Below, piece after piece: positions 1-64,000 of a stretch of 64,000 bases of DNA; the first letter of the stretch is position 1; each line of letters opens with the position of its first letter. Location of the stretch: the NCBI GenBank assembly GCA_003971905.1, contig RSEE01000002.1, forward strand, positions 930,001 to 994,000, in the 5' to 3' direction. Origin of the DNA: Moniliella sp. 'wahieum' (Eukaryota). The translations under genes were made by a program, and so were the position numbers. Under the pieces are notes generated by a model, which was not told the origin of the DNA, did no database searches, and saw nothing but the letters and a program-made list of their open reading frames with translations.

Positions 1-616
1 CTGGGCTAAGCGGGAGGCAAGCTGTTCCTGGTGCGTAGAGCGAAGATCAGCCAGTTCAGTGGAGTGCTGCGTTTGGATTTGGCTCAATCCATCCCGGACT
101 CGCGCCAGTTGAGTCTGTGCCTCATCACGTTCCCTCTGGGCTGCAAGAAGAAGTGCCGAATCGGAGCCGGGACGCCGCAGTGCCTGGTCCCTCTGAGCTG
201 GGGTAAGAATTGTGGGCAGCCAAAGCGGAAATGTGATGCTGCAGTACATCTGAACGCAACCTTGATGCCTCCTCTGTAGCCTCCAGCAGCTGGGACGTCA
301 ATCGCGACGTGGACGCAGAAGAGGTATCGTCGCTAGCTGCATCCGCACTCGGTGGAAAGGTACCATGCAGAGTATCGTACGCGTTGCGTAGGGCCGACTC
401 CAATCGATGGCGCTGTTGCAGGTGCTTGACTCGCCTCTCGGTGCGGACGAGCGCGACCTGCGTGTCGGTCAGTTGCTCCGGGGGGAGCAAGCCGCCATGG
501 ATCGCTGGCCGCAGCTTGTCCGCCATCAGCGCCTCCGGGGGAGGCGCATGCGGGCCCAGCAGCACCTCCATCAACGCACTCTCGGATACGTTGGGGGTGG
601 CGCTGCGCTTCGCCAT
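1..616 (-). CDS. Hypothetical coiled-coil protein, runs off the window start (weak resemblance to fungal CENP-H/Fta3-type proteins)
   Basis: ATG at 616 (MAKRSATPNV...). After a probable frameshift near 190 it continues as ...LLLAAQRERDEAQTQLARVRDGLSQIQ..., open to position 1. The family guess is by eye only. Confidence 0.4.
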
Positions 617-1459
617 GGAGGGCGTGCGAGGCGGTTGGGGGGTGAAGCCTGAGGCCGCGGCGGCTGCCTCGCCACGCTGCGTCGCGGCCAGCCTGGGCCC
701 CACACTGCCCTCGGGCCTCCAACCCACAGGCATCACGTGATGATCCCTGGTGCATGATGCATGATGCGCCTCCTGGCTCCGCCTCCACGCTGCCGGAGGG
801 CCGCGCACACGAGCAGTGTCCATTCCCCAGACCCTGGCAGCAACCCTACTTGTCCCTTGAGCGCGTTCGCCCCAGTACACTGACGACGGCTCACGCGCTC
901 ACACAAGGAGGCCCCCGGTCAGTCGGCGCTGCTGGGCGCAGTTCTTCGTTTGCACGTTCGCATACTGGGCGCCCTCGGACCTCGCGGCCTCAGAGACGAG
1001 CCTCATCCCTCGCCGATCATCTTCGCCCTCATCCTGCCAAAATCGAAGCCGGTGGATTGAGCACTGGCGTGCCAATGCCGTTTACAGTCGAGATGTGGAA
1101 GAAAATTGCAGGCAGGCTTATAATACCTTAGGGTTAGTACAATATCGCAGAGCTGGCACGGTAAATGTGGGTCGCATAATACTGCCACACAATCGTTACG
1201 CCCAAAGGGAGGCGGTAAACGTGGTAAACCCGAAACATAGAATGGGCACTGAGCCTCAGCGCTCTTATTACATGCCACGTACAGAGCGTAAGCATCAGGC
1301 TGATGGCTGTGCCATGAGGCTCATGTCGCTGAGCTGAGCGCTGATGCATGAAGTTTGATGCAATGGGACAAGACACTCGGCACCTAGTATCAGGTTCTCC
1401 CGATCGTTCAACGCGTGTTCTGTTTGCTAGGGCCAAAAAGCCAAAATTATACTAGAAAG

Positions 1460-2001
1460 CGCGTGATGGGGCCCGGAGCACTCGGAGGATCAGGAATGGA
1501 GGTAGACCACACGCTGCGCGACACGGGATCGCTGGAGGCGCAGAGCGCGTACCGGAGGGTGGTGCATGAGAGCACCGCAACTCCCTTGGAACGCCGGGAG
1601 AAGGAGTTGCTTCGGCTGCTTGAACAAGCAGAATGCGACAAGAACGCTAAGTACCAGGGACGCACTCAAGAGCCGTTTTTCCCCCTGGTTTTGACGACGC
1701 GAGGATACCACGGCACCAAGACAGCGGGCAAGTTGTTTGCGCATTGGAAGGAGTTGGCTACTAAGTCTCAGTGGGAATGGTTCCTCGCTCGGATGTCAAC
1801 CACGTTCATCCATGTCCACATGCGCTTCCTAGGGTACGGGACCGGATGGCGAGAGGCGGAGGGTCCTGATATCCTGGCGATCCCCCTGGTTCCTTGACCT
1901 TAGTGGGGCCTCCAAGTAACCCCCGCAAGATGAACGGTTAGGTTTAGACGTAGCGTTCCCCCTGTCCCAGCCTTAAGCTCTGTCAATGAAATGGACGTGG
2001 T
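1460..2001 (+). mobile_element. 5'-truncated copy of the RLE non-LTR retrotransposon (endonuclease C-terminus plus 3' UTR), 8-bp TSD CTAGAAAG
   Basis: Translation RVMGPGALGG...DKNAKYQGRTQEPFFPLVLTTRG...PDILAIPLVP is nearly identical to the C-terminus of the 47851-51658 element. CTAGAAAG occurs at 1452-1459 and 2002-2009. Confidence 0.92.
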
Positions 2002-2073
2002 CTAGAAAGAGGAGAGTTGCCGACAGGTCACCGGTCAGGGCCCTCTGGCTCCCACCTAAGGCCTAAGGCCTAA

Positions 2074-2342
2074 TGGCCTTCTTGTCCTATTCTGCTTGCT
2101 CCACCAGTCAGAGCAACTCATCCTTCTGGCGTTCCACAACAGGCGTCTTGGGTTTCCTCGTGTACCACCCCAACCGGAGCACACTGGCCATCATTAGCCT
2201 CAGCCTTATTTGCCTGAATCCCTCAGGGCGGGGCCCACCTCCGTTCCTGGTACGTGTTCCCGTAATTCGGGAGTCCATAGTACCCCTGGCCTTCCTCCCA
2301 CACGCCGCTTCTGGTCCTCTGCCTCCACAGCCGGGGCCTCCA
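2074..2342 (-). mobile_element. Old, degenerate fragment of the same RLE retrotransposon family
   Basis: ggccttcttgtcctattctgcttg...ggcgttcca...taccaccc aligns by eye with 48209-48300. Minus-strand VEAEDQKRR and GTEVGP/ALRDSG (across a frameshift) resemble VEEEDGTRR and GMEVDHTLRDTG. Contains stops and indels. Confidence 0.7.
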
Positions 2343-3074
2343 CTATATAAAAACGAAAGGCGCGAACATGGGTTGGAATATTATAAAGTTTAGGTTGTGG
2401 GAGTATCAGGATGCCGAGTGAGGCTTTTGTGTCTGTCCCCTGGGGCAGAACGCACCCTGGTCATTAATGGTATTCGTGTTACTGGTGTTACTACCCTGGG
2501 AGATATTGTCAGATCCACATCCAGAGTGGGCTGTTCGGAGTTAGTGATCATAATATTGAAGGTTAAGCGTTAAACGTCGACGCCGTTGCGAGTCGATGAG
2601 ATACGAGAGGAAGCTGTCGCAGCTACTTGAGAGAGGACATCCTGGCAAACCCGAGGGAAGGGAGCACCCGTTACTCAGTCCCAAAAGGGCAGCGCGATAC
2701 AGGGGGCAATGGGGGATCATTAATCATTTGTTCCTCGCACAGCCATGGGCGGTCCAAGCACCCTGAAAGAAAGCGGGCCTCCGGCATATAGCTCAAAACG
2801 TTTATAATTGACGCATCATGTCCAAGTTGTTCAAGCCTCACGGGCCTCACGTCGAGACACTGAATTTGCCATGCAAACATGAAGAGGCTGCCGCGTTGGA
2901 CAACGACCTGGATGTTCGTGGACTTGGGGATGCATCAGCCACCAGCACACAGCCCATATCGGCATTATCGGCAACTCTTTCATGAGCATCTCAACGTGGC
3001 ATCCGGTGGGCTGTCATTCTATAGCCAACAGGCCCGGTGATACCCCCAGAGAAACAGAATGAGCAAGGGACCAG

Positions 3075-3150
3075 GTGGACCACTTGGGCGTAGATCATTT
3101 GGGCGTGGATCATTTGGGCGTGGATCACTTGGGCGTGGATCACTTGGGCG
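3075..3150. repeat. 15-bp tandem repeat (GTGGATCACTTGGGC) x5 overlapping the SEM1 stop codon
   Basis: Directly visible, with single-base variants between units. Confidence 0.95.
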
Positions 3151-3554
3151 TCTTTTCCAGCTCAGCCCTAGGCAGAAAAAAAACAACCATTAGAACACCT
3201 ACGGGTGCAAGTTGCCAGAAAACGAAAACACGCGTACCTCAAAGCTTTGGTAAAGTCATCCTCCACATCATCATCGTCCCAATTGTCTGCCCATAGGTGA
3301 TCTTCCCCAGTCCGACCCGAGGCGCCACCAACGATCGACAGGCCTACTGCACTGCCCGGTGCAGAGGGGGCTGCTGCGCCATTCGAGATGTAGACGTTCT
3401 TGTCCGAAAGATGGGCAAGAGCCGTATCGGTATCGTTCCAATCCTGGGCATCAAACTCCTCGAACTCGTCGTCCTCATCTAACACACCAAGAGGGGGGAG
3501 GTCCTCGGCGGAAAATTGGGGCAGGGGGAAGGCACTCGTGCTGGCCATTGCCAT
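3140..3554 (-). CDS. SEM1: DSS1/Sem1 proteasome lid subunit, two exons (intron 3168-3237)
   Basis: Motifs LGVLDEDDEFEEF and LWADNWDDDDVEDDFTKALR. GTACGC donor, CTAAT branch site and TAG acceptor. Last exon AELEKTPK*. Confidence 0.95.
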
Positions 3555-4660
3555 GGTTGGCGGGGCTGCCGGCTGCCTCGGACTAAGCCAAATGCCGCGT
3601 CCCCAATGGTGGGGCAGCCCACAAGCGTGGCTGCATTCGATTTCCGCCCCCAAGTTCCGCCCAAACTTGAAAGTATGTAAGTGACAGATGGTGGTCGGTG
3701 ATTGATGATCGATGGTCGATGGTCGATGGTCGTACTATGTACAACGTACGTTCAACGTTCAACCCCGTACGCTGACGGGTTGATTAATGATTGGCGCTTG
3801 GGGCCCCGGGGGCAGCGAGGAACATGACCAAGAGTGACTAGTGTTGACTTACGGCTTCACTAGTGACTACTAGCTAGTGGCTTCGAAGTGAAGCTTTGAA
3901 TGATTAATGAAGGCTTGACTAGCTCTCGACTAGCAATGCCAACACCATCTACCGCCACCTCCCCCTTTTGTCTCCACCGCCTTCCTGCTTCTCCAGAATG
4001 TTGCCGATGCGCACAAAAAGTTCGCATGGGATGGTAGTTGTACTCCTTGGACTTCAAAACACTCGATCATGATGGGCCGACGTGAACGTTGATCCTATAC
4101 CCGACTCCCAGCCTCGCCGCCTTCAAACTTCAATGAGGATCCCTGATGAAACCTGCGGCGAGAAGGAGGTGAGTTCCTTTGATATCGGTTCGAACAGTGG
4201 ACACGTCTTTGTGGTCCAGCCATGGCTCCCATCTTGGCGGTTCCCCCTTGCTTATGGGCATTTCCTTGCTTATGGGTGTTTGGATAGAATGCGGAGCTCG
4301 TGCTAATTGGGCCTGAACGATATGTTTTGAATTTCGCGGGTAGGCAACGGTGGAGATTGTCAGGACCCCTTCATTGGCCCGCACTCTCAGCCTTGGGGCA
4401 GAAGACGCATGCTGTTCTTTCTCCTGTCTTCGTCCCGGAGTTTACAGATGAGGCTCAGTAGGGTCTTTGTCGCTCTTGGCCTCTCCGTATAGGTGACTCA
4501 AATTTGAATACGTTGTCCATTTCCGCGTCATGCGCCACTCCTCATATTGTTCTCCCGTCTCTGCTTCATCTAATGGTTGTACTTGTTGTGCCTTGCTTCA
4601 GAGACCAAGATCCACATCCGATGTCTGGCTCTATTGCCAGCTGCTCCCCCTTTATTATAT

Positions 4661-4867
4661 CACGTTCATCCGTGTCCACACGCGCTACCTCGGGTGTGGG
4701 AACGGATGGCGGGCACCAGAGGGTCCTGATATCCTGGTGATTCCCCTGGTTCCCTAAAGGGGTGGCGCTACCGAGCAACACACGCAAGATGAACGGGTCG
4801 GTTTAGGCGTAGCTTTCCCCTGTCCCAGCCTTAAGCTCTGTCAATGACATGGATGCAGTATGGAGAT
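4661..4867 (+). mobile_element. Diverged 3'-end fragment of the RLE retrotransposon
   Basis: TFIRVHTRYLGCGNGWRAPEGPDILVIPLVP* followed by the 3' UTR core cctgtcccagccttaagctctgtcaatg. Confidence 0.88.
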
Positions 4868-6066
4868 GCCGACACTACACTTCCCTTCATCAACCATCGA
4901 GGAGCAGGGAGTAAGAGCATGAAAACGGGAAGATATCTCCGAGGCGATACCCGGTATCATATATCAGGCCTCAGGTCTGGGAAGCCCCCGCCCCCGAGCG
5001 GTACAATAGGAACTCCACAGAGAGAGGGTTTTGTTTCGGCTGTGCGTTGCACGATGGCTGTACCCCGCTGAAAAAAAGTGATCGGCCATCACGCAGTGAC
5101 GCACAGTTGCATGAATATAGTACCTAGTACCCGAGACACAGTTACTACTATCACATAGGTTACCGGTTAGTCGTGCTCTGCCCATTTTCTCTCGTAATAA
5201 CATAGGCACCTGTGGCAGTTGATGTCTCCTCTTCGATCTTATTTCCGGGCTGGGGCCCTTTGCTCCCTTTTCACTCTCAGTGACAAAAGCGACTAGTGAC
5301 AAACTAGCGACTCCTTTCGGCTGTGCAGCCCCCAGCCCACCATCCATTATGCATTGCGCTGGTAACCACGGCAATGTGGGGCATCTCCGCCGCTGTGCTA
5401 CCTACCACCAAGTGATGTAACGTGTAATGCATAATGCAGCAGCCGACGCCTATGGCCGGGCGTCCGGATGACAGGGTGATATGATGGCGGACAATGTAGC
5501 ACTTGTCCTGTGCGAGAGGCTCGTGTGCACAGGTGGCAACATAGGCGGCGAGACCCAGGCTAGGCGGAGTCGGTCACAGTAAGAAAGAAAACAGATGTGG
5601 CGGGAGAAGTAGGATATTGCACACCGTTGTAAGGGCCTGCCTGTCCGGCTCTTTGCATTTGACGACCGTGTTAGAGACGAGCCGGTCCAAGTATACGCGA
5701 CGCGCTTGGCTCATGCGACAGCACTTCTCGTCATCGTATGACAAACCATGCCTACTCCATCCCACACGCAATCCCCTGGCCACCGGCCAAAAGTCGGACA
5801 GAATATATATAGCTTGGCCCCCCTCCTAGGGAACAGACAATATAGTGCTGCGCGCTCGCTGTACCCAATCTTTGGGTCGGGCCGGCAGGGGCAATCAAGC
5901 TTTTTTTGCTAGCTGTTCTCCACAGTCTGTGGGGCTGATCGCGGGTCTAGACGGTCATTTCCTCCTCCTCACCATCACCTTGAAAACTAGCCGACCCGTC
6001 CTGGAGCTAGCACCCTCTACGAGCACCCCCTCCGCTCTCCCTGCCTCTTTGCATCACCCAGTTGAG

Positions 6067-6969
6067 ATGAGTGAACCCGTGCGCAGCGCCTATGCGCCCA
6101 GCATCATCCGCCCGCCGTATACACACCGTGGCTCGCCTCCCACTTCTCACGACCAGTCCCTCATATCACCTGCTGCATGGGAGAGACCGAGCCTGGACCC
6201 GTCCTGGGCTCAGACGGCTGGCACGTACAGCTTGAACCACAACCATCCTAACTTGTTTTACACCCATTGGCATGGCCGAGAATCCCGGCTGTCAACCACG
6301 TCCGACCGTCTCCTCGAAGCGCTCTCGCCTCCACTTGGTCGCCTGTCTGGCTCTGGTACGGAGCCTGTGACGCCAAATGCTCGGCTTCCCCCTCACGACC
6401 AAGAGGACAGGCACCGAGACCACGTCCCCCCGCCTCCCTGGCCCTCTGCGACCTGGTCCGCTTCTCCCACCAACCGCAGAGGTTCCCCCTTGCCCTACCA
6501 GAGTGACGAGCCAGACCAGCCTGCCTCGCAAGGGCTGTTTGGCTGCGCATCAGTATCGCCAGCACTGGACGCGGATGAGGAGCTAGGATTTACAGTACAA
6601 GGGGGCGTGCTGCAAGCTCCCTTGATCCCCTTGACCGACCATGCGCCTACTGAGTTAGCAGCGCCCGTGGCTCTGCCTGCCGCTGCTTCTGTCCCTGTGC
6701 CTGTTAGTCTGGTGGGCAAGAACGAGGAGATGGGCGAGGGTGAGCGCGAGCGCGAGCGCGAGCGCGAGACAGGCAAGCCTAAACGCAAGCAAGTCCGCAA
6801 CGCTTGTACCAACTGCCAACGGATCGCCAAGAAAGGTTGTTCGGATCAACGTCCGTGCCAGCGCTGCATCCGCCTGGGACTTCAAGATAGCTGTCGTTCG
6901 TCGATCCATCGCCAACGGCTCCCTGGTCTTCGCCTACGTTGTCCTCCGGCTCAATACGAACCCGATTGA
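6067..6969 (+). CDS. Zn(II)2Cys6 transcription factor with a C-terminal zinc cluster
   Basis: KRKQVRNACTNCQRIAKKGCSDQRPCQRCIRLGLQDSC, preceded by a Pro/Ser-rich region. First ATG of the ORF is at 6067. Confidence 0.85.
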   Translation: MSEPVRSAYAPSIIRPPYTHRGSPPTSHDQSLISPAAWERPSLDPSWAQTAGTYSLNHNHPNLFYTHWHGRESRLSTTSDRLLEALSPPLGRLSGSGTEPVTPNARLPPHDQEDRHRDHVPPPPWPSATWSASPTNRRGSPLPYQSDEPDQPASQGLFGCASVSPALDADEELGFTVQGGVLQAPLIPLTDHAPTELAAPVALPAAASVPVPVSLVGKNEEMGEGERERERERETGKPKRKQVRNACTNCQRIAKKGCSDQRPCQRCIRLGLQDSCRSSIHRQRLPGLRLRCPPAQYEPD

Positions 6970-7114
6970 AGGCAATGCATTGGACTAGACGCTGTACCCC
7001 GCCGCTTCGAGCTACATACAAAGAGGCCGAGACAGAGACAGAGACAGGGACAAAGAAAACATAGAGACAGAGGTAGAGATGGTCAATACCCCAACAACGT
7101 ACAAAAGCTACAGA

Positions 7115-8198
7115 TCAAGGCATGACGTACTTGTTGTTTGCGCTTTTCCGCCTGCGCAAGACGAGCTTCCAGTTCTTCCAGCTCCTGCGCTTGAGACTGC
7201 AGGTCGGGTCGCCCTAGGTAGCAATGCACAACATCAGTAATCAGCACCACCTGTCCAAAGTCGAGCGAATGGGGGGTAGGGCGGTAGGGCGGTAGAGGGG
7301 GGGGGGGGGGGGATGAGAAGCAAAAGGATAAGAGGTGACAACGTACTTGGTGTGAACCCGCTTCTCTAGCTCCGCAACCGAGCGATCCGCAGCTGCATGC
7401 AAGTCACCTTGAATGTCGAACCCAGAAGCTTGGACGGCGGGCAAGCCATTGGTGGGATGGGATGCGTGAGCGGCAAAGACCGGGTCGGAGGAGGTGGGTG
7501 CGTCGGCGCCATCAGCCGTGACGTAGGCTCGAAATTCGAGCGGCGTGCCATACGTCGCATCCGTTTCGTCCAAGCTCCATTCCTGCAGCTCGGTATTTTT
7601 CCACGGATAAGATGAGCCAGTCAAGCGGCGCAAAAAGTCGCCATGGGCAACGAGGAGGATGACCGGTTCGGGCCGGCTCTTAAGCCAGTTGCGCACCCAC
7701 GCCGCCCGTGCCTCCAGGGCAGCTGGCGACGATGCGTAGAACCCAGCCTTGCTCGTCCAGTCCGGCGTGAGCAGACTAAAGTCCACCCCGGCCAGTTCCA
7801 AGTCCTTCTCCAGCGTCGCACGGGGCGATCCCGTGTCGCACGGAAACGCATTGCACTCCTGCAACTGAGGCATGGCCGCAATCGTCGCGCGTCCGCCTAG
7901 CCGCGCCACCGTCTCCCCCCAGCCAATCAACGTGGTCTGCAACGTCCGCTTGAGCGCACTGGACGCCACGAGCTTCACCTGGGCCCGGGCCAGGGAAGCC
8001 TTAGGGTCCTTGGCAAGCGCGGCAGCTTGCGCCTTGCCGAGGGCGGTGAGAGGCGCATCGGGGATCGAGTAGTCGTCCGCCACGTTCTAGCCTAGGGCGT
8101 CAGCAGGGCGGTGCGTAGGAGGCACGCAGGGGAGGAGGGGAGGAAGCACTGACATGTTCCGCCTGGGCGTGGCGGCAGAGATAGATGGTCTTGGTCAT
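7115..8198 (-). CDS. Phosphoglycerate mutase-like histidine phosphatase with a short coiled-coil tail, at least three exons
   Basis: Exon 1 MTKTIYLCRHAQAEH (RHG-type motif), intron 8087-8153, then DAPLTALG, SSALKRTLQT, PCDTGS and LVAHGDFL. A second intron precedes QAQELEELEARLAQAEKRK. The 3' end is approximate. Confidence 0.9.
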
Positions 8199-8828
8199 GG
8201 GGGTGGAGGTTAGGATGCGAAGAGAAGGTGGTGGTGCGACAGGAGGAACGACGAGCTAGCGCCCGGTTTCTCGCCCGGTGGCTGCTGCAGTGCCTACCCA
8301 CTCGCGCCGCGCTGTGGGTTCTGGTGGTTTGGCGCTGTGGAGCGGGCGGAGAAGCCACGGGAGGAGCCGACGTCATCGAGTCATCCGCACGTCACGCGTC
8401 GTGTATCATGCTCCGCCCCCGACCTCACGCGTCATGCGTCATTCATTGTGCGCCGTGGCTGCGTGGACAGGGCCAGGGTGGCTCGAGGGCCGCTGGAGCG
8501 TGCTGGGGTGCTCTGCAGCAACCAGCCAACCCCCGTGGGCCACGTCATCACGGCAGGCGAGGGCAGCGGCGGGATGGCCAGCGTCCCCAACCTGACCAGC
8601 AGGACAAAACATCCATGATGCATGACGCGTCACGCATGACATGTGACACGTGATATTTCCTCCCGTCCCTCAGCGCACGGACCTCTTCCATTTTCAAACT
8701 TCGGCTGCAGCGGACATTTCAATTTCATTTCAACGGGATCATCGATCATCGAATCATAGCTGGCCCATCGATTCTGGGCACTCTGACCTGCTCTGGCTCT
8801 CAGATCTCACAGCCCTTTCTTCTTCAAG

Positions 8829-8873
8829 GTCCGGTTTGGACGTCCGGTTTGGACGTCCGGTTTGGACGTCCGG
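8829..8873. repeat. 13-bp tandem repeat (GTCCGGTTTGGAC) x3.5 with self-complementary unit ends
   Basis: Directly visible. Confidence 0.9.
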
Positions 8874-10169
8874 CTGTTCGTCCCAGCCATGCCGGGGAGG
8901 GCACTCAGTACTCATGCGCACGGTACTCATCGGTACACAGCACCCAGAACCAGTACGACTGAAAAAAAGAAAACACCAGAGAAACGCTAGAAATCGATTG
9001 CTCCCCTTGGGCTGGTCTATACTTTCGTAGACAGAGACTATCCAGGCTCCCTGCCTCTCGCTCTCCCTCCACTAGAGCTGCCGTCCAGAGCGTCGAGTCT
9101 CAAGAGCCTGCCTCGAACCGGGGGAAGCGAGAGGAAAGAAACGAAACACGGGGGGGTGACATGTGACATGGCGACACAGCCAAGACGTTGGCCCTGCACC
9201 GACGTCGCCAACGACCCTCAGGGGATTGGGTGCATTGCCGAGACCATCAATCATCAATCATCAATCATCATGGGCGGAGAGGCGAGGGTACGCAGGAGTG
9301 TACACCCCGTGGTCCTAAAGGGCGTCAAGAGAGAGGCAGAGGGAGTAACATCGATCGGTAGGGTGTATGGATAGGCCGTCGGGCGAACAGTGCAAGATAA
9401 GCAAGCTAGGTAGGAGCTAGTGTTCTTTCCGCCGATGGTACAGGCACGCTGGGCACGGGCCTTCCTGATCATTCATTGCTCAGCACAGAGGGGTGTGGGA
9501 TCGTACGAATCCTGAGGACCACAGCATAGCATAGAGGGGTGCGTTCTGCGGACCCAAGACGGAACCGTGTGCCCAGGAAGAGGAGAACCCCCTGGCCAGG
9601 CACATCCCAACGTAGAAATGGTTTTTTTTTTGTCGCGAACGATCTCTACCCCCTCGACCCAACGGCGAGACCCGCAGCTCTCACCCCACTCAAACCAGTA
9701 TCGGCCGCAGGGGGGGGGGTAGTAGCCCAGTAGCCCACCCATTTGGTGTGGGGTCTCTCCTGGTAATATCCATTCCGCCACGACGAAGAAAGCCACGACG
9801 GGCGCCAGGCCACGGAGCCCGAGTGGATCAGAGTCCCGCGCGTCTTGTAGGGAAGCCAAATGGCGGGGCGGGGGTGGAAATCGGGAACCTGGATCCAGAA
9901 ATCGGGAACCTGCTGCGCGTGCCCACGTATCCGGAGAGCATGGAGAAACAACCGAATCGGAACGACGCTACCACAAGGGGACAATGCAAACGGGGGGCAC
10001 GGAGGGTGACAGGTGACATGGGGGGGGAGAGCATTGCTTTGCAGAGGGGCCCAGGGCGCCTCCGCTCCCCATCCCTGTCACAAGCCTATGCGAGGGCAAT
10101 CTTTTCCGGTAGCCTGGAAAGCTTGGAATGCAGTCGATTCGTATGATTAAGACGATGGGGAAGCAAGCA

Positions 10170-10252
10170 GGACGCAAGACGCAAGATGCAGGACGCAAGA
10201 CGCAAGACGCAGGACGCAAGACACAAGACGCAGGACGCAAGACACAAGACGC
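10170..10252. repeat. 7-bp tandem repeat (GACGCAA/GACGCAG/GACACAA), about 12 units
   Basis: Directly visible. Confidence 0.95.
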
Positions 10253-10511
10253 ATGCTGCTGGAATGCGCAAGGTGCGTGAATATGGAACGTAAGTCCGAC
10301 CTTCCGAGGGTCCCGGTGCCGGCTGGAAGATGAAAAAAAACGAACGCTGAGCGCCCAGGATGAGCACGGATCCGTTCAAGATCATCTATCCTCGAGCAAG
10401 CTTCAAGGGAAACAAAAGTAAGGGCAGGGGGGGGGGGGGGGGCGCGACCTGCTGACCATACGAGACACGGGGTGAAGATAACAGAGCAAAACAAAACAAA
10501 AATCGACGATC

Positions 10512-10738
10512 CATCTGCATCCCTGGGGAAAAACAAGAATAAGCCAGCGGCTACCGTCTCCAAGGATCGGCAAAGGCCACGAGCGAGGGCCGAGGGGGCG
10601 GGAGCAAATCCGCTTCAGGTGGGGTGAAGAGCATCTGCATCCCTGGGGAAAAACAAGAATAAGCCAGCGGCTACCGTCTCCAAGGATCGGCAAAGGCCAC
10701 GAGCGAGGGCCGAGGGGCGGGAGCAAATCCGCTTCAGG
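10512..10738. repeat. 120-bp-period tandem duplication
   Basis: 10512-10619 and 10632-10738 are identical except for the length of one G-run. Confidence 0.95.
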
Positions 10739-12334
10739 CGGGGAAGGGAGGTGCGGCGCACTGCGCTGCTCTTCACCCCACCTCCACTCGCCTCGGGGCG
10801 GTGACTTGCCAGCGGTGGAGAGGAGCGAGCCTGCTTGACCCGGCTCAGGATGGGCGCCCAGGAATGGCGGTGGGTTTCGAGGAACGGGGACTTTTTCCCA
10901 CTGGGGCGTTCCGGGACGGCTACCGCGCTCACCACATCCACACTGGCCCGTCGATCCGGATCAACGCGAAATTCGCGCCGACGTTTGCGCGCCGCACAGC
11001 CCTACATAGCAACCAGGATTCGTTAGTACGTTCGTTGCGTGTACAGCGCAGGCCAGCAAGCTAGCCCAGCCCACAATCCCACCTCATCAAGACATCAAGA
11101 CACGTACCTTGACGAGAATGTGCCGGTTCAGCGCATCTTTGCGCGAAAACGGTTTGGGCATTCGGGACATTCGAACGGCAGTTTGCCTAGATGCTTGCGC
11201 GCGTGTCGTCGCAGATCATGGTTGCGCGCAAAGGCGGCGCCACACGACGCGCACTTGAAAGGACGCGGAGGACCAGGGGGCGGGGGGGCGGTCACGGGGG
11301 GCCGTTGCGGTGGTGGACCCGCAGGAGAAGGTACCACGCCCGGTGGCAGATCGTCCATATGGATCCAGGGAACAGACGCGCGCTGCTCCATGCCCATCGG
11401 GGGCGGGGGGGATGAGCATGTGCCTCATGGGAAGCGTGAGGGGAACGCTGCCCGAGAGGCTGAGGAGGAGGACGAGCTGGGTGGAAGTAAGGGTCAGGGC
11501 TGGGACCGGACACGCTACTCCGTACATAGGGGAGCGGGTAGGGCGGCAGAACTCGTGCCGAGTGCGGGGGGGCATAGGACCGCCGTCGTCCACCATGGGG
11601 TTCCCATGGGTCCGGAGGGGGCGAACTGGCGTAGCCTGGGTAGGGTGAGTGCTGGGCCCAGGGCGCAGCGGGCACAAGCGACGGCCGACGGTCAAACGGA
11701 GGAGGGTCGCACCCCTCGTACGCACTGCCCCGGCGAGAGGAAGGCGCGGTGCTGGTGAGCGGAGGCAGACGAGGCCGGTCGCCATTCAGCACACTTGGGC
11801 CAGACAAGCTGGAGCGGGTAGCCGAGGGGGCTCGGAGGTGGGGAGGCGGCAAGGCGCGTGGTGGGACGAGAGGACGGATGCCGGCGAGCTCGTCGCGGGA
11901 AGTAGGCGGGGCCCAGGCAGGCGGGTGGTCGGGCGGGGGATGGGGAGGGGGTGGGCATGGGCAAAGCCAAAGCCCTCGACAAGCGACGGCAGACGGCTGC
12001 GCGGTGGAGGCGGCGGGGACGCAGGCTGAGCGGTGGGCGAGAGGGAGCGAGAGGGTTGTCGGGCGGTGTGTGTGGCGAGGTGGCTGCGGCTCGCAGCGGC
12101 TGGGGGGGACGGCTCAGGGGATGGAGAGGTCATGGGGGGCGTGTCCAGGGGGGGGTCGGAGGGTGGGGGGGACACACGGCGTGGGCTGGCGCGTGGAGTC
12201 GGCTGCAGGGGGGACAGACAGAGGAGGCGGAGCGGCAAAGGGGGAAGAAGGAAATGGCGGCTGGGTGGCCGAGGGCTGGCCGGCACTGGCTGGGACGGGG
12301 GGCGGCGTGGGGACGGCTGGCTGGTGGCCAGCAC
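10615..12334 (-). CDS. C2H2 zinc-finger transcription factor (two fingers, Pro-rich N-terminus); both ends approximate
   Basis: PFKCASCGAAFARNHDLRRHARKHLGKLPFECPECPNRF..KDALNRHILVK|GC. Intron about 11002-11107 with GTACGT donor, TACTAAC branch site and TAG acceptor. The upstream part is broken by frameshifts. Confidence 0.8.
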
Positions 12335-14730
12335 GGGGCAGCGCAGCGCACTGAACCCGAACGCAACGCAGCGCAGGCTCGGCCCGTGCCGCCTGGAGCT
12401 GCCCCCCGATCATCGATCACATGCAGCCGCACCGCCAGTGCGCGCCCGTGCCAGCGCAGAGGCGCCGGCCGCCTGCTGCTGCTGCTGCTGCTGCGCTGGG
12501 CCGGCCAGCTCGGCCATTTGCCGCCACGGGTGCCCAAGCGCACGCGCCAGCCCAGCCAGCGCCGCCAGCGCTGAGCCGCAGTCTCAGTGCGCTGCATGCA
12601 CCAGCCACCAGCGCTTGCCACCCGCCCCTGCCGCCACGCCAGTGCCACGCCACGCTCGGCTGCTGTGTCTGCCGCCCAGCGTCTGGCGCAAGCTTAGCCT
12701 TAGCGCTTAGCGCTTAGGCCCGGCTAGCCCCGGCTGGCGTACCGCTTACCTATCCACACCGATGCTTGCCCCATGGCGCTGGCTGGCGCTGGCTTGGCCC
12801 CCTGCCCCAGATCACAGTCACGTGTGGCACCATGCATGCACATGCATCATCCATCCGCATCCTGCTCCCTCGCCTACTAGCGCCTACTGCCTCCACGTCA
12901 CACACACGTCACGCTGTCCCCATGCCCCGCCCATGCACTGCCCCTCGCCCTTGCCGTGCGCCAGCCCCCTCCATCTCCCCACCTGATCGCGATCGGCCTA
13001 CCACTTCACGCTTCAAGCACCAGTACTCGTACTCAATACTCGACTCGGTACTCAGTATCCTCATCCTCGGCCTCCTCCAGCCTCATCCATCCATCATAGA
13101 TCACGCCCAGGCAGCGACGAGGGAACCCGCAACGGATGCGCACGCAAGCGTATCTAGGACAGCAGCGTAGGGGATCCATGCGACCCGAGAGATAGGCGTT
13201 GGTGGTGGCAAGCAGGACTTCCGCGCGCTTCCGCGCTCATGTGGCTGGCTCCACCAGCCTTCGGAGTCCGCGGAGCCTGGGGGACGCCTGGGGACGAGTC
13301 AAGTGACTGAACTCTGGGTTAGTGACTGGGCTAGTGTCTACTAGTGACTAGTGAATTGGTGAACCGGTGAATATGTGCATGCAGTCATGTGACTGTGACT
13401 GGCTAGGCCAGCTAGTCAAGTGACGCACAACAATAGTAACACGCAAGCGCTCCACGGTGCACGACCAGCCAAGCTTGGAGCTTCAAGAGCTTCAAGCTTC
13501 ACGCTGAATTGAGCTCCAAGCCTCAAGTCACTAGTCAGTCACCGTCGCCACACCAATGCCGCCAACCAGCCACCACGCCAAGGGACTCCGTATCCTTCCG
13601 GAAGCATTTTTGAACGGCAGAAGCGTTCGTTCCCGTCCAGGCTGGCGGGGGAGGGGATCCCCCGCGTCTCAGCTGGCTCCAACAACCATTTCGAAACGTG
13701 TCAAGAGTTTGACTTCCTCCCGCGCTATCGGAGCTCAGTTTGACGGGCAGAAAGATGAGGAGAAGGCAATGGGTTGGAGCCAGAGGGAAAAGGTCGATCC
13801 CCTCTCCCTGGACGAGGTCGGGTAGCTGGGCCGCAGGAGGGCAAGGCGCTGACGGCCGGTGGCAGCAAGCTCGAGGTGAGGAAGATGTTTGCCGTGTGGA
13901 AGGGCTAGTGCCTCGTGGAGGGCTTGGCGGTCTGAGCCGGGACAGAACCGGTGCCTTCGCCGAGGTCTCATATCGACCAGCGAGTCTTCAGGCCGCCACG
14001 GTAGGTTTTGTCGCAGGGGGGAGCACCCAGCTCCTGGGAGGGTGGGTTGAATAACCGCCGTTGGTAGTGAGAAACGCGGTGGCCTGCCAGGGCGACGCAG
14101 CGGGCGGGTGGGAGGCAGCTAGCAGCGAGACGCCGCCCTTACGCGTGGGCTCATAACCTGCTGAACGAGGAGGAGAATGGATGATGTTCTGAGGAGAGGT
14201 ACAGGAGGCTATGGGAACTGAGACTGAGGCCTGAGGCTCAGGTCAGTACTCAGTCTGAGTGCTGAGGATAGGGTAGGGCCTCATATAGGCGAGGACATCG
14301 GGAAGCAGAGGGAGCGTCCGGGCGGATAAGAGGGGTGATGCCTCTCACGCAGGGTGCGTGATTAATGATTGGGCATCGCCCCTACAATGAGGCGCGACGG
14401 AATCCATTGGCGAGCGCGCGAGCGGTGGACCAACACGGCAGCTACTAGCGCTTGCCAGCGCCTTGGCCGATCAAGTCATGGCATCGTGACATGACATGGA
14501 AGTGGTGTCACCAGGAGGGTCACTTGCCCGAGGCCTTGGTTGCGATGGAGGTGCTCTGTAGTTTCACATTCTCACGAATGTTCAACTTGACGCTTGAAGC
14601 TTGAACGTTGGATATTGAAGCTTGAAGGTTGAAGATTGCATATTCACTGTTCATCGATCATTCTTCCATCGCGGCTGCGCCCGAACAGCAAGTCGTGGTC
14701 TTCTTCGGCACCCACACCACACCTTCAACC

Positions 14731-15607
14731 ATGTCCTGGCGCTCTACGGGAACACTCTTGCCGGTCTGGATACTCCTCCAGAAGTCGAGAACCTTTCGCC
14801 CTCCATATGCCTCGACATCACCCACTTCCGCGGTACGTACCTCCTTTCCCCGGAACGCTGCCTCTGGTTTCTGACTCGGTGCTGTCCATCCAGATGTCAT
14901 GCGGCAGTACCGGCGCATGGACGATGGCATGATCAACCGGATCACCGCCTCGTAGCCCGCGACCGCGACTTGCACATCACATCCTCCCCCAGTCTCCTTA
15001 GTAGCAAGGGCACCTCATCCGCCATGTTGGATCTAGGTACCTCGACGTACGCAAGCGTCGACATGGCCGCGTGCGCCTCGCTGTGGCAGGAAATGATGAA
15101 CGTGTGGATGGGGAGGGAACGTTCCATTTGGTACTGCATTGATGTGACGCGTCAAGCGGCCGAGCAGGCATCGCGGCAACGCGAAAAGGCCAGCGGAATC
15201 GAGAAGGCGCTGGATGCGGACCTGAGTTCCCAGGGTGTTCCCGATTCGGGCAACCTGGGCTGGTCCAATCGCAAGTCAGGGACGTGTTTGACGAACGACC
15301 TACCCGAGCAGAAGATGCGCGCGAATTTGTGGTACGTGTACACTCTGCTTTCCTTCTGGTCCGCCTTGGCCAACCAAATTCCTGACCTTTCCTCCTCCCA
15401 CTTTGCACTTTGCAGCACCGCCAGTTCAACATTGAGCTGGGTGTAGAGCAAATCGTGCGCAAAGACTCACTTCGGGTTTTCAAGAGTCGCTGTTCTGGCT
15501 TCACGCCGCAATTTGGTCAATCGAACGTGCCAGGCCTGGACGCTGAGCGGGAGGAGGCAATCTTCCATGGAACCTACGACCTCCTCGAAGCTGCCAAGAA
15601 GCGTTGA
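14731..15607 (+). CDS. MIX23: Mix23/CCDC58 (Cid2) mitochondrial intermembrane-space protein, two introns
   Basis: Spliced reading CLDITHFRDVMRQYRRMDDGMINR...CASLWQEMM..W..RERSIWYC...ELGVEQIVRKDSLRVFKSRC matches the family Cys pattern. Confidence 0.8.
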
Positions 15608-15866
15608 TCATCGCTCTCCTCTTGTCCTCTCTTCGCCAATGGCCGATGCAGGTCGTTGCATCTTCAATCATCACCACTCGTCCTGATATGAACAGCAATA
15701 TTGATTCGTGCAGCATGGCACAGTTTCCAAAACTAAAGAAGAATGGACAAGTGGTGGAAGCGTGGGCGTAACGTCCGTGCGCAAAGAGAGGGAATGAAGG
15801 CGAATGAGTGGGGGACAGGACGTCAAGTCGTATAGGAGGCAATGTAAGGGTACATGTACAGATATA

Positions 15867-18800
15867 TCAGAAACCAATCTCCTGCTCCATCTGAGCTCGG
15901 AAGGATCTGGTATTACTGTCAGAGCCAGACCAGGGTAGAGAGGCGAAGTGGGACTTACTGAAGATCCGCTCGAAGCTGGTTCCGTTCGGCCAGAGCGGCT
16001 TGAAGCTTGCTGCGCAACGAATTGATCTGTTCGTTTTCCGTTTGCACCGTGGCGTCACGCCACATGTTGTCCAACTCTTCGTTAAACGCCGCATGGAGCT
16101 CGGCGTTGGCCGTCAACGCAGCTCGTTCTGCTTGCTCTAACTGAGCACAACGGGCTTGGAGTTCAGCATTGAGTTGATGGCCATCTCAAGTTCCTCATCA
16201 GACGGTGCGCGCTTCGGCTTGGCGCGCGGCCACCTCCAAACGTGCTTCGAGGTCTTGATTGGCAGACTCGAGTGCCTTGACAGTTGTAGCCAACTCGGCA
16301 TTTTGAACTTGCAAGACCTCCGAGCCTCCATTCGTCGTCGCCATAGTGTCCAGCTCCACGGCCAAATTGTGATTCTGGGACTGGAGACAATGCTTGTCGT
16401 TCTCCAAGGTAGCCAATTGTTCGTGCAATTGAGCCACTCGGCGGCACGTTCACTTTCGCGAGCGTACAGCCCTTCAAGTTCCTTCAACCGCTCCTGCTCA
16501 TGCTTCTGTAGCGCTGCCCGCTCTGCACGAAGTTTAGTGTTTTCCACTTCCAGTTGTCCCTCCGAAGCTGGATCAGACAAGGAAGGTGGGGCAAGGGCCG
16601 AAGAGACGAGCAGATCGAGCTCTTCCTTATCCGCTACCGAGTCGGCTTCGGCATCTTGCAGCCAGTTTGTCAGTTGCGCGAGAAGGGTGGAGAGGTATTG
16701 GGGATCCAAGGCTTCCTGGTCATGTTGTTGCCGCACATCAGTGAGATACTTGCGCATATCGCAAAACGCTTGAGGGCGCTTGCTGGCCCGGGAGAGGGCG
16801 CGACGAATCCGTCGGTCTTGGCCATCCTTGCTATTGGCCGAACGGGGAGGGGCACTATCGGAGCTGTTGCGGAGAGAGGAGGAACGACTGTTGGCCGAAG
16901 GATTGGAGCGATTGGACCGAACCGAAACGCGCTTAAACGGACGGTCATCCATGCCCTCGTTTTCATCTACTTCGTCAGCAAAACGGTCCGACGCCACCCG
17001 CTTCGAATTGGTGCTGGCTGCGTCTGACAGCTGGATGGGACCGAGGGAACGGGCGCAGGAGGATGGGCTCGCAGACGAGTTGAGCGGAGCGGGCGGGGAC
17101 CCATGGTCGTTTCGCGACGGTCGAGCCCGCGCTGGGCTCTAGGAAGAAGAGTGCTGCACCGGGCAGGCTGGTGGCTGGCGTGCTCCCCATCATCCTCAAC
17201 GTCATGTCCACCCATGGTCGTATTGACTTCTGGGACAGCAGCAGCTTCGAGAGTTGGCTCAATGGGTTTGCCGTAGGAGGGACAAGGGCTCGGAGTGGGC
17301 GTAACCGAGCCATTTGATTTTTCTCCAATCTCCTTCTCGGGGAGCGGAGGTGGACCCAAGGTCCCGTCGTCTGTGGGACAGGCTCAGTTTTGTGCTCCGA
17401 ACTGTTAGGGCCCGCACGTGTCCGATTTAGAAGGTGGAAAGAACGCTTGGCCTGTCCGCGCTTGGGGCTCGAGTGGGCAGAGGAGGAGCTGGCGGCGCTT
17501 AACGTGGTTGCAACCGTACCTCGAGTGTGGTCCGACGAAGTCATCGTCGACCCCATTGGAGGTGGAGATGGATCCACCAAAGACGCTGGAGGTCACAGTA
17601 CCACCCGTGGATGAACCGGCGCGGGAGCGGTGCCGGCGATGCCCCATCGAGGCAAATTCGTTTGGTCCACCTCGACTACGGGCGAGGCGGAACGACGAAG
17701 CGTGTCATTCCAGCTGAGAGAAGGTGACGACCCACGTCGCGTAGACGCGGAGGGCTGTTGTTAGAGCTTGCAGAGTTTGTGCCTGGGAAGCCGTGTCCTT
17801 GTGCTGTCACCCCCCGCGGGGGCGTGAGGGGCCCCAATGAATTGATACTCACCAAACGAACACGCGGGGAGACAAAGCTGGTAGCCAGGGAGGGCGGGAG
17901 GCGTTGGTGAACTCTCTGGACGTACTCGGTAATCATGCCCAACGGAACCACCTCCTCGTCACTCTGAACCTGGCCAGGCAACTGGGTGCGGACAAAGCAG
18001 CGACCCTGCTTATCGATTGCCGTCAGCTCCACCACCGCATGGGGGCCTGACGAAGGCACGCGATGATCTGGAACATGCAAGCGACCATGGGTGCTGGCAA
18101 TGTTGACATGAAGCGCAACGGGGGTTTTGCGAACGATGGGTTCCCAGGCTGTGCGGCGATACACAAGAAAGTAAATGATCTGTCGTGGACGGATGGGGAC
18201 ACCAGTTACAGGGTCAAAGTGGCGGGGGAAACTTGTCGCCTTACCGACTGCGATGTGCAGGCGAGTTTACGGGCCTGGGCACGCCAGATGGACTCAAGAA
18301 AGGCAGTTTTTGGACACGAGCAGGAGACCGTGAAGAGGGAGCCGCGCGCCTGACATCCTGGTTTGGGGCCGGAGGCTCAACAACGGCATACTGGCGTACG
18401 GGTCGATGGGCCCAGCGCGCACTCAAAGCGGTTGAACCCGACTGTACGCCCTTGTCAGTGTGGCGGACCTGGAAGTCAGGGCCGCCCAGATCACGAGCTT
18501 CGAAGTCCATAAGGTCAACACGACCCTTGTACGTCAGTTGAGCAGCATCAGTATGCTGGAGTAAGCCGGCCGTGAGGATGCTTTGGTCGGCTACCGAAAC
18601 GTTAGCACCAGGGGCAGCAGCCAGCATGAGATCGGCTAACGAATTCAAGTCTCCCAATCCGAGTGCGGCTGTTCCGCTGGATTCGGGAGCGCGTTGGACA
18701 ATCAACAGGAACGCGTCAAATAAGAGAAGAGTTACTGCCAGCGTCTCAAGCTCGTACTGGCCTCGTCAGCGGCCAAGGGAAAGTCGTTCACATCAACGGA

Positions 18801-20321
18801 TCCCAGCAAGCGGGGTTTGGACGACCATAGTTCAGGGGGTACCCCTTCAACGTGCCGGTTCACACTCCAACGAACAGCAGCTTGCTTGGTTTCCGCGTCT
18901 CTCTCGCGCAGGGCAATTGTACGAGCCATTCGAGAGACGGCTTGGAGACGCTGCCTAGGCCGTGAGCCGGAGGGAATGTACTTGAGCATCTGAGCAATCA
19001 GCAATTGGTACCTGGGCATCCGCTGCACTGGTGCCATTAACAGCTCATCCAGTCCAATACGGCCGACAGCACTGGTTTTGGCCTTGACCCGATCTGTAAA
19101 AGCGACAAACGCGCTTTTCTTGTTCATCTTGCGGAGCAGAGCGGATGCTTCCGGTGCATTGGCCATGTATTCGGCGTAGCACGAGGAGCAGACCATCAGG
19201 CGCTGCATTACATCCCCCAACCCCTCGATGACATCAGGAGTCTCAAGTTTCATCAACCCCTCAAGCTCGTCCAAGAACGTCATGTGGGCAGCGACAATCT
19301 CTCCAATATTGCTGAAGAGGGTGTGGGCATCCTCAGGCGAAATGAGCGTGTTGCCTGGAGCGCGGAGGGGCTTGGCATACTCCTGTAGATATAAGAGGGT
19401 AGAGAGAGAACGGATCAGAAAGGCTGGATAAAAGAAAAGGGAGATTCCGTGCATAAGGAAAAAGAAAACTCACGTTGTTGATTACTTTGATGCGGAGCAC
19501 ATACTCACGCTCAGTCTCGAGCAATTCCCTCAAAGGTCTTTCGAGATGGGGAAAGTTGTATTCGTTAGACTTGGGGTCATCAAAAGCCAGGGCAGTGACG
19601 CTCATGCTGGTGGACCCAACTTCGTCGGCCAAGGCGGGAAAAGAGGAGCTAGCCGCGAGGACAGAGGTGTGTCTTCCATGCCCAGCTCGGGCAGCAAGAC
19701 GGCTAAATAAAAAGAGTCAGGACCGGATCAAGATGGTGAGCAGCGCCGAGAAGCACCCTAACGTACCAGATCCAGCGGTGTGGGCACTCTCGTTGAGCAT
19801 TTCGTCCTCATGTTCAAGTACCACGTCAAAGAAGGCGCAAAGCGTGGCGTCAGCCGTGACAGGAGCAGAAGGAAAGGGAACTTGGCCCGACCCGGCCGGA
19901 TGAGTTCGATTATCAGGATCATACGGATGGGGATCAGATGTAGCATGCGAGTAGCGCTCCTCTAGTGGGGGACCGGCGTCGTCGCCGGTGGGTTGGCGGG
20001 TGATGGCAGCAACCTTTTGGTAGAGCTGGCTGAGCGGGCGCTTGGAGCGGGGGTTGGAGGGTGATGCTGAGCGAGGACGAGTGGGAGATGAGGGGCGGAA
20101 GAGGCGGGTGGGTGAGGCAGAGCGGGATGCGGTGCGGGAAGACGGGCGAGACGAAGAGGCATGATTGCGGTCGTCGTCCGCGTTGCCGTTGCCGTGGACA
20201 CTGCCATCGTCGCGGCATCCCCATCGCCATCGTCGGGGAGACGGGCGCCCGGGCTGCGGGGGCGGAAGGGCGATATGGGGCGGGATGGGGAGGGCCAGTG
20301 CCGGGGCCGCAGAGACGGCAT
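15867..20321 (-). CDS. Rho guanine-nucleotide exchange factor (DH domain) with a Ser-rich linker and C-terminal coiled coil
   Basis: LRELLETEREYVLRI|EYAKPLR...LFSNIGEIVAAHMTFL...LDELLMAPVQRMPRYQLL. Collinear ORF fragments run down to ...EIGF* at 15867. Introns and frameshifts are present. Confidence 0.85.
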
Positions 20322-20550
20322 GTTGGAGGGGCCGGCTGAGGCGGGTGTATGGTGGTGGGCGTGGGTGCTGTCCGAGTGCGGGGCTGCGCCGAGCAACAAA
20401 GCACTCAGTGGAAGTTCCGCTGCGGCGCGTTTCAGCCCTGCCGCGTCCGGTAGGTCACGTGATCGCTTCCGCCGCCTCTCCTGATTGGCCAACCGATTTC
20501 ATTCGCCACCAGCCGAGGCCACCACCACCGTCGCGCACGCACCACCCGCC

Positions 20551-21387
20551 ATGGCACTCAACTGGGCCCTCACGAACGAGGCAGGATCGGCTCCTGTCCC
20601 GCTCCAGAAAGAGAAGATCTTCTACTCGGCCCCCGGATGCCTCGTCGAGTACGGCCCCTCCCCCCCTGCTGATGCGTGGCATGAGCACGCACCATGGCCT
20701 CCAGAACCACCCCACTAACCACCTCACCCCCTCTCCAGACTCTCCTGGAAGCTTGGCAGTAAGAAGCACTCCTGGAAAGCATCTGGAACCTCCTATGTCA
20801 CCAATCAGCGCTTATTTTTGTCCGCAACCCCCCTCTCCGCGTCGAGGGGAAGGCCCATGCCGACCTGGCTGCACCGCTGGCTACGCTTACTGTGCCCCTC
20901 GACAACTACATTGACACGCGCTACATGATTCCTATTTTCGGTGCACCCTACTTGGAAGCCACTGTGGTGCCCGTCGTTGGCGGCGGACTGCCTAGCGCGG
21001 AGGACCCTGCGACGCCGGGTGCCGCCCCAACGGGCCTGTTGACCACGTACTTCAACCAAGGGGGGGCATCGACTTTCGCAATGCGATTGAGGAGGTCAAG
21101 GCCCGGTTTGAAGAGGCCCGAGGACAGAGCCAACCGTCGTACTTTGAGTCGCTTCCGCAGTACACCCCCGATACAACTGGATCGGCCGGCCTGTCAGCGG
21201 CTTTGGCTGGGTCGAATGCTGCGAGTCCAGCAGCACTTCCACACCCACCCTCCAATCCTCCGCCAGGGACGATGTGGAAACAGCCATATTGACCCAGCAG
21301 ATCGAGACGCAAGAGCAGGCTGTTTTGTCCAACCCTGCTCGTCGTGACGCACCTCCAGGCTACGAGCCACCACCATACATTGAATAA
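20551..21387 (+). CDS. WBP2-like (GRAM/PH-like plus PPxY tail) protein
   Basis: MALNWAL...PVPLQKEKIF, YVTNQR, PIFGAPYLEA, FNQGGA and C-terminal PPGYEPPPY. Confidence 0.8.
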
Positions 21388-21618
21388 GGCGGCAGGGCGG
21401 GCGGCCCGCGTGCTGCAGCTCCCAGTATTTTATGAACGTGCTTCCGTCGCTCGAGCACAGGGAGGAAGAAAGCGAAGGAAGCTGCAACCGATTCGCTCTG
21501 TACGGGTGGACTGAATATCTAAGAACTATGATGTGGGACAGGTATACAACTTCGTGCCGCCGCCAGGGTCGGGGCAACCAAAATGGATCAAGAAGATAGA
21601 GTACAGGTGTGTTGCATC

Positions 21619-24450
21619 TTAGAAGTGACGCTGGAGAGGCCGGATGATCTGGCCCATCCTCGTCTGTACCTTGGGCATGTTGAGACGCATCGTCTGCGAT
21701 TGGTGTTCCACTCCCTGCCCAGGCTGTGTTGCGCGCCACCTCGTACTGCTGCTTGTTGGTGTAGGGGAAGGGCAAGTCGTTGACGGTGTACTTGGCCGCA
21801 CTCCGGTTATCCGCGCCGTCGTCAATGATCACATGGCGCAGCTTGGCATCCTTCCGAGCCGCTGCTTTGGCCGCTGCTACGGCCTCGCGGGCTTGGCGCT
21901 TAGCCTCCTTACGCTTCAGCGATGCCGCCGTGGCCTTGACGCCCTTACCACCCCACTCGCCCCACCCGGGCGCCTCGTCGTCCCACCCATCTCCCTTGAC
22001 CGCCGAGGCCGCCGCCACCAGGTCTGCCTTTTCACTCTCAAAGTTCGCCGCCACATCCTCCCCGGCAAAGGCTTCGGCAGGATTGCCGCTTGCTCACCAC
22101 GACGATCTTCCTCCTCGTCCTCGGAGCCGGCTTCGGAATCGGAACCACTCCCATCATCCGAGCCCAAAAGCGCAGCTTGGGCATGGGCGTCCAGCTTGAT
22201 CGCAGACTCTTTGCCCTTCTTGCTTTTTGTATCTGCCTTGCTCACCTTGCTCGCTTTGGAGTCCTTGGAGTCCAGCGGAGTAAACCAACCATCGTCATCG
22301 CCCGCCTCACCCTGAGGCGCAGCAGACAACCAACTGCTGTTACTCTTGTCCTTCCCAGGCCCGGGCTTGGTGCTTTGGGTGCGCAGAGCTGCGGCAACAG
22401 CCAAGTCGGCCGCATCGAGATTCGTCGTTGCCACAGCAGATTTCCCGGCCTGGGTCTTCCCTTGTTTGGCTTGGGGCGCCGCAACAACTGAAGGAGCTGC
22501 ATCCGCTTGTCCCTTAGGACGTACGGGTAGGGAGTCTTGTGGCTTGGCCGTTCCGTACATTGCACGCCCGCCATTTTTCGAGAGACGGAGCACGTTGGGG
22601 TTCTCCTCCTCCACCTCGGATTCGTCCGAGTCATCCCGCTCAAGCTGCTTGCGTGCAGCTTGCAAGTCCTCCTGAGCCGCTTGCACATGGCGAGCACGCG
22701 CATTGCGCATAAATGCCATGTCCATAATGGCCGACTTGTTGCCAGGTCCAGTAGCTGCCTGGGCCGAGGTCGCTGCCGCTTCCTCTGCCAGACTTCGCTC
22801 AGCAGAAAGGAGTTCATCAAAGGCACGGTCGTTGCCGCCACCTTGTTCGTCGTCTTCAAAGTCTTCGTCATCACTCGACTCATCTCCGCCTGCCACCTTG
22901 GCGCGCAGTTCGGCAGCGCGTTGAAGTTGATCGGCAAGAGCACGCCGCGTTCCCTCGTCCAGGTCGCGTCGGCGCAATTGCTGCTTGGCCCATTTGCCGT
23001 GTTTTTGTGCTTTAGAGTCGCGCGCTCCAGCGCACGGTCCCGCTCAGCCTTCAGACGATCATCGTCCGACCCAGCCTCATGATCGATCGATCGGGATCAA
23101 CGACGGTAAACCCATCTGCGCGCCGGGCGCTGCTTCAAGGCGAGCCAGCTCCGCCAAGTCAGCAGATTGCTGAGCTTGCTTCTCTTTTCCTTGCGTTGTT
23201 GCTTGCGGAAAGCCTTGGACTTGATTTTAGCAGCGTTTAGCTTTCTCTTCGGAGCGGAACATGAGGTGACGCATACGCATGAGTTCCACATGGCGCCTCT
23301 TGACCTCTTCGGGGTCAAGCTTGGCCAAAGCAAGTGCTTCTTTTTCGCCTTGCGCCTCCTCTCCCACACCAGCCGCAGCCAAAAGGGCCTCCATGTCGGC
23401 CTCTGGCCCACTCGGCTTCTCCTGCTTCCGAGGGGCTGTCAGACTCTTGACAGAGGTGGAAGGCACAGGCTGGGATTGAAGGGGAAACATGAGGGTCTCC
23501 GCGTCGCGGATCTTGTTCATTGTTGGCTGCCAGCCGTGGGCATCAGACTTGGCAACTTCATAGGCTGCTTCGCGATCCAATCGTTCTTGATGCACTGTCT
23601 GGAGTGGGGCAGCCAAGGTTCCTGTTCCTTTGGCCGAAGCAAGACCCCCTGTCGACTTATGAGACGTGAGCTGCTCCAACTTCTGCGCATTCTTGCGCAC
23701 GCCCGCCAGAGCCGTATTGTCCTCCACGCCAGCCAGTAAATCTTGCAGGCTAACGGCCGTTGAACCTTCCATCTCAGGCGCAGGCGCTTCCTCCTTCCTC
23801 CTTTTGGTAGGACGCTCCCTTCCTTTTGTTTGTTTGCCATTTCGTCCACTTGCCGAGCAAACTCGTCAACAGCACCATCTTCATCATCATCAGATTGGGA
23901 TGCATCATCTTCATCGTCCTCGTCCGAACCGGCCGACAGGTCCTGTTGTTTCCCATCGTCCGAGCCACCCGCACCATCAAAGAGGGCATCAATGTCCATC
24001 AAGTCGTCTTCGTCATAGTCGGTAAATTCGCCATCATCCGCATCCGACTCGGATTCCTGGTCGCGCTTGCGCTTAGAACCACTGGCGGAGGCTTGGGGCG
24101 CTTGGAGCCATGGGACTTGCTCGCGCGGAACTGCCAGCCATCAAAGGCTTCCTCATCCCGACGCAAAGGCGTCATCCGAATCAATCTCCTCGTCATTCCC
24201 ATCAAACTCCAGCTTGACTCATCATACCCCTGATCGGATCCGTCCGAGCCGGCATCGTCGTCCGAGTCGCTGGGCTGGAACGCTTCGGCGCGGAGGCAGC
24301 CTTGCCCTTGCGACCTTGCGCCTCGACATCAGCCACAGCAGCATCGTACACATCCGCCACTGTGCGCGGATCGTCCTCCGACTTGGACCGGGCGCTTGCG
24401 CTCACGGCGCGCGCCCCCCTTCGTTGCGCGGATGAGGTGCGACGAGCCAT
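21619..24450 (-). CDS. UTP14: U3 snoRNA-associated SSU processome protein Utp14
   Basis: ERLDREAAYE, MRHLMFRSEEKAKR, KIKSKAFRK, PGWGEWGG, KYTVNDLPFPY and MPKVQTRMGQIIRPL. Split over several frames by indels. Confidence 0.93.
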
Positions 24451-25368
24451 CGGGTGGCTCACGTTGGTTGGTTGATGGTGTGGGCGGTGGGGAGTGGGAC
24501 GGCAAGCGTCAGAACCCTCCAATCAAAAAATTTGGCCTGGTCCCGTTGCACCGATCAACGATCGGCTGGAGGTTCTCAATTGATCGGTGATGATGATCGG
24601 TGATTCTAGTGATTGGTCAGAATCTCAACAAGCCCATTGCTGCTTTTGAATGTTTTTGTTTTCAAGCCAGGTTCATAGGTGCATGCGACGTTCAACGTTC
24701 AGGCTGTACATAGGAAAGACAAGGTGCCGACTCAGGGCGAGCGCTGAGCCGGTGGCGAAAGACGGGCAACCCCCCCCCCACCTTCGAAATCGTTACTGAG
24801 CTACGATGATGTCGAACCGGCTCGGTTGGACGAACGTTCAATCACCGAAGAGAGGCGGCAAGTGGTCCATCTCGCCCTCAAACCCATACCCAAGAGATAG
24901 GAAGCTGCCAGGCTTCCGTTGTGGGTCGATGTGGAACAGGTTTCCTCAACAAGATGGACATGGGGAGGCGCAGGAACGGAGGCGATGAAGTACGAATCGA
25001 AGAGCCTCTCTGTCTTACCATGGGTAGTGACTAGTGGGGATACTGAGAGTGACTAGTGACTCCGGGCTGTGAGATCACGGCGACTCATAAAGAGGGAAAC
25101 GCCTCTCACAGACCGTTTCTCCTGTGCCCCAATGAACGTTTCGCCTTCGCATCGCATCATGCATCACAGTAGATGAAAAGGGATGGGGTTCTAGCAAGTT
25201 CCATGATACAATGATTAATTACCCTATCCCTTCCCTTCCATATCATTCCACTATAGCCACGCTCCCGACGATCAATCAAGTCGGGGGTGCAGGGACGCAG
25301 GAACGTACCTGAGAGTATTGAGCCTGGTTCAACCTTTCTCTGGCCCAGTCCGCCCAAGGCAAAACAGA

Positions 25369-26034
25369 ATGCTCGTCTACCGGTCAGTATACAGAGGAGG
25401 CGTCAGAACCCCGAGCCCGGCCTGCTCGCGTGCGTCTGTCGCCTGCCCAGTTCACCACACTTCCTAGGTGTCCAGTGCGCTGGTCTCGCTCGCCTCGCCC
25501 GTCCCGCCCACGAAGGCAGTTGGCTCTTCCACCGAGAACATGTACCACGGCATGATGGGAAAGCATCATCGCAAGGCGCGTGTCAAGTTTTCGATAAGTA
25601 CGTTCTGCCATCCCGTTCTCCCTCTCGCACCACGATCAAGCCATACCAGGCCGTACCAGCTCAGCGCGCCTTCCGCCTCCGTGCTCTTTCCCAGACACGA
25701 GGGTGGGCGGGACGACGGACTTGGGTGCGTCCATCACGGGCCGTTGTACCTTCTGTCCTCCTGCTCCTTCCCGCCGAACGATGATGATACGAATAGCAGA
25801 CGAGGATACGAACGAGAACGAGAGCAAGGCTGGCTACATGCAGCAGCCCGCCCATCCGCTTGCCCGCCCCCAATACGACCGAATACGAGAAAGACGCAGG
25901 ATGGGTGGAAAGTATCGACATCGAGGAAACAAACACGCGAAACGTCACCGTTCTCACACACGGGACTTGGGACTTGGAGCACATCATTGCCGTTTTCACC
26001 GCGAGAATCGATCAAGGACGAGAGAGGAGATTAG
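25369..26034 (+). CDS. Hypothetical small multi-exon protein
   Basis: ATG followed by GTCAGT...TAG and GTACGT intron-like signals. Last exon PAPNTTEYEKDAGWVESIDIEETNTRNVTVLTHGTWDLEHIIAVF. No recognised family. Confidence 0.35.
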
Positions 26035-26399
26035 TGGAGGGACAGGGGGTAGAACGGAGAGGGGAAGGGGGAGAAGAGGGGGAGAGGAGAGGACAGGAGA
26101 GAGAGGAGAGGACAGGACAGGACAGGGGAGGGAGGGGAGGGGGCAAGAGAGAGAAAAGGATGATAAGGGCTAACAGGTTGAAAGAGACGATCAAAATGTG
26201 TTGGGAGAAAGGTTAAGGGAGGGGGTAGGTCTTTTGGCTAGAGCAAGGGAAAAGAGACAAAAAGCCTTGATTTTGTTCTGCAGCATGAGATACGAGAGCA
26301 GAAGTAGCCGAGAAGGCGCGACCACAGCGATAGAGAAGAAAAAAAGGGGAAGCACGGGAGGAGGAGCGGCCGCGCTCGGACACGCCATCCCACTCCTCC

Positions 26400-27509
26400 T
26401 TACGCATCTTCCATCGCCGCCTCCTCCACATCCGAACCAGCACGCAAGGGTGTACGTGGCTGCGGCACCACCGGGACCGGCGGCGAACGGTCGTACCGAT
26501 CCTCTTCCGCGCGATCTTCGTCGTACCGACGATCTTCCTCCTCACGAGCCCCGTCCTCGTCGTACCGGCGATCCTCACGGCGCGGGGAGCGCTCCCGAGA
26601 ACGACGCTCTTCACGACGATCGTCGGTACGGCGAGGCGAGCGCTCCGAGAACGGCGTTCGTCGCGCTCGTCGTCGCCGGGGCTGCGCGCCCGATCCGCAC
26701 GGCGGTCGTCACCGCGAGACCGCGGTCGTCCCGAGGGCTGCGCGGACGATACCGATCCTCGCGACGGCGGTCGCCGTACCGGTCGCGCCGGTCCGACTGG
26801 CGCGGAGGGGGGCGATCGTACCCGCCACGGTCGTACCCACGGTCGTAGCCACGGTCGTAACGATCGTACCCCCGTCCCCCACCGCGGGAACGGTCCTCAC
26901 GCTCGTAGTGCGACGGGGGCGGGGGCGCCTCGACCGGGTCCGCACGCAAACGACGCCGCGGTAGTCCGATCCGTCAATGGCGCGAACCGCGGCCTCCATC
27001 TCGTCACGGAAGTTGTACTCGAGGATACCTTCGTCGTCCCGAGCCGGGTCAACGTCGGCAAACACAACCGTTCCATGGGGCCGGCCCAAGTCCTTGATCG
27101 TCTGCCACGACATGCCCGGCGGGAGGCGGGAGAGAAGCACGCGGAACTGGGCGCGGCGCAGCGGAGCGCGGTCGTTGCGCTCGCGGCGCGGCGGCGGGCC
27201 CCACGCGTCGTCCCGGCCGGGGGGACCGTAGGAATCGGTGGGCGGGCCGCGGGGGGCGCGGGCATTGCGCGGGTTGGGCTTGGCGGGCTCGAGAACCAGA
27301 CGGTCGCCCTTCAACTCGTGGCCGCTGAGGGCTTCCATGGCGGCAGCTGCCTCGGCGGGCGAGTCGAGTTCGACAAAGCCAAAGGCGCCCATGAGACGGA
27401 GGTCAACAATGCGGCCATAGGGCTTGAAGGGCCTCGAGGTCGTCGGTGCGCACATCGGGGCTGATGTGGCCGAGTAGAGGCGGGGGGAGCTGGAAGGCGG
27501 CGGGGGCAT
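26400..27509 (-). CDS. SR-family splicing factor (RRM, pseudo-RRM and RS/RD-rich tail; Srp2/SRSF4-6-like)
   Basis: RRM1 ...YGRIVDLRLMGAFGFVEL; RRM2 with SWQTIKD (SWQDLKD-type motif); tail with GYDR and RSP repeats. Confidence 0.88.
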
Positions 27510-27884
27510 GGGGGCAAGGGTGGGTGGGGGTGAGTGGGGGTGGGGGGGGATGGAAGAAGGGGGCCGGGGCGGCTGCTGCTTCCTGAGCATGCCACCGCTG
27601 ATCGATGATCGATGATCCCGGCCTCGGCCAGACCAGGCTGACGTCAGCCGCAGCTGGAGCGCTCTCCCCCCGACTGCAGAATCTGTGGTTTGGAGCGCTG
27701 CGCTTCAGAGCCTCAGGCCGCAGACTCGGACACGGCCGCCGGCGGAAGCTGGTCCATTCCGCCCGCGCCCTGCGGTGGCAGCAGGCGAGGTGCCCCGGCG
27801 GAACGGCGCATTCCGCCCTCGACCCGGCTGGAGAGGTGTGCGAGCGAGGGCTGGGACAGTGCTGATGATTTTTCGTCGCCCGGC

Positions 27885-29924
27885 ATGGATGCGTTGCCCA
27901 TCGAAGCTGTCGCCCCCGTCCTCGACCCATCGATCGTCTTGGCCCGCTCCACCATGCCCCCTCCCCCGACGAGGCTACGTTCAAGCCCTGGCTCGCCGCC
28001 GCCCTCGCGCCCATCAGCGACGCCGATCCCGACGTGCTGGCGGACTATGTCCTTGCCCTCATCCGTCCCGGCGACCCACGCAGCAGCACCATCACTGCCC
28101 TTACCGACCAGCTCACCGAGTTTCTCGGCGACGCCACCCCAGGCTTTGCCACGCTCGTTGCCGATGCACTCGAGAAGCCTACCCACTTACCTGCACCGAC
28201 CGCTGTGCCTCCTCGTCCGTCCCACGCCATCCCATCACTCGATTCGGAGGAGCGGATCAAGCGAAGCGCCCTCTCCCCCGGCGCGGAACCGGCGTCGAAA
28301 TCAGGGGCCGGTAGGCCCGGCGCATGCGCCGCGTCGCTCCGATCGCGCACCTGGCGCTGGTGGAACAAGGAGATTGTACCTGTGCCCAACCCGCTTTTGC
28401 CTCTGGCCACCTGGAGCTTCCTCCCGCAGCCAAGGCCGCGCTTGCCGCCGAGCCCAATGGGCAACCCGTACGAAGGCAAGTTGCCCCCCAACTTGTGTCG
28501 CGATTACCATGTGCGTGGTGCATGTGGGCGCGGGGTGGGGTGCAAGTTCTCCCATGCGCCACTGGACGTACCGACGTTGCTAGGGAATTTACCGGCGGCG
28601 GGGGGGCGATCGCACGAGCCGCGAGAGCGGGATCGGTTTGGCCGTCCCCTGCGAGGCAGTCAGGCCGCTTGGCCAGCTGGGCAAGATGGTTCAGGGCAGG
28701 TGGCGTATGGTTTCTCCCCGGGCGAGGGGGGAGGGTACTCCCAATCTATGGAGTCTTCTTCTGCAGGGCCCTTTGGTCCAACCCCTCCGTCAGCACCGAC
28801 AGCGCGAGTATGGCGCAGTGCACACGCGCCGGGGCCTGGACGGGCTGCTACCAGTTTGGTTGTCCAAGGGATCCCCCTGCCTCCGCATCGGAAGAGCAGG
28901 TGCGGGCTCACTTTGCCCAATTTGGCCCGCTGGCCGAAGTCTCTGTTGACCCGTTGGCACGTCGGGCGTGGTTAAGTTTACCACAGCCGAGCACGCACGC
29001 AATGCCAAAATGATCCCTCGGTTCTCTTTGGCGACCGCTTTGTCAAGGTATTTTTCCAGCGCGACCGGCCCGAGTGGAGCCAGGGTCAGGGACAAGGTCC
29101 GGGGCATGAGGTCCTGGGTACGGGGGTACCGGACCCGGAGCTCATGGCCAGGGCAATGGGCAAGGGCAGGAGTTGGGGCAGCAAGAAGGTCAAGCTGATG
29201 CTCATCACAATTCCGTGGCTGCGTCACGCCCCCCTCGTCCATCAGCCCCCCCTAGACCGCCGCGCTTGACACCTGCCGACGTCAAGATGCTCTGGCGGAT
29301 GCCCGGGCGAAACAGGCGCGGTGGAAGCGCAGCTCGAGATGCAAAAATCCTTGCTGGAACAGTTGCCCGCGCCGGGCGATACGACGGGGGACCGAAGTGC
29401 CACCTTAACTCAGCTGCGCAAGTTGGGACTCGAAATTAAGCAAAACACCAGGCGAGCCATGGAGGCTGCCGAAAAGGCGACGAAGGCCCAAGCCGATCTC
29501 GCTGCTGCTCCGCCCGAACCACCTCGGAGCAAACCGTTCCGTGCTTCCTACCGCCCCGGCGGCGGGCACTTGGATTTGCGTCCGACCACGATGCGGGTCA
29601 GTCTGCCGCCAGGCACAGCGACCGAGGAAGGAACGGAAGCGCAGCTGGTCAAACACTTTGAGTCTTTTGGCCCACTCGTCTCGGTACCCCTGACAAGGGT
29701 GGCTGGGCCATCCAGTGGGCTAATCGACACGAAGGGGACAAGGCGTTTGGAGTGGCGGTAACGTACCTGGGATTGGACAGGTGCAGATGCGCTGGGCGCC
29801 CGCGGCCAATGCTTCGGCCGTGTTTACTGCCTCGGCTCCCGCGCAGACTACCGATCCGCCCAGCGAGCCTGTGGCGGAAGTGGAGGCTGATTCTCTCAAT
29901 GCGGACGACCTGTACGCTGTGTGA
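27885..29924 (+). CDS. RBM26/27-like RNA-binding protein (PWI, CCCH zinc finger, RRMs)
   Basis: PWI: ISDADPDVLADYVLALI...LTEFLGDATPGF. CCCH: CRDYHVRGACGRGVGCKFSH. RRM-like: VRAHFAQFG and LVKHFESFG. LDLRPTT motif. Confidence 0.85.
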
Positions 29925-30216
29925 TGTGCTATTTTTTGCCAATTCAACGCTGGCTCCTGCTTGGTCACTTGTCTGTATATGGAGCAGATGGGGGTGCCGA
30001 CATGGTGTGTAGTTTTTTGAGGGGGGCGGGGGGGGGGGGTAGTGACGAGAAAACTACGAGTCAAATACGCCGACTCCTATGTACGTAGGTGGGATGGAAG
30101 AGACCAATTGATGCGGAGGGGAGGTGAGGGGGAGGGGGGGGGGTTCATGGTGAATACATGCCATACCCGACAGCTATCGGGATCCGACGCAAAGAACGTC
30201 GAGAGGAAGAGGGTCG

Positions 30217-30789
30217 TTACTTGCCCTGGGGCGCCTCCTTGAACGCCAGGGCCGACTCCTCGCCCATGGCCGAGACAATGGTGACCATCAGATCCTTGCC
30301 ATCATCAAAGTCGGCCTGAATCTGGTCGCCGAGCTCGCCGTCGGGCACACGGACATCGTCCTTCGAGTCCCCGTCGGCCGTGAGGAGGTTGAGGAAACCA
30401 TCATCAATGTTGACCAGCTGGTACTCGGTACGCGACACATTGGGCACTTCCATGTTGTGGGTAGAAGGCGAGATGTCCTCCAGCTTCTTGCCCGTAAAGA
30501 TGTCGATAGCAACCAGGTGCACCTTGGCATGTCCATGCTTGCCCGTCTTGGACGTCGACATGTCCACAATCTTGCACGGACGGCCCTTGATGACCACGTG
30601 CCCGTTCTTGCGCAGCGCCGAGCACTGCATGGGGAACGTGAGCGACGCGCCGGCATTGGCCGACTCAAACTCGACGTTGTGCTTCTCGTCGTCAGCCTGG
30701 CCATGGGAGAGGCGCGGGAGAGGGGGTGGTTAGCAAGCGGGGGACTGGAGGGGAGTGTGGCGCAGGCAGGGCAGCGGCTGGCGTACCAT
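30217..30789 (-). CDS. eIF5A: Translation factor eIF5A; first coding exon is the ATG alone (intron 30697-30786)
   Basis: Hypusine loop [21 protein letters not shown]...CAG|GCTGAC gives [33 protein letters not shown]. Confidence 0.98.
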
Positions 30790-31250
30790 CGCGGGCAAGG
30801 TGGTGGAGGGGAGGGGCGTCGGGGGCGTCGGGCGGTGGTTGGATGGGATGGGGCTGGGACTCGTGTGGTGGCCTGCGCCGCTCCCGCCCGCACCGCCGCT
30901 GCTGGTGGATGATTGGTCGATGATGGAGATGCATGATGCGGGGCGGGTGGGAGCCTGGGCGCCGGGAGAGCAGGGCGCCAGTGTGCCCCCCGCATGCAGC
31001 TCTCGCCACAGCTTGCGCACCAGCGCTGTGCCACAGCTCCTGGGGGCTGTGAGCTGTGAGCTGTGAGCTGAGCGCTGAGCATGCAAGGAGGGTGGCCCAA
31101 CCGCAGAGAGTAGCTCCGCACCGGCCCAGCGCTCCCCTGCGCTCCCCCACACGCCTAACCCTGCCAACGTCCAGCCCTTGCCAGCCTGGGCTAACCGGCT
31201 GCCGGTATCCCGGCCAGTCCCCCGGGTCGCAGCCACGTGGAGGGGATTTT

Positions 31251-31288
31251 GGATGGATGGATGGATGGATGGATGGATGGATGGATGG
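31251..31288. repeat. (GGAT)n microsatellite
   Basis: Directly visible. Confidence 0.95.
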
Positions 31289-31897
31289 TCGAGGCGGGGC
31301 AGAGGGGATGACGTCACCCTCGCGCATGGTCGATGATGTCGACGGTGGATGGGATGACGGGGACCGGTGAGCGGTGACCGGTGAGCTCGATGACGTTTTC
31401 CGACGTTGAGGCCCAGGCTGGGGAGCACGAGCGGGTCGCACAAGGCCGCACCCGCTGGGTGGAGCAGCCACGCCACACGCGATGGCTCGATCGCATTTGG
31501 ATGGACCGGCTCGAAAGCAGAATACGAAGACCAAAGCGACACCTACGCGTTGGCCATCGATCGTATCCGCGTGCCCCCCCGTCGCCAAAAAGCTAGTAAC
31601 CAGCTGGCCCAACCTGACGCTCAGGCCGGAGCCTCAGGGCACTCCCTGAGTACTGCCAGAGCCTCAGTACCGAATATAGCCCCAGTGGACGCAATCTCGA
31701 CGGAACAATGTTCACGATGGATGATTCTGGATTAGGACCCCTCTATCTGGCTAGCATCCTGCCTCCCCAGCCAGCCGCCAGCCACAACAGCCATCGGTCG
31801 CAGGCACTAGGCTTGGGCTTGTCCCGACCCCCCCACACCTTCATCCCCGGCACGACCGTCCGCCCCACCATCGCCTTCTGCCTCTCCCTCCTGCACC

Positions 31898-33251
31898 ATG
31901 GAACATGGCTCTGGCGCCATCAAGCTTTTGCCGGCTCCTCCCACCCCGAGCTGGCGCACCAGATTGCAAAGCGGTATGTTGTGCTGCCCTTTTTGTTTGG
32001 GCTCTGTGGCTGCCCCGTGCTCCCCACCCCCAGAAGGTCCCATCAGCCGAAGGATCCGCTCGCTACTGACACCGTATACTGTGCTCTTTTTTTCTTTGCT
32101 CCCCCTCCCCCACTCTCTCCAGGCTCGGTTTGCGCCTAGGCAATGCCCTTGTGGCCCGGAACGAGGCTGGGGAGAGCGTAATACGGATTGAAGAGAGTGT
32201 ACGCGACCACGATGTGTACATTCTCAATACCTCCTGTTGCACCCCCACCACCCACCCAACCGGGAGTGGCAACCACTTTTTGTCGCCCAACACGTCCTTG
32301 ATGGAACGCTGATCCTGATCCAAGCGTGCAAGGATGCCTCGGCCAAGCGCGTGACAGCGGTCCTGCCGCACTTTTACTATGCGCGGCAAGACAAGAAGGA
32401 CAAGTCGGTGCGCCCATCACGGCCAAGCTCGTGGCCAACATGTTGGAAAAAAGCTGGGTGCGACCATGTGATTACGATGGACCTGCATGCGTCGCAGATT
32501 CAAGGCTTTTTGATGTGCCCGTGGACAATCTCTATGCCGAGCCGGCCACGTTGCAATACATTCGCGAAATGCTCGACTTGGACGAGGTGGGGGTGATTGT
32601 CTCGCCCGACGCGGCGGGGCGAAGCGGGCCACGCGATTGCGGACCGGTTGCATGGATTTTTTGCCTTGTTCCACAAAGAACGCCAACGCGCCAACGAAGT
32701 GTCGCGCATGGTCCTCGTAGGCGACGTACGGGGCAAAGTAGCGGTAGTCGTGGATGATATGGCCGATACGTGTGGCACGTTGGACCAAGCCGCTCGCAAC
32801 TTGACCCAACACGGTGCTAAACGCGTCTTGGCCCTCGTCACCCATGGTATCTTGTCCTCGCGGCGCTCGAACGCATCCGTGACTCAACCCTGGAATCGCT
32901 CGTGGTAACCAATACGCTACCCCCAGGCACGAAACAAGGCGCTGTGTCCAAGTTGGAGGAGATTGATATTTCCCATGTGTGGCCGAGACGATTCGCCGGG
33001 CGCATCATGGCGAGTCGATTAGGTGCTGTTCACCAAGGTTCCCTATGATACACGGCACGTACCGTTCCGAGGCGCGCACGCAGAGGCAGGCACGTGAGGT
33101 TGAGGTGGCCCCAGCCCAATCGGGGCGTACTCCCCTCGAAGCTCCTGACAAGACGCCCACCCTGGACCATCCTGGCTTCTTGCCTCCTCCCTCTCCGTCC
33201 ACCATACCGAGCAGCGCAGAGACTATCCACCGACGTCAACACAACCGCTGA
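31898..33251 (+). CDS. PRS: Ribose-phosphate pyrophosphokinase (PRPP synthetase)
   Basis: [54 protein letters not shown] and [12 protein letters not shown]. One intron near 31974-32122 and many frameshifts. Confidence 0.95.
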
Positions 33252-34577
33252 CGTTCGTCCGTTACGCTCGCTAGACTAAGCTGAGCAGTAGACCCTCCCC
33301 CCCCTCTCCGCTACCCCCCTGCTCCCGCTTTGCAAGCCCTGCCGTGGTATGAATGTGCTGTTTTGTTGTGTCGTCGTCGTATATCCTCTCTTCTCACCGC
33401 ATTGTGTCTCCAACAGCACTCAGCCTCCTTGAAGTTGTTGAATTGCTCCTGCCGACGCGCCTCCCCCATTGTGCAATACAAAGCTAATTTGGTTCTTGCC
33501 AGGGCCGAGAAAAGGAGTGGTACAGCGATAATGCTCGAGGGCCGAAAACGTGAGACAAACGGGTTTCCATTCCCGAGCTTGCATGCGCACCTTCAGATCT
33601 ACCGTGCTGTGATGGACGTGATCGTGGCAAAACTAAGTTCTGTCGATGGATTGGTGATGGGAGGGTGGACTTGGTTGAGCTCATGGAGGATGGGACCTGT
33701 TGGGACGGGATTGAGTTCGGGTGGATTGCTACGTCGGGCGAGCGACCGTCGATGCTATGCCCATGGAACATTAAACATAGTAGGTGGTACTCAGTAAGGC
33801 GCCCCTCGTCGAACCTCCCATCTTCACCTTCTCCCACCCTCCTCTTTTCTTCCCCTTTTCACGTATCCTCCCTACAGTACGGCCAAAGGCCTACCCATTG
33901 ACCTCCCACGTCCACGACGCTTCACGGTACTCCCTTGTCCTGTATCCCTCTCCCACCTGTCCGACCCAGTCGGCAAGGGCCCAATTTCCGTTCCCACTGA
34001 TGCACCTCCGGCTTCTCAGTGTGACCGGTGAGCCCCTCCTCATTAACGCATCATCCCCGACCTCAATCCCAACCCAAAGCCGCCCTGGAATTGAATGGTT
34101 TGGTTGCTATTACCGCCCGCTAGGCCAAGCGTAGCAGGGCCAGTGTTTGGGAGCTCCTATTGGCATGGCTTCGCAGTCTCGAGCTGGCAGCCTTTTTTTG
34201 CTTGCAGGTTTGCAGTTTTGTACCTTGATGAGAAAGGGAGTGCCCAGCCTCAAGTCCGGTGAACCCGAGCACGTTTCGTGCAGCCCAGCATGCTCCTGTG
34301 CGAGGCGGCCCGTCCCGTCTCTTTCTGCCCTCCTTGTTGTGTCTCCGGGATTGCATCACCACCACTTCTTCCCCTCCCTGCCTTGCTCGTCTCCCACAGC
34401 TCCATGGACGCTACGAGGGTCGGAGCCCAGCCCCAGAGGTCCCTCGTCCAGCTCAAGGCGAGCAGCAGAACAGACCGCTCCACGATGCAGCCAAACGAAA
34501 AAAGAAAAAAGAAAGAGGGCGTATGTGAGGTGGGATTGAGATTAAGCAGGAATGAACAAAATGAAGTGGGGTTGGTT

Positions 34578-36118
34578 TTATTCGGGTTTGCCCTCGATCG
34601 AGGTACGCCACCACTCCTTCAAGCACGAGTAGCCATCCAAGTCAAACGACTCGCTTGCTTGGCACGTGCACTGGCCCGACTGGTGGTACTTGGGGTTGGT
34701 CGGGCAATGTTTGTAGGGTGTATGGTAGTACCCAATCTGGTCAAACTGGTAGATCCGACTGCGATCCAAAACAAGACCGCAGCAATCGAGTGCACGGGGG
34801 CATCGCCCCATCGTTCGTAAAAGAAGCCACCGGCCTTGTCCAAGTGATCAAAGTACCTTTGGTACGCTTCGCTGCGCCAAAAGCGCAAATCGGCAATCTC
34901 AAAGTTGGACCAAAAGTGGCACATGTTGTACCCGGGTTCGAGCAGCCGCTCGGGCTCGTCGGTCATAAAGTGCAACCCATGGTCTTTGGCCAAGTACTGC
35001 GGGTACTTTTTCATAAACTTTTTCGTCTCGTCCCACAAGGTTGGGATGGTGTCCGGGTACTCGTGCACGGCCATGGTAAACCCATACGTCTTGTTGTTCA
35101 TCTGCATAAACAAGAACGGATCGAAATCAATGTCGCAGTACAGGTGAATGTCCGGCTCGACCCGCCAGTAGTAGTCGAGATCGAGCGTGAGCGGATGCTT
35201 GAAAAAGAACCCGGATTGGAACCGACACATGTGCCGATACGACTCGGAAGAGCCATAAATGATGTCCTTCATCTTCTCCCGCGTCTCGGCCGCTTTGGTC
35301 TGGTTGATCCAGGAGGGGTACCCCCAATGTTCCGGACCCACTTTGCCAAACCGAATCTCCGACCGCGTCATGGACCGCACGCCCTTTTTGAACTCATCTG
35401 GTGGCAAGGGAACGGCCAGGGAACATCCGAGTCAGCCTGAAAAGCACGCGGCGGAGATGGCAGAGGGGGAGGGGGTCTTGTTTGGTGTAAGGAAGTGACA
35501 ACGAACCAGTAAAGTCCTTGTCGTTGAGGAAGATCCAAGGGTAGCCAATTTGCGATTGAATTTCTCCTCCACGTCGCGCATGGAACTGAGCATCTGCTCC
35601 AATTCCTCGTTGCGAACCAGGGTAATAAATGCTGCCTTGGCGCGCATGGCCTTGTTGGCTGCAGCAGGCACAAACGCAGGTGGGTAGAGGTTGCCGTCCG
35701 TGCCCTTTTCCGCCCAGCGAGTCAGTTCGTCCAACGTCGCTGGTGGCGCACCCGCGGGAGCAGAGTAGAGCCAGTCAGCTGGGCTCACCTCGCCGCCTTC
35801 GACGAGGACGGTGGCGGAAGGGCGTGGGGGCGCGGAAGAGGACACGGAAGAGGAAGCGGGTGGGGGTTCGGACCAAGCGGAAGTGTGGCCACCGGCGGCG
35901 CCCTTGGCTGCCTGGACCCATTGTTGAGCGCGCTCGTTGCCCGTGTCGCTAAAACCGAGCCAGGACAGGAGGCTGACGAGGCAGACAGCAGCAAGAGCGA
36001 GGGCAATGAGGCGCATCGGACGGCGCAGGAGCGACTGGAGCCAGGATTGAGAGTGAGTCTCATGGGCGGGGCCGTCGGAGGAGGCGACGCCGCCCAGGAG
36101 CTGGTAGCGCGGAGGCAT
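34578..36118 (-). CDS. Glycosyltransferase family 15 alpha-1,2-mannosyltransferase (KRE2/KTR family)
   Basis: N-terminal TM anchor; AAFITLVRNEEL, YRHMCRFQSGFFF, YYWRVEP, CHFWSNFEI and GGFFYERWGDAPVHSIA. Confidence 0.95.
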
Positions 36119-37489
36119 CGCAGGCGCGGAGGGAGGGGGTGGTGGCAGGAGACGGACAAGACAGAGAGGAAGCAGAAGAAACAGAAGAACAGGGGGCGGG
36201 CATGGAGGGGGCGGTGAGGCGGGGGGCACCAGGTACGGGGGATGTCTGCCCGTGGCTCGCTCTGCGATCTGAGATCTGAAGCAAGGCAAAAGTGTACCGG
36301 GTGGCAGCGGAGACGCAGAGTGAACAATGCGCAATGCGTGGTGAATGCACCGCACCGCTGGCATGCGACAGGCGCCCTGCAGCGCTCCTCTGCCTTGCAG
36401 CAGTGCCTCGGATCCAGAGCGCTTGGCACTGTGTCCTTTGTCCGCGCCCCCACGCCTGCGCGCCGCGCCAGCACAGCGGCTGTGTGGTGCATTGTTCTCC
36501 ATGGTATTGGTCCAGCATCTCGGATGGGACGCACGCTGCAGCCAGCAGCCGGCTAGCTGCTCGCAGTGCGGGTGCCGCACCACCGCACCGCTGCGCTCCG
36601 GTCCACTAGCCACTGCGGCCTGCTGCTGCACCCTGGCCCGCCGCCGCCTCCCTGCTCGCTCTCGCCCATCGTGCGCCGAGCAGCTGCACACTGCTGCAGG
36701 GACGTCGCTGCTGCGCACTGCGAGGTCGGTGGCGTCTACCGACTACCCAGCCCAGCATTAATTTCATTGTTGCTCACCGCTTCGCGTTTCACATTTCACG
36801 TGTGAGCATTATTCACCAATCACCGACCATGCCCAGGCCTCAAGGAGATGCCCACAATGAAACGTTTCATGTGGGAAACCGTCCAGCTGACCACCCAGCG
36901 CCAGGGCGCTGCTGCGGCGCTGATGCATGATGTAAGCCGCGATCCAGCACGTGCACGGGTGCGGAGTGCTGCGTACCGCGGACGCTTGAGCTCGTGCCTG
37001 CGTTTGGCTCGGCAGCTCGACGCCCGCTTGACGTGGAACAGGCGTGTGACGGCGTGGTGCCGGTGACGCGGCGCCGCCGGAACCCCGGCTGGATGGATGG
37101 TGGGTGATGTATGGGGTGGAGGATGCATGATGCATGATGGGGACGATGCCGCAGCGCATGGACGGCATCTGGACGCAGACGGCGGCGGTGTGCCGATCGG
37201 AGCACGGGGCGGCTGCGGCTGCGGCGGGGCGCTGGGCAGCCGGCAGGCACACGTGGGGCAGCACGAGTAGGTAAGCTGCCATGCCGTGCTCGGCGTCGCT
37301 TGCCCTAGTCAGTACTCCTCATGAATCAGCCATCCCGAGTGCTGCCCTGAGCTCAGTCGCTCAGCTGCTCAGCTGCTCAGCCGCCCAGCCGCCCCGAGCC
37401 GGCTAAGCTCAGCTGGCCTGCAGCAACGCGAAGCTTGCCTCGCACACGCTCTGCCACAGTCCTCCTTCCTCCCCCCCACTCCGCACCTC

Positions 37490-37560
37490 CTTCCCTCCTT
37501 CCCTCCTTCCCTCCTTCCCTCCTTCCCTCCTTCCCTCCTTCCTCCTTCCTTCCTTCCCTC
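37490..37560. repeat. (CCTT/CCCT)n pyrimidine microsatellite upstream of the Ysc84-domain gene
   Basis: Directly visible. Confidence 0.9.
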
Positions 37561-37582
37561 CTGCCCTTCCAGGGCCAGCTCC

Positions 37583-39570
37583 ATGAGCGGCTCGTCACTC
37601 CTCTACGGACCCGCCGCGCCACCTCGGCCACTTCCACCGCAACCACCGGCCGCAATGCCAAGCAGTCCAAGTGGGCCGGCTGGGCCAACACGGCGTGAGC
37701 AAGAGCGTCAAGATCTCCGACTGGGCCGCCGGCTACATCAACGGCATGAGCCACCATTTTGGTGCCGAGCGTTTCTGGCCCTGCTCGGGCGACTATGTGG
37801 AGGAGATTGAAAAGTGTGTGCGATCGTGACCGGTTCACCAAAGATGGGTTTGTGCACGAAGAGGAGCAGGTCGTCGCCGAGGACGATCCCAATGGCAGAC
37901 AAAGACGTGGTGGAGGAGCAGATTATTGGTCCCGATGGCAAGCCCATCACCAAAGAGGAGGCAGCAAGCTGGCCCCTGAAGAAACCCGCACAGAAAGATC
38001 ACGCGCCACATCAAAAAAGTCAAAAATACGAGGTCCGTCTTGGCTTGCCTGTGTTTGTTGCGCCACGTTTGCCCTCTGTACTAACACTACGCTTGGCCCG
38101 GACGCATTGATTTCCTCGTGGTAGATCCCCCCCGAGGTTCTCAAACAGGCTCGTGGGATCGCCATCTATACGTCCATGCGCAGTGGTATGGCTCCCTTTG
38201 GTGGCTCTGGTGGCTCGGGACTCGTGATGGCCCGTCTGCCAGACGGGTCGTGGTCGCCTCCCTCTTTTATCGCCCCTCAAAACGTCTCGGCCGGTCTGAT
38301 TTGGACTGGATGTGTACGATGTGGTGCTGTTGATCATGTCCGACACGGCGCTGGAAGGGTTTCAAGACGCACAAGGTGACTTTGGGCGCGGAGACGGCCA
38401 TCGCGGCAGGACCGGTAGGTACGGGCTTCAATGGACATGAGTGTCAATGGGGTGGATTGGACCAACTCCAACTCGCAACTGCCCGAGGGGCAGAAACCCA
38501 AGGTGGCCAAGCCACCACCGCCTTTATTTTCCTACACTCGCAACCGCGGGTTTTACGCGGGCTTTGAGGGCATGGCCATGATCTACCTCACCCGGTTCGA
38601 CGAGAACGAGCGGGTGTACCACTGGCCCGGTGTGAGCGGGCGAGACGTGCTGGATGGGCGGGTGCGCAAGCCATACGAGGCACAGCCATTGTACCAAGCC
38701 CTGGCCGCTGCCGAGTCGGGCGTGGCGCAAGCTACACCCTCTGACCTCGCTGGCGATGCGGATACGTCCCAGTCGATCCAGAGCCCTCAATCCCACACTA
38801 GGGAATTGGTCATGGACGATGGCGAGCGTCTCCAACTTCCCCTGACGCCGGAGGAAATGGAATCGATGGAGCTGGCTGGAATTAAAGACCTCAGCAGCGA
38901 CGAGCGCATGGCGGAAGACTACAAAGTGTACATTTGGTCCTTGCCTGCGCCACCTCGGCACCCAGCCGCCTTGGTACGCGCCGAGGGCATTGCTCGGACC
39001 AAGGCAGGCAACCGGTTCGTGGCGCCCAAGAGGATTTCCCTCCCCCAGTCGTCCACCCGCTTTGTTCCCCCCGGCCCGTCTCCCTTAGGGGGCTCACGTA
39101 CCGATCTCACTGCGCCCATTCGGTCAGCGTCCCAAGCAAGCAGGACGTCGTCCAGGGCGGCGGACGTGCTGGACCCTCCTCCCGCCTACCCGACCAGTCC
39201 GAATCTGGGTTTGCTTCCTTTGGAAAAAGAAAAATCAACTGCCCTTCCCGAGGTGGACAGTGCAGAGCACGAACAACCATCGCATTCGGCTCCATTGACT
39301 TCCTCGGCTTACCTTGATGACATGCACGACTACCCCCAAGAGAAACGGTGGGACGAGGGTTCGGCTGCCTATGCCGACGCCGACTTCTTCGGTCACCATC
39401 CCAGCTCGACCTCTCTGGTTCACCCCCCCGATAGCGCGATGGGCCCAGGCCCAATGGGAGCCGCACACTCTTCGCCACTGCACACTTTCGCACCAACCTT
39501 TTCTGAAAAGACAACGGACCCGGTCCACCCGGATCTCGTCTCTTCCTATGCATACGAAGCGATCCATTGA
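37583..39570 (+). CDS. Ysc84/SYLF actin-binding domain protein (no SH3 seen)
   Basis: GAERFWP, IPPEVLKQARGIAIYT, GGSGGSGLVMARLPDGSWSPPS, AAGPVG, FSYTRNRGFYAG and RFDENERVY. Intron near 38033-38143. Confidence 0.88.
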
Positions 39571-40520
39571 AAGTGAACCCCACGCTTCAAGCCGGAGCCG
39601 GATAGGGAGGCCCGGCACCGCGCTTTTTCCATTGCTGGAGCTTGTCCATTCACAAACAAAGGCCACGTATACATTTTGGCTGTACGCTCCCTCTTCTTTC
39701 ACTCCTATTACCTCCCGGATTCCGGATTTCACATTTTGGGGCGTTGTGCTCGCCAGACGCCCGCCCTGCTGGATCCCTCACATGTCTACTCTGCAATTGT
39801 TCTCATGCTGCGCATACCACTGGTGTAGCTAGCCTTCCCGCAGCGTTTTGCCCAACCCTTTAGGCTGGTGCAGAGTAGTGATCGGTGGGCTTCGTAGAGA
39901 GACGCTCAAGATGGGCACGAGGACAATCCCGTTCAATTTCAGCGTTCAGGTTCTTGTCTGTTCGCAAACCATCCCGGTCGAGGTCTGATGAGGGAATGTT
40001 GAGGAACGGGATCTATAGTAGGAGACCAAAATGAAAAATCTTGGGTTTATCCAAGGCAAACCCCGCAGCCGTGGAGGGAGGGACTACAACGTAACTCTCG
40101 GTTCGTACCCCTCTTTTCCCTCTCCGCCGTCGGAGTCGATGTCGGAATCGCTGTTGACCCCACTGATGGTGGCACCAGGTGGTTCTTCAGGGGACGGTTC
40201 GTCACCCTGAAAGCAGTCTCCACCACGGGCTCCGGCTCAGGGTTGATACGTCGTGTGTCCCTCGGGCAGCGAATGGTAGGAGGAGTATCTGCACTGACGA
40301 CTGGCAGTTAGTATAGCGACAACGAATACGGCGAGCACACTGAGAGGGGCTCGTAGTCAAACAGAGTCTACTACGTCAAAACCCTGCATGGCAGCACCCT
40401 CGAGGATGCCATGGAACGAGATACGGAAGAAAGCATGATGATAGCAGGATTGGAATAGACGGCAGAACTATGGAAAAGAAAAAAAGGGGGAAGGGGGAAC
40501 AGCAACAATGCAAAAAGAGA

Positions 40521-43500
40521 TTAAATTGATGGCGGTGGGAGATAGAAGAGAGCTGGGAGGGCAAGAGGGAGGGGACGGGCGCATTCCAGCCGAAATCCAT
40601 CCGATCCCCTCAAGAATGCACAACTAAGACCTTGAGTCTTACTCATCTCCACCCATCCCGACCCTGAGCCGGAAGACAGATCGCGGGACAAGGGAGACGG
40701 AGTGTGCCGCTTCTTCTTCAGGCGGGGCCGTTGAGCCGACGCGTTGAAAGAAGCAAAGTCGGCGCCCAAGGCCAAGGACGAATTCGTCGATCCGTTGCCC
40801 AGCGAGGAACCGACCATATCGCGTGGCCGATCCGACGGTGGACCCGAGGCGCCGGCAAACGGGTGAGAAAGGGGATTGGCCGCGGAAACTGAAGTGCACG
40901 TCAAATGAGGATTGCTAGTATCTTTCCCACTCTGCTCGCAGTAGGGTGGCACGGAAGTAGCCCGTGTTGAATGGGAAGATCCAGGCAAGCCCGGCGTGAG
41001 GCTGGTAGAGGTGGCGGTGGTAGAAGATAGCCCGCCAGAATCCAAGCCCAAGTTGGTCCCGTCGCTCGCAGCAGATCCTGTGCCAGATCCTGAATCAGCG
41101 CCTGAACCCGATCCCGAGTTGGATCCCGACCCGCACGACCTCCGGCCCGCCATCGACACTGCTCCCTCTTCCCCTATCGACCAAGGGGCTTGCCGAGCAC
41201 TCGGGAGCGTCGAGGGGAACCCACCCGCCTCCCTCGCTGGGTCTGAAGCGCGCAATAGATCATGTCACGGATAGTTGCGTCGGTCAGGGTGGCCGACTTG
41301 GTGCTGCGGCGGTTCCTTCGCCCTGATGAGCTCGAGCAAGGGGAGACCATGGGGAGAAGCGTGGCTGGAGGCGAGGCGGGCACCACCATGAGCGGCGCGA
41401 ATGGCTTCTTAAGCCGCCGATTGGTATTCTTGAGCTGATGCAGTTCGTAGCACCAGCTCGAGTTGCGCAGCGTCGCCATCTCAGCAAACGTGTTGGCGCG
41501 ATCGGGAGGCGTGGTGGTCGGATCCATGTCCATGACCACATGAGGCACCAGGTCGGTCAGTTGCTCCGATGTGGCACGAGCAATGTGCACCCACACGCTC
41601 ACGTTCCGAGCAGAGCGGTGAGTGGACTCGGGAGAAAAGGGCGTAGAAGTGGATGGATAAAAGCTCGATAAGACGTGAACCCTAGAGCCGTCGCTGCCCG
41701 GAAGGGTGTGCAGGACCGAGCTGGGGGACTGCAGGCGCACGGCCCGCGTCAGTGCAGGCACATCCAACGGATCGCAAACGTCCTTAAACCCACGGCCCAT
41801 CAAGTCCGAGGGCGCGAGACGCAGAACGTTGGTGATGGGAGAGAGCACGTTGAGAAAGAGCCCGTCGGTTGAAACGCGTGCCCAGAATCCCAACTGCGAA
41901 GAAGCCCCATCCAAAACAATCTGCTCCGCTAGATGGTACTCCGGTCGGGGACGGCCCGTCGAGACAACAACTTTACGTCCTTTGCCTTGTTCCAGATGAA
42001 GTCTGCCCGACGACTCGATCCAACGGTAGGTGTTGTCCTTGCAGCGCATACGGAACATGAGGTTGACCGCGGGTGCAGCGTCTCGTAAATTGCGTCCACG
42101 ACGGTGCGATGCCGCGCGTGCGGAAGCTGCAATGGAAGCATTGGAGGTGGAGTCTTTGAGCTCACGGAAGACAGGCACCACGTCGGACGGGTGGGTAAAG
42201 TTGGCAATCGAGCAACCAATCAAGTCGGACGGTTTGAACCCAAGAATCTGCTCGACCGAGGGAGATACGTAAAAGATGGTGCCTTTTAATGACAAATAGG
42301 TCAAATCATGAGAGTTCTCGAGGATTAGGTGGGCCCAACGTTGTCGGTCTGTTATGACCCCTCTCACAGCGTCGGATACGTTGCACCCATTCTCTAGAAT
42401 CCGCTCAGCAGCAAGTTCCTCCTCCGTCTTAACCACAACGGGTGGCTCCCCGGACGGAAGCCCAGAAGCCAACTTTTTCCCATTGGAGCTGGTAGTGAGC
42501 GTGCCGACTTGATGGGGCGTCAGGGAAGGGGTCCAGGATGAGTAGTTGACAAAGTATGATCCGTCTGTCTTTTCCACAATCGACCCAGGCTGTTCAATCG
42601 AGTCAATCTGGAAACCCACCATGTACTTGATTCGATCCGAGTTGTCCCACGCGATCGGCACAATGGTAACCAAGTTGATGAAGGGTCGGCCGTCCTTGCG
42701 ATAATTGATCAAACTTGCCTGGCACTCTTTCTTTTGAGCCACAAAGGAAGCCATGTGTTGGACGGCGAGTTGATCCGTCGCATACCGTTCCGAACCTTTT
42801 ATCACAAGTCCAGCAGGTACTTGAAGGAAACGGCAGTTTCTGCCGAGGACTTCTTCCTTGCCGTACCCCGTCAATCGAAGGAAGGTGTCGGAGCAGTACA
42901 CGATAGGCTGGTCGGGTAGATCCACATCCACAATCGTAAAAGAGCACGACTCATCCACTGGTCCAATCGTGACCATCGGCTTGGGACGGGCGGCTACTTT
43001 AGCCAAGGCAGTAAGGATGTCAAATCCTGAGGACGAATAAACTTTGTTAGGGGTGAGCTCGTTGGGGAGTTGGATTGTACTGTCGCGGTAATGCGTGCTG
43101 GGCAACCCGGTAGCAACGCTGAACCCCACACTTGAGCTTACACCATCTCTGGATTCGTCCCGTCCTTTCGGGATGGAGGTGTGGGATCGATTCGACGGTT
43201 TGAGGGAGGAAGCACCAAGCTGGAAACTCCTTCCGCCCGTCCGTGGGCGGCTGGTTGAGGGCGGATGCAGATCAGGGGTGGACTCTGTGCGGGACAAAGG
43301 ACGCTTCCTCGTATTCGTCTGCTCTCCCGCCACAGAAACAGATCGATTCAGCTGGGATCGACGCTGCTGATGAGCCATAAGGATCTGTTGTTGCTCCTGG
43401 AGGCGACGTTGACGCCGACGTTCTTGCAGTGACATCTTTTTAGAATACGGCCGAGCCTCCGGCGCCCCGACCGTCACTACTTTCCCTGCCGTGTTGGGCA

Positions 43501-44177
43501 GAGCCGCGGGCAAGGTTGCACGCTGGAGCTTGTGCTGCACGAGGGTACGGTGGTACTGGAGGACGCGTTGATGATAATCGGAGTTGTCACTTGGGTGCGT
43601 TGTCTCGGTAGGCTGGGTAGAGACTAGGTTCGGCGCATCGCTTTGAGAATTCGTAGCAAACGGTGGCGCCGTTGTCCCCTGACCTGTTCTGGCTGGGTCG
43701 AGGGGAAGGGTGTCTTGTGTCATGGACAGAGAGGACGTGGGGCGGAATGCAGCCATCATGTCCGAGTCCCGGCTGTGAGCAGCAGGAGTCGTGGAGGAAC
43801 CTTGGATGGGGAATCCTGCAGTCCCAACAGCGCCGTTACTTAGGGGTTCAGCATTAAAATACGACATGGTCGAGACCAAAGAATCGCCATGCTGAACTGT
43901 GGTGGAGTCAGGGAACAGGATCTGTCCAAGCGAATCAAGAGGGAGGTCGAAAATGGACCTGGTACCGCTCGGGATGCAATCCGGATCAAACTGGCCGTCG
44001 ACCGTCCGTACCATGCAGGAGAGATGAGATACCATCACTGCCCAAGTGGGACGGATCAACCAATGTATCCATCGAAGATGTTTGCTCCGAATCGGGCTGA
44101 GGAGGAGGGAACATCGTACCCGTTGAGTCGGACATATCGAACAAAGCGTAGAGGTCGAAATGCGTAGGATCCATCAT
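40521..44177 (-). CDS. wc-1: White Collar-1 blue-light photoreceptor (LOV plus two PAS domains, no GATA finger seen)
   Basis: YSSSGFDILTAL...IGPVD, LOV motif GRNCRFLQ, LINYRKDGRPFINLVT, PAS-B HPSDVVPVFRELK and WCYELHQLKNTNRRL. Frameshifts near both ends. Confidence 0.95.
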
Positions 44178-47100
44178 GGTTAAGCTTTGTTGTTGTTTGA
44201 ATGTTGGAGGATAGGGGAAAGGAATACGGGTGGAGAAGAGGGGTTGGGGTCGTAATAGAGAGGCGTAGCGATACCGGACGCCAAAAAAGAAACAGTAAAA
44301 AGAAGTACTCTACCGAAGGGGAGGCCCTGGAAGCAAAGTACAGGCAAAAAAGCTTCGTGTCAAAGCAGGCCGAAAAGCGGGTGAAATCAACCGAATACGT
44401 GCTTTGAGGGGGAGTTTAGAGTAGTAGCACGATTCTCTAGAGGAAACCAACAAAGGACACCTTGAGACGACCTTGACGAAATCCTTATATGAGGAAATGA
44501 AGGGTCAATCGTGGGCTGAGTAATAAAGGGGGATAACAGCAGAGGAAGCGAATATGTTCGCGAAGTGAGACATACGGAAGGTCAGAGAGCTGGAGAGAAA
44601 TGTGCTTAGTGGGTTATCAAGTGGCCAAAGTAACAACGAGTATCAAAACAGAGAAGCTCGTTTCCGTCTTCGAGTATTAAGCACTGAAATGGCTGGAGTT
44701 TTCAGGATGAATTCTTGGGGCGCGAGACGAGACGAAAGGAAGAGAATATAATGGAATCAGAGACAGGGACGGGAAGGGACGGGTGGAGGCTGTGGAAGTG
44801 TGGTGGAGGGAGTTGTTAGGACGGATGAGGGGAGTTGCGGCAGAGCGTAAATCGGCTGCCTAGAATGGAGAAGAAAGGGGTAAGAGGGGCGGAAGAGGAC
44901 GGGAGTGGAAGGTGGGCGGAGGAGATCGGTAGTGGGACTCGCGTTCAAAAGCGGGGGCAGAACGTTGTCACTGAGAGCGTCCTCGAGGGCGTCAGAAAGA
45001 GTTGACGGACGCTCGGCTAGAGGGGTAGGCAAGGGGAGGTGAAGCGAAGGAGTCGGAGCGGCGTGTCTGGGCTGAGGAGGTGTAGCCAACAGCAGCAGCG
45101 AAAAGATGTGCCTCAGAGACGTGTGCTAGAGGAGAGCAGCGATGGTCACAGCGGTGGCAAGAAAGAGGAAAGTGCTCTGCTCCAACAAGGGCGTTGTAGA
45201 GAGAGCATGCAAACGTGTGGAGCTCGGATGCATGGTGAGACCGGTGAATGACCGTGCGTCGGCATCGACGGCCTTCGGATCGCTATACGCCTCCCCAGGT
45301 GCTCCTTGCACGGGGGTTATGACTGCCAGGGAGCTACCACACTTGCCCTGCGCAGTTGATCTATTGATTAAGATTTGGCTCCGCAGTACCCGACAGCATC
45401 CCTGGTCACATGTCACATGTCACACAAGGCATTGCGTCTGTGTCAAAATACATTGGGGGCCGTACTGCATACTGGCCGAGTGCGTGTTGGGACTCAGATC
45501 TAAGACATGCGACAGACAACATGTGCGCTGTGGTGCCTTGAAGTTTGAAGCTTGGTGCATGATGCATGATGCATGATGCGAGATGCACCATCCCGCTCTG
45601 CCACTGAGGACTCAGACTGAGTATGGACAGTACTCCCCGCCCTCAGTTGGGGCTAAAATGTAGAATTAGAATGGGAATCACATGCATCACGTGTGATCGT
45701 GTGACAGTAGATGATATGTCCGCACCGGCATATGTCCTGTATGACGCACCCAGCTGTTGCAGGGGTTAACTAGTAACGAGCAACGCGCGCAACGCGTAAC
45801 GATTAACTCCTAAGATCCTAAGGCCGTAGACTTTAATCGGGGAAAAGTTGCAAGCTCCCACACCAGGCATCCGACTAACAGCGCTACGGCCGCCTGTGGC
45901 GAAGGTGGAAAGGTGGCGTGTGGCTGGGACAAGTGCTGGTGTGATCCGAATGTGATACATTCGCTCTGTCACGGGGTCACTCATCGGTTCCCACATGTCA
46001 CGTACATCACAGCCTGTATGACGCTTGCCACATGTCGGTCACGCGGCACCGTCACACCTGAGGCTCAGGCCACACACAGTAAGGCCTTAAGGCCTAAAGC
46101 CTAAGGCCACCCAGATCTCAGGATCACGGATCCGTTTTCCTTCCATCGTCAGCGGCTCAGCCACCATCCATATCAGAATGCAATCGCGCCATCAGTACTG
46201 CTGTCCTTTTCCACAAACGTATCCAAGTCGACCTCCTCGTTGTGGTGGGGGCACTTTGGATGGTATCCACATGCTCTGCATGCCAACCCACCCCCACCCC
46301 TCCTTCGTACCTCTGGTATCCACACCTACCACACTACACACTCTCTCAATGGATGACGCATGATGTGTGGCGCTCGATTCAAACTCGAGATCTCCACACA
46401 ACACATGTGTGGAAATGAGTGAAAAGGGCCATCCACATCATTTTACAAGGCTTTATAGGCAGAAACGCTTCGCCCTCCACTGGCTGACCTCGGGTCGGCC
46501 CCAGGAAGGCCTCATCGACTCATCGACCATGGACTCATCGACCATCGACTCATCGACCATCCCTCATTCGGCGCGTGTGCTTTGCAAGGAAGAAAGCATG
46601 TTACAAATGAAATTCACGAGACCTATATATACTTCACCGAGAGAACGACGTGCAACATGTATAACTGTACTTGCACTGCAGAGCTGCCAGTACGCTCTAA
46701 GATCTCAGACTGAGATCCGAGAGAGGGGCCTCTGAAGCTCTGAGATCTGAAGCTTGAAGTTCAAGCCTGTGAGGGATCTGAGTGCCTGAGCCTCAGGGGC
46801 GTCGCTCTAAGATCTGCCCGCAACTGGGGGTAGGTTGCCAGCCTTGTCCCTCTGCAGAGAATGGTAGACTACCGGTGATGTGTGTGCTTATCGAGCACAC
46901 TTGGCACACCACCTCCCAGATCGATCGTGGGGCATTCAGGACGGGGCAATCGTGTCACACCTGTCACATGTGACACATGTTGTGTTGCTCACAGCGGCTC
47001 AGCGATGAGGCCTGAGGCGCATCGATCATCATGCTCATCGATCGCGAAGGGGTTGCTGGTTGGACACGTTGGCGCTATTAAGCGCTGGGCGGCTGAAGTT

Positions 47101-47411
47101 TTTGAAGCTTGAAGCTTTTGAAGCTCGCCCCCAAATGGCATAATATTGTATCTCATCACCTGCATCACCACTTTCCGCCTTCTTCTCTGGGCTCCCGTCT
47201 CCCTCGCAGCTTCAAGCTTCCTTTTCAAGCTTCACTGCGGTCACCGTGACATGTGACATGTGACAGTAGGTCAAGTGACCGGTGACCACAGTCACTAGTC
47301 AAGCCGGCAATAACCTTAATAACCGGTAACCCCTATAGATATGGGCCCTGATATATGATAGACGTTGCACACCATTTGTCACATGTCACCGGCCGTACCG
47401 AATCTCTATGT

Positions 47412-47571
47412 TGTGTGCATTCCATTGACAGAGCTTAAGGCTGGGACAGGGGGAACGCTACGTCTAAACCGAACCGTTCATCTTGCGGGGGTTACTTGGA
47501 AGCGCCACCAAGATTAAGGGACCAGGGGGATCGCCAGGATATCAGGACCCTCCGGCTCACGCCATCCGGTC
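47412..47571 (-). mobile_element. 160-bp 5'-truncated copy of the RLE retrotransposon with 8-bp TSD ACATAGAG
   Basis: Nearly identical to about 47860-48018. Plus-strand ctctatgt occurs at both 47404-47411 and 47572-47579. Confidence 0.88.
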
Positions 47572-47597
47572 CTCTATGTCATATGCAAAATTGATCC

Positions 47598-47850
47598 GCC
47601 GTGCATCTTTACGTCATAGGCACGTGCCGACCGGTGCCACGTTCCCAGCCACCCGCAGCCAGCGCGTATCGGTGATATTATAACTACGGTGGCGAAGGGG
47701 GGAACGGTGGCTAAGGTGGCAATGGTGGACCGGGGGAACGGTGGCTAAGCTGGCGACGGGGGAACGGTGGCTACGGTGGCGGCTGCGACGCAGCACCAAG
47801 CTGGGGCGAAGCCCAGCTGACCGGGCCGTAGGCCCGGTGGTCTCCTCGTA
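47598..47850 (-). mobile_element. Isolated, diverged 5'-UTR fragment of the RLE retrotransposon, head-to-tail with the full-length copy
   Basis: Matches 51391-51658: cacgttcccagccacccgcagccag, the ggaacggtggctaaggtggc repeats, the twin hairpins and terminal tcctcgta. Confidence 0.88.
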
Positions 47851-47960
47851 TCTCTATATTGTGTGCATTCCATTGACAGAGCTTAAGGCTGGGACAGGGG
47901 GAACGCTACGTCTAAACCGAACCGTTCATCTTGCGGGGTTACTTGGAAGCGCCACCAAGA

Positions 47961-50900
47961 TTAAGGGACCAGGGGATCGCCAGGATATCAGGACCCTCCG
48001 GCTCACGCCATCCGGTCCCGTACCCTAGGAAGCGCGTGTGGACACGGAGGAACGTGGTTGACATACGAGCGAGGAACCATTTCCACTGAGACTTAGTAGC
48101 CAACTCCTTCCAATGCGCAAACAACTTGCCCGCCGTCTTGGTGCCGTAGTATCCTCGCGTCGTCAAAACCAGGGGGAAAAACGGTTCTTGAGTGCGTCCC
48201 TGGTACTTGGCGTTCTTGTCGCATTCTGCTTGTTCAAGCAGCCGAAGCAGTTCCTTCTCCCGGCGTTCCAAAGGCGACGCAGTGCTCTCATGCACCACCC
48301 GCCGGTACGCGCTCTGCGCCTCCTGCGATCCCGTGTCGCGCAGCGTGTGGTCTACCTCCATTCCGGTTCCTCCCAGTGCTCCGGGCCCCATCACGCGGTA
48401 ATCGGTGCGCTGTGCCTTCCGTCCGCGCCTCGTCCCATCCTCTTCCTCCACCATAGGTTCGTTGTGGACGTGGGTGTCGGGGATGGAGCGGAGGAGCTGG
48501 AGAATGGGCTCCCGCACTGCCTCATGCAACGCACCAAACTTGGCCTGGGTGCGGGTGCAGGACATGATGTTCCAGCGAGGACATGACGCCGCACTTGCAC
48601 ATGCTGCGCGTGGTGCGGCACAGCGTGCGGAGCTGGAGACCAACCTGGACCTGCTGGTCAGAGAGCTTGAGGTACGGGACGGATGGAATAGCGGAGAGCC
48701 AGTTGTGGCTCAGCGGGTTGCTGTGCTCAACCACATGACGACCATCGGCAGCGTCCAGCTTCTGGAGCAGCTCCTGTCGACTTTGCTCCCACATCTCGCG
48801 CAGCTGGCGTTGCTTCGTAAATGCGTTGGCCCTTGCCGTTTGCGGTCCCGAACGGTCAACATAAGTGGTAATAAGATAGTCGTTGACCTCGTTGGCCGCG
48901 GCACGGGCGTGGGGCGCAATATACGAGTAAAGCGGGCTGCCACATCCTCCCAGCCGAAGAGGCAGGCTCATGAGCATGTCGAAGTGGTCGTCCTTGGCAC
49001 CTTGGGGATCCTCGTCGCCCCGGATCCGTCTGAACTCCGTACAGATGAAGGCATCAATCTCGGCCAGCACGTCGTCTAGCTCTCCTTCCATCTGCATGGT
49101 GCGGAGCAGGTGGCGCAGCTTGGTCTGAGTGCTGAGCCGCCATAGTAAGAGGCGTCCCTGGCGGGTGATGCCATCAAACTTAGGCATGTTCTCCCTCAGA
49201 CTGGCCAGTTGGGCCCGGAGCCACGATCGACGACAGTCTACCCCTCCCACACAAGTGCCCAGAACCTGCAGACCATCCACCCGAATCTGGTCCCGGTCCC
49301 GCTCGACACACTTGCGCAGGTTGAGCTTGAGGCCTGACGCGTCGTCTTCCAAAATCTCCGCGGCTAGGCCGGTAATGCCTGGCCCTGGACCGAAGATCGT
49401 AATGTCGTCCAGGTATGCCATCACCAGGTGCCCCGGCGGCAGGTCCTGTTCCAGTTTCTCCAGCGTGGGCCGCACTGCGATGGAGAAGAAAAAGGGGGCG
49501 AGGGGGTCGCCCTGCCGTACGCCCTCTGCCGACAGGACGTTGGTCTCATTTCCGCCCGACGCGACCCAGAGCTGGGTGGGGGAACCATAGATCCATCGGC
49601 CCAACGTGAGGAGATGGGGGGCGTAGGCATGGAGCGCCTTGGCGAGTGTGCGACGGCGCACAGTGTTGAAGGCGTTGGTAAAGTCGAGCATGGCGACGTG
49701 GCTGAAGTCGCCCAGTTCCGCATCGTTCTCCCCGCCTGGCGCTGTCATGCGCTCGACCATCCGTACGATAGGCTCCACCCCGTTTTGCGATGCTACTCCC
49801 AACTGGGTGGGGAGAAGCCAGCTGTTGGGGGCGATCGCTCGAGCGATGGCCTTGGCGCACAGGCGGTAGATCAGCTCCCCACAGGCGATGGGGCGGATGC
49901 CTCCCGATGCCTTCTCCAGGGGGGTGAGGCGGGAGGCCAACAGGAGCTCGCGTCCTGGGGCGGTGCCGTGGTAAATACTCTTGGTGAGGGCGGTGAGAAA
50001 GGCGACGAAGCGCTTGCATTCAAGGGCCGTTCGTAGGAGGGGCTGGGTCCACCCGGATAGACCTGCCCCAACGTCGATTCTGAACGTGGCAATCAAGGCA
50101 ACAAAGTCGATTTCGTCCAAGTCCACCACGATACGGTCACTGTCCGTCGTGTCGGTGAGGGTGGTGCCCGGCGGTACCACGCGGCCTGTGTGGGTGGGAC
50201 GAGTGCGGGTGGTGGTGTTGCCAAAGGCTGTGCCCGGGCCGAGGCTGAAGGGGTTCGCCTCTCCAACGGGATGGAGCTTTTCCAGGCTTGCCTGGGTCTC
50301 GGTGGTGAGAGGGGCAATGGTGGATTGGCCGACGAGGGTACTTGCTGCGCGGCTGCAGCCCTCCCGAATGAGGCGGTCGGCCTTGGTGACTGGGTCGAGT
50401 GCCTCGCGCGTTGAGAAGTCGGGGGGCGGAGGGAGTTGCCAGGCGCTGTTGGGGTACGTCCCGATGAGGTTGTTGTCCTTGTTGTGGTAGCGGAGTACTT
50501 CCTTAGGCACCGCTAGAATATCCATCAGGTGTGCTGACGAGGGCTCCTGCAAGTAAGCGTCCGCCAAACGGCCGAGCATCTGGAGGAAAGGGCGCTTCAG
50601 GTGTGGCGGTATCTTGCGTGTGCCTGGGCGCTCGGCCAGGGCGGTCAAACGGGGAAGGAGGTCGGCCCCCGTGTCGGTCGAGGGGTTGCGCGGTCGTCTG
50701 GTGGCGGTGGTGGTGGGGGCGCGGCGCGGCGGCGGGGGGGCGGTGTGCGCGGGGGCGCGGGGGGGTTGAGGGGTCGGGCGTGCGGCGGGGGGGGCTGTCT
50801 GCGCGGGGGCGCGGCGCGGGCGTGGGGTAGTGGGGCGTGGGGTCTCGGCGCCGTAGCCATTGGTTGGCTGTTCGGAGCCCAGCCGGGGGCTGCGGCGCCG

Positions 50901-51358
50901 GGGGGTGGCGAGTTGGGGGTTGGGGAGGAGGGGCGTGCCTTGACCCGGTACTTCGGGCACCGGGTTCCTGGCTTCGGAGTTGCGGGGGCAGCGGGCCCTG
51001 TTGTGGCCAGGGTTCGTGCAAAGGGAGCAATGATACTCGCGCTTGGAGGGTGAGTCGGTGGCGGGGGGGGCGGGGGTGGTGGGGATGGGGGTGGGGGTGG
51101 CGGCGGGCGGGGCGGGCGTGTCACGTGCCAGGACCCCAGGTGGCAGCAAGCCGGCGCCGGTCACGTGGTCAGGCATCTGCTCAGGTTGAGTGAATGTCTC
51201 ATCGACCGGCACTTGGTGCTCTGGGGCCAAAGGGGCGGGCGTGGGGGAAAGGGCGGGTGTGGGGGACGGGGCGGGAGCGGGGGCGGGGCTCCCGGGGAGG
51301 GGGGGTCTCGGGCGCCAGGACCTCCTCGGGGATCCGCCATACGGGTGCGCAACACCAT
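47961..51358 (-). CDS. Retrotransposon polyprotein: CCHC knuckle, Pro-rich linker, RT, Cys/His finger, restriction-like endonuclease
   Basis: Knuckle CSLCTNPGHNRARC. RT motifs IRPIACGE, QLGV, DFTNAFN, GVRQGDPLAP and AYLDD. Finger CKC..H..C, then HEAV, RTD..EVDHT..KNAKY..FFPLVLTTRG. About three frameshifts (near 51240, 48565 and 47972). Confidence 0.92.
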
Positions 51359-51494
51359 GGGCGGTGCCGGGTGGTCGAAATCGGTTGGTTGCCCTGCACT
51401 TTTTACCTCAGCTGCCCCGTGACACGTTCCCAGCCACCCGCAGCCAGAGTATCGGTGATATTATTTGCCCTCTCCAGCGTGGAAGGGTTCCAGC

Positions 51495-51594
51495 GTGGAA
51501 CGGTAGCGACGGTGGAACGGTGGCTAAGGTGGCGAAGGGGACCGGTGGCTAAGGTGGCGATGGTGGGCCGGGGGAACGGTGGCTAAGGTGGCGA
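51495..51594. repeat. Imperfect G-rich repeats (GGAACGGTGGCTAAGGTGGCGA) in the element 5' UTR
   Basis: Three to four units visible; a differently arranged set lies at 47686-47780. Confidence 0.85.
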
Positions 51595-54046
51595 CGCAGC
51601 ACCAAGCTGGGGCGAAGCCCCAGCCGACCGGGCCGTAGGCCCGGTGGTCCTCCTCGTACCCGTTACGCGTTATACGCGTCATATATCATAGAAGCCCTGA
51701 CAGACCTTGACTATCGCGGGTTTACCGGTTACCGGTTACCCCTTTTGTTAGTGATCGAGAGCGTAAGCACGTAAGAGAGGAGGAACTTCAATTGTGTGGT
51801 GTATATAATTGTTGTGCGTGTTCACAGGCTGCTCGCCGGAAGAAATCGATGGGGGCAGTCAGTGGTTACGCCGCCGGTAACGCCGGTTACGTTTCCTCAT
51901 CCCCCCTGTCCAAGTTTTGATCCTATAAAGATTTGTCGAGAGAAGGAGTCCTCAGGCCCTGAGGCCTCAGTCCGCAGTTCTCAGTCCCAGTCCTCAGTCC
52001 TCAGTCCTCAGTCCGTCACATTGAGAAGCATCAAGATAGACCGCACCTCCTCGGGAGCGATAGAGACCAACAGGGATGCGTTCCTACATAAAGATGTGGG
52101 TCCGTGCCAAGAAAACGTCCATGCCTGTGTGGGACGAATGCATAATAAAAGCACAGAAAAGGATGAGAGAGCCATATGTGTTCCTTCTCCTTTTTGTGCA
52201 GAAGTGGATTTGAGAGAAGTTCAATGGCATGTGTAAGGGAATTTAATGTATTACCTCGTTGTTCTGGATGTGGAGGTGGCCCTTACAACCGCACAGACGA
52301 GAACGAGACGTGACAATACTCACGGATTGATGATTTGCAGTTGGAAGGGACCAGCGTCTACAGTTCCCATGAAGTTATGGCACGTTCAGATATTGTGTGA
52401 AGGACGAATGTGGTGTTATGTCATCATTGCAGGCAGTACTCAGGCCCCAAACGACTCAGGCATCAGAAAGTCACGACTCTATACGGCTGGTTCTTCCGGA
52501 GTGTTCCTTGTTAATTGTTCCTGTCAAAGCACTGATTGGTAAATAATGGAATCTCCAACAGTTCAGGACCATCTGACACCCTCCATTCGCTTTCAAACCG
52601 GAAGTAGCGCTTATGGATACGAATGAGCATATGATAGACACATGAGCTGTGAACTATCTTCAATGAGATTCGTCAGTCATTCCAGTGCCCGAACGTCTTG
52701 TTGGCCATGTTGGTGACATGGTATCCGCGCATCATCGACATCATATCACTACCAAATAGAAGATGGCAATTTAATGCTCATTGGTACTTGGAATTCTTTT
52801 GTCGCGCTCGGCTTGCTCCGACAGAGTCGAATCAGCTCCTTTTCCCGCGATGTTCCAAATGCATTGCGGTTCCCTCTCGTGTATATCACCGTATTCCGGT
52901 ATACGCAATCATTGCCAAATTTGGACTGGGTGCGCGTTCAAGCCAAAAGGGTGTGTTCAAGTGATGCCGTTAACCTCATTTACACTTGCTACTATACGAA
53001 AGGAGCGGTACAGGGTACGGAGTTGGAGATCAATCTGAACCTGCTTATCGGCGAGCTCGAGGTACTTGCTGGCCTCGAGGAAAGTCAAGTGTATTAGTTG
53101 AACGCATTGCTGCGCTCGACCACATATTGCTTCCATGGGCTGCCTTAAGCTTCTTTCAATTGGATAGCTCCTGCCGAGTCTTCTCCCACTTCTTTTGAGA
53201 GCTTGCGTTGCGTCGTATGAATGTGTTCGTCGTGTGTATGTCCATGCATGGGGGGGATATAACGAGAGTGGTATAATAAGATGTATAGTCGTTTTTTTTT
53301 TCCTTGGCCGCAGCACGCACGTATGCGTGAAACACAACGTACCAGTAGGGTGAGGGAACCACTTCCTCCCCTTCAAATAGGAAGGTTCATTATATGAGCA
53401 TATCAAAGGGATCGCCCCTCTCTAACATCTGCGGGTTCTTGTCCCCTCCGATACGTCCAAACTATAACATCCGTCAATGCCAAACAGTGCGCAAAAATTA
53501 AACGCACTTCACAGCATACACTTGCAATTCGCGCAGCCGCCATATACATTAGTCGTGAAAGGTGCTCATCATCGGAGTGCGCCCCAGTGGTTTTTTGGGA
53601 TTGTGGGCTTATAGGTATTAATATGCCTGAAGGGAAGACCCGATGACAGATGCCGCGATGACGCCGTGACAGACGGGCGATTCTTAGTATGTCACCCAAT
53701 GGCCAAGCTCGCTCCAAGGACGAAGGCCTTCGGAGCTACGGCCTGGACTGAGCGGAGATCCTTCGAGGCGTGAGAGGCAGCGTCCGGCACGGCAATTTCC
53801 CCTTGGCCGCGACTGCCTGTGGGTGTATCGGTACAACGCTGATAGGCATATCGCACATGCACATGAACCGAGGCCGACTCTTCTGAAGTCGGTCAACCGG
53901 GCTTGGTCCATCATTATGACCGCTTAGGAGTTATGCACCCAAACGTCCTTCAGACAGGTTGTGATTTTATCGCTACCTGGACCCTTTCTAATCGTCTGTG
54001 CTGTCGGACGTGCCACCTGAGCCCTAATGCATGATTGCCTTCATAT

Positions 54047-54287
54047 TGTCACGGGCGAAGACTGACTGGCATGCCCAGGGGAGTGCTTACGAGCTCCCAT
54101 CGTCTTCCTATAACTCCGACCCCAGGTTGTCATCGGGTCAGTTCCGATTTGAACCAATTTCAGACCTCAGCGCCTCAGCTGAGGTTAGTCTGCTCTATCC
54201 AACAATAGAGCGCGCTTCCAGGTTCAACGATGTTCAACTCAGTCAGACTATGGCCAGCGTGCCCGCCAGCGACGTATCCGCGTGACA
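54047..54287 (+). repeat. Candidate 241-bp LTR (TGTCACG...CGTGACA)
   Basis: 7-bp terminal inverted repeat with TG...CA ends, just upstream of a gypsy pol remnant. No TSD and no second matching copy seen. Confidence 0.45.
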
Positions 54288-54589
54288 ATAGTCGCCTTTC
54301 GCCCAAGTGAATTGGTATCCACCGGGTGTACCCAATTTTTTCATTAACTTCCTGTGCGACGATAGTCGCCCCCGTGCCCATTTACCTTTCTAGGTTGCCC
54401 GCGCACGCAACCACCCCTCCTGTTTTCCCTGGATCCCCGTTGTTCCTCTACTGCGTGCGTTGTTTCCTGATTACCCCTGTCCGTAAGCAAAATGAGATTC
54501 GATTCGTGAGTTTCCCTACAGTTCATTGGCGTCTTCCCATATGCTGTCCTCGCCAATTGGATCAACCCAGTACAGGCAACCTCCTCTCT

Positions 54590-56082
54590 TAGTTTCTCCA
54601 CCCTTCGACCAGAACAAGCCTTTTCAGATCGAGTCGGATACAAGCGGCTATGCCGTGGAAGCGGTTTTATTTCAACCTCACGGGGGCGGACAGAGCCCCA
54701 TAGCCCATTGGTCCACTGGGATGCCCACACCCATCGAGCAGCGTTGGGGAGTGGGCGATCAGGAATGTTTCCCCTCATCACGGCGCTCAAGGTTTTCCGG
54801 AATTTGGTGGAATCGGCCCGGGACCTGGAGTTAGTGACCCACCACAAGAATCTTGTGAGCTACAACGACGAGGGTCAGCGCAACCGCCGGCAAGCAAGCT
54901 GTGGTGCGTTTTCTTTCGGTCAACCATTGATGATTTAGCGTCCCGGCTCGAAGAACGGTACTGCGAACGGCCTATCCTGTCGGCCGGATCTGGTGGAACA
55001 AGAAAATGATGGAAGACGCGGCCGACGCGCGGCGTAATGGTGGCGCAAGCAACCTATCCTTCGAGCCTAGTCGGAAGAACATGATGATGAGATATGTGCG
55101 TCCCTCTCGCTGCCCCCCTCGCAGTAGTTGATCCTCACCGATGTCGATGGTCATGCTGGAGAAGTAGAAGCAGCCGAAGAGCCACTACATCAGGACCATT
55201 CGTCCGAAGGCGAAGTGATTGAGGCAATCCAAGAGCTCAGAGAGCACGACGGAGGACACGAGGCCATTGTGAAGCGAGTCGAGAGGAAGACTATGCGCTG
55301 CAGGTCTATGAGGGGCGCGACGGGCCTCTCTACTTCCAGGAGAGGCATATGTGCCCGAATCCGAAGCTCTACGGTACACCTTACTCACGACCACCACGAA
55401 GAAGAGTTCGAGACTGGGCACCAGGGAAGAAAGCGCACGTATGACCCACTGGCGCATTGGTATTGACCGGGAATAGCCTCTGATGTTCCTCGTTACGTAG
55501 AACGTGCTCACTATGCCAAACCGCCAAGAGCTGCCGCCAGCATAATCCCTCAGGTCTACTCTACCCATTGGAGATTCCAGCTCGTCCTTGGTCCAGTTTT
55601 AGTATGGATCACTTCAGGCCCCTGCTGGAGGGAGGACACGGGAGTTTGGGTGAGGTGCTCAATATGGTACCGGTGGTGGTTGATCGGCTGTCCAAGTTGG
55701 TGGTGCCAATCCTCGCAGTTCGAGCCACTCAGCTGGCGGCTTGCTCGAGCGCTTGTCGGTCCATTGTGTCACGGGCGGTGCCCGCCAATCCTCTCCGACT
55801 TTTCCCGAGTATGCTGACGATAGGGTGGTTCACCACGAGGTCCGGGAGGTCCTTGACTCCCGCTGTAAGGGTTGAGGAGGACGTCTTGAGTACTTGAGTG
55901 CCTTTTCCATTTCAAGGGCTACGCTGTCCACGAGCGGGAGTGAGTGCCACTGGTTGCGGATATGTCCCATGAGGCCGATCCGGTTGTCCTTGAAGACGAT
56001 CCTGATTCCGGCGCACGTCGTATTACCTTTACTCGCTTTCCCCAATCCGGGGAAGTGAGGTCTGAAAGGGGGCAATGTCACC
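54590..56082 (+). mobile_element. Decayed Ty3/gypsy (probable chromovirus) pol remnant: RNase H, integrase, chromodomain trace, PPT
   Basis: PFQIESDTSGYAVEAVLFQ, DQE, VTHHKNL, RPGSKN, GHQGRKRTY, PLEIPARPWSSFSMD and VVVDRLSKL. Purine tract GAAAGGGGG at 56064-56072 is followed by TGTCAC. Many stops and frameshifts. Confidence 0.85.
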
Positions 56083-59000
56083 AATTGACGAAGCTCGCTC
56101 CAATTTCCTGCACCTCGCTCTCCCCTTTCCCTTGTGCTGCTGTTCCCTGCACAATGCCTCTTGTTTCTGGAACGTCACACAGAGGGACACGATCTTCCAG
56201 TCACCTAGCTTGGGCTAAAACTCGATCAGCGAGTATTATATTGATTAAGTATCAAGTCGAGCGAAAGAGAGAGGGAAGGAGAGATGTGGTGGCGAAAGGA
56301 AAAGGGAAATGCGCGCAGATGATTTGGCTAGCTGTCTTATCTCCAGCCACGTTGCAACAGCACCCCCACCCCCCCACCCCACCCCTGAAGCTAGCCTAGG
56401 TCTGAGCTGGTGGACCAAAGTCGTCTGGCAAAGGGCGCAGCCAATGTCCGTGGGCAGTCTCGTGCGCCACTTTGCCCCAGCATCAAGCAGGCAGTATTAG
56501 ATCGATATACCAACAGTGGGCCTTCCGATCTGCAGCGGGCGGTCCAGCGAGCCGAGAGCGTACCGACCGATTCCCCTCCATGGTGGACGAGGAGGAGTTG
56601 AACCTTCCTCCCACGAACAATGCACTGTGCTGGTGACTTTTCAGGGGGCAGAGAGCTACAGAAGCCGATGCATCGTCCGTTGCCTTCGGTTCGGTATTGG
56701 GATGTCAGACTATAAACATATGTACCCGAGCACATTTAACCATTTTTAGTGGGGGCGACGAAGCAGACAGCTGCACGGATGGATAGGTAGATCATATAAG
56801 GTGTGGAAAATGGGGAACTTGAATATATAGTTGGGCTGGTGCGTCCAGGGGGAGATGGGGCTGCTGTGGGTTAACAGATATAGGACCTACTTTTGTATGG
56901 AAGTGAGGTGTGAGACCGGCATGAGCCCTGAGGCTCAGGCTGAAGCCTGAGGCTGAGGCCTGAGACCTGAGACACATCCCTGTGCTAATCCTGAAACTGG
57001 GATGATCGATGGAGTTCAAATCGGGACACAGAGTAGGACATGGAAGCGGGAGAATTACTAGTAGAACAATGAGGCCTGAGGGTGGGGGAGAGTAGGGGAG
57101 AGGCAGTGTATACTGGAGTGCTTCCTGTGGCGAGGCACGGGAATAAAAAGGAGGCCGAAACAATTGGAAAGTTCGGGAACCAGGAAACGAATGCATGGAG
57201 TAAGAATAGCATGTGACAAGTGAGAAGGAATTAGTGAGGTTACTAGGATGAGGCCTGAGGCCTGAGGCCTGAGGACGGAGGGGCCTGAGCCCCTGAGGCC
57301 TGAGGGGCCTGAAGATAGAAAATGGGTCGAAGAACCGCGACAGGAATATGTACTGCACACTGGAAAATGCCGCACAAAAGGAAAGAGAGAGAGAAAAACA
57401 GGCTTATCGTGATGCGTAAAACAGCACCCTCTTTCTCACTCCCGCGGACTACGGCTGTTTTGCTCCGGTATACTAGACGTGAGCGCGTGAGAGACCGGCG
57501 TGACCGGCGTGATCGGCGTGATGACGCGCGTGACGCTTCGTTCTCCCAACATGGAGATTGGGAACAATTGCCGTTCAGTTCGTTCTGAGGGCATCGTGCA
57601 TATTTATATGCATCAGTTTCCTTCGGCCTGTTCTATGCCGAGTCTCGTGTAGTCTATCTCTTCTTCTTACATATATATGCACACAGGCCTCAGGGGCCTC
57701 AGGCCTCAGCCTCAGGGCCACTCTGGCATTTGATGTCATTAATCGAATTAATTATTTGTTGTAGTATCCCGCTCTGAGCGCCCATCTGCTGCTACTACCC
57801 TTTACATACCTATGTATCGCCTACCCACGCTAAGTGATCGTCAAGCGGATTGTGCCGCACTGCCCCATGCGATCTTTAAGCTCGCCTTTACTAGTTATAC
57901 TCTCCTCTTCGCGCGGAGCAGATCCATTAAAATCAGACAACGGCAAAGAGTTGTACATATTTATAGGGGACGAATGAGGCAAAAAATATCGCTGTTACAT
58001 GTTATACATAATCAGTATAAAGGAGTCTTGGCGTGGAGTATCCCTTTTTTGGCAACAATGGTGAGTAATTCAGATTGGAAAGATCTTGAGGAGGGACATG
58101 CTCGCACACTCTCAAAATACCACTCGTAAACACTGCACACTGAAGGCGGTTCGTTACGAAGTTCAACGACGAAGGCGAAACAGAGTTTCCAAAACATATC
58201 GCCGTACGACCAGACGATCAAAGAGCTCATAGGCACATACTAACAATCGAACAATCGAAATACGAGCACAAGAGTACAAGATCGTCGCACAGTAGAGGTA
58301 GGGTGATTTTTGCTCATCTATAATCCCCCTTGTGTAAAGTCGCCAGCCACAGTCAGTCGATCAAGAAGAAAATGCATGCTCCCTGCTCTCAAGAAGTGTC
58401 TTTGAACTTTTAAGAGTTACAAGAAAAGAATGGAAAGACCTTGGGGTTCAGCGTCACGTTCCAAGCAAATGAAATGGACCGAGAGATTCACATAGTTATC
58501 GCCTCGCACAGACAAGCTCCACCAAGGAAAAGCAAGTGAGCCCTTCTCTGTTGGATGTCCGACCTGTTATGACGACAGGAATCAGAGTGGTGGCATAGGA
58601 AGACGCGGCCAGCCAGTTTTGAGCCAGAGCCAGATTGCTAAATCGTTTCATGTTCCCTATAGGCGAAGAGGGCGGAGGGATACGGTGGTGGTAAAATCTT
58701 GTCTGGGTCTCTCTTGACAATGATCGGGTAGACAGTATCGGATTTGATTATCTAGTATACTCAGTCAAAGTGTGTATCAAATTGAGGACAAGGCCAGAGC
58801 CAATGAAACAGATCATTGAATGGTTTTGTCCATGGAAAGAGCAGAATGGTGACAGATCGCAGCGCAATAGAAGACCTTACATACAACAGATGCAATTCTG
58901 AGATGTGCGTCCAATACCTATCATGTATCATTGCCCGCGGAATATAGGAATATGCTGTAACACCCCAAATGACTGTGGTGGGGGTACAGGGCGTAGGTAA

Positions 59001-59225
59001 TGTGACAGATGAGAGAGAGCGAGGTAGACGCCGGGAATAGCAAATGAGATGTGGATGTGGACTGGTAGGCAAATCAAACGGCGTATATGGGGAGAAGACA
59101 GTAGAGGAAATGGTGGCATGAATGCGATCAAGATCTGAGAAAGTTGGGGGGATAAAGCAAAGAGGCATATTGCTTAATATATCGCAACGACCTTGTAGCT
59201 TGGTGAATGGGTTTCAACAATATCA

Positions 59226-60298
59226 TCACTCTTGCAAATCAAGGAAGGGAGTCAACTGTCCAGCGCCTTGGCGTTGGAGGTGGACCGAGAGGTCCGTCGG
59301 TTCTGGAGGCAGCAAACGCGTTCGGTCAGCGGGGGGTAGGACGGGTGAACGTTCGGCAAGACAGAACACATACCAGGCGCGACGTAGTTGACTATGGGGA
59401 CAATTTGGATGATGTGGGGGAGTGACTGCCTCTGCGAGGCTAGAGGTGTTTGCACCACCACTGGACGTTGGACGTTGACCACATTAGTATGGAAACCCAA
59501 GAGGAGGAGGGATGCTCACAAGGTAATACGGAAAAGGAGGATTTCCAACAAGTAACGTCCGACGGTCCGAACACTAATTTCGGGAAAGACAAGGAAGATG
59601 CGGTTGATGCCATTCAGGTCTTGGTATCGCTGCGCATTGGTATTGATGGAACCGGCGAGCATGCGAAGCGGGCGCAAGGTTCCCCGAAGCGAAGGAGCCG
59701 CCGGTATACGATGGTCTGTTAGGTTTTCGGGGGGTTGGAGTACGCTGGGTGCATCAGCAGAAACCGAAGGGGAAGGGAGAAGTGTATCGGCGGGTTGACG
59801 ATCTTCTGTGATCAAATTGACAGCACCAACGAGGAAGGGTACGTCATCGGAACTGGCAGGCAAAGTGTGAGCCAACTATCCATCCAAATGGGATGATGCA
59901 TAAGGCGACCTACCCATCAAGCTCTCGGCCAGTATGATCTCTGATCGTAATCTGAGCCACGAGCGGCGGTTGAACTGAGATACGACGGAGCGGATCTGCC
60001 TCGTAGGCTGGGCCAATGGTGGGGCTCTGAAGGATGGTGAGCTCGTACTTGCGGCTGAATGCAGAGGGAAATGAGGAAGCGGCGGCAGGGGGAAAGGCGG
60101 CGGGCGGGGGGGGGGGGGGGGGTCAGTGTCTCTTATCAAACTCTTACAGGTCGCGAAGGGGGAGGCTCACCTCGCATTTTGATCTTCCCAGGGGCGTAGG
60201 AGACGAGTGCGTCTTGGCCGTTGGTCAGTTGATTCGGAGGGGAGGGCGGAGGCACTGGTCGAACCAGCGCTCGCATCTAGTGGATTGGAAGAGCTCAT
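59226..60298 (-). CDS. Velvet-domain regulator, five exons
   Basis: Exons 60298-60171, 60054-59914, 59852-59520, 59460-59374 and 59302-59226, all GT-AG. Reading RKYELTILQSP...RRISVQPPLVAQI...DVPFLV...RMLAGSINTNAQRYQDLNG...FLVFPEISVRTVGRYLL...LAEAVT...PTDLSVHLQRQG. Needs one homopolymer correction in exon 4. Confidence 0.85.
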
Positions 60299-61149
60299 CC
60301 TCACAATGGTCGCAAGAGGAATAGAAGGAGGCGATGGTGGGAAGGTAGGTGGGGAGACGGAGGGCGAATGGAGAAGAGAGGGGGTGGGGGAGTAATGAGT
60401 AATCAAATCCAGATTCGCTACCGCAGTACCGAGCCACAAATGAGGCTTGCGTGGCAGCGGCCTTTGCAGCGAGCAGGCAAGAACAGGGCGCGGTTGAGGC
60501 TGGATGACAGCCACGATAGGGGGTGCGTGCTGGGTAGCTAATAGCCAGCCCTGAGGGCTGAGGAACCGACGGGTATGCTGACGAACTGATGATGGTGGTG
60601 GGAAGGAGGGAACTTTGGTCGCGCACGTTCGGAATCGTTCCGATCGATGAGCGCCCGCGTGGGTAGGATGGATACGTAAATAGGTGTAAATATATATGTA
60701 CACACTGCAGGCATCATCGGCATCAAAAAAAGATGCCACAGCTGCTGCGGATGTGCAAAGCGTGAAGCCAGAGGCGTGCAGCTTACACAGAGAACCGCAC
60801 AGGGGGCATGTGTGGCGTCTTGTGTGCATTGTGCGCCTTAGACTGATCAGTGCAACCAATCACACTACCCACAGGAACTGAGACTCAGTACCCGGTATGC
60901 CCAATATACTCAGACGCAGTCCGAGCTGCAAAGGCTGGCGACAGGCCTCCACCCGTGTTGTTGCCATCGACCATCGCGCATCGCGGGAGGCAACGATCGA
61001 GACTGGGCAGGCGGGAGCAGCGCGGAAGCTCGTAATGCATAACGCCTAAGGGCTATATTATGCGTTGTGGATCGATATGCATCCAAAGACTTTCACCACC
61101 CTGAATAATAGGCATGCAATTGTCGCAGGTCCTATGCCACTAGGAGAAT

Positions 61150-63510
61150 AAGATGAACGTGAACGCGCGCTGCTGAGCCGAGCTGGCACTACTGCTCAGG
61201 CTGAGCGCTGAGCCTCAGCGTTCGCGCCTAAACGTTCAGGTTCTGTTGAACTCAACGTTGAACGTTGAACGTTGTGAACGAATAGTACAGCTCATTTGGC
61301 TCATTTGAGCGCTCAGGCTGAGCACTGAGTGTCGTCGGTATTGAGCCTATTGAGCACTGAGGCTGAGCGCGTGAACGGTGGGAGGGGCTATAAGAGCTGT
61401 GTTGGAATTGCCTTGTCGCAGGTCAAGCTTCAAGGACGATTCAGTTCGGTGCCGACGGCGACATGAATGGTGGCCGGTGGGCACGGCAGCCAGACATCAA
61501 CGCACATCAACGCATCAACGTACCATCTACGTTCAGTTCAACCGTTTAATGTTCAATGTTCATCGTCCGACGTCGATATGCATCAAGGCCACTCAGTCTC
61601 AGTACTCAATATTCAATGGGCCTAAGAACTGAGCCTCGGCCTCATGCATCGTACATCATGCATCATGCATCACATGTCACATGCAACATGCATCGCACAG
61701 CGCTGCGCGCGCAGCGGCTGAGCCGCTCAGGCTCCGTGCGCGCTTAACTGGTAACCGGTAAGCGCTAAGCGGCTCAGCGCTGAAGAAGTCAACAGTTTAC
61801 GCGTTACGTGTTACGAGGCCTGAGGCCCTGACGGCCTGACGCCTGTGGGACGGACCTTAGGCCTTAGGCTTAAGCCTGACGCCTGACGCGTGATGCATGT
61901 GACATTGACATGCAGCATGTGATGCATGTGACCCGGCGACCCGGCGACCGGATCGCTTGAGCTTGAAGTCAAGCTTGAAGCTTGAAGCTAAGCTTGAAGT
62001 TCAAGCTGTTCAAGCTTCAAGCTTCAAGCTCGAAGTGATCGCAGATCTGTCAAGCTTAATTAGATCAATTTCGATCGACCGTGGTATGTATTTGCAGTGC
62101 CTAGTGGGGGGCGCCTGAGGCCTGAGAAGCATTCCACCGTTCAACGTTCAACGTTCAACGTTCATCGATCGTTCATCGATCATCGTACGTTCATCCACCC
62201 ATCTTCTGGTGTCCTCATGCATCATGTCCTCCTGCATCATGCATGCCATGCCATCATGGGGCAGAGGGGCTAGCCTGGAGGCTAGTGGCATGCTGCAAGT
62301 CTCACTGACCGGTGACCGGTGACGTATGACCAACTGATCGATGATGCAATGATGCATGATCGATGATCGATGATCGATGACGCGTGACGCATGGCGCATG
62401 GCGCTCGATGACGTGTGACGTATGACGCGTGACGGGTCATATAGTTATACGAATGTGTCATCATGTGCCACGTGCCACGCGCCACGTGATTATTGGGCCT
62501 GGACCCACGTGATGTGTGACATGTGACGTGTGACGTGTGATGCTTGTGATGCTTGTGGGGAAAGCCAGAGGAGATCGACGAGAGCAACGTGCATGGGACA
62601 CTCCCGTGGAACCTGTGCACCAGGCAATCAATCAATACCTGGCAATTCCCAGTCAAGAGACTCAGCCCAGAGCCCATTCTGGCTGAGCCGGGTGCAACGG
62701 TCAGTTCGCTGGCGCTCAGCTCATACGCTGATGCCGTTGGCGGACTACAGCCTATTACAGCTGCTATAGCATGTGCTACATGCAGCAGGACAGCCCCCAG
62801 CAAGCCCAGATCCATAGCCCGACAGCCTGATGAACATAGGACAGAGAAACTGCACCCCTTTTTCCTGCTAGAGCGCATATGAGCTCTCGGGTTTGTACCG
62901 GGTACCGATTATCGATTCCTAGCTTTACCGGTTTCACCGGTTACCAATGATTAATGAAAGCGGAAACAAGCTAGGTTCTTCTGTCTCTGTTAGTTGAATC
63001 GATAACGTTGTTTGATACAACCTTTCCAGCTTCTGATAATCGATAATCGAGATAATCGACGGTCAGCGAGTTCAGACTTCAATATAAGCTTCAAGCTTCA
63101 GGCCAGGGGCCTGAGGTACTATATACTCAGTAATAGTAGTCATTAAGTCATTAGTCACTACTAGCTTCACGGACGTGTATTGAGCAACTGATTACTATTG
63201 CTGATAGTGCTGATGAGTTCTGGGGGTTTCCTGGGGTACTGAGATCTGAAAGATCTGAGAATCAAGCTTCAAGGCCGGCCCATTCCCTCATCGATCTCAG
63301 ATCTCATGGAGTATCAGTATATCAGGGTCCCAGGGGCATGCGGATTTGCAGCGGACTGTTGAACACATTGACGTTGAGCGCTGAGCACGTACGTTGAGCC
63401 CCCGATTTGGCCCTTTTACTTTTGTTGTGGGCTACAGAACCATGCCACTGTATCGGTATCAAGCTATCAAGCTTCAAGCCTTCAAGCTTCAAGCTTCAAG
63501 CTTCAAGACA
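61150..63510. repeat. Dense field of mixed TNA-(palindrome)-TNA heptamer repeats
   Basis: Runs of AAGCTT, AACGTT, ATGCAT, ATCGAT, ACATGT, AGGCCT, AGCGCT, ACCGGT, ACGCGT and AGATCT at 7-bp period. Confidence 0.9.
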
Positions 63511-63813
63511 CGGCATGTGTGCTACGAGAGTGCCGCAGCCACAGCACAGCCTCTGCCGTCAGCGCGTCAGCGCATCAGTGCGTCTGGCCCCCAGACCCTC
63601 AGACCCAACCCTAACGTCTAAACCTCAGGCCCTCCTCACCTTTGACTTCTCGCCCAAGACTCTCCAGACCCTTCCCCCCTGGTCGGCCGCTAAAGCTTCT
63701 GGCTGGGCTCCCAAAGATCGCCTTATCCCCTAGTAGACTGATAGTCGATCTTTTGCCGATAGGCACCACAACAATATAACTAAGATCGTTAAGATCATCG
63801 ACCATCCTCCCAT

Positions 63814-63860
63814 ATCTCTATTTTGGGACCGTGTCATTGACAGAGCCTAAGGCTGGGACA
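63814..63860 (-). mobile_element. About 47-bp extreme 3'-end fragment of the RLE retrotransposon
   Basis: Reverse complement is tgtcccagccttaggctctgtcaatg + 13 nt + atagagat, the same layout as the other 3' ends. Confidence 0.75.
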
Positions 63861-64000
63861 TAGAAACAGTATTTAAAAGCAGTTCAAAACTACGGCTGTT
63901 CAGTTCAAAAGAAACACTCAGACGTTCAGGTGTATCAATGCGTTAATATATGCCACTCAGCATTCGATTAGCAGAGGTAAACACCTTGCATTTTTATCGT

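Follow-up and report, generated by a model that had tools for sequence, protein, structure and literature searches.

Throughout this 64-kb window (the whole stretch of DNA analyzed here, eukaryotic and with a G+C content of 58%), the heptamer grammar can be traced to a single founder 12-mer, TNAcd·d′c′·TNAcd. In this founder, a 5-nt sequence is directly repeated, with the reverse complement of its final two bases between the copies; longer arrays take the form (TNAcd d′c′)k TNAcd. This copying rule, its exact 3+2+2 geometry, and its confinement both to TNA and to intergenic DNA on the 5′ side of genes are properties of the sequence itself. We put at about even the chance that scars of one and the same site-specific mutational event, TNAcd → TNAcd d′c′ TNAcd, have accumulated to form the grammar. 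The pattern resembles the trace that a site-specific and hitherto undescribed form of DNA insertion would leave, not that of ordinary slippage, and it relates to known kinds of change, namely templated indels, transposon-type scars, and microsatellites.

All counts come from the one 64-kb window, in which the rule covers about 80 loci, spread over about 20 kb on the promoter side of genes, and involves roughly one-eighth of TNA sites. If it holds genome-wide, one precise mutational operation would explain a major component of intergenic DNA. It would then be a rare reduction of a complex-looking grammar to one molecular event, would provide a new indel signature to seek in other genomes, and would point to a promoter-aimed nuclease or transposase activity. 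Each event would also set new short palindromes beside genes and could thereby supply regulatory variation from within the genome.

The TNA scaffold and the founder 12-mer

Across the window, 141 of 286 TNA-N4-TNA sites (49%) carry a palindromic core. By comparison, the 15 other XNY scaffolds give 4.2–8.6%, and the baseline over all 4-mers is 6.2%. The original prediction had proposed just such an excess and had quoted four strings, beginning at 8616, 62350, 61745, and 61656, all of which are present at those positions. It had counted at least 13 of the 16 possible palindromic cores in this frame; the full set of 16 occurs. Core composition is near random, with 34% of the 141 palindromic cores GC-only, 58% mixed, and 8% AT-only. 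Two further expectations, an excess over a Markov background and TNA autocorrelation at lags of 7, 14, and 21, were borne out within the window. In its intergenic islands (20.8 kb), 122 of 205 cores are palindromic, whereas Markov models of orders 1, 2, and 3, trained on the same island DNA that was scored, gave means of 3.0, 3.6, and 5.6 palindromic cores and at most 16 in 100 runs. Even at order 5, the mean was 33 and the maximum 45. TNA autocorrelation over the whole window reaches 2.73-fold at lag 7, 1.61-fold at lag 14, and 1.36-fold at lag 21.

The middle base of TNA behaves differently from what had been claimed. It was said to flip freely, but the two flanking TNAs share the same N at 121 of the 141 palindromic-core sites, carry complementary N at only 11, and otherwise differ at 9. 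The related claim that the arrays read alike on both strands stands for the scaffold and the cores and fails for N. The spectrum of N roughly follows the background of TNA sites, and the middle base is mostly G or C.

The palindromes also have a preferred outer pair. The window has 357 A-N4-T palindromes of 6 bases where 169 would be expected, and those with the three other outer pairs run at 0.86–0.96 of expectation. Pairs of palindromes show a spike at lag 7, where 39 of 63 pairs join A..T with A..T. Among exact tandem duplications, 73 arrays have period 7, and the unit is quasi-palindromic in 44 of them, 40 being of the A..T type. Quasi-palindromic units were found in 0 of 66 arrays of period 6, 1 of 21 of period 8, and 0 of 12 of period 9, and the palindrome excess is absent from the window's tandem duplications at periods 4, 5, 6, 8, and 9. 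Heptamer arrays with a non-palindromic unit, such as (GCAAGAC)12, are present too.

Founder 12-mers number 133 (69 on the plus strand and 64 on the minus) at 81 loci, against 0.3 in local shuffles. Of all 16 XNY centers, TNA alone is enriched: the runner-up, CNT, gives 7 and 6, centers ANT, CNG, and GNC give only 2–4 equivalent 12-mers, and GNA, like CNG, lies at background. Flanks of other lengths yield 6 instances against 4.8 expected (length 1), 1 against 0 (length 3), and 0 against 0 (length 4). The spacer is equally constrained in its origin. It is complementary to cd at 69 and 64 of the 89 and 91 TNAcd-NN-TNAcd sites, complementarity to the other end being found at 7 and 8 of about 90, a background level. 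Tandem 5-bp repeats lacking a spacer (the RR class) are likewise at background, with 3 and 5.

The ends of the repeat are as well defined as its center. Measured around each hit, the stretch that keeps period 7 is most often 5 long (35 of 121 hits), and lesser maxima stand at 12 and 19. A true 7-bp duplication would need a run of at least 7, and the founder is therefore not one. Left and right overhangs of the arrays (n = 103) are (0,2) in 21 cases, (2,0) in 17, (0,0) in 8, and (2,2) in 5. Exactly one-sided arrays, (0,2) and (2,0) together, are thus in excess at 38 of 103. Array ends fixed in this way rule out slippage in random phase. A staggered cut of 7 bp in fixed phase was also rejected, since exact duplications do not share the same boundaries and the founder repeats only 5 nt.

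Arrays, chains, and a proposed generative rule

The following arrays carry the argument on how founders combine; a dot stands where no strand is assigned.

8614..8653, strand dot: flagged array, holding a left-facing and a right-facing founder, about 0.5 kb upstream of the histidine-phosphatase ORF at 7244-8086 (minus strand)
8614-8625: left-facing founder 12-mer of the flagged array, CATGA·TG·CATGA
Between its two founders: middle of the flagged array, TGA-CGCG-TCA, with N flipped
8637-8648: right-facing founder 12-mer of the flagged array, TGACA·TG·TGACA, then CG-TGA
4955..4975, strand dot: clearest '< >' triple, TA TCA TATA TCA GGCC TCA GG, with N = C throughout
46739..46759, strand dot: '< >' triple, TC TGA GATC TGA AGCT TGA AG, two palindromic cores, unrelated to each other, in phase and sharing N
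61750..61770, strand dot: '< >' triple, GG TAA CCGG TAA GCGC TAA GC, with N = A (the string quoted from 61745)
61654..61692, strand dot: (TCA TGCA)x2, then TCA CATG TCA CATG (the string quoted from 61656)
62335..62440, strand dot: cores TGCA, TCGA three times, and CGCG (the string quoted from 62350, with its continuation)
57249..57274, plus strand: (TGAGGCC)x3 + TGAGG, of the form (R s)k R, left extension 0 and right extension 2
63480..63507, strand dot: (TCAAGCT)x3, whose reverse complement was the pattern for a prokaryote control scan

In the chains, left- and right-facing 12-mers share one central TNA, giving ab TNA b′a′ ab TNA cd d′c′ TNA cd; the triples at 4955, 46739, and 61750 and the flagged array (8614-8648) are examples. 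The outer heptamers of a chain are perfect N-centered palindromes, and the middle one is a chimera, ab-TNA-cd, which we infer to be the original site. At 4955, for instance, the outer heptamers TATCATA and CCTCAGG are perfect palindromes about N, and the chimeric TA-TCA-GG between them would be the ancestral sequence. When different palindromic cores stand in phase, all three TNAs have the same N in 8 of 9 pairs. Adjacent in-phase cores that differ at all four positions form 5 palindrome-palindrome pairs and no mixed ones, and cores two units apart form 4 palindrome-palindrome and 5 mixed pairs. Non-palindromic cores that adjoin palindromic ones mostly differ by single changes of CG to TG or CA. 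Beyond its CGCG core, the array at 62335..62440 continues in decayed CGCA/CGTG/CGTA units and shows a 3-nt phase break.

Our proposed rule would produce these features in the following way. At a TNA, the trinucleotide and the two bases on one side of it (cd) would be copied and d′c′ set between the copies, for a net gain of 7 bp. The products would automatically include the 4-bp palindrome cd d′c′, a 6-bp palindrome of the A..T type, a 7-bp palindrome centered on N, and a TNA repeat with the same N. Every event would create new TNA sites having the same flank, and renewed hits on these would lengthen the array with the same core; an event on the opposite side of the outermost TNA would introduce a different palindromic core, in phase. 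A rule that can act on either side of any TNA would thus give a constant scaffold, inherited N, variable but self-complementary cores, and a common phase. Of the four site-sides present once an event has occurred, three should regenerate the same core and one should make a new core; the observed ratio of same to different cores among palindromic neighbors is 20 to 9. The direction of change would be insertion, not loss. The arrays would later be blurred by point mutation, frequently of CG to TG or CA, together with a degree of slippage and an inversion now and then.

In silico, about 140 rule events on 18 kb of random DNA, with 0–5% point mutation, gave 124–142 palindromic cores, about 98% of them with the same N, and overhang classes dominated by (0,2) and (2,0). 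Array sizes were about 100/10/2 in the simulation and 89/10/4 in the window. The simulation overproduces clean one-sided arrays: about 65 of 115 fall in the (0,2) and (2,0) classes, compared with 38 of 103 in the window, so decay, slippage, and inversion must contribute as well. A generative process, which the original prediction had offered as one possibility, is supported by the array ends, the spacer, the specificity for TNA, and the simulation, and it can now be stated exactly as TNAcd → TNAcd d′c′ TNAcd.

It is useful to contrast this rule with ordinary microsatellite behavior. Quasi-palindromic heptamers that fold into hairpins could slip, and mismatch correction within the hairpin could keep the units palindromic. 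Period-7 arrays are indeed over-represented (73, against 66 of period 6 and 21 of period 8), non-palindromic heptamer arrays occur among them, inverted or GC-rich arrays fold well (z −6.0 and −5.0), and (TGAAGCT)n is a recurrent bacterial microsatellite. We nonetheless consider this account very unlikely, since the palindrome excess is missing at periods 4, 5, 6, 8, and 9 and only a TNA center with two flank bases works, though CNG or GNC stems would fold better. Moreover, founders and short arrays fold no better than shuffles (z 0.34, −1.0, 0.97, and −1.6), good folding being confined to inverted or GGCC-rich arrays. When in-phase neighbors differ at all four positions and one is palindromic, so is the other (5 of 5 pairs); the founder repeats 5 nt instead of the full 7 nt; and bacterial heptamer arrays are not enriched for palindromes. 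Hairpin-stabilized slippage was rejected on the period, center and flank, and folding results, and minihairpin stability alone was rejected because GNA and CNG centers are at background. Slippage as the origin of the grammar is largely refuted, and the original prediction was right to hold slippage of a single unit insufficient.

Genomic setting and candidate mechanism

The rough gene map consists of Pfam matches on 219 ORFs of at least 110 aa and rests on ORFs, not transcripts. Each entry below comes from a Pfam match on an ORF; the WC-1 ORF carries LOV/PAS domains.

3171-3734, minus strand: SEM1
7244-8086, minus strand: histidine phosphatase
14619-15443, plus strand: MIX23
About 18.7-19.5 kb, minus strand: RhoGEF
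21.2-23.9 kb, minus strand: Utp14
26.7-27.7 kb, minus strand: RRM protein
27.9-29.0 kb, plus strand: PWI/CCCH protein
30220-30729, minus strand: eIF5A
About 32.2 kb, plus strand: PRPP synthetase
34.6-36.7 kb, minus strand: GT15 mannosyltransferase
38.4-39.6 kb, plus strand: Ysc84
41177-44173, minus strand: WC-1 (white collar 1), 999 codons
48525-51407, minus strand: reverse-transcriptase ORF
About 54.5 kb: degenerate RT/RNase H fragment
59519-60859, minus strand: velvet-domain ORFs

The closest named relatives of the WC-1 ORF are white-collar-1 proteins of Ustilaginomycotina (47–55% identity), including those of Violaceomyces, Sympodiomycopsis, Acaromyces, and Ustilago; other assembly proteins reach 70–71%. 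The host accordingly belongs to Ustilaginomycotina, the subphylum of the smut fungi. The WC-1 ORF had no match in prokaryote genome contigs, the reverse-transcriptase ORF had none in viral contigs, and Rfam gave no match in the window. Alignment of WC-1 led to two metagenome contigs, short and largely coding, one of which has a single palindromic hit and the other none. A comparison of repeated-element copies, made in search of a pre-insertion allele, showed no 7-bp indels.

Founder 12-mers are a feature of promoter-side intergenic DNA, as judged by this map of ORFs and Pfam matches. Only 1 of the 133 falls within the 24,963 bp spanned by Pfam-supported ORFs, and the other 132 lie in the remaining 39,037 bp. 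Three regions show the range of densities.

44200..47400, strand dot: array-rich island upstream of the WC-1 ORF, 19 founder 12-mers on 187 TNA sites
60900..64000, strand dot: densest island, upstream of the velvet-domain ORFs, 51 founder 12-mers on 254 TNA sites
52000..56900, strand dot: negative region, a degenerate non-coding retroelement relic, 0 founder 12-mers on 248 TNA sites

Region 1-5800 holds 16 on 272 TNA sites and region 12.4-14.65 kb holds 11 on 102, while the G-rich stretch at 9.4-12.4 kb has 0 on 61. None occurs in four convergent (3′-3′) spacers, which contain 137 TNA sites.

This placement bears on the possibility that the arrays are selected cis-regulatory elements, in which TNA-spaced palindromes would be kept for protein binding or promoter chromatin and the mutational rule would serve only to give birth to sites. 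The 12-mers are limited to the 5′ side of genes, are densest upstream of the regulators WC-1 and velvet, and are missing from convergent spacers and from a transposon relic that is rich in TNA; in addition, the units TGACATG, TGAAGCT, and TGAGGCC recur in separate upstream regions. The sequences themselves speak for a different origin: all 16 cores occur in near-random composition, each core copies the local flanking dinucleotide, N is unconstrained, and the 12-mers have sharp, asymmetric ends with no obvious binding logic. With cores and N both free, there is no fixed recognition sequence beyond T.A. Selection thus seems an unlikely source of the grammar, and the suggestion of a protein that reads TNA half-sites is not supported by cores that are near-random in their dinucleotides and derived from the local flank. 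Sites of the bZIP/AP-1 type have an ANT center, not TNA, and were rejected on that ground. We regard the arrays as probably by-products, not selected sites, which may since have been recruited in promoters. Their restriction to promoters could reflect access to open chromatin or, equally well, later selection.

An artefact of assembly or sequencing is exceedingly improbable, given that the pattern avoids ORFs, 3′ spacers, and the transposon relic and that CpG-type mutational decay is visible in the arrays. Two other candidates were set aside: a dispersed repeat family, because the islands share no long sequence, and the supply of stop codons in all frames (every TNA being TGA or TAA on one strand), which leaves cores and ends unexplained.

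The arithmetic is exactly 3+2+2, and T and A are indispensable, whereas C/G or A/T at those positions will not do; both facts suggest that a protein sets the geometry of the event. We think the agent is most likely a nuclease or transposase, similar to PIF/Harbinger, that makes a 3-nt staggered break at TNA. In our working model, such a break would form at TNA, and the recessed 3′ end of one flank would be filled through the overhang. The filled end would then snap back on the T·A pair, copying two of its own bases and extruding a 7-nt mini-hairpin (d′c′TNAcd). Next, the end would re-copy two flank bases, the TNA overhangs would reseal the break, and the 7-nt loop would become an insertion at the next replication. 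This model would cover the requirement for TNA, the retention of N, the local origin of the cores, and the one-sidedness, but not why exactly two bases are copied. Among the 219 ORFs, no candidate transposase or nuclease was found, the only mobile-element domains being reverse transcriptase and RNase H, and the window contains no convincing MITE-like TIR pair with TNA flanks.

More broadly, we suggest tentatively, and at somewhat less than even likelihood, that this lineage has a hitherto undescribed enzyme activity that repeatedly writes 7-bp palindromized copies beside T-N-A in open promoter DNA. If so, the activity would amount to a "sequence generator," either programmed or parasitic, unlike the known classes of transposon footprint, slippage, and template switch. 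Such a generator would have built a large share of the promoter sequence of the lineage and may feed regulatory evolution. In the literature covered by our full-text searches, palindromic heptamers anchored on TNA are not described, either for fungi or for any other group. The original prediction had mentioned heptamer repeats in Ustilago intergenic DNA; none of the matches listed for Ustilago and heptamer concerned DNA heptamer repeats.

A more conventional possibility is that the 12-mers are footprints of classical cut-and-paste excision, consisting either of a 3-bp TNA duplication and two TIR bases from each end or of a 5-bp duplication and P-nucleotides, as for Transib/RAG- or hAT-like elements. 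The 5 + 2 arithmetic fits Transib/RAG, where the duplication is 5 bp and hairpin opening is usually offset by 2. GGCC, with which we take the mPing terminal repeat to begin, shares the top rank among the cores (18 of 141). TNA is also the PIF/Harbinger target (PMC4561436), and a direct repeat with inverted filler is the typical appearance of a footprint, as far as the accounts in PMC5499845 and PMC4561436 extend. Footprints of this kind are quite unlikely to be the explanation, since each core consists of the local flank dinucleotide and its complement, shows no fixed element terminus, and takes all 16 forms, which led us to reject 3-bp duplications with TIR remnants. The version with a 5-bp duplication, P-nucleotides, and end joining was rejected because the classes it predicts, without P-nucleotides (RR, 3 and 5) or with P-nucleotides from the other flank (7 and 8), are at background. 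The event is strictly one-sided and exact, too uniform for the variable outcomes of end joining, and no DNA-transposon ORF or TNA-flanked MITE-like TIR pair was seen in the window. Known mPing footprints also differ, to the extent that PMC4561436 documents them. The simple versions of a TNA-transposon footprint, one of the explanations in the original prediction, do not survive these comparisons. The one-sided copying rule remains the reading that we prefer.

Comparison with known systems

PIF/Harbinger elements (Tourist, mPing/Pong) prefer gene-proximal DNA. They resemble the process proposed here in that T-N-A is duplicated with a free middle base; in the window, the same N is kept in 121 of 141 sites, and TNA is the sole enriched center among 16. 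For mPing, a member of this group, any middle base is accepted in the TNA duplication, and cleavage at TNA is proposed to leave a 3-nt 5′ overhang that can be precisely resealed (PMC4561436). The proposed staggered overhang is thus a second likeness, and the superfamily is reported from fungi. The products differ. In the excision events that PMC4561436 describes, imprecise excision of mPing retains both target duplications as TNATNA, with no 4-bp palindromic filler. Here, by contrast, the form is TNA + cd d′c′ + TNA, and TNATNA occurs only 62 times against 34 in shuffles (1.8-fold). Neither the copying of flank bases nor tandem arrays is described in the PMC4561436 account of mPing, and no transposase or element was seen in this window.

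When hAT, Transib/RAG, and MULE elements excise, hairpin intermediates characteristically leave palindromic filler derived from the flank (PMC5499845, PMC4561436). These systems are alike in that the filler is the reverse complement of the adjoining flank and stands beside a short direct duplication. They are unlike in that their duplications are 8, 5, or 8–9 bp, without a TNA rule, and in that their footprints are variable and may draw on either flank, whereas the class without filler is missing here. In the founder 12-mer, the copy comprises exactly 2 bases, which invariably come from the end of the flank that lies away from TNA.

Template-switch (quasi-palindrome) mutations, reportedly the subject of Ripley's model and of work by Loytynoja and Goldman in 2017, also turn local sequence into short, perfect inverted repeats in a single step. 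Unlike the event proposed here, they have no fixed trinucleotide or stem length, and they usually replace sequence instead of adding 7 bp with a 5-nt direct repeat.

The heptanucleotide microsatellites of bacteria, which Rehm et al. are said to have described in 2015, share with the present arrays a period of 7, an intergenic location, and rapid change. A scan of prokaryote genomes for (TGAAGCT)3 returned more than 121 stretches, mainly in Pseudomonas and its relatives, and the 776 kb of DNA around these matches served as a control. This control contains 25 TNA 12-mers in 776 kb, compared with 133 in 64 kb here; 7 of the 16 centers outscore TNA; and only 19 of 169 other period-7 arrays are quasi-palindromic, with no palindrome bias. 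Slippage microsatellites would have an arbitrary array phase, a founder of one full unit, and a unit sequence constrained only by its capacity to misalign or fold, whereas the arrays in the window have fixed ends, a 5-nt founder repeat, and a palindromic unit built on TNA. Transcription-factor arrays would share a fixed core from site to site and would lie at promoters; the arrays described here have no such common core, and their location is that of promoters.

Variant and inverted heptamer arrays

The TNA arrays, in which putative 7-bp scars follow the rule TNAcd -> TNAcd d'c' TNAcd, also occur in modified forms. Two period-8 variants use TNA-array motifs, and like-unit arrays form inverted pairs that lie 23–870 bp apart and are 95–100% complementary.

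37351–37392, period-8 variant GCTCAGC+C: a TNA palindrome centered on N, the middle base, plus one extra base
46511–46561, variant TCATCGA+C: 7- and 8-bp units in alternation
61254–61274 and 62142–62162, inverted array pair
56946–56967 and 57695–57716, inverted array pair
61969–61989 and 62013–62033, inverted array pair

The switch of N between G and C is located at such inverted pairs. The most closely spaced pair (61969–61989 and 62013–62033) forms a strong fold when single-stranded, with a z of −6.0 relative to shuffled sequences.

Scar-rich upstream regions and retroelements

The longest and most scar-rich upstream regions in the window are those of the light receptor gene white collar 1 (WC-1; 41177–44173, minus strand) and the velvet-domain gene (59519–60859, minus strand), which are separated by 15 kb. 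Two retroelements were also annotated.

47399–52000, also 1460–2014 and 4661–4867, retroelement
52000–56900, degenerate retroelement relic

The first carries an open RT ORF of 961 codons (48525–51407, minus strand). Element copies of ∼0.5 kb, with 85–95% mutual similarity, are repeated elsewhere in the window, and one copy contains an internal duplication at 448-bp spacing (47399–47572 and 47847–48018). GGTGGCGAA-type arrays (9, 25, and 34 bp) in like orientation flank the RT ORF on both sides, at 47686–47792 and 51473–51596; these arrays may belong to the termini of the element. In the relic, an RT–RNase H fragment (54496–54831) is the sole scoring part, and none of its 248 TNA sites bears a 7-bp scar. 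Either the relic lies in protected chromatin or it is younger than the scar-making process.

Repeats outside the TNA rule

Five further tandem repeats in the window do not obey the TNA rule.

8829–8873, 13-mer GTCCGGTTTGGAC, 3.5 copies, the unit junction making an 8-bp palindrome
3075–3151, 15-mer, five copies
10167–10253, (GCAAGAC)12, super-period 21 bp
37486–37567, (CCTCCTTC)10
51947–52014, (AGTCCTC)10

Separately, close to gene ends there are runs of 16–19 G, as well as low-complexity tracts rich in G (7297–7312, 10427–10442, 30021–30039, and about 60090–60120). An 86-bp exact direct duplication, its copies 120 bp apart (10512–10597 and 10632–10717), sits in a G-rich region devoid of Pfam hits.

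Heptamer arrays in prokaryotes

In the control scan, (TGAAGCT)n arrays of 3–11 copies were found in more than 121 prokaryote genome stretches (loci L004–L123), far above chance expectation for a 21-mer. Their hosts are mostly Pseudomonas, Stutzerimonas, and Xanthomonas, and variants such as AGCTTCT often adjoin them. At a further locus, L003 (1–5918), the contig is assigned to a Hyphomicrobiales MAG; it has 36% G+C, consists almost entirely of short satellite-like repeats, and appears to be contaminating eukaryotic DNA in that bin.

Follow-up and report, generated by a model that had tools for sequence, protein, structure and literature searches.

How non-LTR retrotransposons finish integration is an open question, encompassing the protection of the template's 5′ end, the formation of the 5′ junction and the start of second-strand synthesis. 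R2 elements carry a ribozyme fold at this 5′ position, and recent work shows that the stability of the fold, not its cleavage, matters for insertion. Here, we describe two small hairpins lying side by side at the 5′ end of an R2-like element in a 64,000-nt stretch of Moniliella sp. 'wahieum' DNA (contig RSEE01000002.1; the whole stretch analysed is referred to as the window). We tentatively read these twin hairpins, on the basis of our sequence analysis and with a probability of roughly 0.4, as a structured, family-specific module in the 5′ terminal part of the element RNA. If so, two plain, stable hairpins would constitute a simple natural alternative to the R2 ribozyme fold and a compact 5′ module. 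The evidence comes from one family and two copies, and we present the finding as a lead.

An R2-like element in a composite arrangement

The structure belongs to a fungal non-LTR retrotransposon of the R2-like (restriction-like-endonuclease) type on the minus strand, with the plus strand in the sense of the first-strand cDNA, as the first-pass annotation had proposed. Its main open reading frame (Table 1) encodes a zinc knuckle (CX2CX4HX4C, or CCHC) as well as a reverse transcriptase domain that matches Pfam RVT_1 over residues 498–713 (E 7e-17), and its relatives share 40–41% identity. In a PDB search with a profile of 26 family members, R2 proteins scored best (E 4e-20), with LINE-1 ORF2p far below them at an E of 4e-6. 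The 961-codon frame stops within a C-terminal Cys/His motif, and the rest of the restriction-like endonuclease region lies in a second frame, residues 59–233 of which correspond to family profile columns 859–1022 (probability 99%, E 8e-18). The window copy is probably defective, because this frameshift splits the gene. The family consensus reads CxxCG..GHDEVC, then ..EP..RRND.R..G...E.D..VVSL, its catalytic residues being read by eye and the endonuclease being named by no library model. No AP-endonuclease was matched by Pfam in the element, and poly(A) is absent from its 3′ end.

The marks of target-primed reverse transcription are present in the form of probable target-site duplications and 5′-truncated copies with one common 3′ end. 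The truncated copies at 4661–4867 and 63813–63860 have the same 3′ terminus as the full element, and the copy at 1460–1996 is flanked by CTAGAAAG. A white-collar-1 gene adjoins the element, and the host falls among the basidiomycetes, close to Ustilaginomycotina.

Table 1. Features of the element, its derivative and the hairpin structures in the window
Feature	Position	Strand	Remarks
5′ UTR (unit A1)	51408..51657	-	hairpin block, variable tract, second conserved block
5′ leader of element RNA	51646..51657	-	12 nt, ACGAGGAGGACC; end is where two-copy similarity stops
Hairpin 1 (first in RNA sense)	51627..51645	-	RNA ACCGGGCC-UAC-GGCCCGGU
Hairpin 1, cDNA strand	51627-51645	+	ACCGGGCC-GTA-GGCCCGGT; direct read and exact match
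Hairpin 2	51606..51624	-	RNA GCUGGGGC-UUC-GCCCCAGC
Hairpin 2, cDNA strand	51606-51624	+	GCTGGGGC-GAA-GCCCCAGC; with heptamer GCGAAGC
Variable tract	about 51473-51594	-	25/34-nt tandem repeats, within 5′ UTR
Second conserved 5′ UTR block	about 51411-51470	-	two-copy comparison
Main ORF, 961 codons	48522..51407	-	proline-rich N-terminal part, zinc knuckle, RT
Second frame	47939..48709	-	remaining C-terminal restriction-like endonuclease region; hhalign
3′ part and 3′ UTR	47850..48521	-	last ~170 nt are unit B1; end ...TAGAGAT
447-bp derivative	47403..47849	-	A2, short unique linker, B2
Derivative hairpins	47820-47838; 47799-47818	-	first perfect; second with one base lost
CGTACC repeat	51655..51660 and 47395-47400	.	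flanks composite; direct read
5′-truncated copies	1460-1996, 4661-4867, 63813-63860		dispersed in window

The full copy is joined head to tail, without a spacer (junction 47850/47849), to a 447-bp derivative that retains only ~250 nt from the 5′ terminus and ~170 nt from the 3′ terminus, the hairpin block included. The resulting A1-ORFs-B1-A2-B2 layout made a DIRS/Ngaro tyrosine-recombinase retroelement a candidate; this was ruled out by the R2-like restriction-like endonuclease part in the C-terminal frame and a Pfam search that found no recombinase domain. The composite is flanked by CGTACC, which is probably a target-site duplication around the whole and which overlaps the conserved element 5′ ACG by 3 nt; a comparison of the left and right flanks gave nothing beyond a 19-nt match. 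As the derivative was seen as a single unit, fused head to tail inside one flanking-repeat pair, it may be a template-jump product rather than a proven mobile family. The head-to-tail junction, together with the repeat on either side, would then be a clear-cut case in nature of a template jump from one end to the other, fixing both RNA termini.

The element 5′ end is fixed by the limit of two-copy similarity, at 51657, and by the spacer-free junction of 3′ end and 5′ end. This places the hairpins 12 nt from the element end, not 10 nt as first annotated (or 9 nt, with the CGTACC repeat counted in full). Further copies of the family, at 95–99%, were found in one of two public DNA runs. The differences listed include a deletion of 2 nt at 51603 in a related copy, a change in repeat number amounting to 60 nt at 51501–51562 and another head-to-tail joint (51649/51454).

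Two perfect palindromes and their distribution

Each hairpin is a perfect, GC-rich palindrome with an 8-bp stem and a 3-nt loop, and a 2-nt spacer (CG) separates the two. Read directly, the plus strand bears out the hairpin sequences and positions of the first-pass annotation, as well as the bracketing trinucleotides outside the pair. All 16 stem pairs are Watson–Crick, with G·U absent. As RNA, hairpins 1 and 2 have calculated energies of −15.3 and −15.5 kcal/mol, respectively; as DNA, the values are −9.6 and −9.2 kcal/mol, whichever strand is folded. A 60-nt stretch folds at −39.1 kcal/mol as RNA and −20.2 kcal/mol as DNA, in both cases with a z of −3.9 and better than 200/200 shuffles. Perfect 8-bp/3-nt-loop palindromes occur four times in the window, three of them in this element, against a mean of 1.01 (maximum 4) per 64 kb in 100 dinucleotide shuffles. 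The twin hairpins are thus real and beyond chance.

The structure begins at +13 of the element, behind a 12-nt leader that becomes an unpaired 12-nt 3′ tail on the cDNA. The predicted RNA fold is a three-way junction in which GGT (51646–51648) pairs with ACC (51601–51603). This closing stem of the T shape is the weakest part of the description, since the 2-nt deletion of the related copy falls inside the ACC bracket.

Both copies in the composite carry the structure, although its retention in the derivative, as first annotated, holds in full for hairpin 1 only, which is identical. Hairpin 2 is one base short and refolded: its minimum-energy fold is AGCTGGG/CCCAGCT, with 7 bp, a 6-nt loop and an extra pair at the stem foot contributed by a C>T change, and the GAA triloop can be kept only in a bulged fold. 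The lost base and the stem-foot change possibly represent a compensation, in a single case. The accompanying claim that the neighbouring UTR has diverged was overstated. The first ~68 nt differ at only three places and the second ~60-nt block is equally conserved, and what divergence there is lies mostly in the variable tandem-repeat tract between these two blocks.

Among the relatives examined, the twin hairpins appear to be limited to one family. Across 79 metagenome loci of relatives (protein identity 25–52%), a covariance model derived from both copies gave no match on the element strand; its sole match was weak (E 2.1) and lay on the opposite strand. The stem covariation around an invariant GNA loop that the first-pass annotation had looked to among homologues had no positive outcome. 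Comparable twin hairpins were not found in these loci either, in scans that covered whole upstream regions rather than defined 5′ ends, because the nearest relatives (L038, L058, L037, L036 and L014) are degenerate copies with many short frames, whose 5′ ends could not be fixed. Comparison of the 5′ and 3′ regions with the 79 loci by blastn returned chance-level matches only (13–41 nt). A 15-mer common to L038, L050 and L049 lies in unrelated sequence and was discarded. The exact pattern had no matches in viral contigs, and the 12 matches of the 19-mer in prokaryote genomes were taken as chance, since every one lay in a bacterial contig that lacked the partner hairpin.

Possible readings: RNA module, passenger, protein site or cDNA signal

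An HDV-like ribozyme starts at its cleavage site and carries its catalytic C in J4/2. At the present locus, there is neither an Rfam match to this class nor a nested double pseudoknot (P1, P1.1, P2, P3, P4), and a loose HDV descriptor yielded only low-quality candidates that need the perfect hairpins melted and whose cleavage site would cut off the conserved 12-nt leader. Rfam gave no match in the window at gathering score, and none of its 4227 families matched either strand of 51300–51800 at E up to 10. Hammerhead, twister, other small ribozymes and three-way-junction RNAs (e.g. the SRP Alu domain) were likewise without a covariance-model match in 51300–51800. The ribozyme alternative raised by the first-pass annotation thus found no support in Rfam or the loose descriptor, and no self-cleavage is expected because the structure consists of two plain stem-loops.

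We favour RNA as the acting form, although both this and the role of the structure are what we infer. The transcript would start with the 12-nt leader, and the two highly stable stem-loops of 8 bp behind it would shield the template from 5′-to-3′ decay until reverse transcription arrives at the end. These stem-loops may, in addition, make the 5′ end recognizable to the CCHC-knuckle protein that the element encodes. The hairpins would thereby take the place of the HDV-like ribozyme fold of R2, without cleaving. The non-random structure and its high stability as RNA argue for this module, and the retention of both ends, including the hairpin block, in the derivative fits ends that hold cis-acting signals. 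The solved relatives of the element are R2 proteins, for which a thermodynamically stable 5′ fold of the template raised insertion efficiency (PMC11331408). Its authors give protection from 5′ decay as the reason, possibly as a cap substitute; however, a simple stem-loop 5′ module was clearly worse than the ribozyme fold there (PMC11331408).

Conservation weighs against the RNA module: the hairpins are not conserved in relatives, and the hairpin block differs by ~4% between the copies, no less than the other conserved block, so that retention shows youth rather than constraint. The palindromes may instead be functionless passengers of a young family, for example fold-back or template-switch relics at an ancestral 5′ end or captured host sequence, which we consider somewhat unlikely. 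The ~96% likeness of the only two comparable copies in the block, the equal conservation of other non-repeat 5′ parts, the absence of the structure from all relatives examined and the defective state of the window copy itself are in keeping with such an origin, and R2-type enzymes are documented to give snap-back and extra-template products (PMC11331408). Two adjacent 8+3+8 palindromes are hard to obtain by fold-back copying, however, which would copy neighbouring sequence and run longer than 8 nt. Captured host sequence is not favoured by the Rfam results, which leave no known host RNA as a source, and selection is hinted at by the stem-lengthening base change in the damaged hairpin of the derivative.

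The fold is also silent on the acting strand, because perfect palindromes fold on both strands; the all-Watson–Crick stems hold no G·U pair by which RNA could be told apart, and the only variant affects the two strands alike. In double-stranded DNA, the palindromes could serve as sites for dimeric proteins, as part of an internal promoter just downstream of the transcription start. The two palindromes share 5 of 8 arm positions, giving a half-site pattern N-C-N-G-G-G-N-C, and the covariance model of one strand also matches the opposite strand (26.7 bits). Perfect palindromes are typical of such sites, and hairpin 1 contains CGG-N9-CCG, an inverted CGG pair of the kind bound by fungal zinc-cluster factors. 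Being dispersed (copies at 1460, 4661 and 63813), the element needs its own promoter. Still, most dimeric factors would find the 3 bp that separate the 8-bp arms too little, and the promoter could equally well, or better, lie in the neighbouring 25/34-nt tandem repeats. We consider this role unlikely.

The loops themselves would fit a role on the cDNA, where the first-pass annotation had placed the function. As it stated, both plus-strand loops are G-N-A closed by C·G and fit the d(C-GNA-G) pattern, and the RNA strand offers UUC and UAC loops with no UNCG tetraloop register available. RNA C-UNC-G triloops are not known for special stability, and the opposite strand of such loops is the textbook d(C-GNA-G) form. 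Both hairpins have this form, and hairpin 2 contains GCGAAGC exactly; in contrast, neither GNA nor TNC loops occur in any of the 11 other palindromes of the window with a stem of at least 7 bp and a 3-nt loop. The probability of both loops fitting on one strand by chance is ~1 in 128, as a rough, post hoc estimate. Two mini-hairpins near the cDNA 3′ end could form once the RNA is displaced, and then protect the end or position the 12-nt tail for joining or second-strand synthesis. Perfect, wobble-free stems are expected if a DNA strand must fold, and CGTACC shares 3 nt with the end of the cDNA tail, as could be the case if the free tail annealed during 5′ joining.

A function of the hairpins on the cDNA is nevertheless quite unlikely. 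They are non-terminal, and self-priming is precluded by the 12-nt unpaired 3′ tail that follows. The cDNA arises within an RNA:DNA hybrid of ~40 GC-rich pairs, from which extrusion needs prior removal of the RNA, and the minimum-energy DNA fold of hairpin 2 in the derivative has a 6-nt loop instead of the GAA triloop. The lack of conservation in relatives counts here as well. The nearest-neighbour DNA model gives GNA and TNC strands equal energy and so lends no computed support to a strand preference, a premise that lies beyond this model. Also quite unlikely is a specific variant in which, after the RNA 5′ end peels off, the mini-hairpins close at a distance of 12 nt from the 3′ end of the cDNA, holding the tail single-stranded and protected for annealing to the upstream target (through the 3-nt CGTACC overlap) or for launching a template jump. 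If true, this variant would mean that formation of the 5′ junction, a poorly understood step of non-LTR retrotransposition, is guided by a cis signal at the DNA level. A narrow full-text search, with most subscription journals outside it, found no paper on GNA-triloop hairpins in retrotransposons.

Relation to known systems

Mini-hairpins of the d(GCGAAGC) type, with C-GNA-G loops, are found in ssDNA phage origins and similar, naturally single-stranded DNA. The present hairpins resemble them in the C·G-closed G-N-A loops of the plus strand and the exact heptamer in hairpin 2, but the strand is made here as an RNA:DNA hybrid in which the hairpins are non-terminal, and hairpin 2 of the second copy lacks the triloop in its best fold.

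RIME (from ingi) and NARTc (from L1Tc) of trypanosomes are short, non-autonomous two-end derivatives, with RIME keeping both ingi ends. The 447-bp unit likewise unites a 5′ and a 3′ end, with the 5′ terminal block preserved. Unlike them, it is a single unit, which shares one flanking-repeat pair with the full copy that it adjoins head to tail.

MoTeR and FoTeR elements, as described in the FoTeR paper (PMC12857005), are fungal elements that also combine a reverse transcriptase with a restriction-like endonuclease and variable 5′ tandem repeats. Those elements reside in telomere repeats, whereas the one described here lies beside the white-collar-1 gene and has dispersed truncated copies. The main text of that paper makes no mention of a hairpin, stem-loop, ribozyme or any word with 'palindrom' (PMC12857005).

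With the 5′ HDV-like fold of R2, the element shares a stable, GC-rich structure at the very 5′ end and an R2-like protein. Such folds are present not only in R2, but also in RTE, Baggins and L1Tc elements. The twin-hairpin element differs from R2 in that two plain stem-loops stand where R2 has its nested double pseudoknot.

A twin hairpin near the 5′ end of an R2-like element

Two perfect palindromes stand next to each other on the plus strand, separated by CG and flanked on the outside by ACC and GGT. Direct reading and pattern searches agree on this arrangement as the first-pass annotation had given it, including loops that fit C-GNA-G on the plus strand, and the observation is sound; hairpin 2 also contains GCGAAGC. 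An exact-pattern search finds the hairpin 1 sequence again at 47820-47838. Perfect palindromes of this geometry (8-bp stem, 3-nt loop) number four in the 64-kb window, three of them in the element, compared with a mean of 1.01 (maximum 4) in 100 dinucleotide shuffles; given these counts, two of them 2 nt apart are not chance. The 60-nt hairpin stretch folds at -20.2 kcal/mol as DNA and -39.1 kcal/mol as RNA, in both cases with a z-score of -3.9 and beating 200 of 200 shuffles. GNA or TNC loops are found in none of the 11 remaining window palindromes (stem of at least 7 bp, 3-nt loop). A small repeat array at 8838-8871 carries two overlapping perfect palindromes, GGACGTCC-GGTTT-GGACGTCC.

The element lies on the minus strand, in keeping with the strand framing originally proposed, and belongs to the R2-like non-LTR retrotransposons; it is dispersed, and its host is a basidiomycete. 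A family profile compared with solved structures ranks R2 proteins top (E 4e-20) and LINE-1 ORF2p far behind, and in an alignment of 26 relatives a C-terminal Cys/His motif precedes a restriction-like endonuclease pattern. Identity is 32-42% among the 120 listed protein-database matches, where named relatives are mostly basidiomycetes (Tilletia, Kwoniella) with one ascomycete (Cladobotryum). The window copy is frameshifted, as its C-terminal part sits in a second frame, and is probably defective. Two of three truncated copies share the terminus ...AGAGAT, which lacks poly(A), and the last ~15 nt differ among the 3′ ends of the three. The neighbouring gene encodes a homologue of the blue-light receptor white-collar-1, whose best named relatives are Ustilaginomycotina at ~50% identity, indicating a host without a close named relative in the database. 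Short TTACCGG/CCGGTAA-like repeats lie on both sides of the insertion.

Coordinates of the element, its hairpins and neighbouring features
Feature	Position	Strand	Details
Hairpin 2	51606-51624	+	GCTGGGGC-GAA-GCCCCAGC; direct reading, exact-pattern search
Hairpin 1	51627-51645	+	ACCGGGCC-GTA-GGCCCGGT; direct reading, exact-pattern search
A1 (5′ region, full copy)	51657 down to 51408	-	copy comparison
B1 (3′ end, full copy)	down to 47850	-	copy comparison
A2 (5′ region, derivative)	47849 down to ~47600	-	copy comparison
B2 (3′ end, derivative)	down to 47403	-	after linker; copy comparison
CGTACC repeats	47395-47400 and 51655-51660		flanking composite
ORF, 961 codons	51407 down to 48522	-	proline-rich N-terminal part, CX2CX4HX4C knuckle, RT domain
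Second frame	48709 down to 47939	-	putative C-terminal endonuclease part; family-profile alignment, 99% probability
Tandem repeats, 25/34 nt	51473-51594 and 47686-47781		GGTGGCTAAGGTGGCGA-like units; element 5′ region
5′-truncated copy	1460-1996	+	94% identity; 3′ region common with element; flanked by CTAGAAAG
5′-truncated copy	4661-4867	+	84% identity; 3′ region common with element
5′-truncated copy	63813-63860	-	83% identity; 3′ region common with element
White-collar-1 homologue	41174-44173	-	long frame, LOV/PAS domains
TTACCGG/CCGGTAA-like repeats	51661-51760, 51860-51895, 47300-47330		ttaccggttaccggttacc, cgccggtaacgccggttac, aataaccggtaacccc

A composite element and its proposed 5′ terminus

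A 447-bp derivative with both ends and a full-length element lie head to tail inside one CGTACC repeat pair (47403-51657), in the order A1, ORF, B1, A2, a short unique linker and B2 (RNA sense). The B1 end (...AGAGAT) is joined directly to the A2 start (ACGAGGAG), with no spacer. A DIRS/Ngaro split-repeat element has the identical repeat order, but is rejected here because the coding part is R2-like. The simplest reading would be a single insertion, in which the enzyme copies the short RNA (A2-B2) first and then switches, end to end, to a full-length RNA at its 3′ terminus, making the composite a likely natural example of the end-to-end junction class called 'extra template' for R2 proteins by Palm et al. 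(PMC11331408). This reading would put the RNA 5′ end at 51657 and the hairpins at +13 to +52; they thus lie near the element end, as first described, but behind a leader of 12 rather than 10 nt. Another head-to-tail joint with an identical leader occurs in a public DNA run. In a related element, two metagenome contigs carry one unit of ~4.95 kb, circularly permuted relative to one another, which points to tandem arrays or circular forms among relatives as well.

Variation between copies and among relatives

Three differences separate A1 from A2 within their first 68 nt: the A2 leader is one G shorter, its hairpin 2 has lost a base, and the foot of that hairpin is altered. The reported retention in the second copy therefore applies to hairpin 1, which is identical, while hairpin 2 now adopts an AGCUGGG/CCCAGCU stem capped by a 6-nt loop (-11.1 versus -15.5 kcal/mol as RNA, -6.7 versus -9.2 as DNA). 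The foot change adds one pair to the damaged stem and hints at compensation, a single event that is neutral between strands. Divergence of the neighbouring UTR, also noted earlier, is mostly confined to the tandem-repeat tract, and near the ORF another block is equally conserved, so retention of the hairpins reflects copy youth at least as much as constraint; that they are a functionless passenger is somewhat unlikely. In a related copy from the public run (95-99% identity), 2 nt are missing within the ACC bracket, weakening the T-shaped closing stem. The tandem repeats, which may be an internal promoter or an array of protein-binding sites, vary in copy number between the two window copies and the public run (60-nt skip).

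Among 79 related metagenome loci (25-52% identity in the best protein segment), none shares untranslated-region sequence with the window. A scan for adjacent hairpins (two perfect stems of at least 6 bp, loops of 3-7 nt, gap of at most 8 nt) matches 15 of the 79, mostly in AT-rich sequence or within or downstream of the coding part, and in no pair are both loops 3 nt or both stems 8 bp long. Sequence 5′ of the RT match is available in 49 loci; single simple hairpins of -12 kcal/mol or lower occur there in seven loci and pairs in none. When the window and the 79 loci (511 kb) are searched with a covariance model of both copies, only these copies match; the best further hit (13.7 bits, E 2.1) is on the wrong strand. 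The structure is thus specific to this element's family, within a comparison where many contigs are cut and the nearest relatives' copies are degenerate, with 5′ ends that cannot be fixed.

Candidate roles: RNA module, cDNA signal or protein site

As perfect palindromes, the hairpins fold on both strands; wobble pairs are absent and the single variant is strand-neutral. The GNA and TNC strands receive equal scores from the DNA energy model, which therefore has no bearing on whether GNA loops are special. One unlikely alternative is that the palindromes form a protein site in double-stranded DNA, as part of an internal promoter. The cDNA-level signal proposed in the first-pass annotation draws on the match of both loops to C-GNA-G, GCGAAGC included, and is quite improbable: the hairpins cannot prime because 12 unpaired nt follow them, the cDNA is made as a hybrid with RNA, and the triloop is missing from the best fold of copy 2. 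A narrow full-text check of the open-access literature found no paper on GNA triloop hairpins in retrotransposons.

We tentatively favor, at roughly four chances in ten, a structured RNA module, as the hairpins sit at the template's 5′ end and are highly stable as RNA, although C-UNC-G triloops have no known merit in RNA. A ribozyme, flagged earlier for exclusion, finds no sequence support: Rfam returns nothing at gathering score in the whole window, nor in 51300-51800 with the E cut-off relaxed to 10, and of the many low-quality candidates from a loose custom HDV-like descriptor, those common to both copies need hairpin 1 melted and would lose the conserved leader on cleavage. In favor of the RNA module, Palm et al. 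found that a stable 5′ fold experimentally raises R2-protein insertion, a gain ascribed to protection from 5′ decay, but in their hands a simple stem-loop is clearly worse than a ribozyme fold (PMC11331408). The main text of the FoTeR paper on related fungal restriction-like-endonuclease elements mentions neither hairpins nor ribozymes (PMC12857005). Compared with R2-like elements that carry a ribozyme fold, the element described here has plain twin hairpins in its place, and may represent, in one family, a plain-twin-hairpin form of the structured 5′ module of R2-like elements.
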